Of a stretch of DNA of 64,000 nucleotides, positions 1 through 64,000 are shown piece by piece. The DNA lies in the IMG/VR virus record IMGVR_UViG_2910170622_000001, positions 33,789-97,788 of that record; one strand, given 5' to 3'. The notes under the pieces were generated by a model that was not told the origin of the DNA, made no database searches, and worked only from the letters and a program-made list of their open reading frames with translations. Source of the stretch: a virus. The position numbers and the translations under genes were made by a program. Position 1 is the stretch's first letter. The number at the start of each line of letters is the position of its first letter.

Positions 1-1
1 T

Positions 2-454
2 AATGCGACTTTTGCCTACGAATATACGCAAAAAACACTGGAGAAGGTGAACAAGTCCCTTGACAACACCACGACAAAGATAAGCGGCGCACTCGCTTTC
101 AGTGGTGTTGCTCTTAAGTTCGCTGAAAGTTTATCAGACGAAGGATGGCTCGTCTGGGTAAAAGTAGCCGTTTGCTTTTTCTCAGCAATGTCGATCGTCT
201 CATGCAGTTTAGGCTTATCCCCCGCTAGTGCTGGAAAAGTAGTTGACCCTGCCTCCTTCCTTGACGCAGAGATTTACAGGCTTCCTGACGAAAAATGTAA
301 GCTATTTACGATGAGGCAAGCACTAAAAGGGATTGAGCAATTAGACAAACTAATCGAAAAGAGACGCAGAAATTTGAACGTTGCAATCGTTCTAATTACT
401 CTTTCTGGATTAGGGATAGCTTTTAGTATTAGTGCAAGAAGCTTAAACCTGTAA
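2..454 (+). CDS. Hypothetical membrane protein, 5'-partial at window edge (full copy at 4339-4806)
   Basis: Same frame and sequence as 4339-4806; hydrophobic segments near N- and C-termini. Confidence 0.7.
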   Translation, partial: NATFAYEYTQKTLEKVNKSLDNTTTKISGALAFSGVALKFAESLSDEGWLVWVKVAVCFFSAMSIVSCSLGLSPASAGKVVDPASFLDAEIYRLPDEKCKLFTMRQALKGIEQLDKLIEKRRRNLNVAIVLITLSGLGIAFSISARSLNL

Positions 455-480
455 CGCAGACCAGAACGATTACTAAAAGT

Positions 481-658
481 TCAAACCCTAGGGTTTGAAT
501 CAATCAAAGACCGCTCGGCGCGAGCCAACTCCAGGGGATTGCACTTGTAAGGTCGGTTTGTGCGGCGTCTGGTGGCAATCCCCTGGAGCAGGCAAGAGCA
601 TAGCGGTTCTCTCGCCCGTCAAGGGACGCTACGCTCTCCGCTACGCTACGCCCCTGAC
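481..658 (-). other. Probable single-strand origin (ssoA-like); second copy at 4833-5010
   Basis: Non-coding and hairpin-rich: palindrome 481-498, IR CCAGGGGATTGC 531-542/575-586, stem GTCAAGGG/CCCCTGAC 618-658 whose loop has two minus-strand TAGCGT (CS-6-like) motifs at 626-631 and 643-648. Confidence 0.6.
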
Positions 659-726
659 TTGAGATGATGCCTAGTGCTACCACCTCCCCAAGTTACTCTC
701 CAGCAGAGCTTGGTACTGGCATCTTG

Positions 727-741
727 CCGTGTATTACACGG
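727..741. repeat. 15-bp palindrome CCGTGTA-W-TACACGG, site 1 (also 5079-5093)
   Basis: ccgtgtattacacgg overlapping the RHH gene stop codon. Confidence 0.9.
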
Positions 742-1069
742 ATGAAGTTAAAGAGTTTCGTAGTGCTTCTAAAGCACGGCGCACCGAGCCTCGGTCTTTA
801 CCGTTGCGTGTGACCATTGGATCATTAAGGACACAAGCAATCGCATTATCCACCTGCGCCAAGCTTAGTCCGTTGGTAGGCACCACCTGGTCGAACGCTC
901 TTGACTCAGTGAGCTGCTCAATCAGATCTGCCCGCGTCAGACTTTGTGCCTCAGCGACTTCACCAAGCTGCTGCCAGGTTGTATCAGTGAGACGAATGCT
1001 GCGTACTTCGCGGTGTGCGTCAGACTTAGCGGCAAACTGTCCGCAGTCGCTACGCTTTTGTTTAGTCAT
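734..1069 (-). CDS. Ribbon-helix-helix (CopG-like) DNA-binding protein
   Basis: VRSIRLTDTTWQQLGEVAEAQSLTRADLIEQL fits the RHH strand-helix-helix pattern. Confidence 0.7.
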   Translation of the reverse strand: MTKQKRSDCGQFAAKSDAHREVRSIRLTDTTWQQLGEVAEAQSLTRADLIEQLTESRAFDQVVPTNGLSLAQVDNAIACVLNDPMVTRNGKDRGSVRRALEALRNSLTSSV

Positions 1070-1076
1070 AGATCTT

Positions 1077-1091
1077 CCGTGTAATACACGG
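1077..1091. repeat. 15-bp palindrome, site 2 (also 5429-5443)
   Basis: ccgtgtaatacacgg followed by tgatt, just upstream of the RHH start and just downstream of the endonuclease stop. Confidence 0.9.
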
Positions 1092-1098
1092 TGATTAT

Positions 1099-1872
1099 CT
1101 AATTTGCAGAACTCCTGCGTCTAGTCCTGCGTGGTGGAATGTATCCGCTATTTGCTTGAGTGAGCTTTTCCCAGTTGATATGCCCTTCCTCATCAACAAA
1201 CAAAAGGGAAAATTCACGGGTTAGTTTATTTAAGGTAGTAGCCCAAGCGTCCTGATAGTCAGGACGCAAACGCAGCGGGTAATCTTTCATCAACCTTGTT
1301 AACTTCAAATAGAAGTCAGAATCGCCTGTAATTTCTTCCCAGAGAGCCTGACCTGAACGAATCAAATAGATGCGACCACCTTCTTCATCAGGCTCAGAGT
1401 TAGCCTGACCTGTTGATTGACCCAGAATTGCGACAAACCGTTTCTGAATCCCCATCTGGCAGTAGTCCTGATAGGCTTTGTCAAAGTCCTCTTTAATCCC
1501 ACGACCCATTCGAGCATTTTGCCAGTTGGAACCAGACTTCATCTCGATAACAATGTAGTCACTCTCTGTTTCGATAACAATATCCATGCCAACTTGCTCT
1601 GCTTTTGCGCCATCGCCAACAGCCTTAGCAATTTTCTCGAAGAACTCATCGCCAAAAATTGTTTCATCTGATTTAATAAGGCGCGACCTCATTAATTCTT
1701 CAACCAACTGAGGTGCTTCAGAGATTCCAGTTGCTCGAAATAAATAAGGATTTTTAGAAGCTAAATCGTTAAGCTTTAACTCTAAAAGCCTGCTGATACG
1801 GCGATCATAGAAGGATCTCAACCGCTCTATAATTAGATTTTCTAATGCTTCAAGACTGATTTGTAGCGACAT
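1099..1872 (-). CDS. Type II restriction endonuclease, EcoO109I/PmeII-like PD-(D/E)xK fold
   Basis: KNPYLF motif and GMDIVIE...VIEMKSG catalytic pattern; overlaps the MTase 3' end. Confidence 0.75.
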   Translation of the reverse strand: MSLQISLEALENLIIERLRSFYDRRISRLLELKLNDLASKNPYLFRATGISEAPQLVEELMRSRLIKSDETIFGDEFFEKIAKAVGDGAKAEQVGMDIVIETESDYIVIEMKSGSNWQNARMGRGIKEDFDKAYQDYCQMGIQKRFVAILGQSTGQANSEPDEEGGRIYLIRSGQALWEEITGDSDFYLKLTRLMKDYPLRLRPDYQDAWATTLNKLTREFSLLFVDEEGHINWEKLTQANSGYIPPRRTRRRSSAN

Positions 1873-2785
1873 TGGTTTGTAAGGGAGATAGTATCTCTAA
1901 CTGCCTTAAACTACCCAAACGATGGCGGGCAAGTTCACAATACTCATCACTTACATCAATCCCTACAAAACTTCTAGCAAGCTTTTCACAAGCTACTGCG
2001 GTTGTCCCAGATCCCATAAAGGGGTCTAAAACAACATCTCCAGACTGTGTAAACAGTTTAATAAACCAGCTTGGTAATTCCACAGGATAAGCTGCACTGT
2101 GCCCTTTGTTAGCGCACTCAGTCGCCATATGCAGCACATTGTCAGGGTATGCCATGTCACGCCCAACCCAGTTGGAAATGTTCTTGCCAAAACCACTTCC
2201 CACTTTGGAATTGTCACGAAGCATATCAGTTTCGCTCAGTTTCCTCAGTCGAGACTTTGCCCAATCGCCTGTCGGAACTTTCACTTCATCTTGGTACATC
2301 GCAAACTTTTTGCTGACGTTGAAGTGTAAGCACCGTTCCCAACCGTCCCGAAAACGATTGCTCCATTTGCCAGGGTAGCTATTTCGCTTGTGCCAACAAT
2401 ACTCCTCTGTCCAGAGCCACCCCTGCTTACGCATCTCTAGAATCAGCTCTAAAACATAGGTATGACGTTCACCATTAACGACCCGCTCTTTGATGTTCAA
2501 AACAAACGAGCCAGTAGGCTTGAGGACACGTTTTAGCTCGGCGGCGATCGGTAGAAACCACTCTACATACTGATCGGGGTGGATACCGCCATAGGTGTTT
2601 TTCCGTTGATCTGCATAAGGTGGTGAAGTGACAATCAAATCAACAGATTGGTCTGGAAGCAAAAGCAGCACGTCCAAGCAATCGCCGCAATGAAACTTGT
2701 TCAAAAACGCTGAGATACCTAGATCAGGCTTGACTGGAGGCTTTACAGAAGACCCATCCAGCAATCTCGATTGAACATTCACCAC
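1850..2785 (-). CDS. Amino-methyltransferase, beta class (probably N4-cytosine)
   Basis: Motif IV LIVTSPPY precedes motif I VLDPFMGSGTT. Confidence 0.92.
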   Translation of the reverse strand: MVNVQSRLLDGSSVKPPVKPDLGISAFLNKFHCGDCLDVLLLLPDQSVDLIVTSPPYADQRKNTYGGIHPDQYVEWFLPIAAELKRVLKPTGSFVLNIKERVVNGERHTYVLELILEMRKQGWLWTEEYCWHKRNSYPGKWSNRFRDGWERCLHFNVSKKFAMYQDEVKVPTGDWAKSRLRKLSETDMLRDNSKVGSGFGKNISNWVGRDMAYPDNVLHMATECANKGHSAAYPVELPSWFIKLFTQSGDVVLDPFMGSGTTAVACEKLARSFVGIDVSDEYCELARHRLGSLRQLEILSPLQTNVATNQS

Positions 2786-2807
2786 ACCTAATAACCCCTT
2801 ACGTTTA

Positions 2808-2822
2808 CCGTGTATTACACGG
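2808..2822. repeat. 15-bp palindrome, site 3 (also 7160-7174)
   Basis: ccgtgtattacacgg followed by tgatt, between the rep stop and the MTase start. Confidence 0.9.
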
Positions 2823-2856
2823 TGATTCTAGCAGCAACATCCGATGAATTTACCGT

Positions 2857-3831
2857 CTATGGGGACAGTCTGTACATTTTTTCTTTTCTTCGCCAACTAA
2901 AATAAACCGAGGTTTTGTCGTCCATCTCACTCTGATCATCGTTGCCAATCAGGTCTTCTGGTTCCTCTTCCAGCTCTTTGAGGTACTCTTTCAGCACCCC
3001 ACCTGTCGCCACTGCCCTCATCTTGTGCATCTGGCGGGTTAGCTCCAAGAACCATTCACGATCGGCTACCAAGTCTGATTCTTTCGTGCAGTACTTCAGA
3101 AGTTCAGGCACCAGCTCCATCGGCTTACTACCCTGCTTTACTGCCTGCACATCCAGCACTGGGTTATAGTCCAGCCTCATGCACTTACGCCACATCTCCA
3201 CCCATTCATCTTGTCTGATGTACTTCTTGCCAAAGTACGATCGCTGCACCAGTAGCAAACAATGAAAATGAGGGTGAGCGCTGCCGTCTCTACCCCGCGT
3301 GACTTCAGTAGAACGTAGCCACCCCTCACCAGGGAACGCCTTAAGCTGCACCAGGCGCTGATACCCTCGATTCATCTGCTTGAGCGTCTCGCGCAACTCA
3401 ACGATCGGCGCGTTCTTCTGGGTCAGCGTCAGAAACAGCCAGCGGTGAGAGGGGTAAGCCTCAACAATCTTCGGTAAAACCTTGTATGCCTTCGCCTTCC
3501 ACATCAGCGATCGCCTCCACTGGCAGACAGGGCAATGACGTAAGCGACAAAAACGGGCAGAGCGTAACTTTAGCTTCAGCGTATCGTGTTCAGTCGGTGC
3601 TAACCCAAATTCGAGCAACTCAGAGCAGTAGTGAATCCGGCTGCTGTAGCCATTGAACTCACTGCCTGCATAAAAACCCTCCACCCGATCGGCAAAGCTT
3701 CTGTGCTTATCCCAAGGTTTATCCTGTGGGCTTACATCCGATAGGGCAATGGGCTGACTATTGGATGCAGCAGACTCAGGCGCTATGCTAGACATAGAAA
3801 CGCCGAAGTCTGAATCGCCCGAATCAGACAT
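2857..3831 (-). CDS. rep: Rolling-circle replication initiator, Rep_1 (HUH) family
   Basis: FCRLRHCPVCQWRRS, motif 1 FLTLT, motif 2 HPHFHCLL, motif 3 ELLKYCTK. Confidence 0.95.
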   Translation of the reverse strand: MSDSGDSDFGVSMSSIAPESAASNSQPIALSDVSPQDKPWDKHRSFADRVEGFYAGSEFNGYSSRIHYCSELLEFGLAPTEHDTLKLKLRSARFCRLRHCPVCQWRRSLMWKAKAYKVLPKIVEAYPSHRWLFLTLTQKNAPIVELRETLKQMNRGYQRLVQLKAFPGEGWLRSTEVTRGRDGSAHPHFHCLLLVQRSYFGKKYIRQDEWVEMWRKCMRLDYNPVLDVQAVKQGSKPMELVPELLKYCTKESDLVADREWFLELTRQMHKMRAVATGGVLKEYLKELEEEPEDLIGNDDQSEMDDKTSVYFSWRRKEKMYRLSP

Positions 3832-3975
3832 TCAAAAACCCGTGATATTCAGTTGGAGAGTGGTATCCCAACCGTATCACGGGTTTTGGCTTTTAAACCC
3901 AAAAAGCTTTTATCTCTTAATCTGCCTCAAACCCTTACCCAAAAGGGGATAGCACCGATTCTACGAATCAGAGTT

Positions 3976-4007
3976 ATCCCTCATAATTCAAGTGAAGGCG
4001 GAGGGAT
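3976..4007 (-). other. Double-strand origin: hairpin with predicted nick CTTG^A between 3989 and 3988
   Basis: Minus strand ATCCCTC-cgccttcaCTTG^Aattat-GAGGGAT. It is the only CTTGA I found upstream of rep and matches the pC194/phiX174 CTTG^A nick core. An IR AAAACCCGTGATA/TATCACGGGTTTT (about 3835-3888) may be the Rep-binding site. Confidence 0.75.
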
Positions 4008-4338
4008 GCAAAAGCATGCAACGATATGCAAAAAACATAGGAACCCTTAAGGGTTCGGTAAAAGTTTTTAAGCAAAAATCAGCCTCTCTAATCGGTGACT
4101 GCGATCACATCAAAGCATCTGACGTTACCGCTGAAGTCACCAGTTTTTTACTATCAGCATCATACGATAGCGTATATACAAATCTTTACAAAGGACGTGA
4201 TCCGCCACCCTGGTCAGTCATTTTCCTTTTGAATCATCACCATCTGTGCGCTCGTACCGAACTTTCGGGGGATCAGGTGTTGGCGGGGGCGGGGGTGGTT
4301 TAGGTTTGTCGTCCTGATTTGAATTTGAATTAGTAGTC

Positions 4339-4806
4339 ATGACTGAACATAATAATGCGACTTTTGCCTACGAATATACGCAAAAAACACTGGAGAAGGT
4401 GAACAAGTCCCTTGACAACACCACGACAAAGATAAGCGGCGCACTCGCTTTCAGTGGTGTTGCTCTTAAGTTCGCTGAAAGTTTATCAGACGAAGGATGG
4501 CTCGTCTGGGTAAAAGTAGCCGTTTGCTTTTTCTCAGCAATGTCGATCGTCTCATGCAGTTTAGGCTTATCCCCCGCTAGTGCTGGAAAAGTAGTTGACC
4601 CTGCCTCCTTCCTTGACGCAGAGATTTACAGGCTTCCTGACGAAAAATGTAAGCTATTTACGATGAGGCAAGCACTAAAAGGGATTGAGCAATTAGACAA
4701 ACTAATCGAAAAGAGACGCAGAAATTTGAACGTTGCAATCGTTCTAATTACTCTTTCTGGATTAGGGATAGCTTTTAGTATTAGTGCAAGAAGCTTAAAC
4801 CTGTAA
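4339..4806 (+). CDS. Hypothetical membrane protein
   Basis: 155-aa ORF with ATG start and 2-3 hydrophobic helices. Confidence 0.7.
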   Translation: MTEHNNATFAYEYTQKTLEKVNKSLDNTTTKISGALAFSGVALKFAESLSDEGWLVWVKVAVCFFSAMSIVSCSLGLSPASAGKVVDPASFLDAEIYRLPDEKCKLFTMRQALKGIEQLDKLIEKRRRNLNVAIVLITLSGLGIAFSISARSLNL

Positions 4807-5085
4807 CGCAGACCAGAACGATTACTAAAAGTTCAAACCCTAGGGTTTGAATCAATCAAAGACCGCTCGGCGCGAGCCAACTCCAGGGGATTGCACTTGT
4901 AAGGTCGGTTTGTGCGGCGTCTGGTGGCAATCCCCTGGAGCAGGCAAGAGCATAGCGGTTCTCTCGCCCGTCAAGGGACGCTACGCTCTCCGCTACGCTA
5001 CGCCCCTGACTTGAGATGATGCCTAGTGCTACCACCTCCCCAAGTTACTCTCCAGCAGAGCTTGGTACTGGCATCTTGCCGTGTA

Positions 5086-5421
5086 TTACACGGATGAAGT
5101 TAAAGAGTTTCGTAGTGCTTCTAAAGCACGGCGCACCGAGCCTCGGTCTTTACCGTTGCGTGTGACCATTGGATCATTAAGGACACAAGCAATCGCATTA
5201 TCCACCTGCGCCAAGCTTAGTCCGTTGGTAGGCACCACCTGGTCGAACGCTCTTGACTCAGTGAGCTGCTCAATCAGATCTGCCCGCGTCAGACTTTGTG
5301 CCTCAGCGACTTCACCAAGCTGCTGCCAGGTTGTATCAGTGAGACGAATGCTGCGTACTTCGCGGTGTGCGTCAGACTTAGCGGCAAACTGTCCGCAGTC
5401 GCTACGCTTTTGTTTAGTCAT
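5086..5421 (-). CDS. RHH DNA-binding protein (copy 2)
   Basis: Identical to 734-1069. Confidence 0.7.
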   Translation of the reverse strand: MTKQKRSDCGQFAAKSDAHREVRSIRLTDTTWQQLGEVAEAQSLTRADLIEQLTESRAFDQVVPTNGLSLAQVDNAIACVLNDPMVTRNGKDRGSVRRALEALRNSLTSSV

Positions 5422-5450
5422 AGATCTTCCGTGTAATACACGGTGATTAT

Positions 5451-6224
5451 CTAATTTGCAGAACTCCTGCGTCTAGTCCTGCGTGGTGGAATGTATCCGC
5501 TATTTGCTTGAGTGAGCTTTTCCCAGTTGATATGCCCTTCCTCATCAACAAACAAAAGGGAAAATTCACGGGTTAGTTTATTTAAGGTAGTAGCCCAAGC
5601 GTCCTGATAGTCAGGACGCAAACGCAGCGGGTAATCTTTCATCAACCTTGTTAACTTCAAATAGAAGTCAGAATCGCCTGTAATTTCTTCCCAGAGAGCC
5701 TGACCTGAACGAATCAAATAGATGCGACCACCTTCTTCATCAGGCTCAGAGTTAGCCTGACCTGTTGATTGACCCAGAATTGCGACAAACCGTTTCTGAA
5801 TCCCCATCTGGCAGTAGTCCTGATAGGCTTTGTCAAAGTCCTCTTTAATCCCACGACCCATTCGAGCATTTTGCCAGTTGGAACCAGACTTCATCTCGAT
5901 AACAATGTAGTCACTCTCTGTTTCGATAACAATATCCATGCCAACTTGCTCTGCTTTTGCGCCATCGCCAACAGCCTTAGCAATTTTCTCGAAGAACTCA
6001 TCGCCAAAAATTGTTTCATCTGATTTAATAAGGCGCGACCTCATTAATTCTTCAACCAACTGAGGTGCTTCAGAGATTCCAGTTGCTCGAAATAAATAAG
6101 GATTTTTAGAAGCTAAATCGTTAAGCTTTAACTCTAAAAGCCTGCTGATACGGCGATCATAGAAGGATCTCAACCGCTCTATAATTAGATTTTCTAATGC
6201 TTCAAGACTGATTTGTAGCGACAT
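5451..6224 (-). CDS. Type II restriction endonuclease (copy 2)
   Basis: Identical to 1099-1872. Confidence 0.75.
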   Translation of the reverse strand: MSLQISLEALENLIIERLRSFYDRRISRLLELKLNDLASKNPYLFRATGISEAPQLVEELMRSRLIKSDETIFGDEFFEKIAKAVGDGAKAEQVGMDIVIETESDYIVIEMKSGSNWQNARMGRGIKEDFDKAYQDYCQMGIQKRFVAILGQSTGQANSEPDEEGGRIYLIRSGQALWEEITGDSDFYLKLTRLMKDYPLRLRPDYQDAWATTLNKLTREFSLLFVDEEGHINWEKLTQANSGYIPPRRTRRRSSAN

Positions 6225-7137
6225 TGGTTTGTAAGGGAGATAGTATCTCTAACTGCCTTAAACTACCCAAACGATGGCGGGCAAGTTCACAATACTCATC
6301 ACTTACATCAATCCCTACAAAACTTCTAGCAAGCTTTTCACAAGCTACTGCGGTTGTCCCAGATCCCATAAAGGGGTCTAAAACAACATCTCCAGACTGT
6401 GTAAACAGTTTAATAAACCAGCTTGGTAATTCCACAGGATAAGCTGCACTGTGCCCTTTGTTAGCGCACTCAGTCGCCATATGCAGCACATTGTCAGGGT
6501 ATGCCATGTCACGCCCAACCCAGTTGGAAATGTTCTTGCCAAAACCACTTCCCACTTTGGAATTGTCACGAAGCATATCAGTTTCGCTCAGTTTCCTCAG
6601 TCGAGACTTTGCCCAATCGCCTGTCGGAACTTTCACTTCATCTTGGTACATCGCAAACTTTTTGCTGACGTTGAAGTGTAAGCACCGTTCCCAACCGTCC
6701 CGAAAACGATTGCTCCATTTGCCAGGGTAGCTATTTCGCTTGTGCCAACAATACTCCTCTGTCCAGAGCCACCCCTGCTTACGCATCTCTAGAATCAGCT
6801 CTAAAACATAGGTATGACGTTCACCATTAACGACCCGCTCTTTGATGTTCAAAACAAACGAGCCAGTAGGCTTGAGGACACGTTTTAGCTCGGCGGCGAT
6901 CGGTAGAAACCACTCTACATACTGATCGGGGTGGATACCGCCATAGGTGTTTTTCCGTTGATCTGCATAAGGTGGTGAAGTGACAATCAAATCAACAGAT
7001 TGGTCTGGAAGCAAAAGCAGCACGTCCAAGCAATCGCCGCAATGAAACTTGTTCAAAAACGCTGAGATACCTAGATCAGGCTTGACTGGAGGCTTTACAG
7101 AAGACCCATCCAGCAATCTCGATTGAACATTCACCAC
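6202..7137 (-). CDS. Beta-class amino-methyltransferase (copy 2)
   Basis: Identical to 1850-2785. Confidence 0.92.
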   Translation of the reverse strand: MVNVQSRLLDGSSVKPPVKPDLGISAFLNKFHCGDCLDVLLLLPDQSVDLIVTSPPYADQRKNTYGGIHPDQYVEWFLPIAAELKRVLKPTGSFVLNIKERVVNGERHTYVLELILEMRKQGWLWTEEYCWHKRNSYPGKWSNRFRDGWERCLHFNVSKKFAMYQDEVKVPTGDWAKSRLRKLSETDMLRDNSKVGSGFGKNISNWVGRDMAYPDNVLHMATECANKGHSAAYPVELPSWFIKLFTQSGDVVLDPFMGSGTTAVACEKLARSFVGIDVSDEYCELARHRLGSLRQLEILSPLQTNVATNQS

Positions 7138-7208
7138 ACCTAATAACCCCTTACGTTTACCGTGTATTACACGGTGATTCTAGCAGCAACATCCGATGAA
7201 TTTACCGT

Positions 7209-8183
7209 CTATGGGGACAGTCTGTACATTTTTTCTTTTCTTCGCCAACTAAAATAAACCGAGGTTTTGTCGTCCATCTCACTCTGATCATCGTTGCCAA
7301 TCAGGTCTTCTGGTTCCTCTTCCAGCTCTTTGAGGTACTCTTTCAGCACCCCACCTGTCGCCACTGCCCTCATCTTGTGCATCTGGCGGGTTAGCTCCAA
7401 GAACCATTCACGATCGGCTACCAAGTCTGATTCTTTCGTGCAGTACTTCAGAAGTTCAGGCACCAGCTCCATCGGCTTACTACCCTGCTTTACTGCCTGC
7501 ACATCCAGCACTGGGTTATAGTCCAGCCTCATGCACTTACGCCACATCTCCACCCATTCATCTTGTCTGATGTACTTCTTGCCAAAGTACGATCGCTGCA
7601 CCAGTAGCAAACAATGAAAATGAGGGTGAGCGCTGCCGTCTCTACCCCGCGTGACTTCAGTAGAACGTAGCCACCCCTCACCAGGGAACGCCTTAAGCTG
7701 CACCAGGCGCTGATACCCTCGATTCATCTGCTTGAGCGTCTCGCGCAACTCAACGATCGGCGCGTTCTTCTGGGTCAGCGTCAGAAACAGCCAGCGGTGA
7801 GAGGGGTAAGCCTCAACAATCTTCGGTAAAACCTTGTATGCCTTCGCCTTCCACATCAGCGATCGCCTCCACTGGCAGACAGGGCAATGACGTAAGCGAC
7901 AAAAACGGGCAGAGCGTAACTTTAGCTTCAGCGTATCGTGTTCAGTCGGTGCTAACCCAAATTCGAGCAACTCAGAGCAGTAGTGAATCCGGCTGCTGTA
8001 GCCATTGAACTCACTGCCTGCATAAAAACCCTCCACCCGATCGGCAAAGCTTCTGTGCTTATCCCAAGGTTTATCCTGTGGGCTTACATCCGATAGGGCA
8101 ATGGGCTGACTATTGGATGCAGCAGACTCAGGCGCTATGCTAGACATAGAAACGCCGAAGTCTGAATCGCCCGAATCAGACAT
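7209..8183 (-). CDS. rep: Rep_1 rolling-circle initiator (copy 2)
   Basis: Identical to 2857-3831. Confidence 0.95.
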   Translation of the reverse strand: MSDSGDSDFGVSMSSIAPESAASNSQPIALSDVSPQDKPWDKHRSFADRVEGFYAGSEFNGYSSRIHYCSELLEFGLAPTEHDTLKLKLRSARFCRLRHCPVCQWRRSLMWKAKAYKVLPKIVEAYPSHRWLFLTLTQKNAPIVELRETLKQMNRGYQRLVQLKAFPGEGWLRSTEVTRGRDGSAHPHFHCLLLVQRSYFGKKYIRQDEWVEMWRKCMRLDYNPVLDVQAVKQGSKPMELVPELLKYCTKESDLVADREWFLELTRQMHKMRAVATGGVLKEYLKELEEEPEDLIGNDDQSEMDDKTSVYFSWRRKEKMYRLSP

Positions 8184-8341
8184 TCAAAAACCCGTGATAT
8201 TCAGTTGGAGAGTGGTATCCCAACCGTATCACGGGTTTTGGCTTTTAAACCCAAAAAGCTTTTATCTCTTAATCTGCCTCAAACCCTTACCCAAAAGGGG
8301 ATAGCACCGATTCTACGAATCAGAGTTATCCCTCATAATTC

Positions 8342-9691
8342 GAGGATGTAGCTGAAAAACTCCCTCGTCGAACGATCAAAGGTGTTCATTTGAGAGCGTT
8401 CAAGCTTGGCTTGATGCCTGACAAGAATCTGTGGGCAGAACAAGAAGACGAGATCATTAGAAGCAATTATCCGAGGCTAACATCCAGACAGCTTTCAAGC
8501 CTGCTACCAGGCAGGACTCAACTGGCGATCAAGCAAAGAATATGCCAGCTAGGTGTTCAGGTTGAGCGGTGGGCTTGTAAGCATTCAGCAAGCAAAGAGT
8601 TTTTTGAGGAGCCTAACCTGCTTAATTGCTATTGGGCAGGGCTGATTGCGGCTGACGGATGCATAAGCCAATCAACCATCGGCAAAACAAAAACTTTGAG
8701 GATCGCGCTTGTTCATTCAGACGGCTACTTGCTAGAGCGGTTTGCGAAAGACTGTAAGTACACGGGCAGCGTAAGTATAAGCAAGAAGAAGGCAGTAGAA
8801 AAGAAGATTTTAGGAAGAGAGATAAAAGCAAGCATGGCGGCAACAATCAGCATTAGCTGCTGCCAGAATTGGTTTGACGATTTAGAGAAGCATTGGAACA
8901 TCACACCAAGAAAAAGCTTGACGCTTCAGCCGCCCAATAATTTAAACCCTGAACACTCCTTAGCTTATGTAAAAGGTTTTTTTGATGGGGATGGTTGCGC
9001 TCACTTAAGAAAAAACGGCATCCTTACATTGTGTTTCTATGGAACATTTGAGTCTCTTGACTGGATTAAATCTATCTGCGATAGGGTATCCCCTCAATAC
9101 ACCGATGATTGGCGAGAAAAAAGCCGTAAAACTTCAGAACTGGTGCAGGCAGGCAAAATTTACAACTACAGCATTAGCGGCTATAGAGCCGAGCAGCTAG
9201 CAGAAGAAATCTTAAAGCTAGAGCTACCAGGAATGTTGCGGAAGTGGGACAAAATCAAAGAATGGCTTAAGGATAAAGCCGACAAAAAAATTGCAATTAG
9301 CAAGCCTGTCCAGCTTCACGTCTTCGATGAGTCTAAGGTTTATCTTGGCAGGCTTTGCAAGCGTGGGCATGATTACAGCGGGACAGGGCAAAGTCTTAGG
9401 CGTGTTGGGCATGGCAGTTGCGTCAAATGTGGTCAGATAAACGCAAAAGTAAAAACTCCAATGGTGCCAATGTCTTTCTATTTCCAGGAAACAACCAAAC
9501 TAGCTCCTGAACTGGACGGCACACCTCGATACTTGGGCTGTCTTTGCGTGAAGCATCCATACCAAAACACAGGATATAGTTTGCGGTATCGCGGCGGTAG
9601 AGGTTGTATAGAATGCTTAAACAGCAGGGCAAGAACCAAGCGAGAAGAGGCGGCTAGTACGATCGCCCCTGTGATTTGCCTAGCCGACTGA
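8342..9691 (+). pseudogene. 5'-truncated LAGLIDADG homing-endonuclease-like gene with N-terminal Myb-like repeats and two C-terminal Cys/His zinc-ribbon repeats
   Basis: WAGLIAADG and VKGFFDGDG motifs. The frame is open from the junction (EDVAEKLPRRTIKGVHLRAFKLGL is the second half of a repeat whose complete copy follows), and plasmid TAA at 8336-8338 is in frame. TTG 8390 could restart translation. Confidence 0.7.
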
Positions 9692-9723
9692 GCTACTGTA
9701 GTGCAGTTGCGTTGGTGAAGGAT

Positions 9724-10173
9724 ATGGGGTTTTACCAGAAGTTGTCGATCGCTGTGTTGGTTGTTGCTTTGAGCGGGTGTTCGGGTTCCAGTCCAAAATC
9801 CAGTACCCCTGCTGCAAGCGTGCCCCCTAGCCCAACGCCTTCACCGAGTACATCCCCTTCGATCGCCGCAAACCCTAACTCCAACATCGGCAAGGCTGAT
9901 GCTCAGGGCACGACTGTAACCGTAGATGTTCCTGATAGTCCCTTATGTGACCCTGAGACAACGCAGACGACTAAAGAAGTGTTTGAGACTTGCCTGATTG
10001 AGGACTTAACTTTTGTGCAGGCTAGCAACGTAATTGGGTTCAAGGGTGAGCTTGCGAGTCAGTCGGGTGCAACTGAAATCATGCAGTGGGATCTTGGGAA
10101 GGATAGCCAAATTATTACCGCAGTGTTTCAAGACAAAAAACTTAAAAGCAAAAGCCAAGTTAATTTGAACTAG
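9724..10173 (+). CDS. Lipoprotein, DUF3862/BLIP-like C-terminal domain
   Basis: Signal peptide with lipobox LSGC, Pro/Ser linker and QW..G...ITAVFQDKKLKSKSQ pattern. Confidence 0.75.
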   Translation: MGFYQKLSIAVLVVALSGCSGSSPKSSTPAASVPPSPTPSPSTSPSIAANPNSNIGKADAQGTTVTVDVPDSPLCDPETTQTTKEVFETCLIEDLTFVQASNVIGFKGELASQSGATEIMQWDLGKDSQIITAVFQDKKLKSKSQVNLN

Positions 10174-10279
10174 CCACAAACAGCAAAATGCCCTCATCAC
10201 AATGGATAGAGGGCATAATTGGGTTAGGTTTGAGTTCTCGTCTACTCCTATTGTACTCACGATGCAAGAGTAGGCAGAA

Positions 10280-13200
10280 TTGGCAGATAGAAAGCTTCAA
10301 CTAATTCTCTCCGTCGTTAACAATGCATCTGCTGAACTCAGAAAAGTTCAGTCGGAATTGCAAAGCGTTGGCAATGTGCCGATCGGCAATGCTGCTAAGA
10401 GTCTCAGCGGTATTGGTAAAGCAGCATCAGAAGCAAGCCAAAGCGTTACGGGCATCGGCGGTGCGGCTGGTGGTGTTCTTGCGGCTGTCTCTAGCATTGG
10501 CGCTGCTTTTTTTGGTGTACAGGCAGCAATTCAAGCTGTCACTGCGTCGGCTAAAGGCTTTTTCGACAGTACAGTTGGGGCTGCTGAAAAACTTAACTCA
10601 CAGATTCTTAGCAGTCAAACCAACCTTGCCAACGCTGTCACAATCAAAGTTGATGGTAAGAGCATTGATGATGCTTTTGGGAAGATTCAAGCCACAAAAG
10701 GCTTTATCACCGACTTAACGAAAGAGATTGAGCTTCAGAGCGTCGATCTTGTGGGTGTGACAAGCGAACAGGTCGTAGGGGTTACCGACGTTTTGCTTCG
10801 CAACACGCCAGCGATCGTGGGGCAGTTTGACGCAACAAAGCGAGATCTCAAAGGGGCGCTAACCTCTCTCACAAAAGGATTTGCCAGTGAATTAAAGCTT
10901 TCGGGCTTAGACTTAAGCCAAGCAAACCAGGAGATCTCGTCAATTCTAAGAGGCGACGTAGGGGCTGACAGTTTGGTAGCGAAGAAGTTGGGGCTGACTG
11001 GACCCGACATTGCCAAGCTTAAAGGGCAGGGCAAATTGGTTGAGGAACTGCTAAAACGCCTAGAAGTTAGCGTGGCTGGCAACAAAATTTTGTCTGGGGA
11101 GAGTCTATCTGGTCAGCTAACCAATGTTTTAGACGTTTTTCAAATCATTGGGCGGGAAGCGGGTAAGCCACTGCTGGTGCCACTGGTTAAAAGTGTTGAA
11201 GCTGTCTTTAAGATTCTCAATGACAACAAAGACACGTTTATCGCTTTCGCTCAAGGTGCTAGCCAGTCTGTTGCTAACGCTGCCAATCAAATCGGGGCAT
11301 CGATCCAAGGTGTACTGCCGACCATCTTGCAGAAGGTGCAACAAACTTTTGGCACATTAAGCGCAAACCTTAGCACCTTTGCCCAAAATGTTTTACCCGG
11401 ACTAACTCAAGCGTTTCAAACGATCGCGCCTGCTATTGGGGGCACGTTCCAAGTGGTTGCGTCTGTGGTGCAAAACTTAATCACCACTGTTTCAACCTTA
11501 ATTGCTCCACTTGGTCAAATCATTGGCGCGACGTTTGGAGCGATCGCTAAAATTGTTGAGCCTGGTGTTGCCGCTTTTCTGTCGTTGACTAAAGCCTTTA
11601 GCGGCATCATTGATGCTTCTACCGAACTCAGTACTAGTCCTGGCATTCAATTCCTTATCGGTGGACTGGCTTCAGGCTTAAGCATTGTCATCAGCACTAT
11701 TGGCGATGTTGGAGCATCAATCACAAGCGTCTTAGGTGGCGCGATCGAGTTCATTGCGCCTGTGATTGGTGATGTCATCAAAGGGTTGCTTGGTGTCGCT
11801 GAAGGTGTGGGCAACACAATCAAATTCTTCGAGCCACTATTACGGCTTGTTGGGGCTTTAGGTGCTGGATTGGCGGCACTAATTCAGGGGCAAACAATAG
11901 CCTACTTCAAGCAGCTAGGCAGTATTGTCCAAGTAACTGTTGGGCTCGTCGGTAAGCTAGCTACTGTTATCGGTGCCGCATTAAAACCCGCTTTTGATCT
12001 GGTCGGTGGCGCTATTACAAATGTGTCAAAAGCCCTCAACGACACTATTAGTAATGTTGGCAAATTTCAAACCGAAATTGTGTCAAAAGTGGTTAGCACC
12101 GTTGAGGGGTTGATTAACAATCCGGCATTCCAAGTTGTAGCCAAAACGCTAGGTATTGATTCAGCAGCGATTCAGGCAGGGTTAAATGCGCTTAAGAGTA
12201 ACGTCACCAGCGTTACCGAGAAGGTTGCTGAGACAGGAAAAGAAGGTGGCAAGATTGGCGAGAAAATTGCCGAAGGTGGCAAGAAAGCAGGCGAGGGGCT
12301 AGAGTTCGGTGTCATTCAAGCTGAGAAGCTAGGCACAAGCTATCAGCAGTTAGAGACTCAGTTAGCCAATACACAGAGAATTATCGCTCAGAACGCTAAA
12401 GGACCAGAACTTAAGAAAGCGTTGGACGATCGCATTAAGCTACTTCAGCAGGCGCAAGAGCTGGGCACAATTAGCCCCGAAAAAGCACAGGAAGAACTAG
12501 CCAAGATTGCTGCGAATAGCTCTGCTGAGTTGGCAACGCAACAAGCCGCGCAAGACGGTATTACGAAGGCACGCAAACTAGCACTTGACCAGCAGAAACA
12601 AGAGTTCCAAAAACAACAGTCTGACATTCAGGAGCTATTGAACAATGGCACCATATCTGAAGCAGAAGCGGCGAAGCGTACCACTGCCGTCCGGTCTGAG
12701 GAATTGGCGAAACAACTGGAAGCCACCACCAAAGCGATTAAGGCAGAACAGGCAGCGATCGCCAAAGGCACGGGTAGCAAGTCACGCCTGAAGGAACTAC
12801 AGACACAGCAGCAGACACAGGAAGCGGAGGTTTCTAAGCTCAACAAAGAGGCGCGAGATAAGGAGAATCAGTTACAGCTACAGAACTTTGATGAACAGCA
12901 GAAGATCCTGGAGGGACGCAAAGCACAGGGGCTAGTTGGAGAACAACAGTTTGCCGCAGAGTCGCTGAAGATTACGCAGGCACGACTGGACAAAGAGCAA
13001 CAGTTGCTTACCCAGAAGCGCAGCAAGCTTGACCCTAAAGATAAGGAAGGGCTAGAGGCGATCGCGGCTCAAGAAGCAGAGATTCAGGTTAAACGCACGG
13101 CAGCGATCGAGCAGTTTGAAGCACGCAGGCTTGCCATCCTCGAACGTGCTCAAGCTGCTGCACTGGATGCCGTTAAGATTGCTGAGACACAACGTAATAC

Positions 13201-14560
13201 AGAGGTCGATCGCCTTGTCGCTGCCCGTCAGATACGCGAGTCTGAGGCAGGGTTGTTGCGGGTACAGAACTCTAAGGACACGATCGCCCAGGAGCTTGCC
13301 CTAGAGAAACAGAAGATCGCTCAACTGGAAGCCCTGCCAAAGTCTAACGATGAAGGCAAGGAGGAACAGAGGCAAGCCAAGATTCGCGCTAGTCGCCAGA
13401 AGTCAGCAGATTTAGTTGGTCGGTTAGTCAAGAACGAGATTGAGCAGCAACAGGCGCTATTCAGAGTCGTTTCTGAGCGGTTAGACAGACAGGCGCAACG
13501 GGCGAAGATTGCCGCTGACAACGAGATACGTCCACTACAGAATCAGTTAAAGCTACAGGAAGCGCTTACTGCATCACTGGACAATCAGAATAAGCTATTT
13601 GGCGCTAGACGTGGACTACAAGAAGCACTTAATGGCTTTGCTCAGACCGGGTTAAGCCTGCTTTCACAAGGGGCTAAAACAGATGAGGAACGCGAGAAGA
13701 TCGTCCTATTAACTGCTGCATCCAGACTGAAGGCGCTACAGCAACAGCAAGAGTTTGAGCGTCAGTCGTTGGAGAATGAGATTCAGCGCAACCAATTAGC
13801 ACTGGAAAACGAAAAAATTCAGAACCGGATTGCCCAGATTCAGAATCAAGCCTCTGTCGCCAGAGCGCAGGCAGACTTGGCAAAGGCTAAAGCAGACCCC
13901 AACGCCACACCGGAAGGCGTTGCGGCAGCACAGCAAGCGGTCGAGGCAGAGAGGGCAGCAGGGTTAGGGCTTCAGTTACAAGGACTGTTACTGGAACAGA
14001 AGAAACAGACACAGGACACAGCGGCAGAGTTCGATCGCGCCCGCTTAAACGTAACCCAACAGGGTCAGACCAATCAGGCACGCGGCGAACTCATTGGGGC
14101 ATTGCCGAAAGAACAGCAGGAAGCCGCACAGAACAAGTTTCAGAAGGAGATTTTGCGGGGCTTGGGGCTTGGGTCTACAAGCATCGCAGGCATCAACACG
14201 CAACAGATTCGACAGGCGGCGACACAAGGTGGCAATTTCAACCTACCCGGTGGGCTTAACCCAACGGCAGCACAGTTGCCACAGGTGACGATTAACCCGC
14301 AGATTGAAGCGATTAAACAGCAGCTATCACAAATGACTACACAGACGACCACAGCAGCGACACAACAGCAGCAAGCGACTAGCAGTGCTGACAGCAAAGC
14401 GATATTGGCAGAGTTGCAGCGGATTTCAGGGGCAGCGATCAGACCGATCGAATCTTCAATCACTCAAAACATTAACGGACCGGATACTGCAACAGTCATC
14501 AAACAGGTCCGTAGAGAAACAGATGCAGGGTTAGCTAAAACATTCGCAAGTATTAAGTAA
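10280..14560 (+). CDS. Phage tail tape measure protein
   Basis: 1426 aa with Ala/Gly-rich amphipathic repeats followed by a long Q/E/K coiled coil; heads a coupled tail operon. Confidence 0.9.
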   Translation: MADRKLQLILSVVNNASAELRKVQSELQSVGNVPIGNAAKSLSGIGKAASEASQSVTGIGGAAGGVLAAVSSIGAAFFGVQAAIQAVTASAKGFFDSTVGAAEKLNSQILSSQTNLANAVTIKVDGKSIDDAFGKIQATKGFITDLTKEIELQSVDLVGVTSEQVVGVTDVLLRNTPAIVGQFDATKRDLKGALTSLTKGFASELKLSGLDLSQANQEISSILRGDVGADSLVAKKLGLTGPDIAKLKGQGKLVEELLKRLEVSVAGNKILSGESLSGQLTNVLDVFQIIGREAGKPLLVPLVKSVEAVFKILNDNKDTFIAFAQGASQSVANAANQIGASIQGVLPTILQKVQQTFGTLSANLSTFAQNVLPGLTQAFQTIAPAIGGTFQVVASVVQNLITTVSTLIAPLGQIIGATFGAIAKIVEPGVAAFLSLTKAFSGIIDASTELSTSPGIQFLIGGLASGLSIVISTIGDVGASITSVLGGAIEFIAPVIGDVIKGLLGVAEGVGNTIKFFEPLLRLVGALGAGLAALIQGQTIAYFKQLGSIVQVTVGLVGKLATVIGAALKPAFDLVGGAITNVSKALNDTISNVGKFQTEIVSKVVSTVEGLINNPAFQVVAKTLGIDSAAIQAGLNALKSNVTSVTEKVAETGKEGGKIGEKIAEGGKKAGEGLEFGVIQAEKLGTSYQQLETQLANTQRIIAQNAKGPELKKALDDRIKLLQQAQELGTISPEKAQEELAKIAANSSAELATQQAAQDGITKARKLALDQQKQEFQKQQSDIQELLNNGTISEAEAAKRTTAVRSEELAKQLEATTKAIKAEQAAIAKGTGSKSRLKELQTQQQTQEAEVSKLNKEARDKENQLQLQNFDEQQKILEGRKAQGLVGEQQFAAESLKITQARLDKEQQLLTQKRSKLDPKDKEGLEAIAAQEAEIQVKRTAAIEQFEARRLAILERAQAAALDAVKIAETQRNTEVDRLVAARQIRESEAGLLRVQNSKDTIAQELALEKQKIAQLEALPKSNDEGKEEQRQAKIRASRQKSADLVGRLVKNEIEQQQALFRVVSERLDRQAQRAKIAADNEIRPLQNQLKLQEALTASLDNQNKLFGARRGLQEALNGFAQTGLSLLSQGAKTDEEREKIVLLTAASRLKALQQQQEFERQSLENEIQRNQLALENEKIQNRIAQIQNQASVARAQADLAKAKADPNATPEGVAAAQQAVEAERAAGLGLQLQGLLLEQKKQTQDTAAEFDRARLNVTQQGQTNQARGELIGALPKEQQEAAQNKFQKEILRGLGLGSTSIAGINTQQIRQAATQGGNFNLPGGLNPTAAQLPQVTINPQIEAIKQQLSQMTTQTTTAATQQQQATSSADSKAILAELQRISGAAIRPIESSITQNINGPDTATVIKQVRRETDAGLAKTFASIK

Positions 14561-15057
14561 TGCCATTCATCAACTCCCTAGTGATTCCATGCCCTGTCGA
14601 TCTGGTTGCTGCCTACAACAACCCTGACGAAGAATGCCCACTGTTCGACACTGTTGCCAATGCACTAATCCTGCGAGTGCAACCAGGAGACTACAAGCCA
14701 ATCAGACAGAAGCAGATAGAGCGTAGAGATGGCTTCACCTCTGCCACACTGACAGCATCGACCGCACTGTTAGGGATGGAGGTGACTATTACCGATGGTC
14801 GTGAAGAAATCCGCTATGCGCTGGAAGAGTTAGAGTCGATCGCGCAATCCGTCCCTGGCACCTATCAACTCATCACCATCCTCGACTACTGCCGCCCAGA
14901 GAGACAAGACAGGTTGACAGGCTTCACTACACGGCTAGGGTATTTCGAGGAGATAGAAGGGCTAGCAGGCAACGTCAGGACAGGCTTAGAACTGACATCC
15001 CGCAGAGAAGGCAATGGGGTGAGGTTCACATTCTTTGAGGGGCAGAGAAGGCGCTGA
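14560..15057 (+). CDS. Putative tail/distal-tail protein
   Basis: Translationally coupled to the tape measure gene (TAATG); position. Confidence 0.55.
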   Translation: MPFINSLVIPCPVDLVAAYNNPDEECPLFDTVANALILRVQPGDYKPIRQKQIERRDGFTSATLTASTALLGMEVTITDGREEIRYALEELESIAQSVPGTYQLITILDYCRPERQDRLTGFTTRLGYFEEIEGLAGNVRTGLELTSRREGNGVRFTFFEGQRRR

Positions 15058-17459
15058 TGTTCTTGATTGAATCCCCTAACCTACCCACTGCCACTAGACA
15101 GCAATACGCAGGCGCTTCTTTCAGTTCGATCGGTGTTGCCACAAACGCAGGCGCACCGTTTAGCACGATCGACTTTACTGCGGGTCAACCGTTAGCGGTC
15201 AGCGGTCAAGTACCAGTGGTCGTCGTGGATGGCGTTGGTACGGTGATATTGCCAGAGGGCACGATTGTCACCGCTTTAGCCACTGCTAACAATCCCTCCT
15301 ACCGTCCTGCTGTGGACTCAGGCAACCCACAGCAAGGGGAGTTTGTACAGAATGGCGACACGGTAACGGTGTACCTGCGAGAGGACGAAGCCCCGCCATC
15401 ACTGACCTATTTTGGGGTGTTGGATCACTATCCACCTGAGTATCTCCCCACTGATGAAGTACCAGGACCATACCCAGAAATCTATTCACAGTGGAACCTA
15501 GAAGGGGAGTGCAGTTACAGTCGCAGCTTTGAGGGGCATCCCACTGCTAACTTCAAGTTCACCACGTCACTCGCTAACTACGATCAGGTGTTACTAGCGT
15601 TTGCCAATCGCACACCCATCACGCTCTACGATATGGGCTTTGAGGTGGATAGCTGCGAGATTACTGAGCGATCGCGTGACCTATTCCCTACTGGCGTAAT
15701 CGACGTGAGCGTATCGCTAACAGGTAGGCACGAATACCTGATGAGCGAGCCGTTTTATATGCGGAAGCTTGGCAGCAAGGGCTTCAGTACGACAGATGTA
15801 GCGACGCTCGCACAACAGGTAGGGCTGAACGTGCAAGGGGCAAGAATGGGCGTAACGATCGCCCCTGATGTGTCCTACGCTGCCACTGCTACCGTTGCCA
15901 ATCTGATGGACGAGTATGGCAGGTTGAGTCAGGGCTTTACCTATCTGAGCAACCCGAACGCGATCGAGCTGCGTACTTTTGGCGCAACCCAGCAGCACAC
16001 GATCAGCGATGCCGATATTCTGGGTGAGTTTAGCACCTCATATCCTGGCAAAGAGCAACGGTATCACGGTGTTCAGTTAGCCGAAGTCTACAAAAAGTCG
16101 GTGCTGACCTTTAATGAGCCTGCATCGGAGAGTGCTGGTATCAGCGTTACAGTGAATCCAAAAGAAAGCCCTGTTGACCCGTACCCTGTGGCAGACTTAC
16201 GCAGCATCGGGCTTGCGTTCGATAATGGTGGACCAACAAAAGACCAAACGATTACGAAGTCGATCGGACGTACGACGATCGAGACTCGGTTTGTAAAATA
16301 CGGCTATGCCTTCGCTGGTGTGGACGTTTACAGTGTCGTGAACGTGAACGTTGTAGATCCTGTAACAAACTCAAGCTCAACCGTCAAACAAACACTGTAC
16401 ACAAGCGGCATAGTCCCTGCTGCGTTCTGGAAGCTAGTCGAAGAAACAACAACCGTATGGGATCGTGACTCATCCGGCTACCTGCAAAAGATTAGCGAGA
16501 CTGGCACACGGTTAACTCGACTGAAAAGTGAAGGCGCTGAGAAGCCTGAGACACTTGATCTGATGTTGGCGAGAGCCTCGGTACCGGGTACTGGCGGTGC
16601 CGCTGACGCTAAACGATTAGTTTTTACCAAACAGATTGCTGCATATCAATTTAATTTGATTGCCCCAACGACAAAAATTACTGAGTACGAGCTAGGCAAC
16701 CTCAATTCATATTTTGTCGATACGCCTGTATCACCGAATGAACCACCCGCTAAGTTCTGCCTGCGTCAGCGCACCTATGAGAACACGCTGTATACAGCAC
16801 CGGATCCCGACAGCACAGCCAAGAAGCCTCTGCCCCTGATCACCACAGGACGCATTTTCGAGCAAAACATTAGTGTCTCAATTACCTCTAATCAGAAAGG
16901 GCAAGAGGCATACGATCGCACCACTATCACCCAGAACAGCGAAGGCACCAACCTGAAAAACGGGTTAGGTATCGGCAACACTGAGAAGGTGAATGGACGA
17001 CCACCGACGCATGATTTATCGTCAGACGCGATCGTGCTTAACTCCAGCATCAACCCACAAAAGGCAGTGGTTGACCCTAACTTTAAGTATCTGTTGGAAG
17101 TAGAAGGACTGACCCCAGGATCGCCACCGTTGTACACCAGTCGCATTGAGCGAGGATCTAAGAGTTACACCACACGCTTCACAGAGGATGCGAGGGCTGC
17201 TGCCGAGTTGGATTTAGCGATTACCAACAGTGAGCGATCGGCTAGCGTTTCGCCCGACATCCGCTACAACCGGGCTTACCGGGAAGGCGACCTATGCTGG
17301 ATCAGGGGCAAACAATACATCATCTTCGGCAATAGCTGGAGCGAGAAGATCGATAACGGCAGAGTCACTTGCGATGGAATGAAGTTAGATCTGGGTCGTT
17401 ATCTACGAATCCCGGTACTGCTGCGGAAGGTATTGGCGAATCTGCCGCAAGGGTTTTAA
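15057..17459 (+). CDS. Putative tail tip/baseplate protein
   Basis: 800 aa, beta-rich, coupled (TGATG); C-terminal YREGDLCWIRGKQYII resembles tail-tip ends. Confidence 0.6.
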   Translation: MFLIESPNLPTATRQQYAGASFSSIGVATNAGAPFSTIDFTAGQPLAVSGQVPVVVVDGVGTVILPEGTIVTALATANNPSYRPAVDSGNPQQGEFVQNGDTVTVYLREDEAPPSLTYFGVLDHYPPEYLPTDEVPGPYPEIYSQWNLEGECSYSRSFEGHPTANFKFTTSLANYDQVLLAFANRTPITLYDMGFEVDSCEITERSRDLFPTGVIDVSVSLTGRHEYLMSEPFYMRKLGSKGFSTTDVATLAQQVGLNVQGARMGVTIAPDVSYAATATVANLMDEYGRLSQGFTYLSNPNAIELRTFGATQQHTISDADILGEFSTSYPGKEQRYHGVQLAEVYKKSVLTFNEPASESAGISVTVNPKESPVDPYPVADLRSIGLAFDNGGPTKDQTITKSIGRTTIETRFVKYGYAFAGVDVYSVVNVNVVDPVTNSSSTVKQTLYTSGIVPAAFWKLVEETTTVWDRDSSGYLQKISETGTRLTRLKSEGAEKPETLDLMLARASVPGTGGAADAKRLVFTKQIAAYQFNLIAPTTKITEYELGNLNSYFVDTPVSPNEPPAKFCLRQRTYENTLYTAPDPDSTAKKPLPLITTGRIFEQNISVSITSNQKGQEAYDRTTITQNSEGTNLKNGLGIGNTEKVNGRPPTHDLSSDAIVLNSSINPQKAVVDPNFKYLLEVEGLTPGSPPLYTSRIERGSKSYTTRFTEDARAAAELDLAITNSERSASVSPDIRYNRAYREGDLCWIRGKQYIIFGNSWSEKIDNGRVTCDGMKLDLGRYLRIPVLLRKVLANLPQGF

Positions 17460-18872
17460 CTAATCGGCGGGAAGTCCCGCGCTCTAATCTTTAATTGAGC
17501 GTCGGGATGAAAGCCAGGGTTGCTTCTTGCCGTCCGGTTTATGGTCTTTACCGAAGCTGAAGAACAAACCGGATAGGCAAGAAGCAACCAATCTCTTATA
17601 CGGTACACCGAAGTTACGGTAAATATGGTTTGTGCTAAAATAACAATATGAAAAACGTTGTCAAGGTCAGAATTTATCCAACCATCGAGCAAAAGGAGAC
17701 GCTTTCTAAGGCGTTTGGTTGTGCGCGTTGGTACTGGAATAATTCACTGAGCGCAACGAATGAGCTTTACAAAGAGACGGGTAAAGGCTTATCTCAGATT
17801 GGGATGAATAGCCGATTACCTGCGCTCAAAAAAGAGTATGAATGGCTGGGTGAAACCTACAGCCAAGTGCTGCAAAGCGTCTCGCTCAACCTATCGAGAG
17901 CGTTTATCAACTTCTTTGAGGGACGGGCATCATTCCCTAACTTCAAGTCAAAGCATGATAAACAATCGATTCAGTACCCGCAAAAAGTTCAGATTGTCGA
18001 TGAAAGCCATCTGAAGTTTCCCGGCAAGCTAAGCGTTGTTTCTGCCAAGATTCATCGCACGTTTGAGGGGAGAATCAAGACAGTTACGGTAAGTATGAAT
18101 CATGCAGGGAAGTATTACGCCTCCCTGCTATTTGATGATGAATTGCCTGATGTCGAAGTTTCTTCGGATGGTAAAGCGGTCGGGATTGATGTGGGACTGA
18201 CTCACTTTGCGATTACTTCTGATGGTTCCAAGTTTGACAATCCTAAGCCGTTGAAAAAACGCGCTAAGAATCTAAAACGAAAGCAACAGAAACTATCTCG
18301 TAAACAGAAGGGCTCAAATCGCAGAAAGAAAGCCCGACGCATCGTAGCACGGGTGCATGAAAGAATTGCAAATTCTCGTAAGGACTTCCAACACAAGTTA
18401 TCTCGCAAACTGGTGAACGAAAACCAAGTCATCGTTGTCGAGAATCTGGCAGTCAAGAACATGGTTAAGAATCACTGTCTAGCTAAAGCAATTAGCGATT
18501 GTGGCTGGTCAGAGTTCACTCGTCAACTGAAATACAAGGCGGAAAGAGACGGAAAGACCTATCTAGAAATCGGTCGGTTTTTCCCGTCGAGTAAGACTTG
18601 TCACGTTTGCCTCAATCAAGTCGGTAGCCTGTCTCTTGATGTTCGTAGCTGGACTTGTTCTAGCTGTCAGACAAAGCACGATAGAGATATCAATGCGGCT
18701 ATCAATATTCGAGATGAAGGCTTACGAGTATTAGCGTTAGGAACTAGCGCTACTGCCAATGGACGGAATGTAAGTCCGAGGGTTGGAAGGAAATCTTCCG
18801 TGTCTAAGGCTGTTCCGGTTGAAGTTGGAAGCCAGCACCGTACCGCCTAGCGGTCGGTGTCTGGTAGTTCAC
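17460..18872 (+). mobile_element. IS200/IS605-family element with tnpB only (IS1341-like)
   Basis: Inserted 3' of TTAA (17456-17459). LE hairpin CCCG-CGCTC/GAGCG-T-CGGG is preceded by guide AAGT (AAxT predicts TTAA). RE hairpin is preceded by GAAG and ends in TCAC (18869-18872). Confidence 0.85.
17648..18850 (+). CDS. tnpB: TnpB RNA-guided endonuclease
   Basis: N-terminal VRIYPT HTH, RuvC GIDVG / VVENL / DRDINAA and CHVC-CSSC zinc finger; catalytic D-E-D intact. Confidence 0.95.
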   Translation: MKNVVKVRIYPTIEQKETLSKAFGCARWYWNNSLSATNELYKETGKGLSQIGMNSRLPALKKEYEWLGETYSQVLQSVSLNLSRAFINFFEGRASFPNFKSKHDKQSIQYPQKVQIVDESHLKFPGKLSVVSAKIHRTFEGRIKTVTVSMNHAGKYYASLLFDDELPDVEVSSDGKAVGIDVGLTHFAITSDGSKFDNPKPLKKRAKNLKRKQQKLSRKQKGSNRRKKARRIVARVHERIANSRKDFQHKLSRKLVNENQVIVVENLAVKNMVKNHCLAKAISDCGWSEFTRQLKYKAERDGKTYLEIGRFFPSSKTCHVCLNQVGSLSLDVRSWTCSSCQTKHDRDINAAINIRDEGLRVLALGTSATANGRNVSPRVGRKSSVSKAVPVEVGSQHRTA

Positions 18873-20341
18873 GGATGGTACGAGGCTGCAATAATCTGCA
18901 AAGAGTTATCGTCAACTAATTTAAACACGTTACTTGTGGTTGTGGTTGGCGTAGCCATATCGCTGTTTAAGTCGTATTCGTTTACTGACAGCTCAACGTT
19001 ACCTTGCTTGATGGCGTTAAAGAAGTTTGAATTAGATGGATCGTTATTGCGGTTGTTGATGTCAGCCTCCCACACGACATCCCCGACTAGGTTAAAGGTT
19101 GAGTCGTTGCGGCGATCGACCAGCAACAGATCACTAAGGGGCTGGGACAGTGGTGCATCAGGCAAATTGCCAGAGCGATCGACCGACACTAGCGAGAAGC
19201 TACCTGTGCTGATGTTTCTCACGACTCCATTGTTGTTGACCTCTCGATCAATTGTTTCAATACGCGATATGACCAAGGCTCGCTGATCACCACACAGATA
19301 AGTTTCCCAGAGGTCATACCGTCGCTGCTCGGTGAAGGTCTGACTGTTTACCGTTTCAACGCGAGTAGTGCGGTCGATCGTCGTCGCTGCTTTCTGCAAA
19401 TCAGGCGCAACGTAAACGCTGCCTGTGTGTCTGTTGTCTGATAGACCGTCAACTACTAAACCATTGACGATGATCTGAGAGCGATTCCAGTCGGTGTTAC
19501 CTACTGCTACTGCGATCGCCTGATCCCAGAATGCAAACCCTTTGTTAGAACTAGATCCGGTTGTTAAACTCGTCTGATTATTGATGTCAGTCCCGTTGGT
19601 GACGCTGTTTAAACTACCACTGAGCACCGTTGGGGTAAGAAGTGTGTAAGTTGCATTTGACGGGGTGCCAGACTCGCTAGATGTTGATGTTTCTCCATAG
19701 ATAGCGCCAATGATCAAGGGGTTGATTGTGGATGAAGCAATTAGAGGGCTACTCCAGAAGCCGCTACCCCTTGCTTCTAGATAAGAGTTTTCGCGGCTTG
19801 CTCCTAAGCGCATCTCTCTGGCTGGTGTTAAATTAACGACGGTGGTTAATGGCTCCAAGCCTGCATCTTGACCGTCCCGCCATGCGATGCCAACAACCCA
19901 GTCATCGGCATCTACCCCGGTATTCGTCAGACTAGAAGCCCGTATATTGGCGGAAAGTGGCAGCGTGAAGATTTGATCAGGCGTTTCTCTGTCACCACCA
20001 ATGAAAAAGACCAGATCGCCATCAATCACGCGACTAAACAGGATTTTAATTTGACCTGTTAGCACAGGGTTAAGCTTCGGTCGCACCTTCAGGAAGGCAC
20101 CTGGCAAGTTAACAACCGTCTGCGGTGCCGTGCTACAAAATGCCCAAGCACCCTGTAAAGTTTTCACCACTGTCACTGTGCCACTGTTAACTTCAGTCGC
20201 GCACCGTGCCCGTATCGTCGCATTAGAGTTAGGAATAGATACATCGATCGTGTCTCCTGGTCTGCCCAGTCTCAAGGCACGACCGATCACGGTTTCCTGT
20301 TGTGTGGCAAGGGCTTGCGCGATCGCGGCTTTTAGATCCAT
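18869..20341 (-). CDS. Putative virion structural/tail protein
   Basis: 490 aa, Ser/Thr beta-rich, within the tail region; function inferred from context. Confidence 0.55.
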   Translation of the reverse strand: MDLKAAIAQALATQQETVIGRALRLGRPGDTIDVSIPNSNATIRARCATEVNSGTVTVVKTLQGAWAFCSTAPQTVVNLPGAFLKVRPKLNPVLTGQIKILFSRVIDGDLVFFIGGDRETPDQIFTLPLSANIRASSLTNTGVDADDWVVGIAWRDGQDAGLEPLTTVVNLTPAREMRLGASRENSYLEARGSGFWSSPLIASSTINPLIIGAIYGETSTSSESGTPSNATYTLLTPTVLSGSLNSVTNGTDINNQTSLTTGSSSNKGFAFWDQAIAVAVGNTDWNRSQIIVNGLVVDGLSDNRHTGSVYVAPDLQKAATTIDRTTRVETVNSQTFTEQRRYDLWETYLCGDQRALVISRIETIDREVNNNGVVRNISTGSFSLVSVDRSGNLPDAPLSQPLSDLLLVDRRNDSTFNLVGDVVWEADINNRNNDPSNSNFFNAIKQGNVELSVNEYDLNSDMATPTTTTSNVFKLVDDNSLQIIAASYHP

Positions 20342-20373
20342 GACTCTATTTTGCGCGAAACTTGCACGATGAC

Positions 20374-20559
20374 TTAGTCAAAAATAATTACTTCTTTCAG
20401 GCTTTCAATAGCCGCAGTTTTGGCACGCTTGAAGCACCGAAGAAAATAATGAGCGTCTGCCACGCTGCCAAATTCAGCAGTCAATAAAAAATTGGCTAAG
20501 GCATTATCACAACAACTTAGCCAAGCCTCTAACCAAATTAAGTCGTCATCATCATTCAT
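20374..20559 (-). CDS. Hypothetical protein
   Basis: ATGA-coupled to 20556-20855. Confidence 0.5.
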   Translation of the reverse strand: MNDDDDLIWLEAWLSCCDNALANFLLTAEFGSVADAHYFLRCFKRAKTAAIESLKEVIIFD

Positions 20560-20855
20560 ACTTTGACAGGCTTGATTGAGCTTTCGACCGCTTTAATCAT
20601 GTTTGTTTCGCTCACAACGCCTTGCAAGTTAACAATGACGTTACAAACTTGTTGAGCGGTGCCTTCACGCAGCGCTAGCAAGTAAGGAGGATTTAGCCGT
20701 CCGGTACTCATCAGCCAGTTGAGGTTGTTTGACGCTTCAAAGAGTTCAGCGCCTAGTTCTTCTCTTAATGTGCCGCACATATGAAACACGTTGCGAGACT
20801 TCTGCCCTTTGTACTGGTTGCCAAACAAAGTCAATTTAAGGTCGTTAGCATTCAT
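20556..20855 (-). CDS. Hypothetical protein
   Basis: 99-aa ORF with RBS; operon context. Confidence 0.6.
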   Translation of the reverse strand: MNANDLKLTLFGNQYKGQKSRNVFHMCGTLREELGAELFEASNNLNWLMSTGRLNPPYLLALREGTAQQVCNVIVNLQGVVSETNMIKAVESSIKPVKV

Positions 20856-20907
20856 CTGTTTTTTCTCGCTCTCTACCCTTTTAGTATGTCAGGTATAGAT
20901 AAAAGCG

Positions 20908-21105
20908 TCAACCACTTTTAGAAGATTTGTTTGACGCTATTAGAATCACATCGCCATCCGCGATCGCGTCTAGCAACTGTCCAGTAGAACCTTCGCCATT
21001 ATACGTGTAACCAAGAGTTAAGGCTATCTGCTTGAGTTTTTCACCTGTAGATGGCGCTACTCTGGCGTGTAAATTTGCGCGATCGAGCTTCTTTCTGCCT
21101 GCCAT
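20908..21105 (-). CDS. RHH-type DNA-binding protein
   Basis: MAGRKKLDRANLHARVAPSTGEKLKQIA...STGQLLDAIA. Confidence 0.65.
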   Translation of the reverse strand: MAGRKKLDRANLHARVAPSTGEKLKQIALTLGYTYNGEGSTGQLLDAIADGDVILIASNKSSKSG

Positions 21106-21245
21106 TTGCGTAAACCAGATATTATAATAGTGGTGTACAGATTTAAGGCTAACACGGCAAATGATGTGCGATAAAAACTTTCTGCACCTTTGAGCTTTTC
21201 TGGATGATCAGGGGCATGGTAGTAGCGTCCCCTACCCTTACCCTC

Positions 21246-21719
21246 GTGAGCAAGAATCAACCGCTAATCTTGGCAGCATTGTTGGCAGTCATCAGCATCA
21301 GTGGATGCAGCACGGCAAAAGCACCGGAGCCGATCGCCTCGACCACGCCAGAGACGATCGCGCCCTCTCCTACCTCATCACCTGAAACGTCTCCTAGTCC
21401 GACTGAAGCGGCAAAGCCTGCGAAGGACAGCAACATCGGCAAGGTAGACGCTACAGGCACAACGGTAGTGGTTGATGTACCTGATAACCCAGTGTGCGAC
21501 CCTGAGACAACGCAGACGACTAAAGAAGTGTTTGAGACTTGCTTGATCGAGAGCTTAACCTTTGTGCAGGCTAGCAACGTGATCGGGTTCAAGGGTGAGC
21601 TTGTCAGTCAAGCAGGCACAACCGAGATTAGGAAGTGGACGGCTAGAGGTGACGGTGTTATTTTTGCCACGTTCAGCGATGGCAAGCTGGTCAGCAAGTC
21701 GCAATCTAATCTTGAGTAG
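21246..21719 (+). CDS. Lipoprotein, paralog of 9724-10173 (start uncertain, GTG 21246 assumed)
   Basis: Lipobox ISGC; shares CDPETTQTTKEVFETCLIE and FVQASNVIGFKGEL with the first copy. Confidence 0.75.
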   Translation: MSKNQPLILAALLAVISISGCSTAKAPEPIASTTPETIAPSPTSSPETSPSPTEAAKPAKDSNIGKVDATGTTVVVDVPDNPVCDPETTQTTKEVFETCLIESLTFVQASNVIGFKGELVSQAGTTEIRKWTARGDGVIFATFSDGKLVSKSQSNLE

Positions 21720-21721
21720 GG

Positions 21722-22273
21722 TTAGACGATCGCGGCATCAAACTGGCACTCGGCAAGGATGTTGTTAAATCGCTCTACCTGTTCAGCGGTAAAGTCGTCC
21801 TCTCCTAGTGCTAGGCGTAATTGCGCGATCGCAAACTCAAAGTCTTTCCATCGCCCCATGTCGTCAGCAGGACTGTTACTGTTCAGTGATGCTAGCAAAA
21901 GACTCCATGCACCAGGGGCAGAAGTTGATGCTGAGTAGGCTTTTGAGAACAAGTCAGAACTGCGGAGCGCATCTGTCAATTTCTGCCAGCGTGGAAATGT
22001 TGCGCCATCGACAAACGGTGGTTGCTCTGCCTGGTATGCGGTGTAAGCGGCTTCGTATTGCTCAACTTTACTTAGGTAGGTGTCGCCATCTGTCCACGGC
22101 AAGTCAGCACCCATCATGCCCACAGGATAGATAACAACGTGTTCTGTATCAGGCGTATACTCACGACCGATCGCGCCGTTCGGTAGCACGTAACCCGGTT
22201 CTTGTAGCTGCCAGAAGGCTAGCGGCAGAGTTAAATCATCCAATGTGATCTGATTGTCGCGGTGGCGAAACAT
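21722..22273 (-). CDS. Tail-fibre-associated hypothetical protein
   Basis: Last gene of the minus-strand fibre operon; position. Confidence 0.55.
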   Translation of the reverse strand: MFRHRDNQITLDDLTLPLAFWQLQEPGYVLPNGAIGREYTPDTEHVVIYPVGMMGADLPWTDGDTYLSKVEQYEAAYTAYQAEQPPFVDGATFPRWQKLTDALRSSDLFSKAYSASTSAPGAWSLLLASLNSNSPADDMGRWKDFEFAIAQLRLALGEDDFTAEQVERFNNILAECQFDAAIV

Positions 22274-22276
22274 AGG

Positions 22277-22972
22277 TTATTCCAAATCAGTAACTGTAAG
22301 GTTGTCAATAAAGCCTGTGTAACCGCGAGCGGTGATGCCCTGCGCGAAAAGACGACCAACGCGCCCGATCGTCAGCGATTGTATCCGTCCATTGCCAGTG
22401 ACTGGGGCTGTCCCATTAGCCAATCCGTTGAAGTAAATAGTGGCTACAAGCCCCACAACTTCAAAACGAACTCGTGTCCAAGTAGACAGCGTTAAGCCTG
22501 TGTTCGAGTAGAAGTCGAAATAGACCGTACCGGCATTGCCATCACGAAGCGAGAATCTGACTTGGTTGCCCAACGATTGTTCTACTTCCAGCAGCAAATC
22601 AACAGCAGGGGTGTCGCTGACGATCGAGAAAATCTCACTTGTCCCAGGCGCATCACCCGGCGAATAGCCTGTTACGTACAAGCCAACTTCGATCGAGAAA
22701 TCCCCAATAAGCGGGTAGTTCCAAGCGAACTGTAAGTAGTCAGGATCGCCGTTCAGTTTCAACGATGACCCGCCGCTAACACTTTGCAGCGTGCTAATTT
22801 GAGCCGCGCCAAACCCAGTCACAGTGCGGTTATAAGATGAGGTGTCAGTAAAAACTGTGCTGCCATTGGCACCATTGAAAAGCAACTCAAGAATAGTTGT
22901 GCCTCCGCCTGGTGCTGGTGCTGCTACCTGAACAGAAGCGGCGATCGCGCCTAAAACGCCTTGATGGATCAC
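22277..22972 (-). CDS. LamG/concanavalin-A-like lectin-domain tail protein
   Basis: LLFNGANGSTVFTDTS...GDFSIEVGLY...TWTRV...IYFNG...YTGFIDNL pattern; GTGA coupling. Confidence 0.75.
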   Translation of the reverse strand: MIHQGVLGAIAASVQVAAPAPGGGTTILELLFNGANGSTVFTDTSSYNRTVTGFGAAQISTLQSVSGGSSLKLNGDPDYLQFAWNYPLIGDFSIEVGLYVTGYSPGDAPGTSEIFSIVSDTPAVDLLLEVEQSLGNQVRFSLRDGNAGTVYFDFYSNTGLTLSTWTRVRFEVVGLVATIYFNGLANGTAPVTGNGRIQSLTIGRVGRLFAQGITARGYTGFIDNLTVTDLE

Positions 22973-23301
22973 GCTACCAAGTCTCCAGATAACCACCAAA
23001 CGTTAAGCTCGGTTTGCTGTAGCACCGCAGGAGAACCAATTACTCTTGATTTACGCTTGTTATCAGGTGAACCCAGAAAAACGTTTGAAGCTGGCGAAAA
23101 AGTTAGTTGCCCAGCACCGACAACTAGAACCGGGATTTGTACACCCACCGGGAAAGGCACCACACTGTTTAGCGGAATCGTAGCGAGTGCTGGACTGCCA
23201 CTGTTAAACACCACACCGCTCACTTCTTGACCGATCGCGAACGTAAACGGACCTGTCTGTATTGACGGTGGGATATAGGTTGTAACCTTGATACTTGGCA
23301 T
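22969..23301 (-). CDS. Small virion structural protein
   Basis: AGGAGG RBS; VPFPVGVQIPV...GAGQLTF...WWLSGDL is typical of fibre-associated beta domains. Confidence 0.6.
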   Translation of the reverse strand: MPSIKVTTYIPPSIQTGPFTFAIGQEVSGVVFNSGSPALATIPLNSVVPFPVGVQIPVLVVGAGQLTFSPASNVFLGSPDNKRKSRVIGSPAVLQQTELNVWWLSGDLVA

Positions 23302-23312
23302 TTTCCTCCTTG

Positions 23313-23465
23313 CTACTCTGTGTAAAAAACAATGCCATTCACTTCGATTTCAATGCCTGACATCGCAAACGAAACCCAGTCCTCAACATAGAAATCAAAA
23401 CCATAAGGTTGTTCAACAACAGCAACACCGAACCCAGCAGGCTTGATAAACAATGGCATCGGCAT
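23313..23465 (-). CDS. Small hypothetical protein (50 aa, below ORF-track cutoff)
   Basis: ATG overlaps the fibre stop (TGATG) and the ORF fills the gap to the next RBS. Confidence 0.5.
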   Translation of the reverse strand: MPMPLFIKPAGFGVAVVEQPYGFDFYVEDWVSFAMSGIEIEVNGIVFYTE

Positions 23466-26400
23466 CAGGCGTACCCTTTTCCTAAATCACATTGCAGCGT
23501 CGTACCGTCATAACTGCGGCAACTCAGGAGATCAACAGCACTACCCGCGATTGATAGTGGCGGTGCCGTTCCACTGGAGAACTTATAAGCCGTTCCGTAG
23601 GACAAAGAGCGGGTGCCCGTAGAATCTTGAATCAGCTTGACCTCAAAGTTAGTGCCGATCGCTAAGTTAGTTGGATTAGCAAGTGTTCTGTTGCCTGCCA
23701 GAGTCACCTGATAAAGGTTGCTCAGAGAAGCATCAAGGGAGATCGTGGTGTTATCGATCAACGTTGTGACGGTCGCTTTCTGAGCCTTTGCCCATGACTG
23801 TTCGAGGTTGGTGGCAGCAGCAAACAGCACAGAGCCATTGCTAGCCTGCCTCCACACAAGTTGACCAAGTTTGTTGTATAGCCGAATGATGTCTGCCGCT
23901 GTTATCGGATCAGTGCCGACACTGGACAAGCCTAGATTTACGGTGTCGTTGACCGTACCGGGTGCTCCAGGGGCACCTTTAGGAGCAAATGATAGAGTAA
24001 CGTTGCCTGATAAGGTGCCGCTGCTGGTGACGTTGGTAATGGCAAACGTGCGATCGCTGCCGTTGTCCGTCTGGCTAGTTAGCAGTGCATACACATAAGC
24101 GGTGGGGTCAGCTTCGTCAAAGATTAGCAGGGTTGAACCATCACTGATATTGTTTAGCGTCAAACTGGCAGTGATGTTAAAGCGATCGCTCTCGCTGACG
24201 TAAAGCAGCGTGGCGCTGTTGTAGGCAACGTTGTTAAGCCTTAGCTGCCCAACTGTAGGGGTAGGGGCAGTGGAGGTGCTGAACGAGTAACGCACACCAA
24301 ACCCTGAGATACCATCAAGACCGTTGGTGCCAGTCGTGCCTGGTGCGCCTGGTGTACCTTTCAGCAAAAGGCTCAAAGACACGTCTGATAGATCGATGAA
24401 GGCACCGCCGCCGCCTGCGTAGGTAACGTTTAGGGTGCGATCGCTGCCGTTGTCTACCTGACTAACAAATGAATAGTAGTGATAGACGGACTGATCAGAA
24501 CTACTGGCTAAGAGCAGCAAACTGCCAGGGGTGAGCGTGTTTAGGACTGTAGCGACGTTGTATTCAGCGCGATCGAACTCGCTGACGTAGATTGCGGTGG
24601 CACCGCTAGGCGCTGCACTGTTGAGCCGCAGCGATTGGCTAGCAGGCGTTGGTGCTGTAATGCTGCTGAAGGTGTAGCGCAGCCCTGCAACTTCGCCTGA
24701 AGCGCCAACTGTACCGGGCATCCCGCCGGGCACTACTAGAGCATTAGAAGCGATCGTTTGACCTGTTGCTGCATAGTCACTACCGTTATCAGTCGATCGC
24801 TCAAGCGTCAGTGTGTTTGCCGTCTTACCTGTCAACAGATAGCCGCCGCCGCCCTGCACAAAAAGCGGTTGGAGAATGCCGAAGATAGCCGTGTTGGGAA
24901 CGCTAACGACAACTAACGCACCAACCGGAGGCTGTACATAACTTGCAGTGGTGAGCGTATAACCCTTTGCGCCTGCGATCGCGTCTGCTAAATCAGTCGT
25001 AACCTCCTTGAGGCAACCCAATGCCGGATCATGGCTGATTGCTGATAGTTGCGTGTTGCCTGCGGGGTAATGATTGGCGATCGCTACTTCATAGCTGCCT
25101 GCTGCCAGATTACCGCCTGTGCCTGCGGTGACGGTGGCGATCGTGGGATTAGCGAACAGGCTAAAGGTCGTGTCAGGGTTAGTCGGTAAAGCTCCAACCG
25201 TGCCTGCGTTGGTAGTGATGACAAAGTTGAGTGTCGTCAGACCCGCACCCACTGTCACCAGTGCCGTTTGAGCGGTGATGGTGCCACTGAAACGTAAATA
25301 AACCTTGAGGTTTGGCACGTTGTAACCTGCTGCCAGTCCTGCAATCACATCAGGATAGTTAGCCCGAATCAGTGCAGGTATGGTGATGCTGACTGAGAGT
25401 GTGCCACTAGCGCCGACCGAGACAGGGGCAAAGAAAGCGCCCGGTGTTGCCGTGCCTGAAGCGGTAGAAACGATCGCACGGATGGCTTCGATCGACTCCA
25501 GCATATAGCCCGGTGGCTGCACTACGATCTGACCGCGAGAAGTGCCGCTAATGACGACCTTTTGCCCAGCAGTGTTAGGCGCTAAACCCGTAGCCGATCG
25601 ATTAGCTGCCCGAAAGAAAATGTAAGAAGAAATCGACGCTGCCCCAGGTAGGGACACAACGCTGTTAGAGCCTGGGATAACCCGCAGATATTCATCATTA
25701 ACACCGACTGCTGACAACCGAGACTCTGCACCAAAGACCCCATTGCCAGTGATGAATCCTAATGGGTTATAAGTACCTACCTCGCCTGCGGGTCCAAAGC
25801 TGAGGGACGGTGTTGACCCATCTCTGAGTGCAGCTATCTCGTCGCTGCGGAAGTTTAGATAAAACTCGTAGAGGGCACCGTAACCGCGATCAAGGAACTC
25901 AGGAAAGAACAGGTTACTTTCTGTACGTCCGTCCTTTGTGTCAAAAATCAGTACTGGAATTGCAGAAGCAGCAAAAGTCGTGTCTAGCGTGCCGTCGAGC
26001 TTCCTAAACTTACCCAGATAGCGAGCGTAGATCTTGTTGCTGAAAGCGGTGGATTGATCCACATTGTCCAACAGCATCGAAACAGCGATCGGTGCCAATG
26101 CTTCAATCGCGTTGCCTCCGTCTTCTACCAACTCGTTGAGGTAGCAAAGCCTGAGCGGTGTGGAGTTGCCACCATCGGCTGCATACGGGAGCGATCGCAG
26201 TACATCTGCTGGGTTGATCTCAGTGATGGCATTATCAATCCCACCATCAACATTTGTCGCAGTGCCGATGTAAGTTGTGAAACCATTCGCTGCACCAACC
26301 CAGGGGTAATAATCTACCCAATAGCCAGGGGCACTGAGTACTACGCCTGTTGTCGCTGTGGAGTCGTAGCGGAGATATTGACCCGTCGCAGTGACTAGCC

Positions 26401-26842
26401 GCACCATGCCGTTCAATCTGTCGCTGCCTGTAGGGAGTGCAGCGATCGTGGCGACACTGGCAGAGAGTGCGATATGGGCGTTAGTGGAAAGCTCTAAGCT
26501 GCGTGGTAGTGAAAGCTGCGTGGTTTGATCGATCGCGAGCAATGGAATCGCGCCCAACCTCACCATCTGCGCTACATCATTCGTGGTTGACCCGCTAACG
26601 ACGATCTCGTGAACACTGCCTAACTCGCCACTGGCTAAGGCTGAAGGGGTGACAGTGACGACAATCTTTTGTCCTGCGGAATAGGCGATCGGGGTAATAG
26701 CGCTATGGAGTGATAAGCCACCTCTCGTTCTGTATTGAGTCGATAGGTAAAGGGTGCTAGATGTGGAAAGGCTACCACCTGAAGCGGGGGCGATCGTGAT
26801 GCCTGTGGGGATGGATCTACAGGTGCCGTAAAGAGAGGGCAT
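23465..26842 (-). CDS. Tail fibre / receptor-binding protein with collagen-like spacers
   Basis: 1125 aa with G-X-Y triplets flanking two internal repeated domains and a C-terminal fibre domain (ISLDASLSNLYQVTL). Confidence 0.8.
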   Translation of the reverse strand: MPSLYGTCRSIPTGITIAPASGGSLSTSSTLYLSTQYRTRGGLSLHSAITPIAYSAGQKIVVTVTPSALASGELGSVHEIVVSGSTTNDVAQMVRLGAIPLLAIDQTTQLSLPRSLELSTNAHIALSASVATIAALPTGSDRLNGMVRLVTATGQYLRYDSTATTGVVLSAPGYWVDYYPWVGAANGFTTYIGTATNVDGGIDNAITEINPADVLRSLPYAADGGNSTPLRLCYLNELVEDGGNAIEALAPIAVSMLLDNVDQSTAFSNKIYARYLGKFRKLDGTLDTTFAASAIPVLIFDTKDGRTESNLFFPEFLDRGYGALYEFYLNFRSDEIAALRDGSTPSLSFGPAGEVGTYNPLGFITGNGVFGAESRLSAVGVNDEYLRVIPGSNSVVSLPGAASISSYIFFRAANRSATGLAPNTAGQKVVISGTSRGQIVVQPPGYMLESIEAIRAIVSTASGTATPGAFFAPVSVGASGTLSVSITIPALIRANYPDVIAGLAAGYNVPNLKVYLRFSGTITAQTALVTVGAGLTTLNFVITTNAGTVGALPTNPDTTFSLFANPTIATVTAGTGGNLAAGSYEVAIANHYPAGNTQLSAISHDPALGCLKEVTTDLADAIAGAKGYTLTTASYVQPPVGALVVVSVPNTAIFGILQPLFVQGGGGYLLTGKTANTLTLERSTDNGSDYAATGQTIASNALVVPGGMPGTVGASGEVAGLRYTFSSITAPTPASQSLRLNSAAPSGATAIYVSEFDRAEYNVATVLNTLTPGSLLLLASSSDQSVYHYYSFVSQVDNGSDRTLNVTYAGGGGAFIDLSDVSLSLLLKGTPGAPGTTGTNGLDGISGFGVRYSFSTSTAPTPTVGQLRLNNVAYNSATLLYVSESDRFNITASLTLNNISDGSTLLIFDEADPTAYVYALLTSQTDNGSDRTFAITNVTSSGTLSGNVTLSFAPKGAPGAPGTVNDTVNLGLSSVGTDPITAADIIRLYNKLGQLVWRQASNGSVLFAAATNLEQSWAKAQKATVTTLIDNTTISLDASLSNLYQVTLAGNRTLANPTNLAIGTNFEVKLIQDSTGTRSLSYGTAYKFSSGTAPPLSIAGSAVDLLSCRSYDGTTLQCDLGKGYA

Positions 26843-26899
26843 TTAGAACGTTTGAAAAGCTGTTTCTATTATGCCCTTGCCTATTCGGTTTGATGGTTT

Positions 26900-27205
26900 T
26901 TATAAGTTCTTGAATGCGATTATTTGCTCTTTGTAAATTGTCAGGTATTTATCGATCGCGGCTTGAACCATCTCAGGATCATTCGGATGCTCTTTATTTA
27001 AGCGGGTTACTAGCAGCCGCCCAAGACCTGAAAGTTCCCCTTCCACATCAGCATCAGACTCACCTTTTTTTGTGCTGGCATAGGCTATGGTGGCAAACAT
27101 CCCAATAAAACCCATGTAGGCATCAAGATTAATGATGGCTTCCTGCTCTTGCTGAGAGGGTTTGCCGTTGAGCATGTCGTTCAGAAAATCGCTACCGCTT
27201 GTCAT
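26900..27205 (-). CDS. Hypothetical protein
   Basis: ATGA-coupled ORF. Confidence 0.55.
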   Translation of the reverse strand: MTSGSDFLNDMLNGKPSQQEQEAIINLDAYMGFIGMFATIAYASTKKGESDADVEGELSGLGRLLVTRLNKEHPNDPEMVQAAIDKYLTIYKEQIIAFKNL

Positions 27206-27384
27206 CGAAAACCCCCTACACGGTTAACAGTTGAAGCCCCATCAGGCAGTTTAATCTTAGCGGTCAGATTACCGCTTCGCCGTCCCTCCAGGTAACTGCC
27301 GCCCGATCGCGGGTCGCTTAACGTGGTTCTGAAAGTTGTGCGGGTTCGGGCGATCGCCTGGATCATTGCCTGTCTAACATCCAT
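27202..27384 (-). CDS. Hypothetical protein
   Basis: Coupled ORF in operon. Confidence 0.5.
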   Translation of the reverse strand: MDVRQAMIQAIARTRTTFRTTLSDPRSGGSYLEGRRSGNLTAKIKLPDGASTVNRVGGFR

Positions 27385-27388
27385 TTAT

Positions 27389-27838
27389 TTACCTAACAAC
27401 ACCGTATCTCTCATTGTGCTTTCGTTGAACGCAGTCGTGGTAATTGTCTTGAGTTGGTTTGTCTACCCATGCGGTGTCGATCGCTTGCAATTCTTCCAGC
27501 AGTTTTTGATAGCGCTCAGTTTCGTGAGGGAGCAACAACTCTTTTGTTTTGCCATCGTTAAACGTTTCTAACTTGCGGCGCAAGTAGGCTATGGCTGTAT
27601 TTAGCCCGACCGCTACAGCTTCTTCTGGGGTATCGGCGCAACACATATAGCGGGAACCAATTTCAAGCGCAACATACCAGCAAGTTGTGCCAGTCCCCCA
27701 GCCTTCGTGCGTCAAATAGTAAGATCTTGCCTTGTACAACAAATCCCACTTAAAAATGTAGTCAAAGCAATGCACATCTTGCTTGCGGATAATTTGCTCG
27801 TGGTATTGCCACCAAGATAAGTTCTCGCTGTTAGCCAT
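27389..27838 (-). CDS. Hypothetical protein
   Basis: 149-aa ORF in operon. Confidence 0.6.
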   Translation of the reverse strand: MANSENLSWWQYHEQIIRKQDVHCFDYIFKWDLLYKARSYYLTHEGWGTGTTCWYVALEIGSRYMCCADTPEEAVAVGLNTAIAYLRRKLETFNDGKTKELLLPHETERYQKLLEELQAIDTAWVDKPTQDNYHDCVQRKHNERYGVVR

Positions 27839-27876
27839 TTCGTTTGCCTACTGGTGGGTGTGCCATGATTATCTTA

Positions 27877-27991
27877 CTGATGGTCGCCAAATGGTAAAGG
27901 TGCCAGAATACTGGTTTGGGTACAGGGTCGCACCCTGAAAGGTTATGCCGGAGTAGCTCCCACGTTGCAGATTCAAGTCCTGCCCCTCAGA
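27877..27991 (+). ncRNA. Atypical tRNA-like RNA (acceptor, D and T arms retained; enlarged multi-hairpin core)
   Basis: Acceptor CTGATGG/CCCTCAG (6 of 7 pairs), D arm GCC-AAATGGTAAA-GGT, T arm GCAGA-TTCAAGT-CCTGC; intergenic; TG-C-CATGAT extended -10-like box at 27861-27869. Confidence 0.7.
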
Positions 27992-28008
27992 CTTGCTGAC
28001 AGGATTGT

Positions 28009-28293
28009 TTATTTATTCTTTTCAGCTTCTTCGTAGTCTATCAATCTCCACTCATCTACAGGGATTTGGCGAACAGAGTAGTTCAACCCTCTAACAGCGC
28101 AGTCATCATCGGCAGACAGCTTGAAGCCTGACAGCGTAACTGCTGCGTCAGCGCCACACGTATCAACTACAACAGACCGCGCTTCTCCAGGTATTTCCTT
28201 CGTCTCTTCGCCAACCAATTCACCGTTCTTGTAAATACGAGTGGTGACAGTGCGGATACTAAAATTAGAAGACTTCTGCTCAGACATATTCAC
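28009..28293 (-). CDS. Hypothetical protein
   Basis: GAGGTGA RBS before ATG. Confidence 0.6.
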   Translation of the reverse strand: MNMSEQKSSNFSIRTVTTRIYKNGELVGEETKEIPGEARSVVVDTCGADAAVTLSGFKLSADDDCAVRGLNYSVRQIPVDEWRLIDYEEAEKNK

Positions 28294-28386
28294 CTCGCTT
28301 GTTTAAGGTCGCCCCTACTCTATCAGCCATCGTCTCACTCAGCGCTAAAGGCTAGAATCTGGGTGAGACTGCATGGTTGGGAGATC

Positions 28387-28781
28387 GTGGGCAAACGCGA
28401 TCGCTTTTTATCATCAAGAAATGTAATCTAGAAAATATTTAATTGCCTTGTCTATGTCATTAGTTGCACCGTCAATACCCCACTCGAAACGTGTCCACTT
28501 CGATCACTGCTAGTTTCACTCCTTTAACAGACTCTTTGCCCTCAAAATGGCAAATTCTGCCGTCCAACAAGTCGCTAAACTTATGCAGCTCTTTGTTCCC
28601 TGGAACGCTAAGAAAAGGATAAGTGCCGGGTGTCAATATCCGCTCATACCGAATCCAGAGCTTCGAGTCTGTAATCTCGTAACTATCAAAACAATCCGTT
28701 TTGTACCGCTCTATAAATTCTTGCAGACTCATCTTATCTTTCCCCTTAGCTTGTTTGTGGGCAAACGCGATCGCTTTTTAT
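28387..28781. repeat. 25-bp direct repeats containing HIP1 (28387-28411 and 28757-28781) bracketing one ORF
   Basis: GTGGGCAAACGCGATCGCTTTTTAT occurs twice, 370 bp apart. Confidence 0.85.
28472..28732 (-). CDS. Hypothetical protein
   Basis: ORF with RBS, inside the direct repeats. Confidence 0.55.
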   Translation of the reverse strand: MSLQEFIERYKTDCFDSYEITDSKLWIRYERILTPGTYPFLSVPGNKELHKFSDLLDGRICHFEGKESVKGVKLAVIEVDTFRVGY

Positions 28782-28842
28782 TGGCTAGTTTCCATGGGCA
28801 GGGCGGCGATCGTCGTTGCCTCACCCTGCCAAAATTCCGTTA

Positions 28843-29034
28843 TCAAGCAACTCGTCTCAACAGCGACTTAACTTTGCGAATCTTGCGGTAGACCCCTTTG
28901 CCCGAACAAACAAAACAGGGCACATCTATAGTCACTGCGTTACCACACCCATCAAAAGCGTCTGCTCCATAGGGCGGGTAGTACTCGATTTCGCCTTCAC
29001 CTTCGCAGTGCGAACATTGTTTATGTTTAGCCAT
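28843..29034 (-). CDS. Small DnaJ-type zinc-finger protein
   Basis: CSHCEGEG ... CFVCSGKG (two CxxCxGxG motifs). Confidence 0.65.
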   Translation of the reverse strand: MAKHKQCSHCEGEGEIEYYPPYGADAFDGCGNAVTIDVPCFVCSGKGVYRKIRKVKSLLRRVA

Positions 29035-29045
29035 TTTACTTTTCC

Positions 29046-29336
29046 CTAGCAAGTGAACGGGGCTTGATTAAAGTCAAAAACTTGTTTTTTCGGCGCTTTA
29101 ACACTCGGCACCATTCCGCCTTGATAAAAACTGATAACTTCAACGCCAAATAAGCTTGCAGCGGCAGATAGTTCCCAAGCAGCGACAAGTCTATCGCCTG
29201 ACTCAATTTTGACTATAGCTGTTCTATGAATCCCCAAAAATTTTGCTGTTTCTTTTTGAGTTTTGTTAGACGCTATTCGTAATTGCCTAAAACGATCGCC
29301 AATTTGGCTAGAAATTTTGTCTTTCGCTGCACTCAT
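29046..29336 (-). CDS. XRE-family HTH regulator
   Basis: IGDRFRQLRIASNKTQKETAKFLGIHRTAIVKIESG. Confidence 0.9.
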   Translation of the reverse strand: MSAAKDKISSQIGDRFRQLRIASNKTQKETAKFLGIHRTAIVKIESGDRLVAAWELSAAASLFGVEVISFYQGGMVPSVKAPKKQVFDFNQAPFTC

Positions 29337-29367
29337 GCTTTCCTCTGACTGCTGTTCGTTATGGGAA

Positions 29368-29601
29368 TCATGCTAGTTCAAGCCATCCGTCCGCGTTTTC
29401 GACCAGCTTGTATTTTGGGATTGCCTGCATCACCATGTCGAAGTCTGAGACTGTATACATTTCCACGTTGCCTGCCTGGGTAGGCTCGATACCTAGCTCG
29501 TACTGAATCCTTGCAACAGTCTGAGCGCAAAGAGTTGGGTAAACCTTCCACACTGCCCGAATAAATTCATGCTCTAAGTAATGCGTTCTGATGAATGTCA
29601 T
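29368..29601 (-). CDS. Small winged-HTH/excisionase-like protein
   Basis: GGAGG RBS; aligns by eye with 32665-32922. Confidence 0.5.
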   Translation of the reverse strand: MTFIRTHYLEHEFIRAVWKVYPTLCAQTVARIQYELGIEPTQAGNVEMYTVSDFDMVMQAIPKYKLVENADGWLELA

Positions 29602-29626
29602 AGAACCTCCATCTACAGGGTTTGAA

Positions 29627-29821
29627 TCAAGTTTTTGCATTTCGGTTACGCTTTGCTTTCTTAGTTTGATATTCCTCGATTTTCTCAGCTAGGAAGACCT
29701 CTACAAGGTTACTAACCGAGCGCTTTTGCTCTTTAGCTATCTCATCCAAGCTTTCCTTCATGCCATCGCCTACATAAATAGTGAGGCGCTTCTTATCAGT
29801 TGTCACAATCATTTGAACCAT
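29627..29821 (-). CDS. RHH (CopG-like) regulator
   Basis: TDKKRLTIYVGDGMKESLDEIAKEQKRSVSNLV. Confidence 0.85.
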   Translation of the reverse strand: MVQMIVTTDKKRLTIYVGDGMKESLDEIAKEQKRSVSNLVEVFLAEKIEEYQTKKAKRNRNAKT

Positions 29822-29952
29822 AGGGGTACCCCAGAAAACCTACATTACTAAGGTACCACGTTGGTACACTCACCATGTTATCACAATGCATAAAAGTACC
29901 CACACTAAGCCTCACTTTTGTTAAAGTGTAGAAGTACGGTCGCTTTAATGCT

Positions 29953-30855
29953 TTGTACTCAGATTTACCTGTCAGACTCCATGCCTCCTTAGCCGATGGT
30001 GGCTTATGCTCCGATTCCAGGGGTTATGCCGCTATGCAGCTATGGTTTGCCGTTCGTGCTGTTGACACGCTCGGAAGAGGCTGTGCGGAGTTTGACTTGC
30101 GGCAGATGGCAGCAAGCTTAGGTCGAGGCGTTTCTACCGTTCAGCGGTATCTGCGTGACGGTCTGAAGTTGCGGTTATTTCGCTCAGTAAACGGTCTGGG
30201 TGCTGGTCAGTACAGGGTGTACTATGCCGGACTGCATAATGTCTGCCGTCGAATGCAGATCAGCAACTTTGGCGCTGTGGTCGAAGTAACGGTTGGAGAC
30301 TTGCGGCACATGCGATTTATCGCCGCTGAAGCACAAGCCCAGCACTTACAGAAATGCAGTCGCTTTAAGGCGCAACAGAAACATAAACGTGGACTTGCCA
30401 AACCAGGCGCTTTACTTAGCCCGTCGCACTATTCCGTTGGCGTAAGAGGTAAAGTTCTTCATCATGGTCGCAGTGCCACCTATGTTTCTGAAGACTTCAT
30501 TCCGTTCGGCACCAAGCAGTCAACGATCGCTAAGTCGTTAGGCAGGAGCGATCGCACAATCAGGCGCAGGCTTTCCAATGATGCTGATGCTAAACATGGG
30601 CGGATTCAGAAAGGCTTGCCGAAGGTCGTTAAACGTCAGTTAATTCAAGCTGTGCAAGATGCAGTGAGCGATCGTGTGTTTGTGCAGGCTGGCGGAATGT
30701 TTGAAGACAGTAGAGTGTTCTTTTCTAAAGGTCGTTACTGGAAGCGTTTGACTAATATCTATGCTTCTCCCTATAGGACTCTCTGCATGAAAGCTTCTAG
30801 ACACTTCCTGAATAAGAAGGTCGCTAAAGATTTGGAACAACCACAAATGATATGA
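29953..30855 (+). CDS. HTH-containing protein, possibly replication-related
   Basis: Two HTH-like segments (LRQMAASLGRGVSTVQRYL; QSTIAKSLGRSDRTIRRRL). Confidence 0.55.
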   Translation: MYSDLPVRLHASLADGGLCSDSRGYAAMQLWFAVRAVDTLGRGCAEFDLRQMAASLGRGVSTVQRYLRDGLKLRLFRSVNGLGAGQYRVYYAGLHNVCRRMQISNFGAVVEVTVGDLRHMRFIAAEAQAQHLQKCSRFKAQQKHKRGLAKPGALLSPSHYSVGVRGKVLHHGRSATYVSEDFIPFGTKQSTIAKSLGRSDRTIRRRLSNDADAKHGRIQKGLPKVVKRQLIQAVQDAVSDRVFVQAGGMFEDSRVFFSKGRYWKRLTNIYASPYRTLCMKASRHFLNKKVAKDLEQPQMI

Positions 30856-30930
30856 GGAATATAAGAAGGACAATGGTGATATCTACCAAAAGCATACTTA
30901 AAAAGTTGAATAGGGGAGAGAGGTAGAGGC

Positions 30931-31806
30931 ATGGCTTTAGATCCAAGAACGATCGACCTTGCTAAGATTCCTGGTTACGCTTTTGATCAACTGCATCTAC
31001 TGCCTGAGATGCCAGGACTATATTTAGTAGTGGCAGAGCAATCCGTTCTGTATGTTGGCAAAGCTAAGAACATTCGGCAGCGCTGGGTAAGAGGGCACCA
31101 CAAAGGCTTGAACTTAGGGCGCTACTATGACGTTGCCCGTATTGTCTCAGTCGGTTGTCATGAGAATGAATTGAGCGCATCAGAGCAACTATTCATCGCT
31201 TGGTTTAACTGCCCACTAAACGAAACCATTAGTCAAAGCACTCGCGCCAAGCTTCGATATAGTCTTACTCACAAAAGCTTGCCTGAGACTGCCGATCGTA
31301 GCGCCACTAAATTAGACAGGCTGATTGACTTGCTTTCAGGCTTCCACATTGAAGGCAACGCACCTTACGAGATTAAGGAAGCTTTGCAGATTGCTTTAGA
31401 GTTGCGGGATGGAGCGATCGCTAAAACTAACCCAGTCGCAGAGGCTCAAAAGCAAAGCCGCTTTTCTCTAAGCAAATATGAGCCGTTGATGGTAAGCGAA
31501 AAAGCAAACTATCTGCAACCTGATCGGGTAGATTGCAAGGCTGTCTTTACTACGTCTGCGGTTGCGTTTATAGACAGAGAGAGGGATTTTGATCTGTTCT
31601 GGGAAGCGGTGAAAAAGAAGACCAACAAACAAAATGCTAGATCTGCATTCAAAAAGGTTAAAGATGTAGACGTGCAAACGCTTATTACTATCTTGAATAA
31701 GCAGCAGGACTGGCACATGAAGCGCAACGGCAACCTAGCCTTTCTGGCTCAGCCGGCAAATTGGTTGCATGGGCGACGGTGGGAAGATGAATATGAATAC
31801 CTTTAA
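30931..31806 (+). CDS. GIY-YIG nuclease domain fused to a phage replisome-organizer-like C-terminus
   Basis: PGLYLV...VLYVGKAKNIRQRW at the N-terminus; FDLFWEAVKKKTNKQNARSAF...QPANWLHGRRWEDE at the C-terminus. Confidence 0.7.
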   Translation: MALDPRTIDLAKIPGYAFDQLHLLPEMPGLYLVVAEQSVLYVGKAKNIRQRWVRGHHKGLNLGRYYDVARIVSVGCHENELSASEQLFIAWFNCPLNETISQSTRAKLRYSLTHKSLPETADRSATKLDRLIDLLSGFHIEGNAPYEIKEALQIALELRDGAIAKTNPVAEAQKQSRFSLSKYEPLMVSEKANYLQPDRVDCKAVFTTSAVAFIDRERDFDLFWEAVKKKTNKQNARSAFKKVKDVDVQTLITILNKQQDWHMKRNGNLAFLAQPANWLHGRRWEDEYEYL

Positions 31807-31824
31807 CAGCGAATTAGGAGTTAA

Positions 31825-32028
31825 ATGGCACTAGAGTACACACCGGAAGAGTTAACAGCGATCGCGCTTCTCCACGATTCAATGTGTCAGAAGCCAGAGA
31901 TGACCGCACGGCAGCAGTACATCTTGGAACTGGTGAAGGAGCAATTGCGGGTGAAGACTTGCACGATGGATGAGGCGACTAAGAGAGCGATCGCGTCTGC
32001 TGATCTTGTATTTGGGAAGGAGAACTGA
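31825..32028 (+). CDS. Hypothetical protein
   Basis: AGGAG RBS; coupled operon. Confidence 0.55.
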   Translation: MALEYTPEELTAIALLHDSMCQKPEMTARQQYILELVKEQLRVKTCTMDEATKRAIASADLVFGKEN

Positions 32029-32432
32029 TGGAAATATCACCAGTGTTGGCGCAGATTGCCCGTCAGAGCAGCGTTGTTTACTTTTGCCTATCGTCAGCAG
32101 AATCAGGAGAGATCACATGGGATGAGGCGTTCAATCGTGCTGCTGAAGGATTGGCGCAGCAATATCGAGGTTTGAAGGCAGGGCTGCTTGAAAAGGGTTA
32201 TGACGTGGATGCTGAAAGAGCCAAAGCTTCACCAGTCTATAAGGCTATCGGACCGTTTGACCCTGACACGATCGTCAACAGCGACTTAAGCCATGAACAA
32301 AAGATATGTGCTCTTTGCTATGCCGTTGCAAACACACAAGACCTGTTTACCTTTTGGCTTTCGATCAAATCACCTGCAATAGACGTTTCAGGGATGAAAG
32401 CGATCGAGTCACGGTATCGAGAGGAATGTTGA
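32028..32432 (+). CDS. Hypothetical protein
   Basis: TGATG coupling. Confidence 0.55.
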   Translation: MEISPVLAQIARQSSVVYFCLSSAESGEITWDEAFNRAAEGLAQQYRGLKAGLLEKGYDVDAERAKASPVYKAIGPFDPDTIVNSDLSHEQKICALCYAVANTQDLFTFWLSIKSPAIDVSGMKAIESRYREEC

Positions 32433-32668
32433 TGACCACAGCAGGCGACGATCGCAAAGTCTTTGAAAACATCAACCTCACCATTTATGAGTCAAGCGGT
32501 CGCGTCTATGTTCGTATTGAGCAAGATGTAAAGAACGGCAGCGCCATCAGTGGTGAGGGTAAGTGCTTGGTGGAGGCGTTGAGAGCATTGGCGGATGCGA
32601 TCGTCTGGGCTCATACGAATGCACCCATCTGGAAGCATCCTAAAGTTATTGGAGAGAGGCAAGAATGA
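32432..32668 (+). CDS. Hypothetical protein
   Basis: TGATG coupling; start chosen by overlap. Confidence 0.5.
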   Translation: MTTAGDDRKVFENINLTIYESSGRVYVRIEQDVKNGSAISGEGKCLVEALRALADAIVWAHTNAPIWKHPKVIGERQE

Positions 32669-32922
32669 AAAAGCACCAGACGGTTAGAACGCATTTATCG
32701 GCTTACGAGGTAGGGAATGCCGTTAGGGAGAAGTATCCTACTATTTCAGCCACCGTTATTGCAGCAGTCAAAGAACAACACAACATCTGGGGAGTTAAAG
32801 CCGGTGCAGATGTCCTTTACCCGATCGCGCAGGTAGAGAAATTGTTGGAGGCGATCGCGCAAATTGAACTGATTGAGCGTAACGGCTTTCTAGTTTTGCC
32901 TGATAGCTTCCATCGAATGTGA
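32665..32922 (+). CDS. Small winged-HTH/excisionase-like protein
   Basis: Paralog of 29368-29601. Confidence 0.5.
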   Translation: MKKHQTVRTHLSAYEVGNAVREKYPTISATVIAAVKEQHNIWGVKAGADVLYPIAQVEKLLEAIAQIELIERNGFLVLPDSFHRM

Positions 32923-32983
32923 ATTTTACGCCCAAAGCCTTGTACACAGGGCAAAATATAGGTGTCGATCGCGGTACTAATTA

Positions 32984-33346
32984 ATGCCTGAAGTGCCTAA
33001 GACAGAAATTGAACTGCTAAACGAGAAAGTTGATGCACTCAGCAGGACCGTAGACACATTCACAGAAAGAGTTTTTGCCACAGTTGGCATATCTCACCAT
33101 TCTGAAGCGCAGTCCAGTGAGGCGATCAAGGCACTGCCTGAAATGATAATGGCGATCAAGCAGCTGCAAACTCAGTTACTCATTGGTACAACACCAGTCG
33201 ATCTGGCGAAGACGTTGCAGAACGTTGTAGAAGCGTCGATCGAGCCTGAAGATTTAGAACTGCAACGGCAACTCTTACAGGCGCTCCAGGTACATAGACA
33301 GGTTGAACAAGGTGGTACGGGCAACAGCTACACGGGTGAGTTGTAA
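32984..33346 (+). CDS. Hypothetical coiled-coil protein
   Basis: 120-aa helical ORF coupled to the exonuclease gene. Confidence 0.55.
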   Translation: MPEVPKTEIELLNEKVDALSRTVDTFTERVFATVGISHHSEAQSSEAIKALPEMIMAIKQLQTQLLIGTTPVDLAKTLQNVVEASIEPEDLELQRQLLQALQVHRQVEQGGTGNSYTGEL

Positions 33347-34020
33347 TGCGCTATTGGATCGACGCGGAATTTATAGAACGAGGGCACAGACACCCGATCG
33401 ACCTCATCAGCATCGCGGTGGTAGCCGAAGACGATCGTGAATACTACGCCATCAGCACAGAATTCAACCCTAACCACGCGAGTCAATGGGTGAAAGACAA
33501 TGTACTAGACAAACTGCCACCACGCCACCCTATAAACCCCATGAGCGGTGGCGTATCACCACGGCTTTGGGGCGAGTCTAAAGCGTGGAAAAGCCGCGAA
33601 GTAATTTCTATTGAGGTGATGGCTTTTCTGAAAGACTTGCCGATCGTTGACTTGCACCATTTTGAGCGATCGCGGCTTGCTAAACTTTCAGCGCGGATCT
33701 TTGGCACCGATGGTCTAGCCAAGCATCCAAGCCCTAAGATTCAAGACATTTTTAACGATCCAAGCTTTGGTGAAGAGCCTGAGCTTTGGGCTTACTACGG
33801 CAGCTACGATCATGTTTCGCATTGCCAGTTGTACGGCACCATGATGGACTTGCCAAAGGGATTGCCGATGTACATCAACGACATCATGCAGGAATGGCGA
33901 CGACTAGGGAAACCCGAATTACCACAGCAAGCAAGCACTGCCCACAATGCGCTTGATGACGCTCGTTACTGCAAACAGTTATGGGAATTTCTTGATGCCT
34001 ACTCAAAACGTGATGACTGA
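33346..34020 (+). CDS. DEDDh 3'-5' exoribonuclease (Rv2179c/DUF5051-like)
   Basis: YWIDAEF...LISIAVVAEDDREYYA, WAYYGSYD, HNALDDA. Confidence 0.85.
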   Translation: MRYWIDAEFIERGHRHPIDLISIAVVAEDDREYYAISTEFNPNHASQWVKDNVLDKLPPRHPINPMSGGVSPRLWGESKAWKSREVISIEVMAFLKDLPIVDLHHFERSRLAKLSARIFGTDGLAKHPSPKIQDIFNDPSFGEEPELWAYYGSYDHVSHCQLYGTMMDLPKGLPMYINDIMQEWRRLGKPELPQQASTAHNALDDARYCKQLWEFLDAYSKRDD

Positions 34021-34294
34021 AGAAACGCCACCCGATCGCACTTCCCGCGAACCACGCCAAGTCACGCAGTACGAACAAGCTGAAAACCGAGAACAGACGC
34101 AAGCACGGTTTCGGCAAGTGTCGATGGAACGCTTTGATGGTCTGCGTTATGACGTGAACAATTTAGCTATAGCCTCTCAACAGCGGCAGAGTAGGATGGA
34201 CGATCGCCTGCGGAGCATCAGCGGGTGGCAAATTGTGATCTTGGCGTTGCAGGTTGTCAGTTTGGGCGTGATGCTGTTTTGGAGGCAAGGATGA
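34013..34294 (+). CDS. Coiled-coil protein with C-terminal TM helix (lysis-associated)
   Basis: C-terminal WQIVILALQVVSLGVMLFW; lies in the lysis module. Confidence 0.55.
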   Translation: MTEETPPDRTSREPRQVTQYEQAENREQTQARFRQVSMERFDGLRYDVNNLAIASQQRQSRMDDRLRSISGWQIVILALQVVSLGVMLFWRQG

Positions 34295-34551
34295 GCGACG
34301 AACCATTACAACCTGTGGCGGCACCAGTAGAGGCACCAGTAGCCGTTAAGCGTGAAGCAGGCAAACTAGGCTCATATCTCTTCGCGTTGATTGTGTCGCT
34401 GTTCCTGGGCTATCAGTGCCTTGTAGCAGACAAGAATAATCGGGAGGTGCCACCGCTCACCTTCCTCTCCTGCTTTACCCTGATTGGCACAGCGCTAGGC
34501 GTGACTATTGATGCAGGCGCGATCGGGCAGTTTTTTGTACCCCGCAAGTAA
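34291..34551 (+). CDS. Holin-like two-TM protein
   Basis: Two hydrophobic helices; small; upstream of the endolysin. Confidence 0.55.
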   Translation: MSDEPLQPVAAPVEAPVAVKREAGKLGSYLFALIVSLFLGYQCLVADKNNREVPPLTFLSCFTLIGTALGVTIDAGAIGQFFVPRK

Positions 34552-34568
34552 CCATTGATGGCACCTGT

Positions 34569-35060
34569 ATGACCTTGTATCCCAAAATGGAAGACGGTGA
34601 AGGCATTGAGATGAAACCTGGAGAGGTTCTCAGGCTTGCCTGCTGTGATTGCGGTTTAGTTCATCGAATAGGCTTTGCTATTGAGGAGAATAACAGCATT
34701 GGATTGGCTTTTGTCCGTGACAATCGCGCTACTGCACAGCTAAGGCGACACGGCTCAGGCTACCTTCAGCAAGAGATGATTAAAGGTTGGCAGATGATTA
34801 GAGAGACTAACAGCGCTGCACCATTGCGAGAAAAACTGGCAGACTTGCAGCATGAGATTTGGTCACACTGGATGCGGTGGCTATTCCAGTGTTGCACCAA
34901 GAATGCCGATGGCTCAGTTACTATACCTGCTGCTAAGGTCGAACGGTGGATGAGGCAGATGGAGACACCATACAGTCAGCTATCAGATGCAGAACAAGAG
35001 AGCGATCGCATCGAAGCCGATAAAGTTCTCAAAGTGTTGGGTGAGACGCAGCAGCAGTAA
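34569..35060 (+). CDS. Two-domain protein: CCDC..H zinc-binding domain plus RyR-repeat-like domain
   Basis: RLACCDCGLVH; LADLQHEIWSHW...TPYSQLSDAEQESDR. Confidence 0.5.
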   Translation: MTLYPKMEDGEGIEMKPGEVLRLACCDCGLVHRIGFAIEENNSIGLAFVRDNRATAQLRRHGSGYLQQEMIKGWQMIRETNSAAPLREKLADLQHEIWSHWMRWLFQCCTKNADGSVTIPAAKVERWMRQMETPYSQLSDAEQESDRIEADKVLKVLGETQQQ

Positions 35061-35077
35061 ATTCTAAGCAGGCACCA

Positions 35078-35749
35078 ATGACAATCCAACTCACTGACGT
35101 TGCTCAACACTATCGATCGCTCCCTCAACAGCAGGAAGCGCTGAAGTACCTGCAAGAGCAAACCAGTGCCGAAGTGCTGACAAAGTTCGCTGAGTTATGG
35201 CGAAAAGCGCCGCCAGTACCACCCGAACTCGTGACGTTAGACGATCTACTGAAGATCACTTTGGTCGCCCCTAAAGAGCGCTTGCAGAAGTTTGTGCTGC
35301 CACTCAATCAACACCTTGAGAAGTACAAGGTCGATACGCCGCTAAGGATCTGCCACTTCCTGGCTCAAGTCCTCCATGAGAGTGGAGAGTTTCAATACCA
35401 GGAAGAGATTGCCTCTGGCGCTGACTACGAATGGCGCGATGATTTGGGCAATACTAAACCGGGTGATGGTTGCCGCTTCAAAGGGCGTGGACTCATTCAG
35501 GTAACAGGCAGAAGCAACTACAGCGATTTATCGAAGGCTGTGGGGATTGATTACTTGAACGATCCTGATAGGCTTGCCTGTATCCCCGACTGCCTCACAT
35601 CAGCCTTCTGGTATTGGAACAGTCGTAACCTCTCAGCGCTGGCAGATAAGGATGACTTTGACACCATTACGCTCAGGATTAATGGTGGCTATAACGGTTA
35701 CGACGATCGGCTTAAGTATTTACTGAAAGCCAAAGAGGTGTTGATGTGA
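35078..35749 (+). CDS. Endolysin, glycoside hydrolase family 19
   Basis: HFLAQVLHESGEF, FKGRGLIQVTGRSNY, INGGYNGYDDR. Confidence 0.92.
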   Translation: MTIQLTDVAQHYRSLPQQQEALKYLQEQTSAEVLTKFAELWRKAPPVPPELVTLDDLLKITLVAPKERLQKFVLPLNQHLEKYKVDTPLRICHFLAQVLHESGEFQYQEEIASGADYEWRDDLGNTKPGDGCRFKGRGLIQVTGRSNYSDLSKAVGIDYLNDPDRLACIPDCLTSAFWYWNSRNLSALADKDDFDTITLRINGGYNGYDDRLKYLLKAKEVLM

Positions 35750-36024
35750 TGCCTCTGACACTTGAAGAACAGTTTGAAGCTGCAAAATTGGAAAAAAGCG
35801 CTGAGTTGTACGGGTGGCAAATGATTCGAGAAGATCTTGAATCGCCAACCTATACAATGAACGACTTGTTTTTAACTGGCTTGCCGCTCTATTTAGGCAG
35901 AATGCAATGGACGGGGCATGAATGTGGATGGGCGCTCTATGCTCATGTGCCTCAATTCAGAGAAGTAGAAAAGTTCTTAACCGCTTTCGGGTGCAAGTTT
36001 TTCTGGGATATGCCGCCTACCTGA
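35746..36024 (+). CDS. Hypothetical protein
   Basis: Coupled to the endolysin gene. Confidence 0.5.
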   Translation: MMPLTLEEQFEAAKLEKSAELYGWQMIREDLESPTYTMNDLFLTGLPLYLGRMQWTGHECGWALYAHVPQFREVEKFLTAFGCKFFWDMPPT

Positions 36025-36097
36025 TTGTGCAGCCAATGGGGTGATATTGAATACTTTCATCACCGAATCAATACGCAATGCATACAATGAAAGCGCA

Positions 36098-36244
36098 TTA
36101 ATCTATAGGGTTTAGCACCCCTGAAACGGATAGTTTTCTCAACAATTCACGGATAACATCACTTTGGGTTCTACCTGTCAGTTTGCAGTATGCCTGCAAA
36201 TGCTCAATTTCGCGGTCTGGTAGCCTAATACTGATTTGTGTCAT
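36098..36244 (-). CDS. RHH (CopG-like) protein
   Basis: MTQISIRLPDREIEHLQAYCKLTGRTQSDVIRELL; internal ATG at 36244. Confidence 0.85.
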   Translation of the reverse strand: MTQISIRLPDREIEHLQAYCKLTGRTQSDVIRELLRKLSVSGVLNPID

Positions 36245-36245
36245 G

Positions 36246-36274
36246 GTAGCAATATTGTAGCAATATGGTATAAT
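36246..36274 (+). promoter_or_regulatory. tnpB promoter (extended -10 TG-G-TATAAT) with tandem GTAGCAATAT operator-like repeats
   Basis: GTAGCAATAT at 36246-36255 and 36257-36266; TATAAT at 36269-36274. Confidence 0.65.
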
Positions 36275-36280
36275 CGTATC

Positions 36281-37447
36281 ATGAGAACGACGTACCAGTA
36301 CCGATTGCGCCCAACAGCCCCGCAGCAAGCCGTTATGGATCAATGGCTGGAAAAATTGCGGCATCAGTACAATTGGCTGCTGTCAGAACGGTTTCAATGG
36401 TGGGAAGAGCATCGCTGTCCTGTCAATGCTTGCCCTCTCGTCTGTCATTTACCACAGCTCAAAAATCAGCCTGATTGCTATAGCCAGCAGCGCTCTTTAG
36501 TACCAATGAAGCAAGCACGTCCTTGGTACAAAGAGGTTTATGCTCAGGTGCTCCAGGATATGGTGAAGCGGGTTAAGCTGGCGTTTGACCGCTATTTGAA
36601 GGGAGACAGCAACGGCACTCGCAGCGGAAGACCTCGGTTCAAAGGTAAAGGACGTTATCGGTCGTTCACCTACCCACAAGCTTCGCTTAAATGGGTAAAC
36701 GGTAAAGCAGTCAACCTGCCCAAAATTGGCAAGGTCAAACTGATTCTGCATCGCCCATTGCCGGATGGCTTCAAGCTGAAGACCGCAACCATCATTTATA
36801 AAGCTGGTGCCTGGTATGTCAGTTTATCGCTTGAAGATAAATTAGTACCATCACTCATGTTCGATTCCCCAACCCCAGAGAATACGGTAGGAATTGACGT
36901 TGGGCTAAAGTCTTTTTTGGTGACAAGCGATGGTGAAGAGGTTATCATTCCTCAGTTTTACCGCAAAGCTGAAAAACGTCTGAAGCGTTTGCAGCGGCAG
37001 CTATCCAAGAAAAAGAAAGCCTCTAATCGCTGCAAAAAAGCAGTGAAGCGAGTTGCTAAGGTGCATCGCAAGATTACTAATCAGCGCAAAGACTTTCACT
37101 ACAAGACAGCTAAAAAACTGTTGAGTCAAGGAAAGAGTATTGGGCATGAAAGCTTGAATATCAAGGGTTTGACAAAAACCCGTATGGCAAAATCTATCAA
37201 CGATGCTGGATGGGGTCAATTCCTGCAAATCCTTTCAATCAAGGCTGAAAGAGCCGGATTGCTTACAATTGCAGTGAATCCAAACGGTACAAGTCAAGAC
37301 TGCTCAAGTTGTGGGGTTAAAGTTCTCAAAACGCTGCAAGACCGTTGGCATAACTGCTCCGAGTGCGGGTGCTCTTTAGATCGTGATCACAACGCAGCAA
37401 TTAATGTTCAAAAAAGAGCGGTGGGTCATCCCGTTCAAGCTCTCTGA
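36281..37447 (+). CDS. tnpB: TnpB RNA-guided endonuclease
   Basis: YQYRLRPT N-terminus; GIDVG / GHESL / DRDHNAA; CSSC-CSEC. Confidence 0.95.
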   Translation: MRTTYQYRLRPTAPQQAVMDQWLEKLRHQYNWLLSERFQWWEEHRCPVNACPLVCHLPQLKNQPDCYSQQRSLVPMKQARPWYKEVYAQVLQDMVKRVKLAFDRYLKGDSNGTRSGRPRFKGKGRYRSFTYPQASLKWVNGKAVNLPKIGKVKLILHRPLPDGFKLKTATIIYKAGAWYVSLSLEDKLVPSLMFDSPTPENTVGIDVGLKSFLVTSDGEEVIIPQFYRKAEKRLKRLQRQLSKKKKASNRCKKAVKRVAKVHRKITNQRKDFHYKTAKKLLSQGKSIGHESLNIKGLTKTRMAKSINDAGWGQFLQILSIKAERAGLLTIAVNPNGTSQDCSSCGVKVLKTLQDRWHNCSECGCSLDRDHNAAINVQKRAVGHPVQAL

Positions 37448-37604
37448 GGCGATCGGAAGACCGAGCCTGTGAAGAGAGAAGCCCACACTTTATGTTAATC
37501 ATAAAGCTGGGAGAATGTCACAATGAGAGCATCAGGGCTATTTCGGCACCATAAGCATCTGCGTTGCGTCTAGATTAATTGCACACGATGCCTGAATATC
37601 TCCA

Positions 37605-38129
37605 GTGCTTAGAGGCTTATTCGGTGGAAAGAAAGAAGAATATAGCGGGTCTAGTGCGTTCGGGACAGTTCTTTTTACGCCCTGGGCAGCCGAATATCGC
37701 GGCGAGATCCCTGCCACCACAGGTGTTACCCACAACCTCTTTGCCGCTGCCATCACACCAGAAGCGGCAAAAGCCTTGCTGGGAGAGGGATTTAGACCTA
37801 TTAACGGAGCAATCCCGACTCACACGATCAAGTGCACTACGGCATTGGCTCGTGACTCGTATCAGCCTAGGGCGTTGTTCGATTTATTCATTGACCTATC
37901 GGCTTTCCCAGCTAGCTGGGGGCTTTGGATCGCTGTTCAAACGTGCAAAAGATTGAAGCGTCGTTTATTCACTTGCACTGAGAAAGCGCTTTTGATTCGT
38001 TGCAAGACTGAGAATGAATTTCCGTTCTGTTGTGATGACCAAACGCTTGATATTGCTTGGCTAGATGATGGCAACCGCTGTTTGGGGTTGGCGATCGCTG
38101 AGTATAAAAAGATGACTAACACTGAATAG
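37605..38129 (+). CDS. Hypothetical protein
   Basis: 174-aa ORF directly upstream of the EAL gene. Confidence 0.55.
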   Translation: MLRGLFGGKKEEYSGSSAFGTVLFTPWAAEYRGEIPATTGVTHNLFAAAITPEAAKALLGEGFRPINGAIPTHTIKCTTALARDSYQPRALFDLFIDLSAFPASWGLWIAVQTCKRLKRRLFTCTEKALLIRCKTENEFPFCCDDQTLDIAWLDDGNRCLGLAIAEYKKMTNTE

Positions 38130-38135
38130 GACGGC

Positions 38136-38912
38136 ATGAAACTCCGCGATCGCACACTCCGCCACCGCATTGAAAGCGCTCTAGACCAGGGGCGTATCAT
38201 CTTTCACTGCCAACCGATTAAGTTGCTTGCAGGCGGCACTGACGCTGACCCCCCGTTAATGTTTGAGTTGTTGGCTCGACTGCATGAACCGGACGATCGC
38301 GGCTTCTTGCAAATCGTGCCTGCCATGCAATGGATCGATGGACTGGTCGAGCATCCTGACTTGTTGAAGCGGATTGATCGGGCAAGTATCTTGCACGCGA
38401 TCGCGCATCAGGATAACGCTGTTCATGCGGTGAACCTATCGGCAGAAACGCTGAACGACTACGGGCTGCTAGGTTTCATCGCTGACCATATGGCAGACAA
38501 GAGCGTGGATCGAGAGCGCATCCATTTCGAAGTCACAGAATCATCCGCATTGCAGCCACCATCGCTGTTAGTGTTTGACCAGATGCGCGGCTTTGGTTTT
38601 CACTGGATTGGCTTGGATGACTTTGGGCAGAAGCAAAACGGCTTCAGTGCGCTTGATATAGTCAAACCAAAGTTCCTGAAGATTGATGGGGCTTACTGTA
38701 AAACACTATTGGCTTCTGAGGTGAGCGTGGCGATCGTCATGGGCACTCTGGTCATTGCTCAAAGACTCAAGATCGTTTGCATTGCGGAGATGATTGAGAA
38801 TCAGGCGATCGAGCAACGGCTCAGGGAGATCCATCAGGAGGTAGCACCATACGCCACGCTGTACGGGCAGGGGCATGAATATGGGCGACCTGTGCCGTGT
38901 AGCCATCAATAG
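38136..38912 (+). CDS. Stand-alone EAL-domain (c-di-GMP phosphodiesterase-like) protein
   Basis: FHCQP, ELLAR, VNLS, FEVTE, LDDFG, LKIDG, IAEMIE and QG motifs in canonical order. Confidence 0.88.
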   Translation: MKLRDRTLRHRIESALDQGRIIFHCQPIKLLAGGTDADPPLMFELLARLHEPDDRGFLQIVPAMQWIDGLVEHPDLLKRIDRASILHAIAHQDNAVHAVNLSAETLNDYGLLGFIADHMADKSVDRERIHFEVTESSALQPPSLLVFDQMRGFGFHWIGLDDFGQKQNGFSALDIVKPKFLKIDGAYCKTLLASEVSVAIVMGTLVIAQRLKIVCIAEMIENQAIEQRLREIHQEVAPYATLYGQGHEYGRPVPCSHQ

Positions 38913-38925
38913 AATTTTCAGGTAA

Positions 38926-39183
38926 CTAGTAATGGCTAATTTTCTCTTTGCAAATGCCTATGTTACACCTCAACCCAATATCAAGAGAGCCGCAGTTGGG
39001 GCAGTGCCCTCTATCACCAGCATTGATTAAGTTCAAATTCCACCAAGAAGAAAAGCTGCTATTTATGTTTTCTCTCCCTATCTCTCGATAGGTGCCATCC
39101 ATTAATTGAACTTCCAGAACAACTTGGGCGGTCTGATTGTTTTCCCCGCCTTCTCGTCTGATACCAACAGCTTTAATATCCAC
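38926..39183 (-). CDS. Hypothetical protein with C-terminal CxxC motif
   Basis: 85-aa ORF with CPNC...C. Confidence 0.5.
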   Translation of the reverse strand: MDIKAVGIRREGGENNQTAQVVLEVQLMDGTYREIGRENINSSFSSWWNLNLINAGDRGHCPNCGSLDIGLRCNIGICKEKISHY

Positions 39184-39552
39184 GTTTTACCTTTAGTTTG
39201 TTGTCAACCGTTAACGTCAATCCTGTGCTTTGAATTACTTGTAAGGTCTGACCACCTACATTAATTTCAGTGCCGGGAGCAATACTTATAAAACAGTGTC
39301 ATTCCTTGCGTAAAAAATCCAGAAGGATCACTGCATACCCTGTGCCATAGCCAAGATCAATTGCAAGTCCTTGAGAAATCGGGGTGTTAAGCTTGACGAC
39401 AAAGCGATCAGTTAACGCAAGGGAAGCAGGCGATCGTTGATGCACGTGACTTTGAATGGTTAAGTCAGTGGAAGTGGTACTACAAGTCAGGTGGTTATAA
39501 TGGTTACGCTTCAAGAGCAGACTCGTCGGCAGGTGCGCCAGTTCACGTATCA

Positions 39553-40101
39553 ATGCATCGAGAGATCTTTAAGTGGCACTCCTCTGAAGTCGACATTTCG
39601 GAACTGGAAATAGATCATCGAAATAGAATCAAACTTGATAACAGATTTGAAAACCTGCGGCTTGCAACTCAGCAACAAAACAGGGTAAATAGAGGACCTA
39701 GCATCCTGAACAAAAGTGGCTACAAAGGAGTTGATTACGATCCCAAGGCTCAAGCTTGGAGAGCGCAAATCACGGTAAACGGTAAAAAAACGGGGCTTGG
39801 TGGCTACGCTACGCCAGAAGAAGCCGCTCAGGTTTATAACGACGCTGCTTTTCAGGCTTTCGGAGAATTTGCTTATTTGAACTACTTACCTGAACGTGTC
39901 ATACCTGTGAGGTTTATTAGAGATTCTAATGCTCCTAGAAGAAGTTTCAAAGGAAGATGCCTTTGTAAAAGAAGTGGGAAATGGCGGGCATACGGGAAGG
40001 CGGATGGAAAAATAGTTTTCTTAGGTCGATTTGATACCGAGGCGGAGGCTATTGAAAAACACATTGCTTTCCAAAACTCTTTGCTACAAAAACAAAATTA
40101 A
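39553..40101 (+). CDS. HNH-AP2 homing endonuclease (reading frame extends 5' to 39397 without a start codon)
   Basis: IDHRNRIKLDNRFENLRLAT (HNH), SGYKGV...WRAQITVNGKKTGLG (AP2) and a second AP2-like repeat. Confidence 0.88.
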   Translation: MHREIFKWHSSEVDISELEIDHRNRIKLDNRFENLRLATQQQNRVNRGPSILNKSGYKGVDYDPKAQAWRAQITVNGKKTGLGGYATPEEAAQVYNDAAFQAFGEFAYLNYLPERVIPVRFIRDSNAPRRSFKGRCLCKRSGKWRAYGKADGKIVFLGRFDTEAEAIEKHIAFQNSLLQKQN

Positions 40102-40564
40102 GTCAGATGACGGCTTAACCTTGATAGAACTCCTGGTTGCGATCGGAGTTCTATCAATTCTCGCAGCATTGGCGTTGCCTGCCTATCTAAATCAAATTCG
40201 TAAGGCTCAACGGGTCCAGGCGTTAACTGATATTGAAGCAATGAAGCCTGAAATTATTGGGTATCGACAGAAGAACGGGCGGTTCCCTCCTGATGTGCAG
40301 CCCAATGTCAAACCCGATGAAGTGCCAAGCTTCAAGCTGCCGCCAGATTCGGCATGGGGCAAGTCGATCGATTACAACAGCCATTGTCTATCAACACCAG
40401 ACGGGAAGATTGCGAGAGTTGTACGGATCAACTCCTTCGGACCAGATGGCATACGGCAACATAACCATGACTACTACGACATCAAAGATCGAAACAATGG
40501 CGATGATGTGGTTGTAACGATCGCCGTGGTTTTACCAGAGGAGAGTGAGCAGTGTCCACCATAA
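40064..40564 (+). CDS. Type IV pilin / GspG-like pseudopilin (start uncertain)
   Basis: Class III signal G|LTLIELLVAIGVLSILAALALP with Glu+5; WGKSIDY and NSFGPDG resemble GspG motifs. Confidence 0.85.
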   Translation: MLSKTLCYKNKIKSDDGLTLIELLVAIGVLSILAALALPAYLNQIRKAQRVQALTDIEAMKPEIIGYRQKNGRFPPDVQPNVKPDEVPSFKLPPDSAWGKSIDYNSHCLSTPDGKIARVVRINSFGPDGIRQHNHDYYDIKDRNNGDDVVVTIAVVLPEESEQCPP

Positions 40565-40574
40565 AAAAGAAGTC

Positions 40575-40781
40575 ATGCCTGAGTTAACGCCTGAGGAGTT
40601 GCATGAATTGAGTTTCATCCTGAGCCAAATGACTAGGGATGAAATACGGCAGATCTATTTGTCGGTGAATATGCCCGCATCTAAAACTGATGCCGCGATC
40701 GCTGCCGCCTTCTCGGTCAGAGACAAAATAGTGAAAGTGTTCAAAGAGACGCTAGGCAAAAGTGAGCAGTGCCTACCGTAG
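40575..40781 (+). CDS. Hypothetical protein
   Basis: ATG after AAGAAG; bracketed by an imperfect 21-bp repeat. Confidence 0.5.
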   Translation: MPELTPEELHELSFILSQMTRDEIRQIYLSVNMPASKTDAAIAAAFSVRDKIVKVFKETLGKSEQCLP

Positions 40782-40871
40782 CTTACAGGCTAAAATTGAA
40801 GGGCATCAAGCATTCCATCTAAGGGTCAGCATCTACACGATCGAGTTGGAGAGTACACGCCACCCAAAACG

Positions 40872-41153
40872 ATGGCACACAAGTTTTTCCCAGGGCAACC
40901 AGTACGCCCAATTAATACTTACGGACTGCCACCAGGCTCAGGTTGGTACACTGACGATTGGCGCTTTCGCGTCTCGTTCGACTCTGAAGCTCCTGGTGGT
41001 TTTGCTATTCGTCCATCACGCAGCTTTAGCCAGAAGCTTGTTGTTCACTTGCAGGTCTGCCAGTACGAAGATTATGGCAATGGTGATTTGAAAGTGCAAA
41101 AGCAGTTTCAATGCTGGCAGTGGGTGGAAGATTTTAAGAATGTAGATCGGTAG
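40872..41153 (+). CDS. Hypothetical protein
   Basis: 93-aa ORF ending at a bidirectional hairpin. Confidence 0.5.
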   Translation: MAHKFFPGQPVRPINTYGLPPGSGWYTDDWRFRVSFDSEAPGGFAIRPSRSFSQKLVVHLQVCQYEDYGNGDLKVQKQFQCWQWVEDFKNVDR

Positions 41154-41162
41154 ACATGAAAA

Positions 41163-41183
41163 AGCCGACCTGTGCGATCGGCT
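41163..41183. terminator. Hairpin between convergent genes
   Basis: AGCCGA-cctgtgcga-TCGGCT with an upstream A-run. Confidence 0.45.
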
Positions 41184-41187
41184 GAGT

Positions 41188-41676
41188 CTAACGATATTTT
41201 GTAGCGGGTCGATGACTGCGGCAGTAGCCTGTTAAACTGCGAGTCGTTTTATCACAGCCCGGTTGCTTGCAGATGGCAGGAGAGCGATCGCGCCACTTGT
41301 GCGGGTCAACAGGGTCAGTCCATTCTAAAAACTCGACCATGCATGGCAACACTGAACCATCCAACGCTTTTGAATAATGCTCCCCTTGTAGCATTAGGTT
41401 TGACATCACAGGAGCACTGCTATCGACCCATGAGATAGTGATGTGTGGATGCAAGTTGTTACAAGGTAGCCAGCTTTGCAGCACGACTGACACTGTTTGT
41501 ACTTCATCATTCCAGCATTCTTCTAAAATGCCGACACTGGCAGATAGCCCAATAATATTTTCGTAGTCTTTACGTTCAACACCATACGCTAAAGTGACGT
41601 GTTGACGTTGAGTATTAGGGTAAATGGCTGACACCGCGATCGGCGTGATGGGCACCAGCCAGAGAATGCCTGTCAT
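41188..41676 (-). CDS. 2H phosphoesterase with C-terminal zinc finger
   Basis: Two HxT motifs (QHVTLAYG, HPHITISW); C-terminal CKQPGC...YCRSH; ATGA coupling at 41676. Confidence 0.75.
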   Translation of the reverse strand: MTGILWLVPITPIAVSAIYPNTQRQHVTLAYGVERKDYENIIGLSASVGILEECWNDEVQTVSVVLQSWLPCNNLHPHITISWVDSSAPVMSNLMLQGEHYSKALDGSVLPCMVEFLEWTDPVDPHKWRDRSPAICKQPGCDKTTRSLTGYCRSHRPATKYR

Positions 41677-42065
41677 AGATTGAATAACTCTGTCAGTTCT
41701 GCGGCAACCTTGTAACTTCCAGCAGTAGCCAACCGAAGCCGATAAAAGTCTCTTCCATCTCGCGTCATTCCTTGCCAAGGGGTAACAGTAATAACGTGAT
41801 GAGTCACACCGTTATCTTTAGCAGTACGACTGCGATCGCCTCTGATTAAACGCTTAAACGCTGTATAAGGTGAGCCTAATTTTTGCAAGACCGGACTGTC
41901 GTAAAACTCAGCAATCTCGGCAAGAGTGGCATACATAGACTCTTTTGATGGGCACGTAATTGTTCCAGGTATGTCAACGGATAAAGCAGACTCTACTAAA
42001 TGATGACCTTTGAAAGGGGCTTCCATTTGCTTTGCAAGCAGTAAAAGTGTTTTGCTTGCCTCCAT
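41673..42065 (-). CDS. Hypothetical protein
   Basis: 130-aa ORF coupled to the 2H gene. Confidence 0.55.
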   Translation of the reverse strand: MEASKTLLLLAKQMEAPFKGHHLVESALSVDIPGTITCPSKESMYATLAEIAEFYDSPVLQKLGSPYTAFKRLIRGDRSRTAKDNGVTHHVITVTPWQGMTRDGRDFYRLRLATAGSYKVAAELTELFNL

Positions 42066-42545
42066 ACTTATAAGATTACTCCCGTTTTACTCCCGATGTC
42101 AAGCAAGTGGGTGTGAGATTTTTTTTGTAGTACTCGCGTATCAGCAATTCCACTGCCCTCTAAACTCCCGTAGTCTCTATCTGATGGATGCCCTACCTCC
42201 CAAGGCATAGTGGGGCTATCAGTTGAGGGCGCGGCAGTGGGTAAAGCATTTTTGGCATTGGCATTAGTAGGGGTGATAGTACTTGAGGCAGAGCGATCGA
42301 GCATACCAGGAAGGCGCACGGGGGGTGGGACCAGGGTGCACGCGGTAGAGGTGCAACATGGTTACTAGCATGGACTACATCGCCCTAGACCCGATCGGCG
42401 TGTACTGGCTAGGCATCAACGGGATAGTGGCGGTGGATGATGATGCCGTGCCCTATCCGAGTGCTGGCGAGGTGGCGCTGATACTGGAAAAGCCGATCGG
42501 CGTGAGTGGCGCGATCGGCTAGGTGGGTTGGGTTGTGGTTTGTCT

Positions 42546-42992
42546 TCATCTAAGAACAAGAACAACAATCAGCATCCCTGCTGCCATGCCTAACTCTCCA
42601 GCACCCAGATAGCCAGCAAGCGCGAAGAGAAAGACCATTACTGCATACTTGGCAGGCACAGGTAAGCGACAGTAAGAATGGAAAAGCGACTGTGATCGAT
42701 TGGGGTAATAGTCTTGCTCGCTAGGGCGTTTATAGCCAGACAAGATGCCGTGAACAATATGCTTGTGTGCGAATGGGCTGAGACAAAGCACATCCCACCA
42801 ATATTTCTCATTGCCTAAATTGGCGTATGAAACGTGATGGCAACGATAGTGAGCACCCTTGCCGACCTTGCACCACGGAAAAGCACTGCACTGATAGTTG
42901 GCTGCTGCTAGGAAACCAGGATGCTTCGATCGCCACTCCTCCGAATTAATGTACTGATGGTAGTCAATCTTCCCCCTGCTCAAAGCACTCAT
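42546..42992 (-). CDS. HNH-like nuclease with C-terminal TM segment
   Basis: YHQYINSEEWR...YQC...CHHVSY..LGNE...LCLSPFAH; hydrophobic tail. Confidence 0.65.
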   Translation of the reverse strand: MSALSRGKIDYHQYINSEEWRSKHPGFLAAANYQCSAFPWCKVGKGAHYRCHHVSYANLGNEKYWWDVLCLSPFAHKHIVHGILSGYKRPSEQDYYPNRSQSLFHSYCRLPVPAKYAVMVFLFALAGYLGAGELGMAAGMLIVVLVLR

Positions 42993-43231
42993 ACTCTTGC
43001 CTCTTGCCGGATTTTCATGCTGCCAACAACCGTGAAGCCTTCAACCCCTAGCCATTCAACGATCGTGTCTTCCTGCACCATATTCAAACCACCTGTGCAG
43101 TCCAATTCATGAAGCGGGAAGATGTCGGCGTGGCTAGCAATGCGCCAAAGGCAGTTGACCTTCCCTTGTGGAGAGGCTTTTTGATATTTGACAAGCTGTC
43201 CGTTAATGTAGTTGCGATCGTATGTCTGCAT
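42989..43231 (-). CDS. Hypothetical protein
   Basis: ATGA-coupled. Confidence 0.5.
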   Translation of the reverse strand: MQTYDRNYINGQLVKYQKASPQGKVNCLWRIASHADIFPLHELDCTGGLNMVQEDTIVEWLGVEGFTVVGSMKIRQEARV

Positions 43232-43276
43232 GATTTAAGCCTCAATATGATTAGAACTGATTAACTGAAAAACCTT

Positions 43277-44977
43277 TCACACCTTTGCTTCAACCTTTGC
43301 CGTCTGCTTCATCCCTAGCAGCACATCGCTAGCCCCTGCATCACGCAAATAGAAATGATCGGGCTGGCTTTGGGCATAAGCTTTCAAGACCAGAATGGGA
43401 TCAAACTGGGCGCAGTAGGGGCGCAACTCAGCCGCAGTGATAAAGCCTCGACCCTTCAAAGCAGCAAAAACAATTTTGTCGATCGCTGCCTTTAAGTCTT
43501 GCGCTTTGCTGCCTGACTGCTTTGCCTCTGATGGTTTTGCAGTTTGCAGTTCGTGCCGTGTCTGCGGTAGCCAGCGCCCATCAAAGAACACAATGCGATC
43601 GCTCATGGTAGACGGAGGAAAGTACAAAGCTGGAAAGTTCAGCTTTGCAGCTTGATAAAGCCCTTCATCCCAAGTGGTAGAGTGCCCTCTTGACTTCACT
43701 GCTGACATCGGAGCGATCGCGCAGCAGACTGGCTTTAGCTTCTTGATGGCTCGACCAATATCACCCATGTCACCGATCGCGCCTTGTGGAGTGCCAACCC
43801 ACACGAACCAACCACGTTTTGCGCCACCGCTACAGACAACCCGCAAAATATCAGTGATCTCTTTTTGCAAGGCGTATTGCACCGTATGCTCTCCAGACCG
43901 AGCCAATACAGCAGCTTGAAAAGCAATCTCATCCAGAATCAATAAACCTGGATTCTCTGAGTTGGCAGCATTCTTGAAGTCTTGGATCGCTTTCAGTTGC
44001 TTGGCTAGTGCTAACTCGCGATCGCGATCATCCATTGGTGCCAGGTCGAAAAACAATTGATTGACGCAGTGCTGCCAATAAATGGGATCTTCGTTCGCTT
44101 TTGCCAGCCCTGACAACACTGTGACGTGCTTATACTTGCCTTGCTCTAGACCACGTTGAGAAGTAATCGCCATCAGTCGCGACTTGCCAACACCTTGACC
44201 GCCTAGAAAGACCAAGCTATTGCCTTGATCAATAATAAAGTCGGTAATGTCGGGCGCTTGGGTGGCAGGCTTTGTTGGTGCTGGCTCGGTCAAAGCTTGA
44301 GGTGCAACAGGTTGAGGCTGTACGCCGCCAACTGTGGGATCTGCTTGAGAGTCAACCGCAATCGCGTTTAACCGTGTCTCCACGCCAACATTTTGAGAGG
44401 CTGTAACTCCAAGCTTTTGCCGTGCCATGCTGACATAGGTTTTCTGCATCTCGTTGAGCAAGTGCCCGTCAGCGATCGCTGCTTCAAAGGCTTCAAGTAC
44501 AGCTTTTATGCCGTGCCTGCGCGTCTGGTCAATGAGTTCACCCTGAGACAGCGCTAACACGTCATGCGGGCAATCAGCCTCAAGTGCTGCCAGTAATTGC
44601 CGCTGCTTGCGAGGGAGATTGATATGCTGCCGTTCTGCCCATTGCAATTCAGCACGGACACGATCGCTGCCTACTTCCTGCAAGTACTGGTCTAACTGTT
44701 GGGGCTTAAGAGCCGCACTGAGGGCGTTACCGTTAATTGCTTCTGCTCTATCCTCTTCCTTGCTATCAACTCTGGTGTAGATAAAAAAGCCAACCCCTAG
44801 AGCAGCGATCGCGCCAATGGGGTTAGCGGTGAGCAGCCAAACAGCACCAGCAAAGCCAAACGCTGCCAAGGCTGTTTGCCCTGAAGCCTCACTTTCATCT
44901 TTTAGTTGCAGCTTTTCACTGACTCGTACAGGCGCTAGTCTTGACGCACCCTGTAGCACGATCGCTTTATCTTCCAT
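43277..44977 (-). CDS. Membrane-anchored P-loop ATPase (FtsK/HerA/VirD4-like)
   Basis: N-terminal TM pair, Walker A FLGGQGVGKS, Walker B LLILDE. Confidence 0.75.
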   Translation of the reverse strand: MEDKAIVLQGASRLAPVRVSEKLQLKDESEASGQTALAAFGFAGAVWLLTANPIGAIAALGVGFFIYTRVDSKEEDRAEAINGNALSAALKPQQLDQYLQEVGSDRVRAELQWAERQHINLPRKQRQLLAALEADCPHDVLALSQGELIDQTRRHGIKAVLEAFEAAIADGHLLNEMQKTYVSMARQKLGVTASQNVGVETRLNAIAVDSQADPTVGGVQPQPVAPQALTEPAPTKPATQAPDITDFIIDQGNSLVFLGGQGVGKSRLMAITSQRGLEQGKYKHVTVLSGLAKANEDPIYWQHCVNQLFFDLAPMDDRDRELALAKQLKAIQDFKNAANSENPGLLILDEIAFQAAVLARSGEHTVQYALQKEITDILRVVCSGGAKRGWFVWVGTPQGAIGDMGDIGRAIKKLKPVCCAIAPMSAVKSRGHSTTWDEGLYQAAKLNFPALYFPPSTMSDRIVFFDGRWLPQTRHELQTAKPSEAKQSGSKAQDLKAAIDKIVFAALKGRGFITAAELRPYCAQFDPILVLKAYAQSQPDHFYLRDAGASDVLLGMKQTAKVEAKV

Positions 44978-44981
44978 TGCC

Positions 44982-45773
44982 TTACCCTTGAGCTTTTCTG
45001 GCTTGACCTAAATAGAACCGCAGCAACCAACCTGTGAGCACAGTGGTCACAAAAATCATGATCACGTTGCCCCAGTCCACTAGAGAAAGGTTTGCTGTCA
45101 GCATCACCACTGGCAACATCTGCATCGCAACAGGTGGATAGACACAAAGAGACACTAGACCGTCAATCACCATCGCCACATTGTTTTGCTGCTTGAGGGT
45201 CTGACGTTCGCTACGAGTGGCTACCCGCAAATCTTCATCCTTTGGTTCATCCCTTACCAACTCATCCTGCATCGATGCCAGGATGGCTCTCGCGTTGTGC
45301 TGAAACAAAATCCAGCGGAATTGTACGAGGGTAATAAAAGCACCCGCGATCGACCCTAAGCACGCTACGAACACCTGATCGGCTGGTGTGCGAGAAACAA
45401 CACAGACCATTGCAGCCACGAACGCTAACAGCACAGGCAGATGTTTTGCTTTCTTAGAGCGAGTGCTTTTTTTGCTGGCACCAACAATGCCACGTGCGAA
45501 GAAGTAAACGGAGGCGCTGACACCGGCAACGGCGATCGGGAACACAATGCGGCTTGAATCAGTAAGCAGAGTGCTTAACCCAGGCACCTTGCCAACGATC
45601 CAACTAGCTGCCATGTAGTAAGGGATGAAGTTGAGGAAGATCACCACTACCAAAGCTAGCAAGAGGATTACTGCCAGGGCAGCAGCAGCGCTATGCTCAA
45701 AATCCTTTTGCTGTTCCTGCGGTGATCGTCCTGAAGATTGACCTTGATTTGTTGTTGTCATGACTTGCCCCAT
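44982..45773 (-). CDS. Multi-pass membrane protein
   Basis: About 6 hydrophobic helices; same operon as the ATPase. Confidence 0.7.
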   Translation of the reverse strand: MGQVMTTTNQGQSSGRSPQEQQKDFEHSAAAALAVILLLALVVVIFLNFIPYYMAASWIVGKVPGLSTLLTDSSRIVFPIAVAGVSASVYFFARGIVGASKKSTRSKKAKHLPVLLAFVAAMVCVVSRTPADQVFVACLGSIAGAFITLVQFRWILFQHNARAILASMQDELVRDEPKDEDLRVATRSERQTLKQQNNVAMVIDGLVSLCVYPPVAMQMLPVVMLTANLSLVDWGNVIMIFVTTVLTGWLLRFYLGQARKAQG

Positions 45774-46333
45774 TTAGCTTTGAACTTTGCAAATGCAGCA
45801 CCTTTGCTGCTGTAAACCTTGTCTGCGATCGGGCGCATAATCGCTGTCCCAGTTACATGGTCAAGCCGTCCAGTGGGGTGCCCAATGACCACGCCTGTTG
45901 AACCATCCAGACCGCACACAGTAGAGCCTGCACTGACCAAGCGGCGATCGATGTTATAAACAGGCTCACCAGAGATTACTGCTGCTGCCACGACACAATT
46001 AGGGTTACTAAAACGGTCTTCAGCAATCTGGTTTTTCTGAGCCGCCAAACCGTTAAGCGCCGCATCTAACTGAAACTGTGCCGATATGGGGCGCACTGTC
46101 TCAGCAAGTCTTGCCTGGTCAGCGCTATTCCTTAACTGTGCCGGTAACGAAGCAAAGACTGATGCAGCTAACACTCCAACACCAGCAAGCACCATCCAGT
46201 GGTCAGCAAAAAAATCTGCCGCTGCTTGCTTAGGCATCGGCTGAATGCGCTCACGCCTGCTAAAAGCAACCGGCGCTGATTGTATCTGCATTGCCTGCGT
46301 AAACTCCCGTTCAAAGTCGTCCATCGATCGCAC
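45758..46333 (-). CDS. Single-TM exported protein with two Cys
   Basis: TM WMVLAGVGVLAASVF, then NPNC...GSTVCGLDGSTG. Confidence 0.6.
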   Translation of the reverse strand: MRSMDDFEREFTQAMQIQSAPVAFSRRERIQPMPKQAAADFFADHWMVLAGVGVLAASVFASLPAQLRNSADQARLAETVRPISAQFQLDAALNGLAAQKNQIAEDRFSNPNCVVAAAVISGEPVYNIDRRLVSAGSTVCGLDGSTGVVIGHPTGRLDHVTGTAIMRPIADKVYSSKGAAFAKFKAKWGKS

Positions 46334-46340
46334 CTCCTAT

Positions 46341-46880
46341 CTAAAGTTCGCTTTCTGCTAATGCTTGAATTTGCCGCTGCCCTTGCTGCTCTGACTCTTG
46401 CAACCACGCTTCTAAGCTAGTCGTGTCAATTTCACGTTCCGGTAGCAGTGCCAATTGTTCACGTGCACCGCCCAGAAAGTCAAAGTCAAGTTGAGCAGCA
46501 GGCGCTTCGCCGCTCAACAGTTCACCTGTCCGCAGCATGACCTTCTGCATAAACGCTTGAGGGTCTGATGCTGCTGCCAACCGTTGCGCCAATTCATCTG
46601 CTAGCTGGTCTTGCTGCTGTTCCGCAGTCTTGACCACCCCTACTAAGTCAACCAGTGCCTCAGACATGCGCACGTTCACACGTTGCGCTGCCTTTGCCGC
46701 GATCGGTGCCATTTGCTCACGCTCTGCTGACACTCTTGACTTAACAACTGGTGCTGGTTTACCCGTTGCCAACTGGGCACGATCGGGGGCAGGTTTGGCA
46801 ACACTGCCTGGTCGTGCTGGCGGCATTGGGGCTAGCTCGCTGTTTCCGCTTTCGCTCAAATCTCGAATCATGATGTACAC
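46341..46880 (-). CDS. Hypothetical coiled-coil protein
   Basis: First gene of the ATPase operon. Confidence 0.55.
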   Translation of the reverse strand: MYIMIRDLSESGNSELAPMPPARPGSVAKPAPDRAQLATGKPAPVVKSRVSAEREQMAPIAAKAAQRVNVRMSEALVDLVGVVKTAEQQQDQLADELAQRLAAASDPQAFMQKVMLRTGELLSGEAPAAQLDFDFLGGAREQLALLPEREIDTTSLEAWLQESEQQGQRQIQALAESEL

Positions 46881-47011
46881 CTACCAAATGTTTGAGGATA
46901 GCTTAACACATTGGTTTGCAATTGGACACCAATAGGTGTACAAATAGATAGTTCATCGCTCCAATTGCAAACCGTTGGCTAGAATGGCGATAACAACTAC
47001 GCTTAAGGTAA

Positions 47012-47395
47012 ATGCGTGTGAGCACAGAGATAGTGGCTAAATCGGCGGACGATCCAAGATCGAGACGTTATCAGGTGGGGTTGCCGCTTGAGACTGAGTT
47101 GTTTTATTGCGCTCAAGGCGAATTTATTCGCAATAGTTCAACGACTAGGGCGATGGAGCAGTTTTTGATGGATAGAGCCAAGGCTAGTCAAAATGTCCAA
47201 GAACTGCGCGATAGCATCCTGTTTCGCTCTGAGCTGTCGGGGGAGCCGCCTGTTGTTGTGCTGGAAACGTTTTTATTGAAGAACAAATACAACCAAGTGC
47301 AAGGCGTAGATGTACCCGCTACAGCAAAAGCCCTTTGCAAGATTTGGGGTCTGTCAACCGATGAAGAATTAGGGAGTGAAGAATCAGAGGTTTAG
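47012..47395 (+). CDS. Hypothetical (possible DNA-binding) protein
   Basis: Divergent from the ATPase operon. Confidence 0.55.
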   Translation: MRVSTEIVAKSADDPRSRRYQVGLPLETELFYCAQGEFIRNSSTTRAMEQFLMDRAKASQNVQELRDSILFRSELSGEPPVVVLETFLLKNKYNQVQGVDVPATAKALCKIWGLSTDEELGSEESEV

Positions 47396-47852
47396 CATGA
47401 TTGATCTTGAATTGCAGCAGCGAGATTTTCCTGCTGCTTTTGCCAAAACATACGCAATCAAAATCTACGGATCTAAGCCTTCACCCAATACTTGGCGCAA
47501 TTGGCGATCGTGGGCAGACATCCCCAAAGGTGCAAAACTGTTTTCCTTTGAGCAAGTTTGCAAGTTAACCGCGATCGCTGTTCTTCGGTCCAAAAACGCT
47601 GAAGGCTGTTTGCGCGAGTCTGACATTCACGCGATCGCCTACTCTTTGGAACATCAAGAACAAGTAGCAGCAGTAATTGAGTATTTAGACAATAGCGAGA
47701 TAGTTGCTGGCAATGATTTAGTTAGAGCTTTAAGCGTTAGAGGTGTGGACATGAGCTTGCCCACACTTTATCGACGTATGCGTGAAATAAACGTTAAGTT
47801 CAGCCAGCAAAAAACGTACAAAGTTAATAGATTGGTCACGTTTTTAAGGTGA
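47376..47852 (+). CDS. MerR-like/double HTH DNA-binding protein
   Basis: PSPNTWRNWR...FSFEQV; second HTH MSLPTLYRR. Confidence 0.55.
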   Translation: MKNQRFSMIDLELQQRDFPAAFAKTYAIKIYGSKPSPNTWRNWRSWADIPKGAKLFSFEQVCKLTAIAVLRSKNAEGCLRESDIHAIAYSLEHQEQVAAVIEYLDNSEIVAGNDLVRALSVRGVDMSLPTLYRRMREINVKFSQQKTYKVNRLVTFLR

Positions 47853-47885
47853 GAAAAAAAGTATCAGCTATTTTCTCACCTTAAA
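47843..47885. terminator. 15-bp inverted repeat at the end of 47376-47852
   Basis: TTTAAGGTGAGAAAA ... TTTTCTCACCTTAAA. Confidence 0.6.
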
Positions 47886-48189
47886 TGGCTGCAATCAATT
47901 GCTGGAGCGTGTTTGAGCGTCAGACTATAGGGGTATACCCCTGTTTGAAGCCTGTTTTAGCGATCGGCTCTGTGAGCGGGTTTCAGCGGATGGGGTGACG
48001 TGTTTTAGAGGCTCTACTGATTTTAATTATTAGTTGAAACCAAGATTGTGCATAAAAGCGATCGCTATTAACGAGTCGATCGGGCTTTGTTGCTAACGAG
48101 TAAAATAGAATAAGCCCCACCTAGATTTGCGGTCATCGGTGAGGCTTCAAAGATATTCAAACTAATGACGTACTTGAGGTAATTTTAGC

Positions 48190-49161
48190 ATGGCTAGACG
48201 TGTTCAAGATACGAGACACCAGCCTTTCTGGTGGGTTGCTAATGACGTTGTAGACGATGGGCATATAGCTGCTATGGGTGCTCCTGCTTGGGCTGTCTAC
48301 TCTGTTATCGTCCGTTACGGGTGCAACTCTAGAGAAGCGTTCCCAAGTATTCAGACATTGATGAAGCTTACTGGCTTAAGCAAGCAAGGAATTATCAACT
48401 CAACTAAGAAACTGGTAGAGCTTGGGTACATCTGGAAGAAGCAGGGTGGACCGAAAAAGGGCAGCAACGTTTACAAGTTGCGAGACGTGCGGAAGCCTAA
48501 AGCTAGTCAACCTGATAGACCACAGGTAGTCAACGAGGTAGACCAGGGTAGTCAACGTCGTGTACCAGATGTAGTCAACGACGTTGACCCTATAAAGAAA
48601 AATAAGATAGCAGAAAGACAAAACAAAGATTTCGCTTCCGCTCTGGAGCCTTGCCCTTTAGGGGCAGGTTCCGACGCTCACGCTCAAGAAGAAAGAAACT
48701 CAGATGTTGATGTGGCGAGTCTAAGTCCAGACGATCGCATCGTTTATCAAGCAGCAGAACACCTAGCCAAGTTTTTTAATGGCAGAGTGGAGTTTCTTCA
48801 GAAGTCAGAAACTTTTGCTGCGGTGAAAAAGGACGAGCCGATCGCAGAGCTAAAGATGTACGCGCTGCCGTCCGGCGAAAAGTTGGAAATGGCTTGGATT
48901 AGCCCCGTATTCCGCTGGCTGCTCGATCGTGGCTACACACCAGAGATTAGCGAATCAGCCACCTTAGATGACGGATTTGAGGTCAAAGAGCCAATGTTTT
49001 TCGATCCGGTGTACAAGCACTGGTCGATTTTGGATCTTTCATGGCAGAAATCGAGCCGCAAAGACTTAAGCGATTTCGTTATTGAAAACGTCCATCTGAA
49101 AAAGTTGGAGATATTCATCAGAGAGCAGCAACGGCAAAAACTAGCGGAGTGTGCAGCATAG
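48190..49161 (+). CDS. Replication initiator-like protein (HTH_36, lambda O-like)
   Basis: AWAVYSVIVRY...AFPSIQTLMKLTGLSKQGIINSTKKLVELGYI; internal iterons. Confidence 0.8.
   Translation: MARRVQDTRHQPFWWVANDVVDDGHIAAMGAPAWAVYSVIVRYGCNSREAFPSIQTLMKLTGLSKQGIINSTKKLVELGYIWKKQGGPKKGSNVYKLRDVRKPKASQPDRPQVVNEVDQGSQRRVPDVVNDVDPIKKNKIAERQNKDFASALEPCPLGAGSDAHAQEERNSDVDVASLSPDDRIVYQAAEHLAKFFNGRVEFLQKSETFAAVKKDEPIAELKMYALPSGEKLEMAWISPVFRWLLDRGYTPEISESATLDDGFEVKEPMFFDPVYKHWSILDLSWQKSSRKDLSDFVIENVHLKKLEIFIREQQRQKLAECAA
48504..48591 (+). repeat. Four iteron-like repeats inside the initiator gene (candidate origin)
   Basis: TAGTCAAC at 48504, 48527, 48549 and 48572 (22-23 bp period), each an imperfect GTCAAC-N3-GTWGAC palindrome. 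Confidence 0.75.
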
Positions 49162-49174
49162 GACAGACACAGCA

Positions 49175-49208
49175 AAGCCCGACGATCGCGCCATAAATCG
49201 TCGGGCTT
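49175..49208. terminator. 12-bp hairpin downstream of the initiator gene
   Basis: AAGCCCGACGAT / ATCGTCGGGCTT. Confidence 0.6.
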
Positions 49209-49264
49209 CCCTTACCCACTTTTCTGGTCACTGGGTAGAATGGCAAAAATCGTGAGGTTAGCCT

Positions 49265-49573
49265 ATGCCTGGACTAATGCAGTGGCGCAGCGCATCATCA
49301 ACCGATCGCACCAAGATTCTCTGGATACAGGAGCCTGGACAACCGTGGAAACGATATAACGCCTGTTCCATTAGAGTGCCTGACTACAGCCCTGTGAGCG
49401 GCATCCAGCATTCAAAGGGCTGAGCAGCTAGTCAACACTACCGCAAGCTTGGCTATGTCCTACTAGCGTCTGACCCTGCTGAGAACCGGGCAGAGGATGC
49501 GGAGTTCCAGAAGCCGAAGATGATGCCATTGTCAGGCTTGTCAGAGGAGCAGCGGCGATCGTGGGTGGCTTAA
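49265..49573 (+). pseudogene. Small cyanobacterial hypothetical gene with an in-frame TGA at codon 53
   Basis: ILWIQEPGQPWKRY...VPDY...HSKG*AASQHYRKLGYVL; TGA at 49421-49423, frame continues to TAA at 49571. Confidence 0.5.
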
Positions 49574-49821
49574 AGTTTGGGGGGTGATTCCATGAACTTT
49601 TTGCGTTTGCTCTCAAACTCAGCGTAGGCTTTGTCTCTCGTTGCCATCTCTTCATCGTTTACTGCCAACGTTTTGAGCGCAGTCAGCCCATTGATCGCAG
49701 CCTCAAGCGCGAACGCCAAATCTTTCACTTGCTCTGCCGTTCCGTCATCGATCGCGAAAGCGAGATGACCTTGCAATTTATCAACAAGCTTGTTTTGCTT
49801 TTGTAGTTGTTCGTTCATCAT
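49570..49821 (-). CDS. Hypothetical coiled-coil protein
   Basis: GGAG RBS; end of the leftward operon. Confidence 0.55.
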   Translation of the reverse strand: MMNEQLQKQNKLVDKLQGHLAFAIDDGTAEQVKDLAFALEAAINGLTALKTLAVNDEEMATRDKAYAEFESKRKKFMESPPKL

Positions 49822-49868
49822 TTATCTCCAAAATAGTTTGCTAAGACCCTACAACTTCCTCATCTAGG

Positions 49869-50276
49869 TTAACCGTCAGAATCAGCCCGATCGCACTGGT
49901 CTGCTTCCTGCCTCACCTCTTTCAATTCCGCTTCCAGTTCGTCTAGGCGATCGTCGTCATCGTCGTGCAATCCGATCATGGTATTTGGCACTGACGCGAT
50001 CGCTTTAAGTATTGCCTGCCGTTCGAGTGAAGCGATGCGAGCCTCTCTGTTCTGCGAGTTCTGTACCAGGAACAGCATTAGAAAGGTGATGACTGTCGTT
50101 GAGCTGTTGGCAGCAAAGTTCCAACCCTCGTTGAATTGAAAGAACGGACCTGCTGCTAGCCAAAGCAAGGTGACAACGAGAGCGGTGGCGAAGGCGATCG
50201 GATCGCCCATCACTTTGGCTGTTCTTTCAGCGACTCTGCGAAAGAGCTTGTTAGTTTTCCGGGTGTTAAATGGCAT
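49869..50276 (-). CDS. Low-affinity iron permease (Fet4-like) family protein
   Basis: FRRVAERTAKVMGDPIAF...LWLAAGPFFQFNEGW...NSSTTVITFLMLFLVQNSQNR. Confidence 0.88.
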   Translation of the reverse strand: MPFNTRKTNKLFRRVAERTAKVMGDPIAFATALVVTLLWLAAGPFFQFNEGWNFAANSSTTVITFLMLFLVQNSQNREARIASLERQAILKAIASVPNTMIGLHDDDDDRLDELEAELKEVRQEADQCDRADSDG

Positions 50277-50336
50277 GGAGCAAAGGGCGTAGTGCGATCG
50301 CTCTATCTTGCTAGATGCTGGGCGATCGTGCCACTG

Positions 50337-50966
50337 CTACGGGTGTTGCTTTAACCTAAAAGCATCAAAATCAAAAGCTTTCCATCCGTGTTTTTTGTAC
50401 ATTGCCTTGATTTGATCGATTGGTAGTAACGGTAAGCCCAAGTCTAAATTGCTTTGATACCATCGATCTCTTGAACTTTCGCCAAACTCAAAATACTTTG
50501 AACCACAGCAAACCTGGCAATACAAAACCCAATCAGGATCGTGCTTGCCATTTGCAATCAGCCCAAGCTCTGCTTTTTCTTTCGCCTTATCCCATTCTTC
50601 ATCTTCATGGTCATGATAGGGACTGGGCAAAATAATATGGTTTTTTGAGACAGGGTAAGCAGTATGAAAAGCAGTTTTAAGCGCTTCTTGATGCTTCTCC
50701 CACCGCTTTTGATACAACCATTCTTGAATTCCGTCCCCGTTCAACGCATCAGCCGCGCCAATCAGCGCTTTAACAAAAGCATTGATTTTAAGGTTACCGG
50801 ATTCATGCAGAGCAAAAAGTTTGTCGTCTACACAACTTGTTAAACTGTCGCGCAACAACCCGAATAGATGTTCGCCTTTTACAGTTACACCTATATCACG
50901 GCAGACTGCGGTTAGCTTGCCATCAACCAATACAATCTCAACGGTCAGAGAGTCTAAAGTCTTCAT
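50337..50966 (-). CDS. Hypothetical protein
   Basis: ATGA-coupled. Confidence 0.6.
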   Translation of the reverse strand: MKTLDSLTVEIVLVDGKLTAVCRDIGVTVKGEHLFGLLRDSLTSCVDDKLFALHESGNLKINAFVKALIGAADALNGDGIQEWLYQKRWEKHQEALKTAFHTAYPVSKNHIILPSPYHDHEDEEWDKAKEKAELGLIANGKHDPDWVLYCQVCCGSKYFEFGESSRDRWYQSNLDLGLPLLPIDQIKAMYKKHGWKAFDFDAFRLKQHP

Positions 50967-51664
50967 TTAGCAGCCTCAAGTTGAAGGCTAGACGGTTTGA
51001 ACGCGCAAGAACGATCGGCATAGAAAAGAACTGAATCGCCAGCAGTATCATCAAGTCTATTTGCAGCAGCGTAATTACCCCAACCAACCTCAATCATCAT
51101 GCTTTCATCGTGATGCCCTGAAGACGGCAGAAAGAAGTCAAGCTCTACCCAGTCAGCGCTTTCAGAAACGTATTCAATGTGGCGTAAATTTGTTTCAACA
51201 TCAAACTCCCAACCACCCTTGAGATTGGCAACATAACGCACATAAGCGTTATTACGCTCAGACCAGTGACGGAATAGCTCGATCGCTCTAGGAACAAACG
51301 CTTTCAGCACGTCCATGTCATCGGGCAGCAAGATCAACTGACCGCAGACCTTAGGGAATTTAACCAACTTACCGTCAACCGTCATCTCGCCAAACGTTAA
51401 CCCGCTGACGTTGTACTGCTTCTGATATTCATGGACACGATCGCGAAATTCCCAGTAGGAATTAATCTCTAGCAGTCTTTTAGCGCCAATAAACGAGCCA
51501 AGCTCACCCATCAAATCAGTTGCAATGCTGTTGGCTGTCTCAATGTCTTGCTCTACAAGCAAAACTGATTGAGGAACTTTCTTTTTGTCCATAAAGCTGT
51601 TCACTTCATTTAGACAAATCTGTTCTAATTCTTCAGGGGTGTAGATCTTTTTGTCATCAATCAT
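50963..51664 (-). CDS. Hypothetical protein
   Basis: ATGA-coupled. Confidence 0.6.
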   Translation of the reverse strand: MIDDKKIYTPEELEQICLNEVNSFMDKKKVPQSVLLVEQDIETANSIATDLMGELGSFIGAKRLLEINSYWEFRDRVHEYQKQYNVSGLTFGEMTVDGKLVKFPKVCGQLILLPDDMDVLKAFVPRAIELFRHWSERNNAYVRYVANLKGGWEFDVETNLRHIEYVSESADWVELDFFLPSSGHHDESMMIEVGWGNYAAANRLDDTAGDSVLFYADRSCAFKPSSLQLEAAK

Positions 51665-51831
51665 GGCGTTTGCTCCAGTGTTAATTGCCCTTGCAGTACG
51701 TGCCGAACCATTGGCAGTTGCCCATCGCTATACCAGAGGCAGGTACCTCCAGCAGTTAGGTAGGCAGCGGCGATCGGTCTGCCCGTTTCATCGTGCGTCG
51801 GTTGTGGTGTGGTGCCGTTGTTGATGGTCAT
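51661..51831 (-). CDS. Small hypothetical protein (56 aa, not in ORF track)
   Basis: Fills the gap exactly, with ATGA overlaps at both ends. Confidence 0.55.
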   Translation of the reverse strand: MTINNGTTPQPTHDETGRPIAAAYLTAGGTCLWYSDGQLPMVRHVLQGQLTLEQTP

Positions 51832-52031
51832 GGCTTCTCCCCAAGTTGTACGAGTGGCACTGAATTGGCGAATACAGCGCCAACCTTGTAGTCAAGTTGC
51901 TGCGGATCTTGCTCGTCGATCCAAGTCTCCATCGCTTCACCCGCTGCTCGCCTAGACGAGGATGCGCTGACAGGTACTTTCTCGTTGTCCAGTTTGCGGA
52001 TGACGTAACCAATGTAAAAGCGTTGAGTCAT
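51828..52031 (-). CDS. Hypothetical protein
   Basis: ATGA-coupled. Confidence 0.55.
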   Translation of the reverse strand: MTQRFYIGYVIRKLDNEKVPVSASSSRRAAGEAMETWIDEQDPQQLDYKVGAVFANSVPLVQLGEKP

Positions 52032-52252
52032 GGCTTTTGCTCCATTTCAATTAATTTAGTTAGTGTGGCGTGCTCGGCTATAGCAACATCGATCGCCCCT
52101 GCATCCGCCGCAAATTTGTAACTCTTGGCAATCTGCCCCTGCCCGAGCCGTCGCTTGGCATATGAGATTTTTAGCTCTAGGTTTTCGAGTTCGCTGAGTG
52201 CGCGATCGGCTGTCTCTTGCTGCAAATGTTTCAGGATGGCGATGTCGGTCAT
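52028..52252 (-). CDS. Hypothetical protein
   Basis: ATGA-coupled. Confidence 0.55.
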   Translation of the reverse strand: MTDIAILKHLQQETADRALSELENLELKISYAKRRLGQGQIAKSYKFAADAGAIDVAIAEHATLTKLIEMEQKP

Positions 52253-52602
52253 GGCTTCACCTCTTCATCTTCAAAATTGTCGTCAGTTCCGATCGGTCGA
52301 TCGCCCTCTCCTTGCTTAACGCAATAAAAATCGATAATTTGCTCAACAGTGAGGCTTGTTTCGTTTTTGCCTGCTCGGTTGCACGAGACAACACTTTCAG
52401 CGCTGTCATCTAGCTGAGATGATGTTCCTTTTGCCTCCACACGCAACAAGCGATCGGGCAGATTTCTCATGCCATCAGCGCCATATTCTTGCTGATAGTA
52501 TTCCTTAAACTCTTCCAGCGACATTCCGTAGGTTACAGGGGCATCAACAACGGTTGACCATTCCAGATAATGATTTTGCAGCTTGACGATGTATCTTGGC
52601 AT
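52249..52602 (-). CDS. Conserved phage hypothetical protein
   Basis: MPRYIVKL...YLEWSTVVDAPVTYGMSLEEF...RAG.NET.LT. Confidence 0.6.
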   Translation of the reverse strand: MPRYIVKLQNHYLEWSTVVDAPVTYGMSLEEFKEYYQQEYGADGMRNLPDRLLRVEAKGTSSQLDDSAESVVSCNRAGKNETSLTVEQIIDFYCVKQGEGDRPIGTDDNFEDEEVKP

Positions 52603-52604
52603 GG

Positions 52605-52865
52605 TTATGGCTGTGCCTCTTGCTTTGCAATACGAGCCGCTTTTAGCCAAGCATCACCAGGAGCAGCAATAGTGACAGTGCCATCTCTGTGATCGGTTTT
52701 CTTAATGGCACCCCAATAGATGCCGTGCTTCGTCAAACTGCTTGCCCAAATATCTAAAAGTAAGGTGAATTGCTCAATGCTGAATTGCTGCGGGTTGCTG
52801 ATACTTTGCCAACCGGACAGCAAAGCACCGTCATAAATAGGCTTTGCTCTAAAACGATGGTTCAT
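52605..52865 (-). CDS. Hypothetical protein
   Basis: ATGA-coupled. Confidence 0.55.
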   Translation of the reverse strand: MNHRFRAKPIYDGALLSGWQSISNPQQFSIEQFTLLLDIWASSLTKHGIYWGAIKKTDHRDGTVTIAAPGDAWLKAARIAKQEAQP

Positions 52866-53113
52866 AGCTTCACCTTCTGGCTTTCTACCTGGGCTAAATC
52901 AGTCAGCACAGCTCGCAATGTCGATCGCTCAGTCAACTCTCCACTCAAACGATTAGCAGTGGCATCGATGCTACCCTGCGTCCAGTCCTCTCTACCGTTA
53001 TCCACCTGTCTTTGTAATTGCTCCAATAGTTTTTGCAGACTGGCAATCTCGCTAAGAATGCGGCGATCGCACTCGCTTAACTTGTGGTTCAACACGTCTT
53101 CGATTTTGATCAT
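52862..53113 (-). CDS. Hypothetical coiled-coil protein
   Basis: TAATG-coupled to the XRE gene. Confidence 0.55.
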   Translation of the reverse strand: MIKIEDVLNHKLSECDRRILSEIASLQKLLEQLQRQVDNGREDWTQGSIDATANRLSGELTERSTLRAVLTDLAQVESQKVKL

Positions 53114-53349
53114 TAGTCAAATTTCACTCCAAAATCAGTGCCTAAAACCGATTCAATCAGTCGCAGCGTCTCTTCCGGCAAGGTTTGACGTTCCTCTTCA
53201 ATGCGATACCAATTTTGAGTAGACATACCAGCAGCGGCAGCAATAGCGCTCAATGTGCGGCTATCTGCCTTTCTAGCTGCCTTAATTTTGTCGCCCAAAG
53301 CAGGCACCGTTATCTTTTGACTCCGTACAACATCCACGTCTAGTACCAT
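53113..53349 (-). CDS. XRE-family HTH regulator
   Basis: LGDKIKAARKADSRTLSAIAAAAGMSTQNWYRIE. Confidence 0.88.
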   Translation of the reverse strand: MVLDVDVVRSQKITVPALGDKIKAARKADSRTLSAIAAAAGMSTQNWYRIEEERQTLPEETLRLIESVLGTDFGVKFD

Positions 53350-53404
53350 TTCTTTCCTTTAATCTCTCACAATCTACCGACTCGTTCAATATAGCACGTT
53401 TTAC

Positions 53405-53433
53405 TTGACACGTGTCACGTGATGAATTACATT
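53405..53433 (+). promoter_or_regulatory. Sigma70-type promoter with a palindromic operator over the -35 box
   Basis: TTGACA-17 nt-TACATT; palindrome TGACACGTGTCA at 53406-53417. Confidence 0.7.
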
Positions 53434-53440
53434 TGTAGAC

Positions 53441-53629
53441 ATGACAACGACACACCGCAAACCGATGACGCAACGCACCACCGGCGAACTGCTAAGAGCC
53501 TGGGAACGCGCCGAGACGCTGACCGCCGACGAGATGGCAACGCTCATCGCAGCCGAGCCTGGAGTGGCAAGAGCGGCGGAACAGGACGCTGAAGACGAAG
53601 CAAAACACCAAGCCTTCCTAAACCAATGA
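53441..53629 (+). CDS. Hypothetical protein
   Basis: First ORF after the promoter. Confidence 0.5.
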   Translation: MTTTHRKPMTQRTTGELLRAWERAETLTADEMATLIAAEPGVARAAEQDAEDEAKHQAFLNQ

Positions 53630-54042
53630 CCAACGAACAAGCGCTACTGCTTTACAAGTCGCACAGGTCGGCAAAGACAAGTCCCTACTTGCAAGCTTCA
53701 TCGGTGCAATTTATCCGCACCGAATTGAGAGCGCTAGAAACTATTTACGGGTTCCCCACCATGCAGATAAAGACGATCGCGCCCATCCAAACACCATTAG
53801 GCACCGCCGAATACCTCAGCGAATCAGACCCAGACCGCAACGGCATCAGCCAAGTAACAGTGCGCTATCCAAACGGCACTACAGCCACCTACAGCAGCAA
53901 CGAAGTTGAGTTACGAGAAGTATGGGTAGAACGCACTGTACAGAACGTATGGACGCTAGAAGGGCAGTTAAGCGCGATCGCTGCTGCCAGTGCTAACTCG
54001 CACGAACTGGCTGAACAGTACGAAGCTCACAATCTAATTTAG
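53626..54042 (+). CDS. Hypothetical protein
   Basis: ATGA-coupled. Confidence 0.55.
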   Translation: MTNEQALLLYKSHRSAKTSPYLQASSVQFIRTELRALETIYGFPTMQIKTIAPIQTPLGTAEYLSESDPDRNGISQVTVRYPNGTTATYSSNEVELREVWVERTVQNVWTLEGQLSAIAAASANSHELAEQYEAHNLI

Positions 54043-54052
54043 GACTTTAGCC

Positions 54053-54283
54053 ATGAAAAAGCCGCACATCATCACTAGAGAAGACTTCAACGATTTTGTT
54101 GTGACACAAGTAATTGCTTCTGATAGCGACTCAGGCAAGCGACTCAGTGCTGTATGGGACATTGACGCTGATATTAATTACTTTCAGCTATTCCGCAAAA
54201 CAAAAGGCAAGTATGTGCCTGAGAAAAAGTTTGCCGTATTGGATGAGGCGATCGACGCTTACAACGACTTTAAGGGACTTTAA
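54053..54283 (+). CDS. Hypothetical protein
   Basis: AGGA RBS. Confidence 0.55.
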   Translation: MKKPHIITREDFNDFVVTQVIASDSDSGKRLSAVWDIDADINYFQLFRKTKGKYVPEKKFAVLDEAIDAYNDFKGL

Positions 54284-54285
54284 CC

Positions 54286-54474
54286 ATGACAACCACATTT
54301 TCGCAACAGCAATTTTTAACGGTTTGGGATGGAGAGTTAACTCTTAACTTTCAACAAGTCGCTAGTGTGCGCTGGTATGACGACGAAGCCGATGTGCAAA
54401 TGGCAAACGGCAAAGAATACAAAATGGAAGGCGAAGACTTCAGCGCACTCAAGCAAGCTTTAACGATTGACTAA
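54286..54474 (+). CDS. Small beta-rich protein (FlbD/LytTR-like pattern)
   Basis: LTLNFQQVASV...VQMANG; similar to 54563-54775. Confidence 0.45.
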   Translation: MTTTFSQQQFLTVWDGELTLNFQQVASVRWYDDEADVQMANGKEYKMEGEDFSALKQALTID

Positions 54475-54562
54475 CCATTCCCTGCTGCCTGCGAACAGCT
54501 TGAGCGATCGCACTTTCCCTGTTGATGGCTTGCACCAAGTAAACATTACCCACTGGAGATCT

Positions 54563-54775
54563 ATGCAATTTATCAGAGTCGGCAACCGCGTCATTAACTT
54601 AAATGACATCTCACTGGTTGAGATTAAAGAAGAATCTGATTCACCGTACAGCGAAGCTTCATACAGCGTAGTCATGACGACAATCAGAGGCGAAACGATT
54701 CTTTTTGATGACCCTACCGAGGTCAAAGCACTACGTCTGTATCTCTACCAAGTCGAAGACATCGTTCAGCCCTAA
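54563..54775 (+). CDS. Small beta-rich protein (FlbD/LytTR-like pattern)
   Basis: FIRVGNRVINLNDISLVE...VVMTTIRG. Confidence 0.5.
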   Translation: MQFIRVGNRVINLNDISLVEIKEESDSPYSEASYSVVMTTIRGETILFDDPTEVKALRLYLYQVEDIVQP

Positions 54776-54840
54776 TCCAAATCAAAAGCGATCGCCCTTC
54801 CCGCAAAGTCTGGAGCGATCGCCCAGTCAGTAATCCCTTA

Positions 54841-55626
54841 CTAGCCGTATCGGCGCTTTGATTGATTTATTGGCTCTGTTAATGCTTTTTCAGCAGTCCA
54901 TCCTTTATCAATTCTTGCTTGCAAAGTAGGTCTAGAGATTCCTGTATGCCTACTCCATTCAGCAATGGTTTTGGTTTCCCCTTTGAAAGTTAAAAGCCTT
55001 CTAGGTTTCTTTCTACCAATAGAAGAAAAAAGGGTTTGCACAGGAGCTTTCAAGGCTGTTTGAAAATCCCAACCACTTCTTAATCGTTGATAAACCACGC
55101 TTGCCGAAATACCAAAAGATTCTGCCCATTCAGAAAGGCATTTGGTTTCCCCATTAATAGTTATCAAGCGATTATTTCTCTTGTTTCTGCCTTGTTCCTT
55201 CGCAGTCGCCCATCGGCAATTTTCAGGAGTGTAGTCAGCGTTATTATCAGTGCGGTCAAGACTATATTCAGGGCTAGGGCGATCACCCATATCTGAAACA
55301 AAAGCTTCAAAACTATTCAACCAGCGATCGCACACCTTAATACCCCGCCCGCCATATCGTATCCAGTTACCGTAACTGGGGTCATAGCATCTTTTAATCA
55401 TCAAATCCCAAATAGAATAAAGACGCTTATAGCGAATCCGGAAAGAATCAAAGTTACGACATCTGCGACGTTTCTTAAAACCTTGACGGCTTTCTTTTGT
55501 AAAAACAGTTTTGCAAGCTTTGCACTTGTATGCTTGCAATCCGTTTTTCTGCTTGCCGTTTTTCCAAGCGTCAGAAGACTGGCATTGATGGCAAAGTGGT
55601 TGCGCCGCTTGAAGAAAAGTTGACAT
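54841..55626 (-). CDS. HNH homing endonuclease with N-terminal InsA-like zinc ribbon
   Basis: CHQC...KNGKQKNGLQAYKCKAC; YGGRGIKVCDRW...SLDRTDNNADYTPENCRWAT; two GETK..SEW repeats. Confidence 0.85.
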   Translation of the reverse strand: MSTFLQAAQPLCHQCQSSDAWKNGKQKNGLQAYKCKACKTVFTKESRQGFKKRRRCRNFDSFRIRYKRLYSIWDLMIKRCYDPSYGNWIRYGGRGIKVCDRWLNSFEAFVSDMGDRPSPEYSLDRTDNNADYTPENCRWATAKEQGRNKRNNRLITINGETKCLSEWAESFGISASVVYQRLRSGWDFQTALKAPVQTLFSSIGRKKPRRLLTFKGETKTIAEWSRHTGISRPTLQARIDKGWTAEKALTEPINQSKRRYG

Positions 55627-55839
55627 CTAAATCACCTCGTCTTCAAACAGATCATCAGGCTGGCACTCAAACAAATTGCAGAGCTTCGCGACTCTGACAA
55701 ACATTTTCACGCCATCCCTACTTTTTTCCCAGTTGCGAACAGTTGAAACATCTACGCCTAGCGCCTCTGCTATTTGGCGCTGCGTTAGACCTTTCTCCTC
55801 GCGCAGTTTTGCAACTCTAGACACGTAGTTTTCTCCCAT
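55627..55839 (-). CDS. XRE-family HTH regulator
   Basis: VAKLREEKGLTQRQIAEALGVDVSTVRNWE. Confidence 0.92.
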   Translation of the reverse strand: MGENYVSRVAKLREEKGLTQRQIAEALGVDVSTVRNWEKSRDGVKMFVRVAKLCNLFECQPDDLFEDEVI

Positions 55840-55888
55840 GCATTAATTCATAGCATTATCTTAGCATGAGTTTCTTCGCGTGAATTAG

Positions 55889-55917
55889 TTGACACCGCTA
55901 ACTTTTTCACACATACT
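55889..55917 (+). promoter_or_regulatory. Sigma70-type promoter
   Basis: TTGACA-17 nt-CATACT, divergent from the XRE gene. Confidence 0.65.
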
Positions 55918-56034
55918 TATAGACATGGTGAGGGGCGGCAGTTCAAACCTGCTTCCGTCAAGCCCGCCTGAGAACACCGCTAACGACACTCACGGACGGG
56001 CACCTTACCCCAACCAAATCCGAAGAATTTCACC

Positions 56035-56229
56035 ATGAAGCGAACCAAGCGACAAGCAACGATCGAAGTTTTGAAAAGAGCTATTACAGGCTGTGATAGC
56101 CAAGTGTCTGCTTTAACTGGCTTCGATGACCAGTTGGCACGTGAGACGAAAGAGTTAAAAAAAGCGTTAACCAACCGTTTAACGAAGCTCTTGATTGCAG
56201 AAAACAAAACAAGCGAAGCAAGTCAATAG
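56035..56229 (+). CDS. Hypothetical coiled-coil protein
   Basis: First ORF after the promoter and leader. Confidence 0.5.
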   Translation: MKRTKRQATIEVLKRAITGCDSQVSALTGFDDQLARETKELKKALTNRLTKLLIAENKTSEASQ

Positions 56230-56319
56230 ACCGCACATTCCCAAAACAGAAAGCGCTGCCCCTCCCGCGAAGAAAAAGCAGCGCCCTCACAAAAGTCCCA
56301 TTACTGGAACCCCTCAATC

Positions 56320-56670
56320 ATGTCACACAACCGTACCGTTAAACTTGCTCTCGCTAGTGCTGCCATTACAGGCACGATCGCCACTGCCACTGTCGCCACA
56401 ATCGCTAGTATCTTCCTGTCTGCCAACTGCGCCCAAGCAGGCAGATGTGGTGAATGTTACAACACTGGCAGACCTGGCATAAATGTCTGGGACGGCAGAG
56501 TGTCAGACTGTAAGCCCTGTGCGAAACGGGCTAGCGCTGCTAACTTTACCCCTGAGAAGACGATTGGCGGACCGAAGCGTACAGAACCAGGGTCAAGCAG
56601 AAATGCAAACCGTGATGGCATCCCTGGACCGAGAACGCCGAAGAAGGGAGATGTTAGCCGGATCGTTTAA
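56320..56670 (+). CDS. Small secreted Cys-containing protein
   Basis: Signal peptide ending AQA, then CGEC...CKPC and a Gly/Pro/Arg tail. Confidence 0.55.
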   Translation: MSHNRTVKLALASAAITGTIATATVATIASIFLSANCAQAGRCGECYNTGRPGINVWDGRVSDCKPCAKRASAANFTPEKTIGGPKRTEPGSSRNANRDGIPGPRTPKKGDVSRIV

Positions 56671-56973
56671 GGAATAGCGCGATCGCCTCACTCGCAGAAG
56701 AAAGTTGAGGCAACCACACACATCAACCCCCCTGAGTCGTCATGTACAACGCCCACATCTACCTGAAAGATTGCGAGAAATGGCTTTACCCCTTAATCCA
56801 AGCAGCTAGCTGGACAGAAGCACAACTCATTGCAGAGGCGATCGCGCTTTGCCACGGTGCCAGTATTGAAAGTCCACAAAAAGCAGTGTACGCACTGCAA
56901 CTTCAGGCTTAGTAAGCCTAATCGGTCAGTCGTGTGTTCCCAACTTTAAGTCAACAACTATTGAGGTGATGCT

Positions 56974-57285
56974 ATGCAACCACAAGCAATTAATGATGTC
57001 AATCTGGTTTTTCCAACAAGTGTCAGCAGCTTAATGCCACCGTATGCGGAGATACCAGATGAGTACAGAAACAGACGCAGCCCGTATGCCGATCTGACCT
57101 CGGAGTGGTTCTTTTCAGGGTTGAGTGAGAACAAAATCAAAGCTAAACCTGGCATTGATGAAGACTCAGCCTTGCGCCATCTGTCTACAATCATGCGATC
57201 GTTTGAGCCAAAGCACGAACACAAGATCGCAGCCGTAGCTTATCTGATGAGTCAGTGGTTCGACATTGTGGAGGTTTCATCCTAA
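56974..57285 (+). CDS. Conserved phage hypothetical protein
   Basis: GAGGTGA RBS; WFFSG...ALRHL..IMRSFEPKHEHKIAAVAYL. Confidence 0.65.
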   Translation: MQPQAINDVNLVFPTSVSSLMPPYAEIPDEYRNRRSPYADLTSEWFFSGLSENKIKAKPGIDEDSALRHLSTIMRSFEPKHEHKIAAVAYLMSQWFDIVEVSS

Positions 57286-57512
57286 AGCTCGTCGGGGTCA
57301 ATTCGGTCAAACGCCCAAATAAGTTCTTCTAGCGTTGCCTCATAAGCTCTCATCATCTTTTTAACCTCGTGCAACTTAAGAGAAGGAGATCTTCTGCCCG
57401 TCTCCCAGTCACTCAAAGTACTGGGCTGCTTGCCTATCTCTACAGCTATTTCAAACTGAGTTTTGTTGACTCGATCACGCAGTTCGCGTGGAGATAATCT
57501 GCGCTGCACCAT
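57282..57512 (-). CDS. XRE-family HTH regulator
   Basis: PRELRDRVNKTQFEIAVEIGKQPSTLSDWETG. Confidence 0.9.
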   Translation of the reverse strand: MVQRRLSPRELRDRVNKTQFEIAVEIGKQPSTLSDWETGRRSPSLKLHEVKKMMRAYEATLEELIWAFDRIDPDEL

Positions 57513-57885
57513 ACAATAAAACCTATCCGCGCTTTCACATTGGATTGCGCGAATACCCCCATAAACGTCAGAACCCTCAAGAACACAGCTTCCCGGCACG
57601 TTCCTTGAGGGTTTTGGCTTATTATCTCACCGACAGCACAAAAGACGATCACACCCCGCACCCCGCAGCAACTAGGGCGATCTCGCCTCCTTTTTTTGCC
57701 AGTAAATGCTTTTGTTCAGCAGCGCACAAAGTGCAAAATCGTTAAAATAATTTGAATCCAATCTGTGCAGAAACACGTATCAGTAAAGAGTCTTCAGCTT
57801 TCACCGATCAGAAAAATAAATTTTCGTTTACGAAGTTCAAAAGTAGTCTGGAGCACTTAAGGTTAAGGAGTCAGGCTTCAGTTTA

Positions 57886-59070
57886 GTGTTAAGCAAGTTG
57901 CCCACGATCGCCCGTTTCTTTGCATGGCGATCTGCTACCCCCAGCACAAAAATGCTTGTTGACTTTCCGCTCGGTTGCCCTCCCTTTGGCGTGTTCGATC
58001 GCAACGGTACTTATCTAATCAGTGGTAATGCTGCTGTACTTGGTATTGACGATAAGACTGTGATTGGTCAAAGCGTCTTGCAGTTCATGAGCCTAGAAGA
58101 TTGGGAATGCTTGCTCGCCCGCTTAGATGCAGGCGAAGAAGTATTGGACTATCCGCTTAAAGTGCAAACGCCGATCGGTGAAATCTTAGAGCAAACCGAC
58201 TGGCTGGCTGATTGTGGGCTGATTATTGCTAGCGCTAGTCGGATTGAATTGCTGGAACCTGCTAAAGTGATGAGCATCACAGGCAGCGTTGATGAAAGTA
58301 CTGATAAGCTTATAAAGCTAGGGCACAATAACAGTGCAGCGCACCGTGGTTCCCCTGAAAGTCTTGCCCCCATGACAAATAGTTTTACAGTTAGCGCTCA
58401 AGATCAAGCCGTACTGCAATGGCTCAGTGTAGCCGGAGAACCGCAAAAGCTAAAAGTTGAGTGGCGTCAACACGAAATTACCGTAGTCTGCGGCGATCGA
58501 TTGCAGGCAGGCGAACTCTTGTTTAATCTCAACACGCTTCTACCAACAAACTTAAAGTGGGTCAAAATTTATGTGGGGAGAAGTTTTTATAAAAGCTTCT
58601 CCCTTGATAAGGTGAGGGTGCAAGCAATACCGACAAACACCATGATAGCAATTGAGACTATGCCCTCAACATGGGCGAAGCAAAATCTAAACGTTTTCAA
58701 AGCGACACCAGGCACCGTAGCAATGCTCAGCACCAAACCTGGTTACAACTACCTTGCTTTGAAACCTGAACTAACAGAAGGACGGTTGAATAAGCCCATC
58801 TCTGATTTGATCGGTAAGCCTCTACGGACGATCGACAAAGACTTGTGGTTGCCACGCGAACGAGCGATCGAGCAAGTGATTGCCACTGGTGAGAATGAGA
58901 CTTACTTCTACGAACATTTCTGGGAAGGTCTAACGTGGCGGTTCAAATGTACCGTAGCGCTAGCGTCTCCTGATGAAGTGATGACCATCGTAGAAGACAA
59001 CGATCAGGATGAGCGATCGGTCTGGCAGAAAATTTGGTGGCGTAACCGACTTGCAACCGCTAACAGCTAA
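57886..59070 (+). CDS. Tandem PAS-like domain protein without a recognisable output domain
   Basis: GVFDRNGTYL...AVLGIDDKTVIGQSVLQFM; second PAS-like segment NKPISDLIGKPL...AIEQVIATGE...WRFKCTVAL. Confidence 0.6.
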   Translation: MLSKLPTIARFFAWRSATPSTKMLVDFPLGCPPFGVFDRNGTYLISGNAAVLGIDDKTVIGQSVLQFMSLEDWECLLARLDAGEEVLDYPLKVQTPIGEILEQTDWLADCGLIIASASRIELLEPAKVMSITGSVDESTDKLIKLGHNNSAAHRGSPESLAPMTNSFTVSAQDQAVLQWLSVAGEPQKLKVEWRQHEITVVCGDRLQAGELLFNLNTLLPTNLKWVKIYVGRSFYKSFSLDKVRVQAIPTNTMIAIETMPSTWAKQNLNVFKATPGTVAMLSTKPGYNYLALKPELTEGRLNKPISDLIGKPLRTIDKDLWLPRERAIEQVIATGENETYFYEHFWEGLTWRFKCTVALASPDEVMTIVEDNDQDERSVWQKIWWRNRLATANS

Positions 59071-59074
59071 CAAC

Positions 59075-59767
59075 CTAGTTTAAGGAATCAGCTAGCCCCT
59101 TGTGACACCAGGGGGCTATTTTGTGTGCAATCATGTCGTCTGTCCATTCGTCGCCCGTAATCTGACGCAGAGCAACGGAGAGAGCTGCGCAACCGCAAAA
59201 ATCAGGCTCAGCTTCGCCATTCATAAACGCTTGTAACTGAGCTTCATGACCGTCTGCAAAGTCAGCCAATACCCTCGATTGACCTTCTTCAACCGTCAAG
59301 TTTGCACGAGCAAAAGCATCCGCTAACAAAGCTGGCAAGGATTCATAAGGCATAGCATGATCATCCACATAAGAATCTGATTTTACAGTGACGATCGTTC
59401 CAGATTTTTGAGTGACATGAGACTTCAGTAATTCGGCGCAAATTTGTAGCGCTTCAGCCACAATCTCGATCGGAGCTTGCCTTAACGCCTGTAGATTGAA
59501 CTCCCCCAGGCTTTCTTTTGCCTCGTCGCCGTTCAGCCATTTTCTAACCTGCTCTTTAGTCTGCTTGCGATAAGCGGCAATCTTCTCAAGCGAATCCTCC
59601 TGTAATCCGTGGCGACCAACTTTCTGGTTTGCCCACTTTCGCACGGCTTCAGAAGAGATGCGATCGCCAGAAGCAGCGCTGATTCTGTGCGCCAGTTCAG
59701 CGTAACCGCCGACAGCTTCTGCTTCCGACTCCACCCACTGACTCAGCGTGTCCAAGTAACTTTGCAT
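59075..59767 (-). CDS. CI-like repressor (N-terminal HTH, no S24 peptidase motif seen)
   Basis: GYAELAHRI...ISSEAVRKWAN; divergent from a Cro-like ORF. Confidence 0.6.
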   Translation of the reverse strand: MQSYLDTLSQWVESEAEAVGGYAELAHRISAASGDRISSEAVRKWANQKVGRHGLQEDSLEKIAAYRKQTKEQVRKWLNGDEAKESLGEFNLQALRQAPIEIVAEALQICAELLKSHVTQKSGTIVTVKSDSYVDDHAMPYESLPALLADAFARANLTVEEGQSRVLADFADGHEAQLQAFMNGEAEPDFCGCAALSVALRQITGDEWTDDMIAHKIAPWCHKGLADSLN

Positions 59768-59972
59768 TTGTCAAACGCATTTTCAGTATTCAACACAACG
59801 CTAACATCAGAATTGTATAAAGTTGCGTACTAGCGTTGCCAACTAGAGTTGTTTTGTGGTTGTATGAAGGAGTCGGTCACTTGCTTGTGGTCGTTACTAA
59901 GACGTTTCCCATGCCCCCTGTCTCTACCAGGGGTTTTTCAGAAATCTATCTGTGACAAACATCACAAAGACT

Positions 59973-60158
59973 ATGGCTACAGCAACAAAAATTGTCGAAA
60001 ACGAAATCAAAGCGTTGCTCAACCAGGGTCTATCCCCTTACCAGGTTGAGGCGCGCCTGACCGTCGCTTATGGGTTTCGGGTAATGAGTGCCCGTAACAT
60101 TTACCGCTTGAAGCCTTTGCTGTTGAGCGAAGCGGTGCAACAACAGACCGCAGCTTAG
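59973..60158 (+). CDS. Cro-like small HTH protein
   Basis: IKALLNQGLSPYQVEARL...MSARNIYRL; heads the rightward operon. Confidence 0.55.
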   Translation: MATATKIVENEIKALLNQGLSPYQVEARLTVAYGFRVMSARNIYRLKPLLLSEAVQQQTAA

Positions 60159-60227
60159 AAAAATTGAACGCCGGAATGGTACTCCGGCTATAGCCTAAAT
60201 CGCCCTGTCAACGGCAGGACTCAGCTA

Positions 60228-60614
60228 ATGAACAATGTAACAGATACGCAGACATCAGAAGACATCGAACTGCTGCCAGTGTTTGAAAAGTGGGCAGCAT
60301 TAGAACCCGATCGCTGTAGCGTTAGTAGGTTTGACGACGGGCAAGTTTTCACGCTCAGTTTGGACGGCAATGCTGTTGCCTGGTATCTGCTTCCTAGCGC
60401 TTTAAGAGTAATGGAAAAGGCTGTTCTTCAAGCCTGCCTGCAAGAAGCGATCGCTGCACATGGTTGGCTCTACAAGATTGAAAACGCTACGGACGGGCAG
60501 CATTACGTTCAAGTATTGAAGCCAAAAAACCATGCGTACTTTACAGGGCAGCACGCTGAACCAGCGACCGCACTTCTCCTTGCCTACCTTCAGGCGCTGG
60601 AGGTAGCAGCATGA
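60228..60614 (+). CDS. Hypothetical protein
   Basis: Coupled operon; ends EVAA. Confidence 0.6.
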   Translation: MNNVTDTQTSEDIELLPVFEKWAALEPDRCSVSRFDDGQVFTLSLDGNAVAWYLLPSALRVMEKAVLQACLQEAIAAHGWLYKIENATDGQHYVQVLKPKNHAYFTGQHAEPATALLLAYLQALEVAA

Positions 60615-61024
60615 AAGTCACCACCTACGAATGCTGGGTACAAAAGTGGGAAGGCTCCGAGATGGGGTCCAAGATGCAGTACACCAGGCAGAAATTGACA
60701 CAGGCAAAAGCTGAGTTTTGCAGGATGGTTAATGAGCACCATGAAGTTGCCCTTACTGATATTCGAGCTAAATCGCTGCGCTGCGTCATTGATTCGTCGG
60801 AAGTGAGACGGATAGCTAAATACCGCAATGTGCCTTTTGTATGCAATGGGATGCGTTGTGAAGTTGGCAGCAAGATGGGGCGCATTGTTGGTGCGGGTGG
60901 CGGGGGTGCGTACCTCCAAGTGCAATACGACGATGGGGACGTTTTTTACTTTCACCCTCAAGGCGATCGCTGTCGCTTTTTTGATGAAGCAGGCAATGAA
61001 ATTGTGCGAGAGGCAGCAGCATGA
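60611..61024 (+). CDS. Hypothetical protein
   Basis: ATGA-coupled. Confidence 0.6.
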   Translation: MKVTTYECWVQKWEGSEMGSKMQYTRQKLTQAKAEFCRMVNEHHEVALTDIRAKSLRCVIDSSEVRRIAKYRNVPFVCNGMRCEVGSKMGRIVGAGGGGAYLQVQYDDGDVFYFHPQGDRCRFFDEAGNEIVREAAA

Positions 61025-61130
61025 ACCAACAGCAAACGCCACGGCAGCAACTTGAAGCGCGGTTAGCGGCAGCAGCGAAGCAGTTGTTACTTGCCAAGCG
61101 GCAGGAGAGGCAACAGCAAGGGGGCGATCG

Positions 61131-62216
61131 ATGCAACGCCTAGTCTCTCTGGTCAACTCCGCTTACATCGGCAGCAAGCTCAATCACGACGATGTGCCGC
61201 TCGATGAATCTTTCATAGTGCTACTGGAGCAATTTGCAGGCAGCGGCGGTAGTTTAATGCGTTACCTACAACGATCGTCCTACGCCGACAAAGTAAAGCA
61301 TATCGTTGTAGCTGACGCTGACCCTTGCATTCGAGCGCTGTGGCAAGCCTGGGCAGATGATGCGCTCAGAGCAGCAATGGTCGCACTGATTGAGGAAATG
61401 CAGAGAGAAGCGATCGCGCCTCTAGCAGTTGCTTTCCAGTCCTATTTCAAAGCTGATTGGTTGCCACTGAAATCTATTGAGTGGTTACTGTTGCAAGCCA
61501 AGCTACTCAAGTACTGCAAGAACTTCACCAAAGAAAAGCACAATCAAGGGCGCATTCAAACCCCTGATCTGTTGTGGCAATGGTGGAAAGTATGGCGCAG
61601 TCAGTACGACTCAATCATCAGTAATGAGTCTGCCTATAACACTGAGTTCAAAGCAGCATTCGGTGTCGTGTTCCGATGGCTAGCGCAATCGTCGATCGTG
61701 CGTACCAGTGGCAGTGGTGCCAATAATTCAGCACTGGGATGGCAAGAACGTCTAGAGAAGACTTGCAACAAGGTCTACCAATCCCCTTACCTGCCAACCG
61801 GTTGCAAGGTAGCTGTGTTTGATGATTGGGCAACGGCGACGGCATACGCTGCCACGCTCAGAGGTCGCAAACTAGCGATCAGTGATCCACCCTATTGGCA
61901 ACCGTCAGACGGCATCAAGTTAAACCCGTCTTATCACTACCATGCGCCGCACTCTGATAGTGAGTTTTGGATGGCGGTTAATTCAGTCACGCAGGCGCGT
62001 CGAGTGTGCGATCGGGTGGTTGCCTACAACTATCGATCGCCAGCGCTAGAGCAAGCTTTTGCAGATAGTTGGGCGGTGGAAGATTTGGGCATCTTGGCAC
62101 GGATTGGTTGCGGGACTGGTTTAGAAGGGGGCAGCAATCACCAGGGGCAAGGCAATGAGTATTGCTGGTCATGGCAGAAACCGCGGCAGCTTAGTTTGTT
62201 GGAGGTGGCGGCGTGA
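61131..62216 (+). CDS. Orphan Dam-like (alpha class) N6-adenine methyltransferase
   Basis: AYIGSK, EQFAGSGG (motif I), VADAD, SDPPY (motif IV). Confidence 0.8.
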   Translation: MQRLVSLVNSAYIGSKLNHDDVPLDESFIVLLEQFAGSGGSLMRYLQRSSYADKVKHIVVADADPCIRALWQAWADDALRAAMVALIEEMQREAIAPLAVAFQSYFKADWLPLKSIEWLLLQAKLLKYCKNFTKEKHNQGRIQTPDLLWQWWKVWRSQYDSIISNESAYNTEFKAAFGVVFRWLAQSSIVRTSGSGANNSALGWQERLEKTCNKVYQSPYLPTGCKVAVFDDWATATAYAATLRGRKLAISDPPYWQPSDGIKLNPSYHYHAPHSDSEFWMAVNSVTQARRVCDRVVAYNYRSPALEQAFADSWAVEDLGILARIGCGTGLEGGSNHQGQGNEYCWSWQKPRQLSLLEVAA

Positions 62217-62911
62217 AAACATCTACTTGCCCAAACTGCGATCGCCAATTCACTTACACCAGACCCCGCAAGTTCTGCAATCGACGTTGTGCTGCCACGG
62301 TTAGCGCTCAAGTGCGCGGCATGGTGGCATGGGAAGCCGATGCAGACTTTTATCTTGAAAAAGTCGCAGGCACCTTGCCTTTGTCTGATTTAGTCAAGCG
62401 CTTTAACAACACTGCAAAGAGAAAGGGTTGGGCGCAACGGTCAGAAACGGCAATCAAAGTAAGGCTGAAACGCTTAGGACTATCTTGCAAAGCATCCTTC
62501 GACAACTTCAGCACCATTGAACTAGCAAGAACTTTGAATATCAAACGAGATCGGGCTGAACTCTGGATTGAAAAAGGTTTGCTGCCCTACCGCAAAGTAA
62601 CCCGCAACGTTGGAGCCATCCGAGCAGCTGACTTCAGAGCCTTTGCTGAACAGCACTGGCAAAAATTGGCTGAAGTCGATTTAGAGGGTTTGGCATGGCT
62701 TGGTGTTAAGCCAGAACTGATTGAAGCGATCGCTGCTTTACCACCTTGTAAACATGGAAAGCCGATGCCAGTTCGCCGCACTGATACTGGCGAAGTTTTT
62801 CACAGCATCAAGGAAGCTTCCAGAAAGTGTTACGTCGATCGCACTGGCATCAGGCTCTCGGTTGAAGAGAATCGCCCAGTTTCAGGCATTAAGTGGGAGG
62901 TAGCAGCGTAA
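62213..62911 (+). CDS. Multi-HTH DNA-binding protein with zinc ribbon and NUMOD1-like tail
   Basis: CPNC...FCNRRC; HTH repeats; PVRRTDTGEVFHSIKEASR. Confidence 0.6.
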   Translation: MKTSTCPNCDRQFTYTRPRKFCNRRCAATVSAQVRGMVAWEADADFYLEKVAGTLPLSDLVKRFNNTAKRKGWAQRSETAIKVRLKRLGLSCKASFDNFSTIELARTLNIKRDRAELWIEKGLLPYRKVTRNVGAIRAADFRAFAEQHWQKLAEVDLEGLAWLGVKPELIEAIAALPPCKHGKPMPVRRTDTGEVFHSIKEASRKCYVDRTGIRLSVEENRPVSGIKWEVAA

Positions 62912-63399
62912 TGGGAGAAGCCAAACGCCGCCGCGGATCCACAGCCACAGCGATCGCCACTCAAACGTACACGCTCAATCTGTACGACGCTGCCCACTGC
63001 CCGATCGTCTCTATCCCAATGCCAATCAGAGCACGATCGAAGCCCCTCACCACTGACACCAACGCCACAGGCATGGCAGGCGCAATCATCTACTACCTTG
63101 CCAATCCCACCGACTACTTCTGGCAAGAAATGGAAGCGGCGATCGGACGGTATTGCGCCCGTCTCGTTGCCATCCCCGACCTGGAGACGATACAGGAGTG
63201 GGCAGCAGTGATGCCTAAGTCTTTCTGGGGCAACATCACCCGACCTGATGGCGTATTGGTGCAGTACAGGGACAAAGACCGAGGACCGTTAGGCGATGTG
63301 GTGATGGAGAGTCAGCTTGGGGTGGCTCCAGAGGCTGAGGGTGCCAGGAGTGAAGCGCGATCGCACGTATCTTTTACCCAAATGTTGAGGGCGAACTAA
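62911..63399 (+). CDS. Hypothetical protein
   Basis: TAATG-coupled; starts MGEAKRR. Confidence 0.55.
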   Translation: MGEAKRRRGSTATAIATQTYTLNLYDAAHCPIVSIPMPIRARSKPLTTDTNATGMAGAIIYYLANPTDYFWQEMEAAIGRYCARLVAIPDLETIQEWAAVMPKSFWGNITRPDGVLVQYRDKDRGPLGDVVMESQLGVAPEAEGARSEARSHVSFTQMLRAN

Positions 63400-63439
63400 T
63401 GGATAAAGCAGCGGCAATGAGATTAAAAAAGGCGACCTA

Positions 63440-63658
63440 GTGAAGCGTCAAACCTATGAATCGTTCAAGGTGCGTCCGTGGTCGGGCACAGTAACTTTCG
63501 ATCCGAAACCAGGAAAGAACTACGAACCTGGAACGCTCGTGTATCAGCGATCGGGCAGTACTGCCAATTACATCGACGTGTTGATTGGCAAAAACACCGA
63601 AGAGAAAAGCATTGGGACGATGGAGTTAGTTGAAGCAGTACAGGAGCAAGCAGCGTGA
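63440..63658 (+). CDS. Hypothetical protein
   Basis: AAGG RBS; ends EQAA. Confidence 0.5.
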   Translation: MKRQTYESFKVRPWSGTVTFDPKPGKNYEPGTLVYQRSGSTANYIDVLIGKNTEEKSIGTMELVEAVQEQAA

Positions 63659-64000
63659 TAAGACAAAGAGCTAATCAGTGGATTACAACTGGCGAAGTTG
63701 GGACAAGCTCTAAAACAATTTGGGCTGTACTGACAGGCACGATCTCAGAACAAGGGCGATCGTGCGGCATAAATTTTGACACTCCTTCTGACGCTGACGA
63801 TTTCAGTCGTTGCTACAAGCTGCTGCAACTCATACCGGAATGGAGAACACGACTGCCAGAGGTAGCAGAAGTCTTCCCTAAGTGGTTGCCCATTGTTGAA
63901 ATGTGGGACGACCTCACAATCCTGTATGAAGACAAGCAATGGGAGGGAATTTATGAACGTCTTGATGCCGTGCGCGATCGGTGCATGGAGTTAGACGGAT
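63655..64000 (+). CDS. Conserved phage hypothetical protein, 3'-partial
   Basis: GTGA-coupled; W..TGEVGTSSKTI...PSDADDFSRCYKLL..IPEW; open to the window end. Confidence 0.6.
   Translation, partial: MIRQRANQWITTGEVGTSSKTIWAVLTGTISEQGRSCGINFDTPSDADDFSRCYKLLQLIPEWRTRLPEVAEVFPKWLPIVEMWDDLTILYEDKQWEGIYERLDAVRDRCMELDG

What the first reader, a model, noticed from the sequence alone, without database searches (positions are those of the whole stretch)
8320..8360. Plasmid array is fused to the phage exactly at the Rep nick site, suggesting rolling-circle integration of an R-M plasmid
Seen: the plasmid dso (3976-4007) is a 7-bp hairpin whose loop reads CTTG^AATTAT on the rep strand. The array ends at 8340/8341, which is that nick position in copy 2, so 3989-8340 is one perfect nick-to-nick unit. 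On the minus strand the junction reads phage-...CATCCTCG^AATTATGAGGG-plasmid, so the phage supplies CTCG where the plasmid has CTTG. Phage GAGGAT (8342-8347) can also pair with the remaining dso arm ATCC(C)TC. The phage gene is cut mid-repeat. Known: pC194/phiX-type Reps nick CTTG^A, stay bound to the 5' end and join it to a 3'-OH; IS91-type RC transposases insert beside CTTG-like tetramers without target duplication and can give tandem inserts; phage infection can produce plasmid concatemers. Inference: a free RCR plasmid Rep joined a concatemer to a cryptic nick site in a phage, delivering an R-M system. A random breakpoint would land here only about 2 times in 4352.
Basis: partly seen in the sequence, partly recalled or inferred. 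Interest (0 to 1): 0.93.

Follow-up and report, generated by a model that had tools for sequence, protein, structure and literature searches.

The report
Rolling-circle plasmid inserted at its nick
A small rolling-circle plasmid carrying a restriction-modification system sits as an exact double copy inside a prophage gene, broken precisely where its own replication protein cuts, and four other cyanobacterial genomes show the same kind of junction, so this plasmid family probably inserts itself much as IS91-type transposons do.

Summary
A 4,352-bp Rep_1 (pC194/pUB110-type) plasmid sits as an exact head-to-tail dimer (2 x 4,352 bp + 2 shared bases) in the middle of a 109-kb provirus record. That record is cut from a 516-kb contig of an isolate assembly.

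- **Junctions.** Both fall at one plasmid position, the predicted nick CTTG^A, inside a block conserved in about 12 related cyanobacterial plasmids.
- **Clean insertion.** Removing 8,704 bp restores a 472-aa LAGLIDADG/HTH gene. It aligns colinearly from residue 1 with uninterrupted homologues, including one in a partly syntenic relative.
- **Target.** The target is CTCG^A. CTCG and CTAG also occur as the nick tetranucleotide in small relatives (one shown to be circular).
- **Recurrence.** Four more loci have the origin's 3' half fused at the same bond to foreign DNA ending in CTNG: another phage, a Waterburya chromosome (both ends) and two cyanobacterial MAG contigs.

Best reading (about 0.7): Rep-catalysed strand transfer into pseudo-nick sites, parallel to IS91 (targets CTTG and CTCG, no duplication).

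Caveats: nothing was tested biochemically, no reads could be laid across the junction, and the copy number may be the assembler's choice. The target is a resident prophage, so phage infection need not be involved.

I class this as a new variant of a known kind.

The parts
1..3988 (-). Plasmid copy 1. It begins 364 bp left of the window, at genome 33424. This is a nick-to-nick unit of 4,352 bp.
   Evidence: genome 33424-37775 is identical to 37776-42127.
3989..8340 (-). Plasmid copy 2, a complete nick-to-nick unit of 4,352 bp.
3925..4007 (-). Intact internal double-strand origin. On the rep strand it reads CCGCCTTCACTTG^AATTATGAGGGATAAC, followed by an inverted repeat. The predicted nick lies between 3989 and 3988.
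   Evidence: Conserved in about 12 related cyanobacterial plasmids or small contigs. DNA similarity to relatives ends at 3997-4002. The pC194 nick aligns here.
8270..8341 (-). Hybrid half-origin at the right junction. The 3' half of the dso, including the inverted repeat, is now preceded by the phage's CTCG.
   Evidence: CTCG is the native nick tetranucleotide in relative L153, whose Rep is 82% identical.
8339..8342 (.). Right junction. TC (8340-8341) is shared by plasmid and target, and the mismatch with the plasmid starts at 8342.
2857..3831 (-). rep, copy 1 (324 aa).
   Evidence: Pfam Rep_1, E = 2.4e-86, profile positions 2-252 of 253. HUH and E243/Y247 motifs present.
7209..8183 (-). rep, copy 2, identical to copy 1.
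1850..2785 (-). DNA methyltransferase. The second copy is at 6202-7137.
   Evidence: Pfam N6_N4_Mtase, E = 1.4e-45.
1099..1872 (-). Type II restriction endonuclease. The second copy is at 5451-6224.
   Evidence: Pfam RE_EcoO109I, E = 2.1e-44.
734..1069 (-). Ribbon-helix-helix protein. The second copy is at 5086-5421.
   Evidence: Pfam RHH_4, E = 1e-4, below the curated cut-off.
510..607 (.). Imperfect long palindrome, a candidate single-strand origin. The second copy is at 4862-4959.
   Evidence: Inverted repeat I1. It is 95% conserved in relative L169 and covered by biocrust metagenome contigs. The function is inferred.
8342..9691 (+). 3' 450 codons of the interrupted LAGLIDADG/HTH-repeat gene. 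The 5' 22 codons lie at genome 33357-33423.
   Evidence: Pfam LAGLIDADG_3/_1, weak hits. The restored 472-aa product aligns colinearly with intact homologues.

Best explanation
A pC194-type rolling-circle plasmid was inserted into a prophage gene by its own HUH initiator.

**Proposed steps (inferred)**
1. Rep nicks the plasmid origin at CTTG^A and stays bound to the 5' end.
2. A target strand cut at the look-alike site CTCG^A supplies a 3'-OH. That 3'-OH resolves the Rep-DNA bond, giving phage-CTCG|AATTAT-plasmid.
3. After two rounds of displacement synthesis (termination read-through), or starting from a circular dimer, the plasmid 3' end ...CACTTG-OH is joined to the target's 5' end |ATCGG.
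4. The complementary strand is then filled in.

**Expected product.** An integer number of nick-to-nick units with no target duplication and no loss of target bases.

**Shown:** the anatomy, the conserved origin, the precise restoration of the target gene, and recurrence at CTNG in other genomes.

**Inferred:** that Rep cuts the target and does the joining, the order of steps, and that the hybrid half-origins could re-launch free plasmid copies by rolling-circle replication.
For: - **Same point on the plasmid.** Both junctions fall at one plasmid position, within 1 bp of the predicted nick, with exactly 2 x 4,352 bp between them. A random breakpoint would land there about 7e-4 of the time.
- **Independent definition of the nick.** The Rep_1 family assignment, the pC194 nick CTTG|ATAATA (PMC5037232) and the conserved block CCGCCTTCACTTGAATTATGAGGGATAAC all point to it. 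That block lies 130-236 nt upstream of rep in plasmids whose Rep is only 64-68% identical, and it recurs in about 12 small cyanobacterial contigs.
- **The target bases belong to the target.** CTCGA comes from the codons ATC GAG. Uninterrupted homologues read M(P/S)IEE at that point, and relative L197 has ...TCGATCGAGGAA there.
- **Variable third position in native origins.** L145 has CTAG and terminal overlaps that show it is circular. L153 has CTCG and a Rep 82% identical.
- **Four other loci.** In each, the 3' half of the origin is fused at the same bond to demonstrably foreign DNA ending in CTNG:
  - G001 phage: CTCG, with rep now a pseudogene.
  - Waterburya chromosome: CTTG inside a cut FMN_red gene, with the other end CACTTG|GGCG beside a truncated AI-2E transporter gene.
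  - L171: CTGG at the end of an APH-like gene.
  - L149: CTCG in a chromosomal intergenic region.
- **Statistics.** The background frequency of CT.G is 0.9-1.7%, so 5 of 5 gives p of about 1e-9.
- **IS91 parallel.** The IS91 transposase is described as related to pUB110-family Reps (reference). IS91 inserts without duplication next to CTTG or GTTC, less often CTCG or CTGG. It cuts its own ter end at CTCG and over-runs termination (PMC13181058).
Against: - No biochemical or read-level evidence exists. No public run listed holds the phage flank, and none of the laid contigs crosses the junction.
- pC194-type Reps have one catalytic Tyr plus a Glu that is thought to hydrolyse at termination. A concerted two-ended strand exchange would therefore need two Rep molecules or a second route.
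- Apart from the 5-nt core, the target has no Rep-binding inverted repeat.
- One related Rep_1 module in a 36-kb viral contig (G002) has an intact origin, so it did not enter at the nick.
- My census was seeded with the 3' half of the origin. It therefore finds nick junctions preferentially.
Confidence: 0.7

Rival explanations
1. Rep only makes the plasmid-side break. A nick at the origin is turned into a double-strand end, for example by a passing fork, or linear rolling-circle concatemers accumulate. Host end-joining or microhomology-mediated repair then pastes the linear nick-to-nick dimer into a chance break in the prophage.
For: There is a 2-bp shared TC/GA at both junctions. Illegitimate recombination at the pC194 and M13 origins is a classical laboratory observation (Michel and Ehrlich 1986, listed). 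Its content is from my own knowledge because the paper is not held.
Against: Repair by microhomology predicts contiguous matches of variable length at random targets. Instead, all five foreign flanks end in C-T-N-G, with the third base variable. The target lost and gained no bases. Both plasmid ends would have to be preserved to the nucleotide.
Confidence: 0.18
2. Assembly artefact. A free high-copy plasmid was threaded into the chromosome path by the assembler or by chimeric reads. A milder version is that the integration is real but the copy number of two is the assembler's traversal of a loop.
For: A perfect 4.35-kb tandem cannot be counted with short reads. I could not obtain reads of the source sample.
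Against: The insert lies in the middle of a 516-kb contig of a deposited assembly. Its two junctions use the same plasmid bond and the same target bond and restore the gene exactly. Chimeric reads would not do this twice. Related junctions occur in four unrelated assemblies, two of them with decayed rep genes, which free plasmids would not carry.
Confidence: 0.06
3. Integration was carried out by some other recombinase (tyrosine or serine integrase, Xer), by homologous recombination, or by capture at a break made by the LAGLIDADG endonuclease.
For: The insert lies in a homing-endonuclease-like gene. Many small Rep-bearing elements elsewhere do integrate with integrases (earlier notes of this scan).
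Against: The plasmid encodes no integrase, and no PF00589 match exists anywhere in the 109-kb record. Only 2 bp are shared between plasmid and target. The other insertions are in unrelated genes.
Confidence: 0.04

Closest known systems
IS91-family rolling-circle transposition (IS91, IS801, IS1294)
   Same: IS91 uses an HUH enzyme reported to be related to pUB110-family Reps. It inserts next to a tetranucleotide (CTTG or GTTC, less often CTCG or CTGG) with a T at position 2 and makes no target duplication. Its ter end is cut at CTCG, and termination read-through carries extra DNA (PMC13181058; PMC5714925). Here the targets are CTCG, CTTG and CTGG, there is no duplication beyond the ambiguous 2 bp, and the insert is a two-unit read-through product.
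   Different: This Rep is a full-length Rep_1 protein with one Tyr (E243...Y247), not a two-tyrosine transposase. The only link to IS91 is a sub-threshold Zn_Tnp_IS91 hit. The element is an autonomous plasmid with a single origin serving as both ends, not an IS with distinct ori and ter ends.
Illegitimate recombination at the pC194 and M13 replication origins (Michel and Ehrlich 1986)
   Same: One partner of the recombination junction lies at the Rep nick site of a Rep_1 plasmid. Content is from my own knowledge; the citation is listed.
   Different: Those were laboratory constructs giving deletions or fusions. Here the events are natural, complete insertions into a prophage and other non-plasmid DNA, recurring across genera, with a definable target tetranucleotide.
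TrwC (R388 relaxase) site-specific integration
   Same: An HUH enzyme bound to a transferred strand integrates it into a short nic-like target, including fortuitous look-alike sequences (PMC3264647).
   Different: TrwC is a two-tyrosine conjugative relaxase that needs a 17-bp nic plus binding site. Here the enzyme is a replication initiator, and the recognisable target is only CTNG(A).
AAV Rep68/78 integration at AAVS1; geminivirus-related DNA in Nicotiana genomes
   Same: Head-to-tail tandem copies of a Rep-encoding replicon are integrated with involvement of the origin nick. This is from my own knowledge; PMC6049929 (listed, not read) links AAV Rep and TrwC as HUH integrases.
   Different: These are eukaryotic viruses, with a Rep-binding element required at the target (AAV), and their junctions are usually imprecise.
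Integrated Spiroplasma plectrovirus copies
   Same: The integrated copies were noted to begin and end at the Rep nick site.
   Different: That is a filamentous phage with a phiX-type two-tyrosine Rep.

Membership tests
pC194/pUB110 (Rep_1) rolling-circle plasmids | Initiator with a Rep_1 domain (PF01446) | tested here: met
   E = 2.4e-86, 290 bits against a cut-off of 33, profile positions 2-252 of 253.
pC194/pUB110 (Rep_1) rolling-circle plasmids | [quoted passage not shown] | tested here: met
   H186-P-H188-F-H190 and E243-L-L-K-Y247 are present in the sequence. The pC194 residues are taken from PMC5703833. Equivalence rests on motif and spacing, not on an alignment to pC194.
pC194/pUB110 (Rep_1) rolling-circle plasmids | Double-strand origin with a CTTG^A nick upstream of rep | tested here: inconclusive
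   A conserved CACTTGAATTAT block lies 130-236 nt upstream of rep in all relatives and aligns with the pC194 nick. The nick itself has not been mapped experimentally.
pC194/pUB110 (Rep_1) rolling-circle plasmids | Single-strand origin and single-stranded DNA intermediates | not testable with these tools
   A candidate palindrome lies at 510-607 and is conserved in L169. No functional data exist.
pC194/pUB110 (Rep_1) rolling-circle plasmids | Exists as a free circle | tested here: inconclusive
   Relatives 90-97% identical in rep and dso are continuous across the nick in biocrust metagenome contigs (joint 8340->3989). L145 is circular by its terminal overlap. This exact plasmid was seen only in integrated form.
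IS91 family (Y2 HUH transposases) | Transposase with two catalytic tyrosines (Y2_Tnp) and a zinc-binding N-terminal domain | tested here: not met
   No Y2_Tnp hit. Zn_Tnp_IS91 reaches only E = 0.006, 17 bits against a cut-off of 26.3. The active-site motif holds a single Tyr.
IS91 family (Y2 HUH transposases) | Insertion next to a CTTG/GTTC-type tetranucleotide without target duplication | tested here: met
   The targets are CTCG, CTCG, CTTG, CTGG and CTCG at five loci. In G000 no bases were lost or gained other than the ambiguous TC.
IS91 family (Y2 HUH transposases) | Distinct ori and ter ends bounding the element | tested here: not met
   Both ends are the two halves of one plasmid origin.
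Type II restriction-modification system (cargo) | Adjacent REase and MTase genes | tested here: met
   RE_EcoO109I (E = 2e-44) and N6_N4_Mtase (E = 1e-45) genes overlap by 23 bp. Their specificity and activity were not tested.

The most novel reading that the evidence does not exclude
Cyanobacterial Rep_1 plasmids are facultative rolling-circle transposons. Using only their replication initiator, they insert nick-to-nick next to CTNG in chromosomes and prophages. From the hybrid half-origins left at the ends, they can be copied out again as free circles. An integrated copy in a prophage would then give plasmids that lack mobilisation genes, and their restriction-modification cargo, a transduction route to new hosts. 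It would also be a living intermediate between rolling-circle plasmids and IS91/Helitron-type transposons.
Probability: 0.3. Interest if true: 0.88.

Novelty: new variant of a known kind. Interest (0 to 1): 0.72.

Why it matters
HUH initiators are known to integrate DNA as transposases (IS91, Helitrons), as relaxases (TrwC) and as viral Reps (AAV). For ordinary rolling-circle plasmids, the evidence I know of is laboratory-made deletions at the pC194 origin.

This case adds a natural, base-perfect insertion of a complete plasmid dimer. It also adds four independent relatives with the same junction and a shared CTNG target.

- **Evolution.** It makes the proposed link between Rep_1 plasmids and IS91-type transposons directly testable with a defined Rep, origin and target.
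- **Gene transfer.** It suggests how small plasmids without mobilisation genes, and the restriction-modification systems they carry, can enter chromosomes and prophages.
- **Annotation.** Integrated plasmids of this kind lack integrases and repeats, so they are easily missed or taken for assembly errors.

Tried and rejected
- **Phage collection.** A megablast of the phage flank against INPHARED phages found no match.
- **LAGLIDADG relatives in IMG/VR.** A search with the LAGLIDADG protein found none.
- **Exact empty-site 20-mer.** It had no hit in viral contigs and one hit in metagenome contigs. That hit shares nothing beyond the 20-mer, so it is chance.
- **Reads across the junction.** The two run searches gave only partial holders of the plasmid half (shares of 0.21 or less) and none for the phage flank. 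The four runs I laid carry relatives of rep and dso but never enter the phage. The junction therefore remains unverified at read level.
- **The other end of the L171 element.** The contig starts inside the element, and the overlapping contig shows no recognisable 5' half-origin.
- **Short-pattern scans.** A search for the 5' half across whole genomes, and a 14-mer scan of viral contigs, returned only chance-level hits with no Rep nearby.
- **Literature.** The Michel and Ehrlich papers are not held. Four literature searches found no report of natural nick-site integration of a Rep_1 plasmid. That is not proof that none exists.
- **PvuI-type cut of the target's CGATCG.** I considered this as the source of the target break and rejected it, because the other four junction flanks do not show that site.
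Phage GAGGAT pairing with the remaining hairpin arm finds a similar ATCCTC only in L149. That is 2 of 5 junctions, and I could not test it further.
- **Unverified candidates.** L143, L157, L160, L033 and L067 have non-consensus flanks at the nick but no rep in the fetched DNA. I left them unverified and did not count them as evidence.

Full report
**1. What is in the sequence**

The window is bases 33789-97788 of a single 108,923-bp record. A 4,352-bp unit repeats with 100% identity.

Followed into the whole record, the repeat spans genome 33424-42129. That is exactly 2 x 4,352 bp plus 2 bases, and the two copies are identical. The array is therefore a precise head-to-tail dimer that starts 365 bp left of the window. 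It is not an open-ended array.

- The left junction reads phage ...GGCAAAATGCCGA|TCAAGTGAAGG... plasmid.
- The right junction reads plasmid ...CCCTCATAAT-TC|GAGGATGTAGC... phage.

TC is present at both junctions. This places the crossover within window 8339-8341 and within the same three bonds of the plasmid at the other end.

**2. What the insert is**

The unit encodes four recognisable proteins:

- a 324-aa Rep_1 initiator (PF01446, E = 2e-86, full profile length)
- an N6_N4 methyltransferase
- an EcoO109I-like endonuclease
- a weak ribbon-helix-helix protein

Rep carries H186-P-H188-F-H190 and E243...Y247. That is the Glu-to-Tyr spacing reported for pC194 RepA residues E210 and Y214 (PMC5703833).

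The closest plasmids in PLSDB are four 4.4-4.6-kb cyanobacterial plasmids (Planktothrix, Crinalium, Cylindrospermum pCYLM02, Picosynechococcus PCC 8807). Their Reps are 64-68% identical. Small enterobacterial Rep_1 plasmids follow.

At the DNA level, the only thing these plasmids share with the unit is a short block upstream of rep. The block reads CCGCCTTCACTTGAATTATGAGGGATAAC and is followed by a GGGATAAC...GTTATCCC inverted repeat.

A pattern scan of one genome per species found the same block in about a dozen further small cyanobacterial contigs. One of them is L169, whose Rep is 96% identical. DNA similarity to all relatives stops at unit position 3997-4002, the 5' edge of this block.

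The pC194 origin is cut at CTTG|ATAATA (given as TATTAT|CAAGATAAG in PMC5037232). Aligned on CAAG, this puts the nick between window 8340 and 8341 in copy 2, and between 3988 and 3989 in the intact internal origin.

It is absent from relatives, so I give it no weight.

**3. It is a true, clean insertion**

Deleting 8,704 bp joins the flanks into one open frame of 472 codons, starting MGGKLWEGWEIQVLRDCCGKMP-IE-DVAEKL....

A search of 5.8 billion proteins found uninterrupted homologues of 458-585 aa, for example from Leptolyngbya boryana and Nostoc carneum. They start MGGKLWEGWE(M/L)QVLRDNCGKM(P/S)IEEVA... and align without any gap across the junction.

One of them (P0005) lies in a phage-like metagenome contig. 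That contig is syntenic downstream with the window, sharing the LAGLIDADG gene and then a roughly 1,400-aa protein. At the site it reads ...ATGTCGATCGAGGAA.... The bases CTCGAT on the rep strand therefore belong to the target gene.

No exact empty-site allele was found in the public collections.

**4. What the host DNA is**

The record has capsid, protease and large-terminase genes. However, it starts at the start codon of an aminotransferase gene and ends at a stop codon.

IMG/VR classes it as a provirus, 84% complete. The same genes, including both plasmid copies, lie at 377-398 kb of a 515,821-bp contig of NCBI assembly GCA_014695795.1.

The plasmid therefore sits in a resident prophage. 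Nothing requires that it entered during an infection.

**5. Recurrence**

Searching for relatives of Rep and for the 3' half of the origin turned up other copies embedded in large contigs. In four of them the conserved CTTCACTTG is replaced, exactly at the nick, by unrelated DNA.

| Locus | Host context | Junction (flank then origin) | Evidence that the flank is foreign |
|---|---|---|---|
| G001 | 49-kb phage contig, only distantly related to this prophage (TerL 30% identical) | ...GGGGAGGGCTCG\|AATTATGAGGGATAAG | Lies after terminase, LysM and dCTP-deaminase genes. rep is a pseudogene with an internal deletion of about 27 aa and a frameshift |
| L167 | Waterburya chromosome | Left: ...GTCAACTTG + AATTATTAG\|AATTATTAGGGATAA. 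Right, 2.0 kb on: CTCCGCCTTCACTTG\|GGCG... | Left flank is an FMN_red gene cut after 45 codons. Right flank is a truncated AI-2E transporter gene. rep is decayed |
| L171 | 54-kb cyanobacterial MAG contig | ...CCAGACTGG\|AATTATTAGGG | Junction lies at the end of an APH-like gene. The element carries rep plus an NgoPII-like endonuclease and a C5 methyltransferase |
| L149 | Snowella MAG contig | ...AATCCTCTCG\|AATTATTAGGG | Flank is chromosomal DNA with glycosyltransferase and shikimate dehydrogenase genes |

With the window, that makes five independent loci whose foreign flank ends in C-T-N-G. CT.G occurs at 0.9-1.7% of positions in these sequences, so 5 of 5 has p of about 1e-9.

The third base also varies in native origins. 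L145, circular by its terminal overlap, has CACTAG. L153, with a Rep 82% identical, has CACTCG.

One counter-example exists. A 36-kb viral contig (G002) carries an intact origin and an intact rep, so that module did not enter at the nick.

Five further candidates lack a rep in the fetched DNA and were not counted.

**6. Mechanism**

The anatomy is what Rep-catalysed strand transfer predicts:

- integer nick-to-nick units
- no loss or duplication of target bases
- a target that mimics the nick core

The variable third base argues against simple microhomology repair, which would give contiguous matches of variable length.

The pattern closely parallels IS91, whose transposase has been described as related to pUB110-family Reps (reference). 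According to PMC13181058, IS91:

- inserts without target duplication next to CTTG or GTTC, and less often CTCG or CTGG, always with T at position 2
- cuts its own ter end at CTCG
- frequently reads through termination

Here the two-unit insert would be the read-through product, or a circular dimer served as the substrate.

Rep here is nevertheless a one-tyrosine Rep_1 protein, not a Y2 transposase. It works like IS91 but is not a member of that family.

The integrated dimer keeps three origin-like sites:

- an intact internal origin
- a left hybrid (CTCG plus the whole 3' half, including the inverted repeat)
- a right hybrid (the whole 5' half plus A)

Rolling-circle replication could therefore plausibly release monomer circles again. 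That is my inference, and it is untested.

**7. Limits**

- No reads could be laid across the junction. The runs found hold only relatives of the rep-dso module, which are continuous across the nick as in a circle.
- If the assembly came from short reads, the copy number of two may be the assembler's choice.
- The nick has not been mapped.
- My census was seeded with the origin's 3' half, so it favours finding nick junctions.

**8. Verdict**

Rep-mediated integration has probability about 0.7. The rivals are Rep-made break plus host repair (about 0.18), artefact (about 0.06) and another recombinase (about 0.04).

I class it as a new variant of a known kind (HUH-mediated integration), of clear interest because it recurs and is testable.

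I did not check that note.

Noticed in passing
L171:685-3800 (contig JANXUJ010000119.1): This is a second integrated Rep_1 element with restriction-modification cargo (NgoPII-like endonuclease plus C5 methyltransferase). Its origin is an extended perfect palindrome, so a CTTG^AATTAT-like site is present on both strands.
   Followed up: partly
L033:7488-7710 (IMG/VR provirus, 49 kb): Two origin 3' halves lie in inverted orientation about 190 bp apart, bounded by ...ACTTG and CAAGA..., with no rep within the fetched 8.5 kb. It looks like a miniature or collapsed remnant of a head-to-head insertion.
   Followed up: no
L167:7731-7749 (Waterburya chromosome OZ244627.1): At the left junction, the first 9 nt after the nick (AATTATTAG) are present twice in tandem. 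This may relate to leading-strand synthesis running about 10 nt past the nick before termination (Khan, quoted in PMC5037232). It remains unexplained.
   Followed up: no
L009:5120-7391 (IMGVR_UViG_3300032296_004192, 36 kb, 92% complete): This phage-like contig carries an intact Rep_1 gene, an intact origin and a gene shared with the Crinalium plasmid, next to a Rad52-like recombinase gene. Either the plasmid module was captured by another route, or the phage uses it for replication.
   Followed up: partly
L145 (4,563-bp contig) and L153 (4,207-bp contig): These are native origins with CACTAG|A and CACTCG|A instead of CACTTG|A. The base before the nick-proximal G is therefore free to vary in this plasmid family.
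   Followed up: partly
window 727, 1077, 2808 (and the second copy): The palindrome CCGTGTA-W-TACACGG occurs three times per plasmid unit at module boundaries. It may be an operator for the RHH protein.
   Followed up: no
window 17648-18850: An IS605-type TnpB gene (PHROG transposase, E = 3e-128; OrfB_IS605 in the source's precomputed Pfam) is inserted among the tail genes of the same prophage.
   Followed up: no
window 4829-4996 (= 477-644): The palindromic candidate single-strand origin is the plasmid part most often covered by biocrust and soil metagenome contigs, apart from rep and dso. The restriction-modification genes are almost absent from those runs, so the cargo is specific to this plasmid.
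   Followed up: partly
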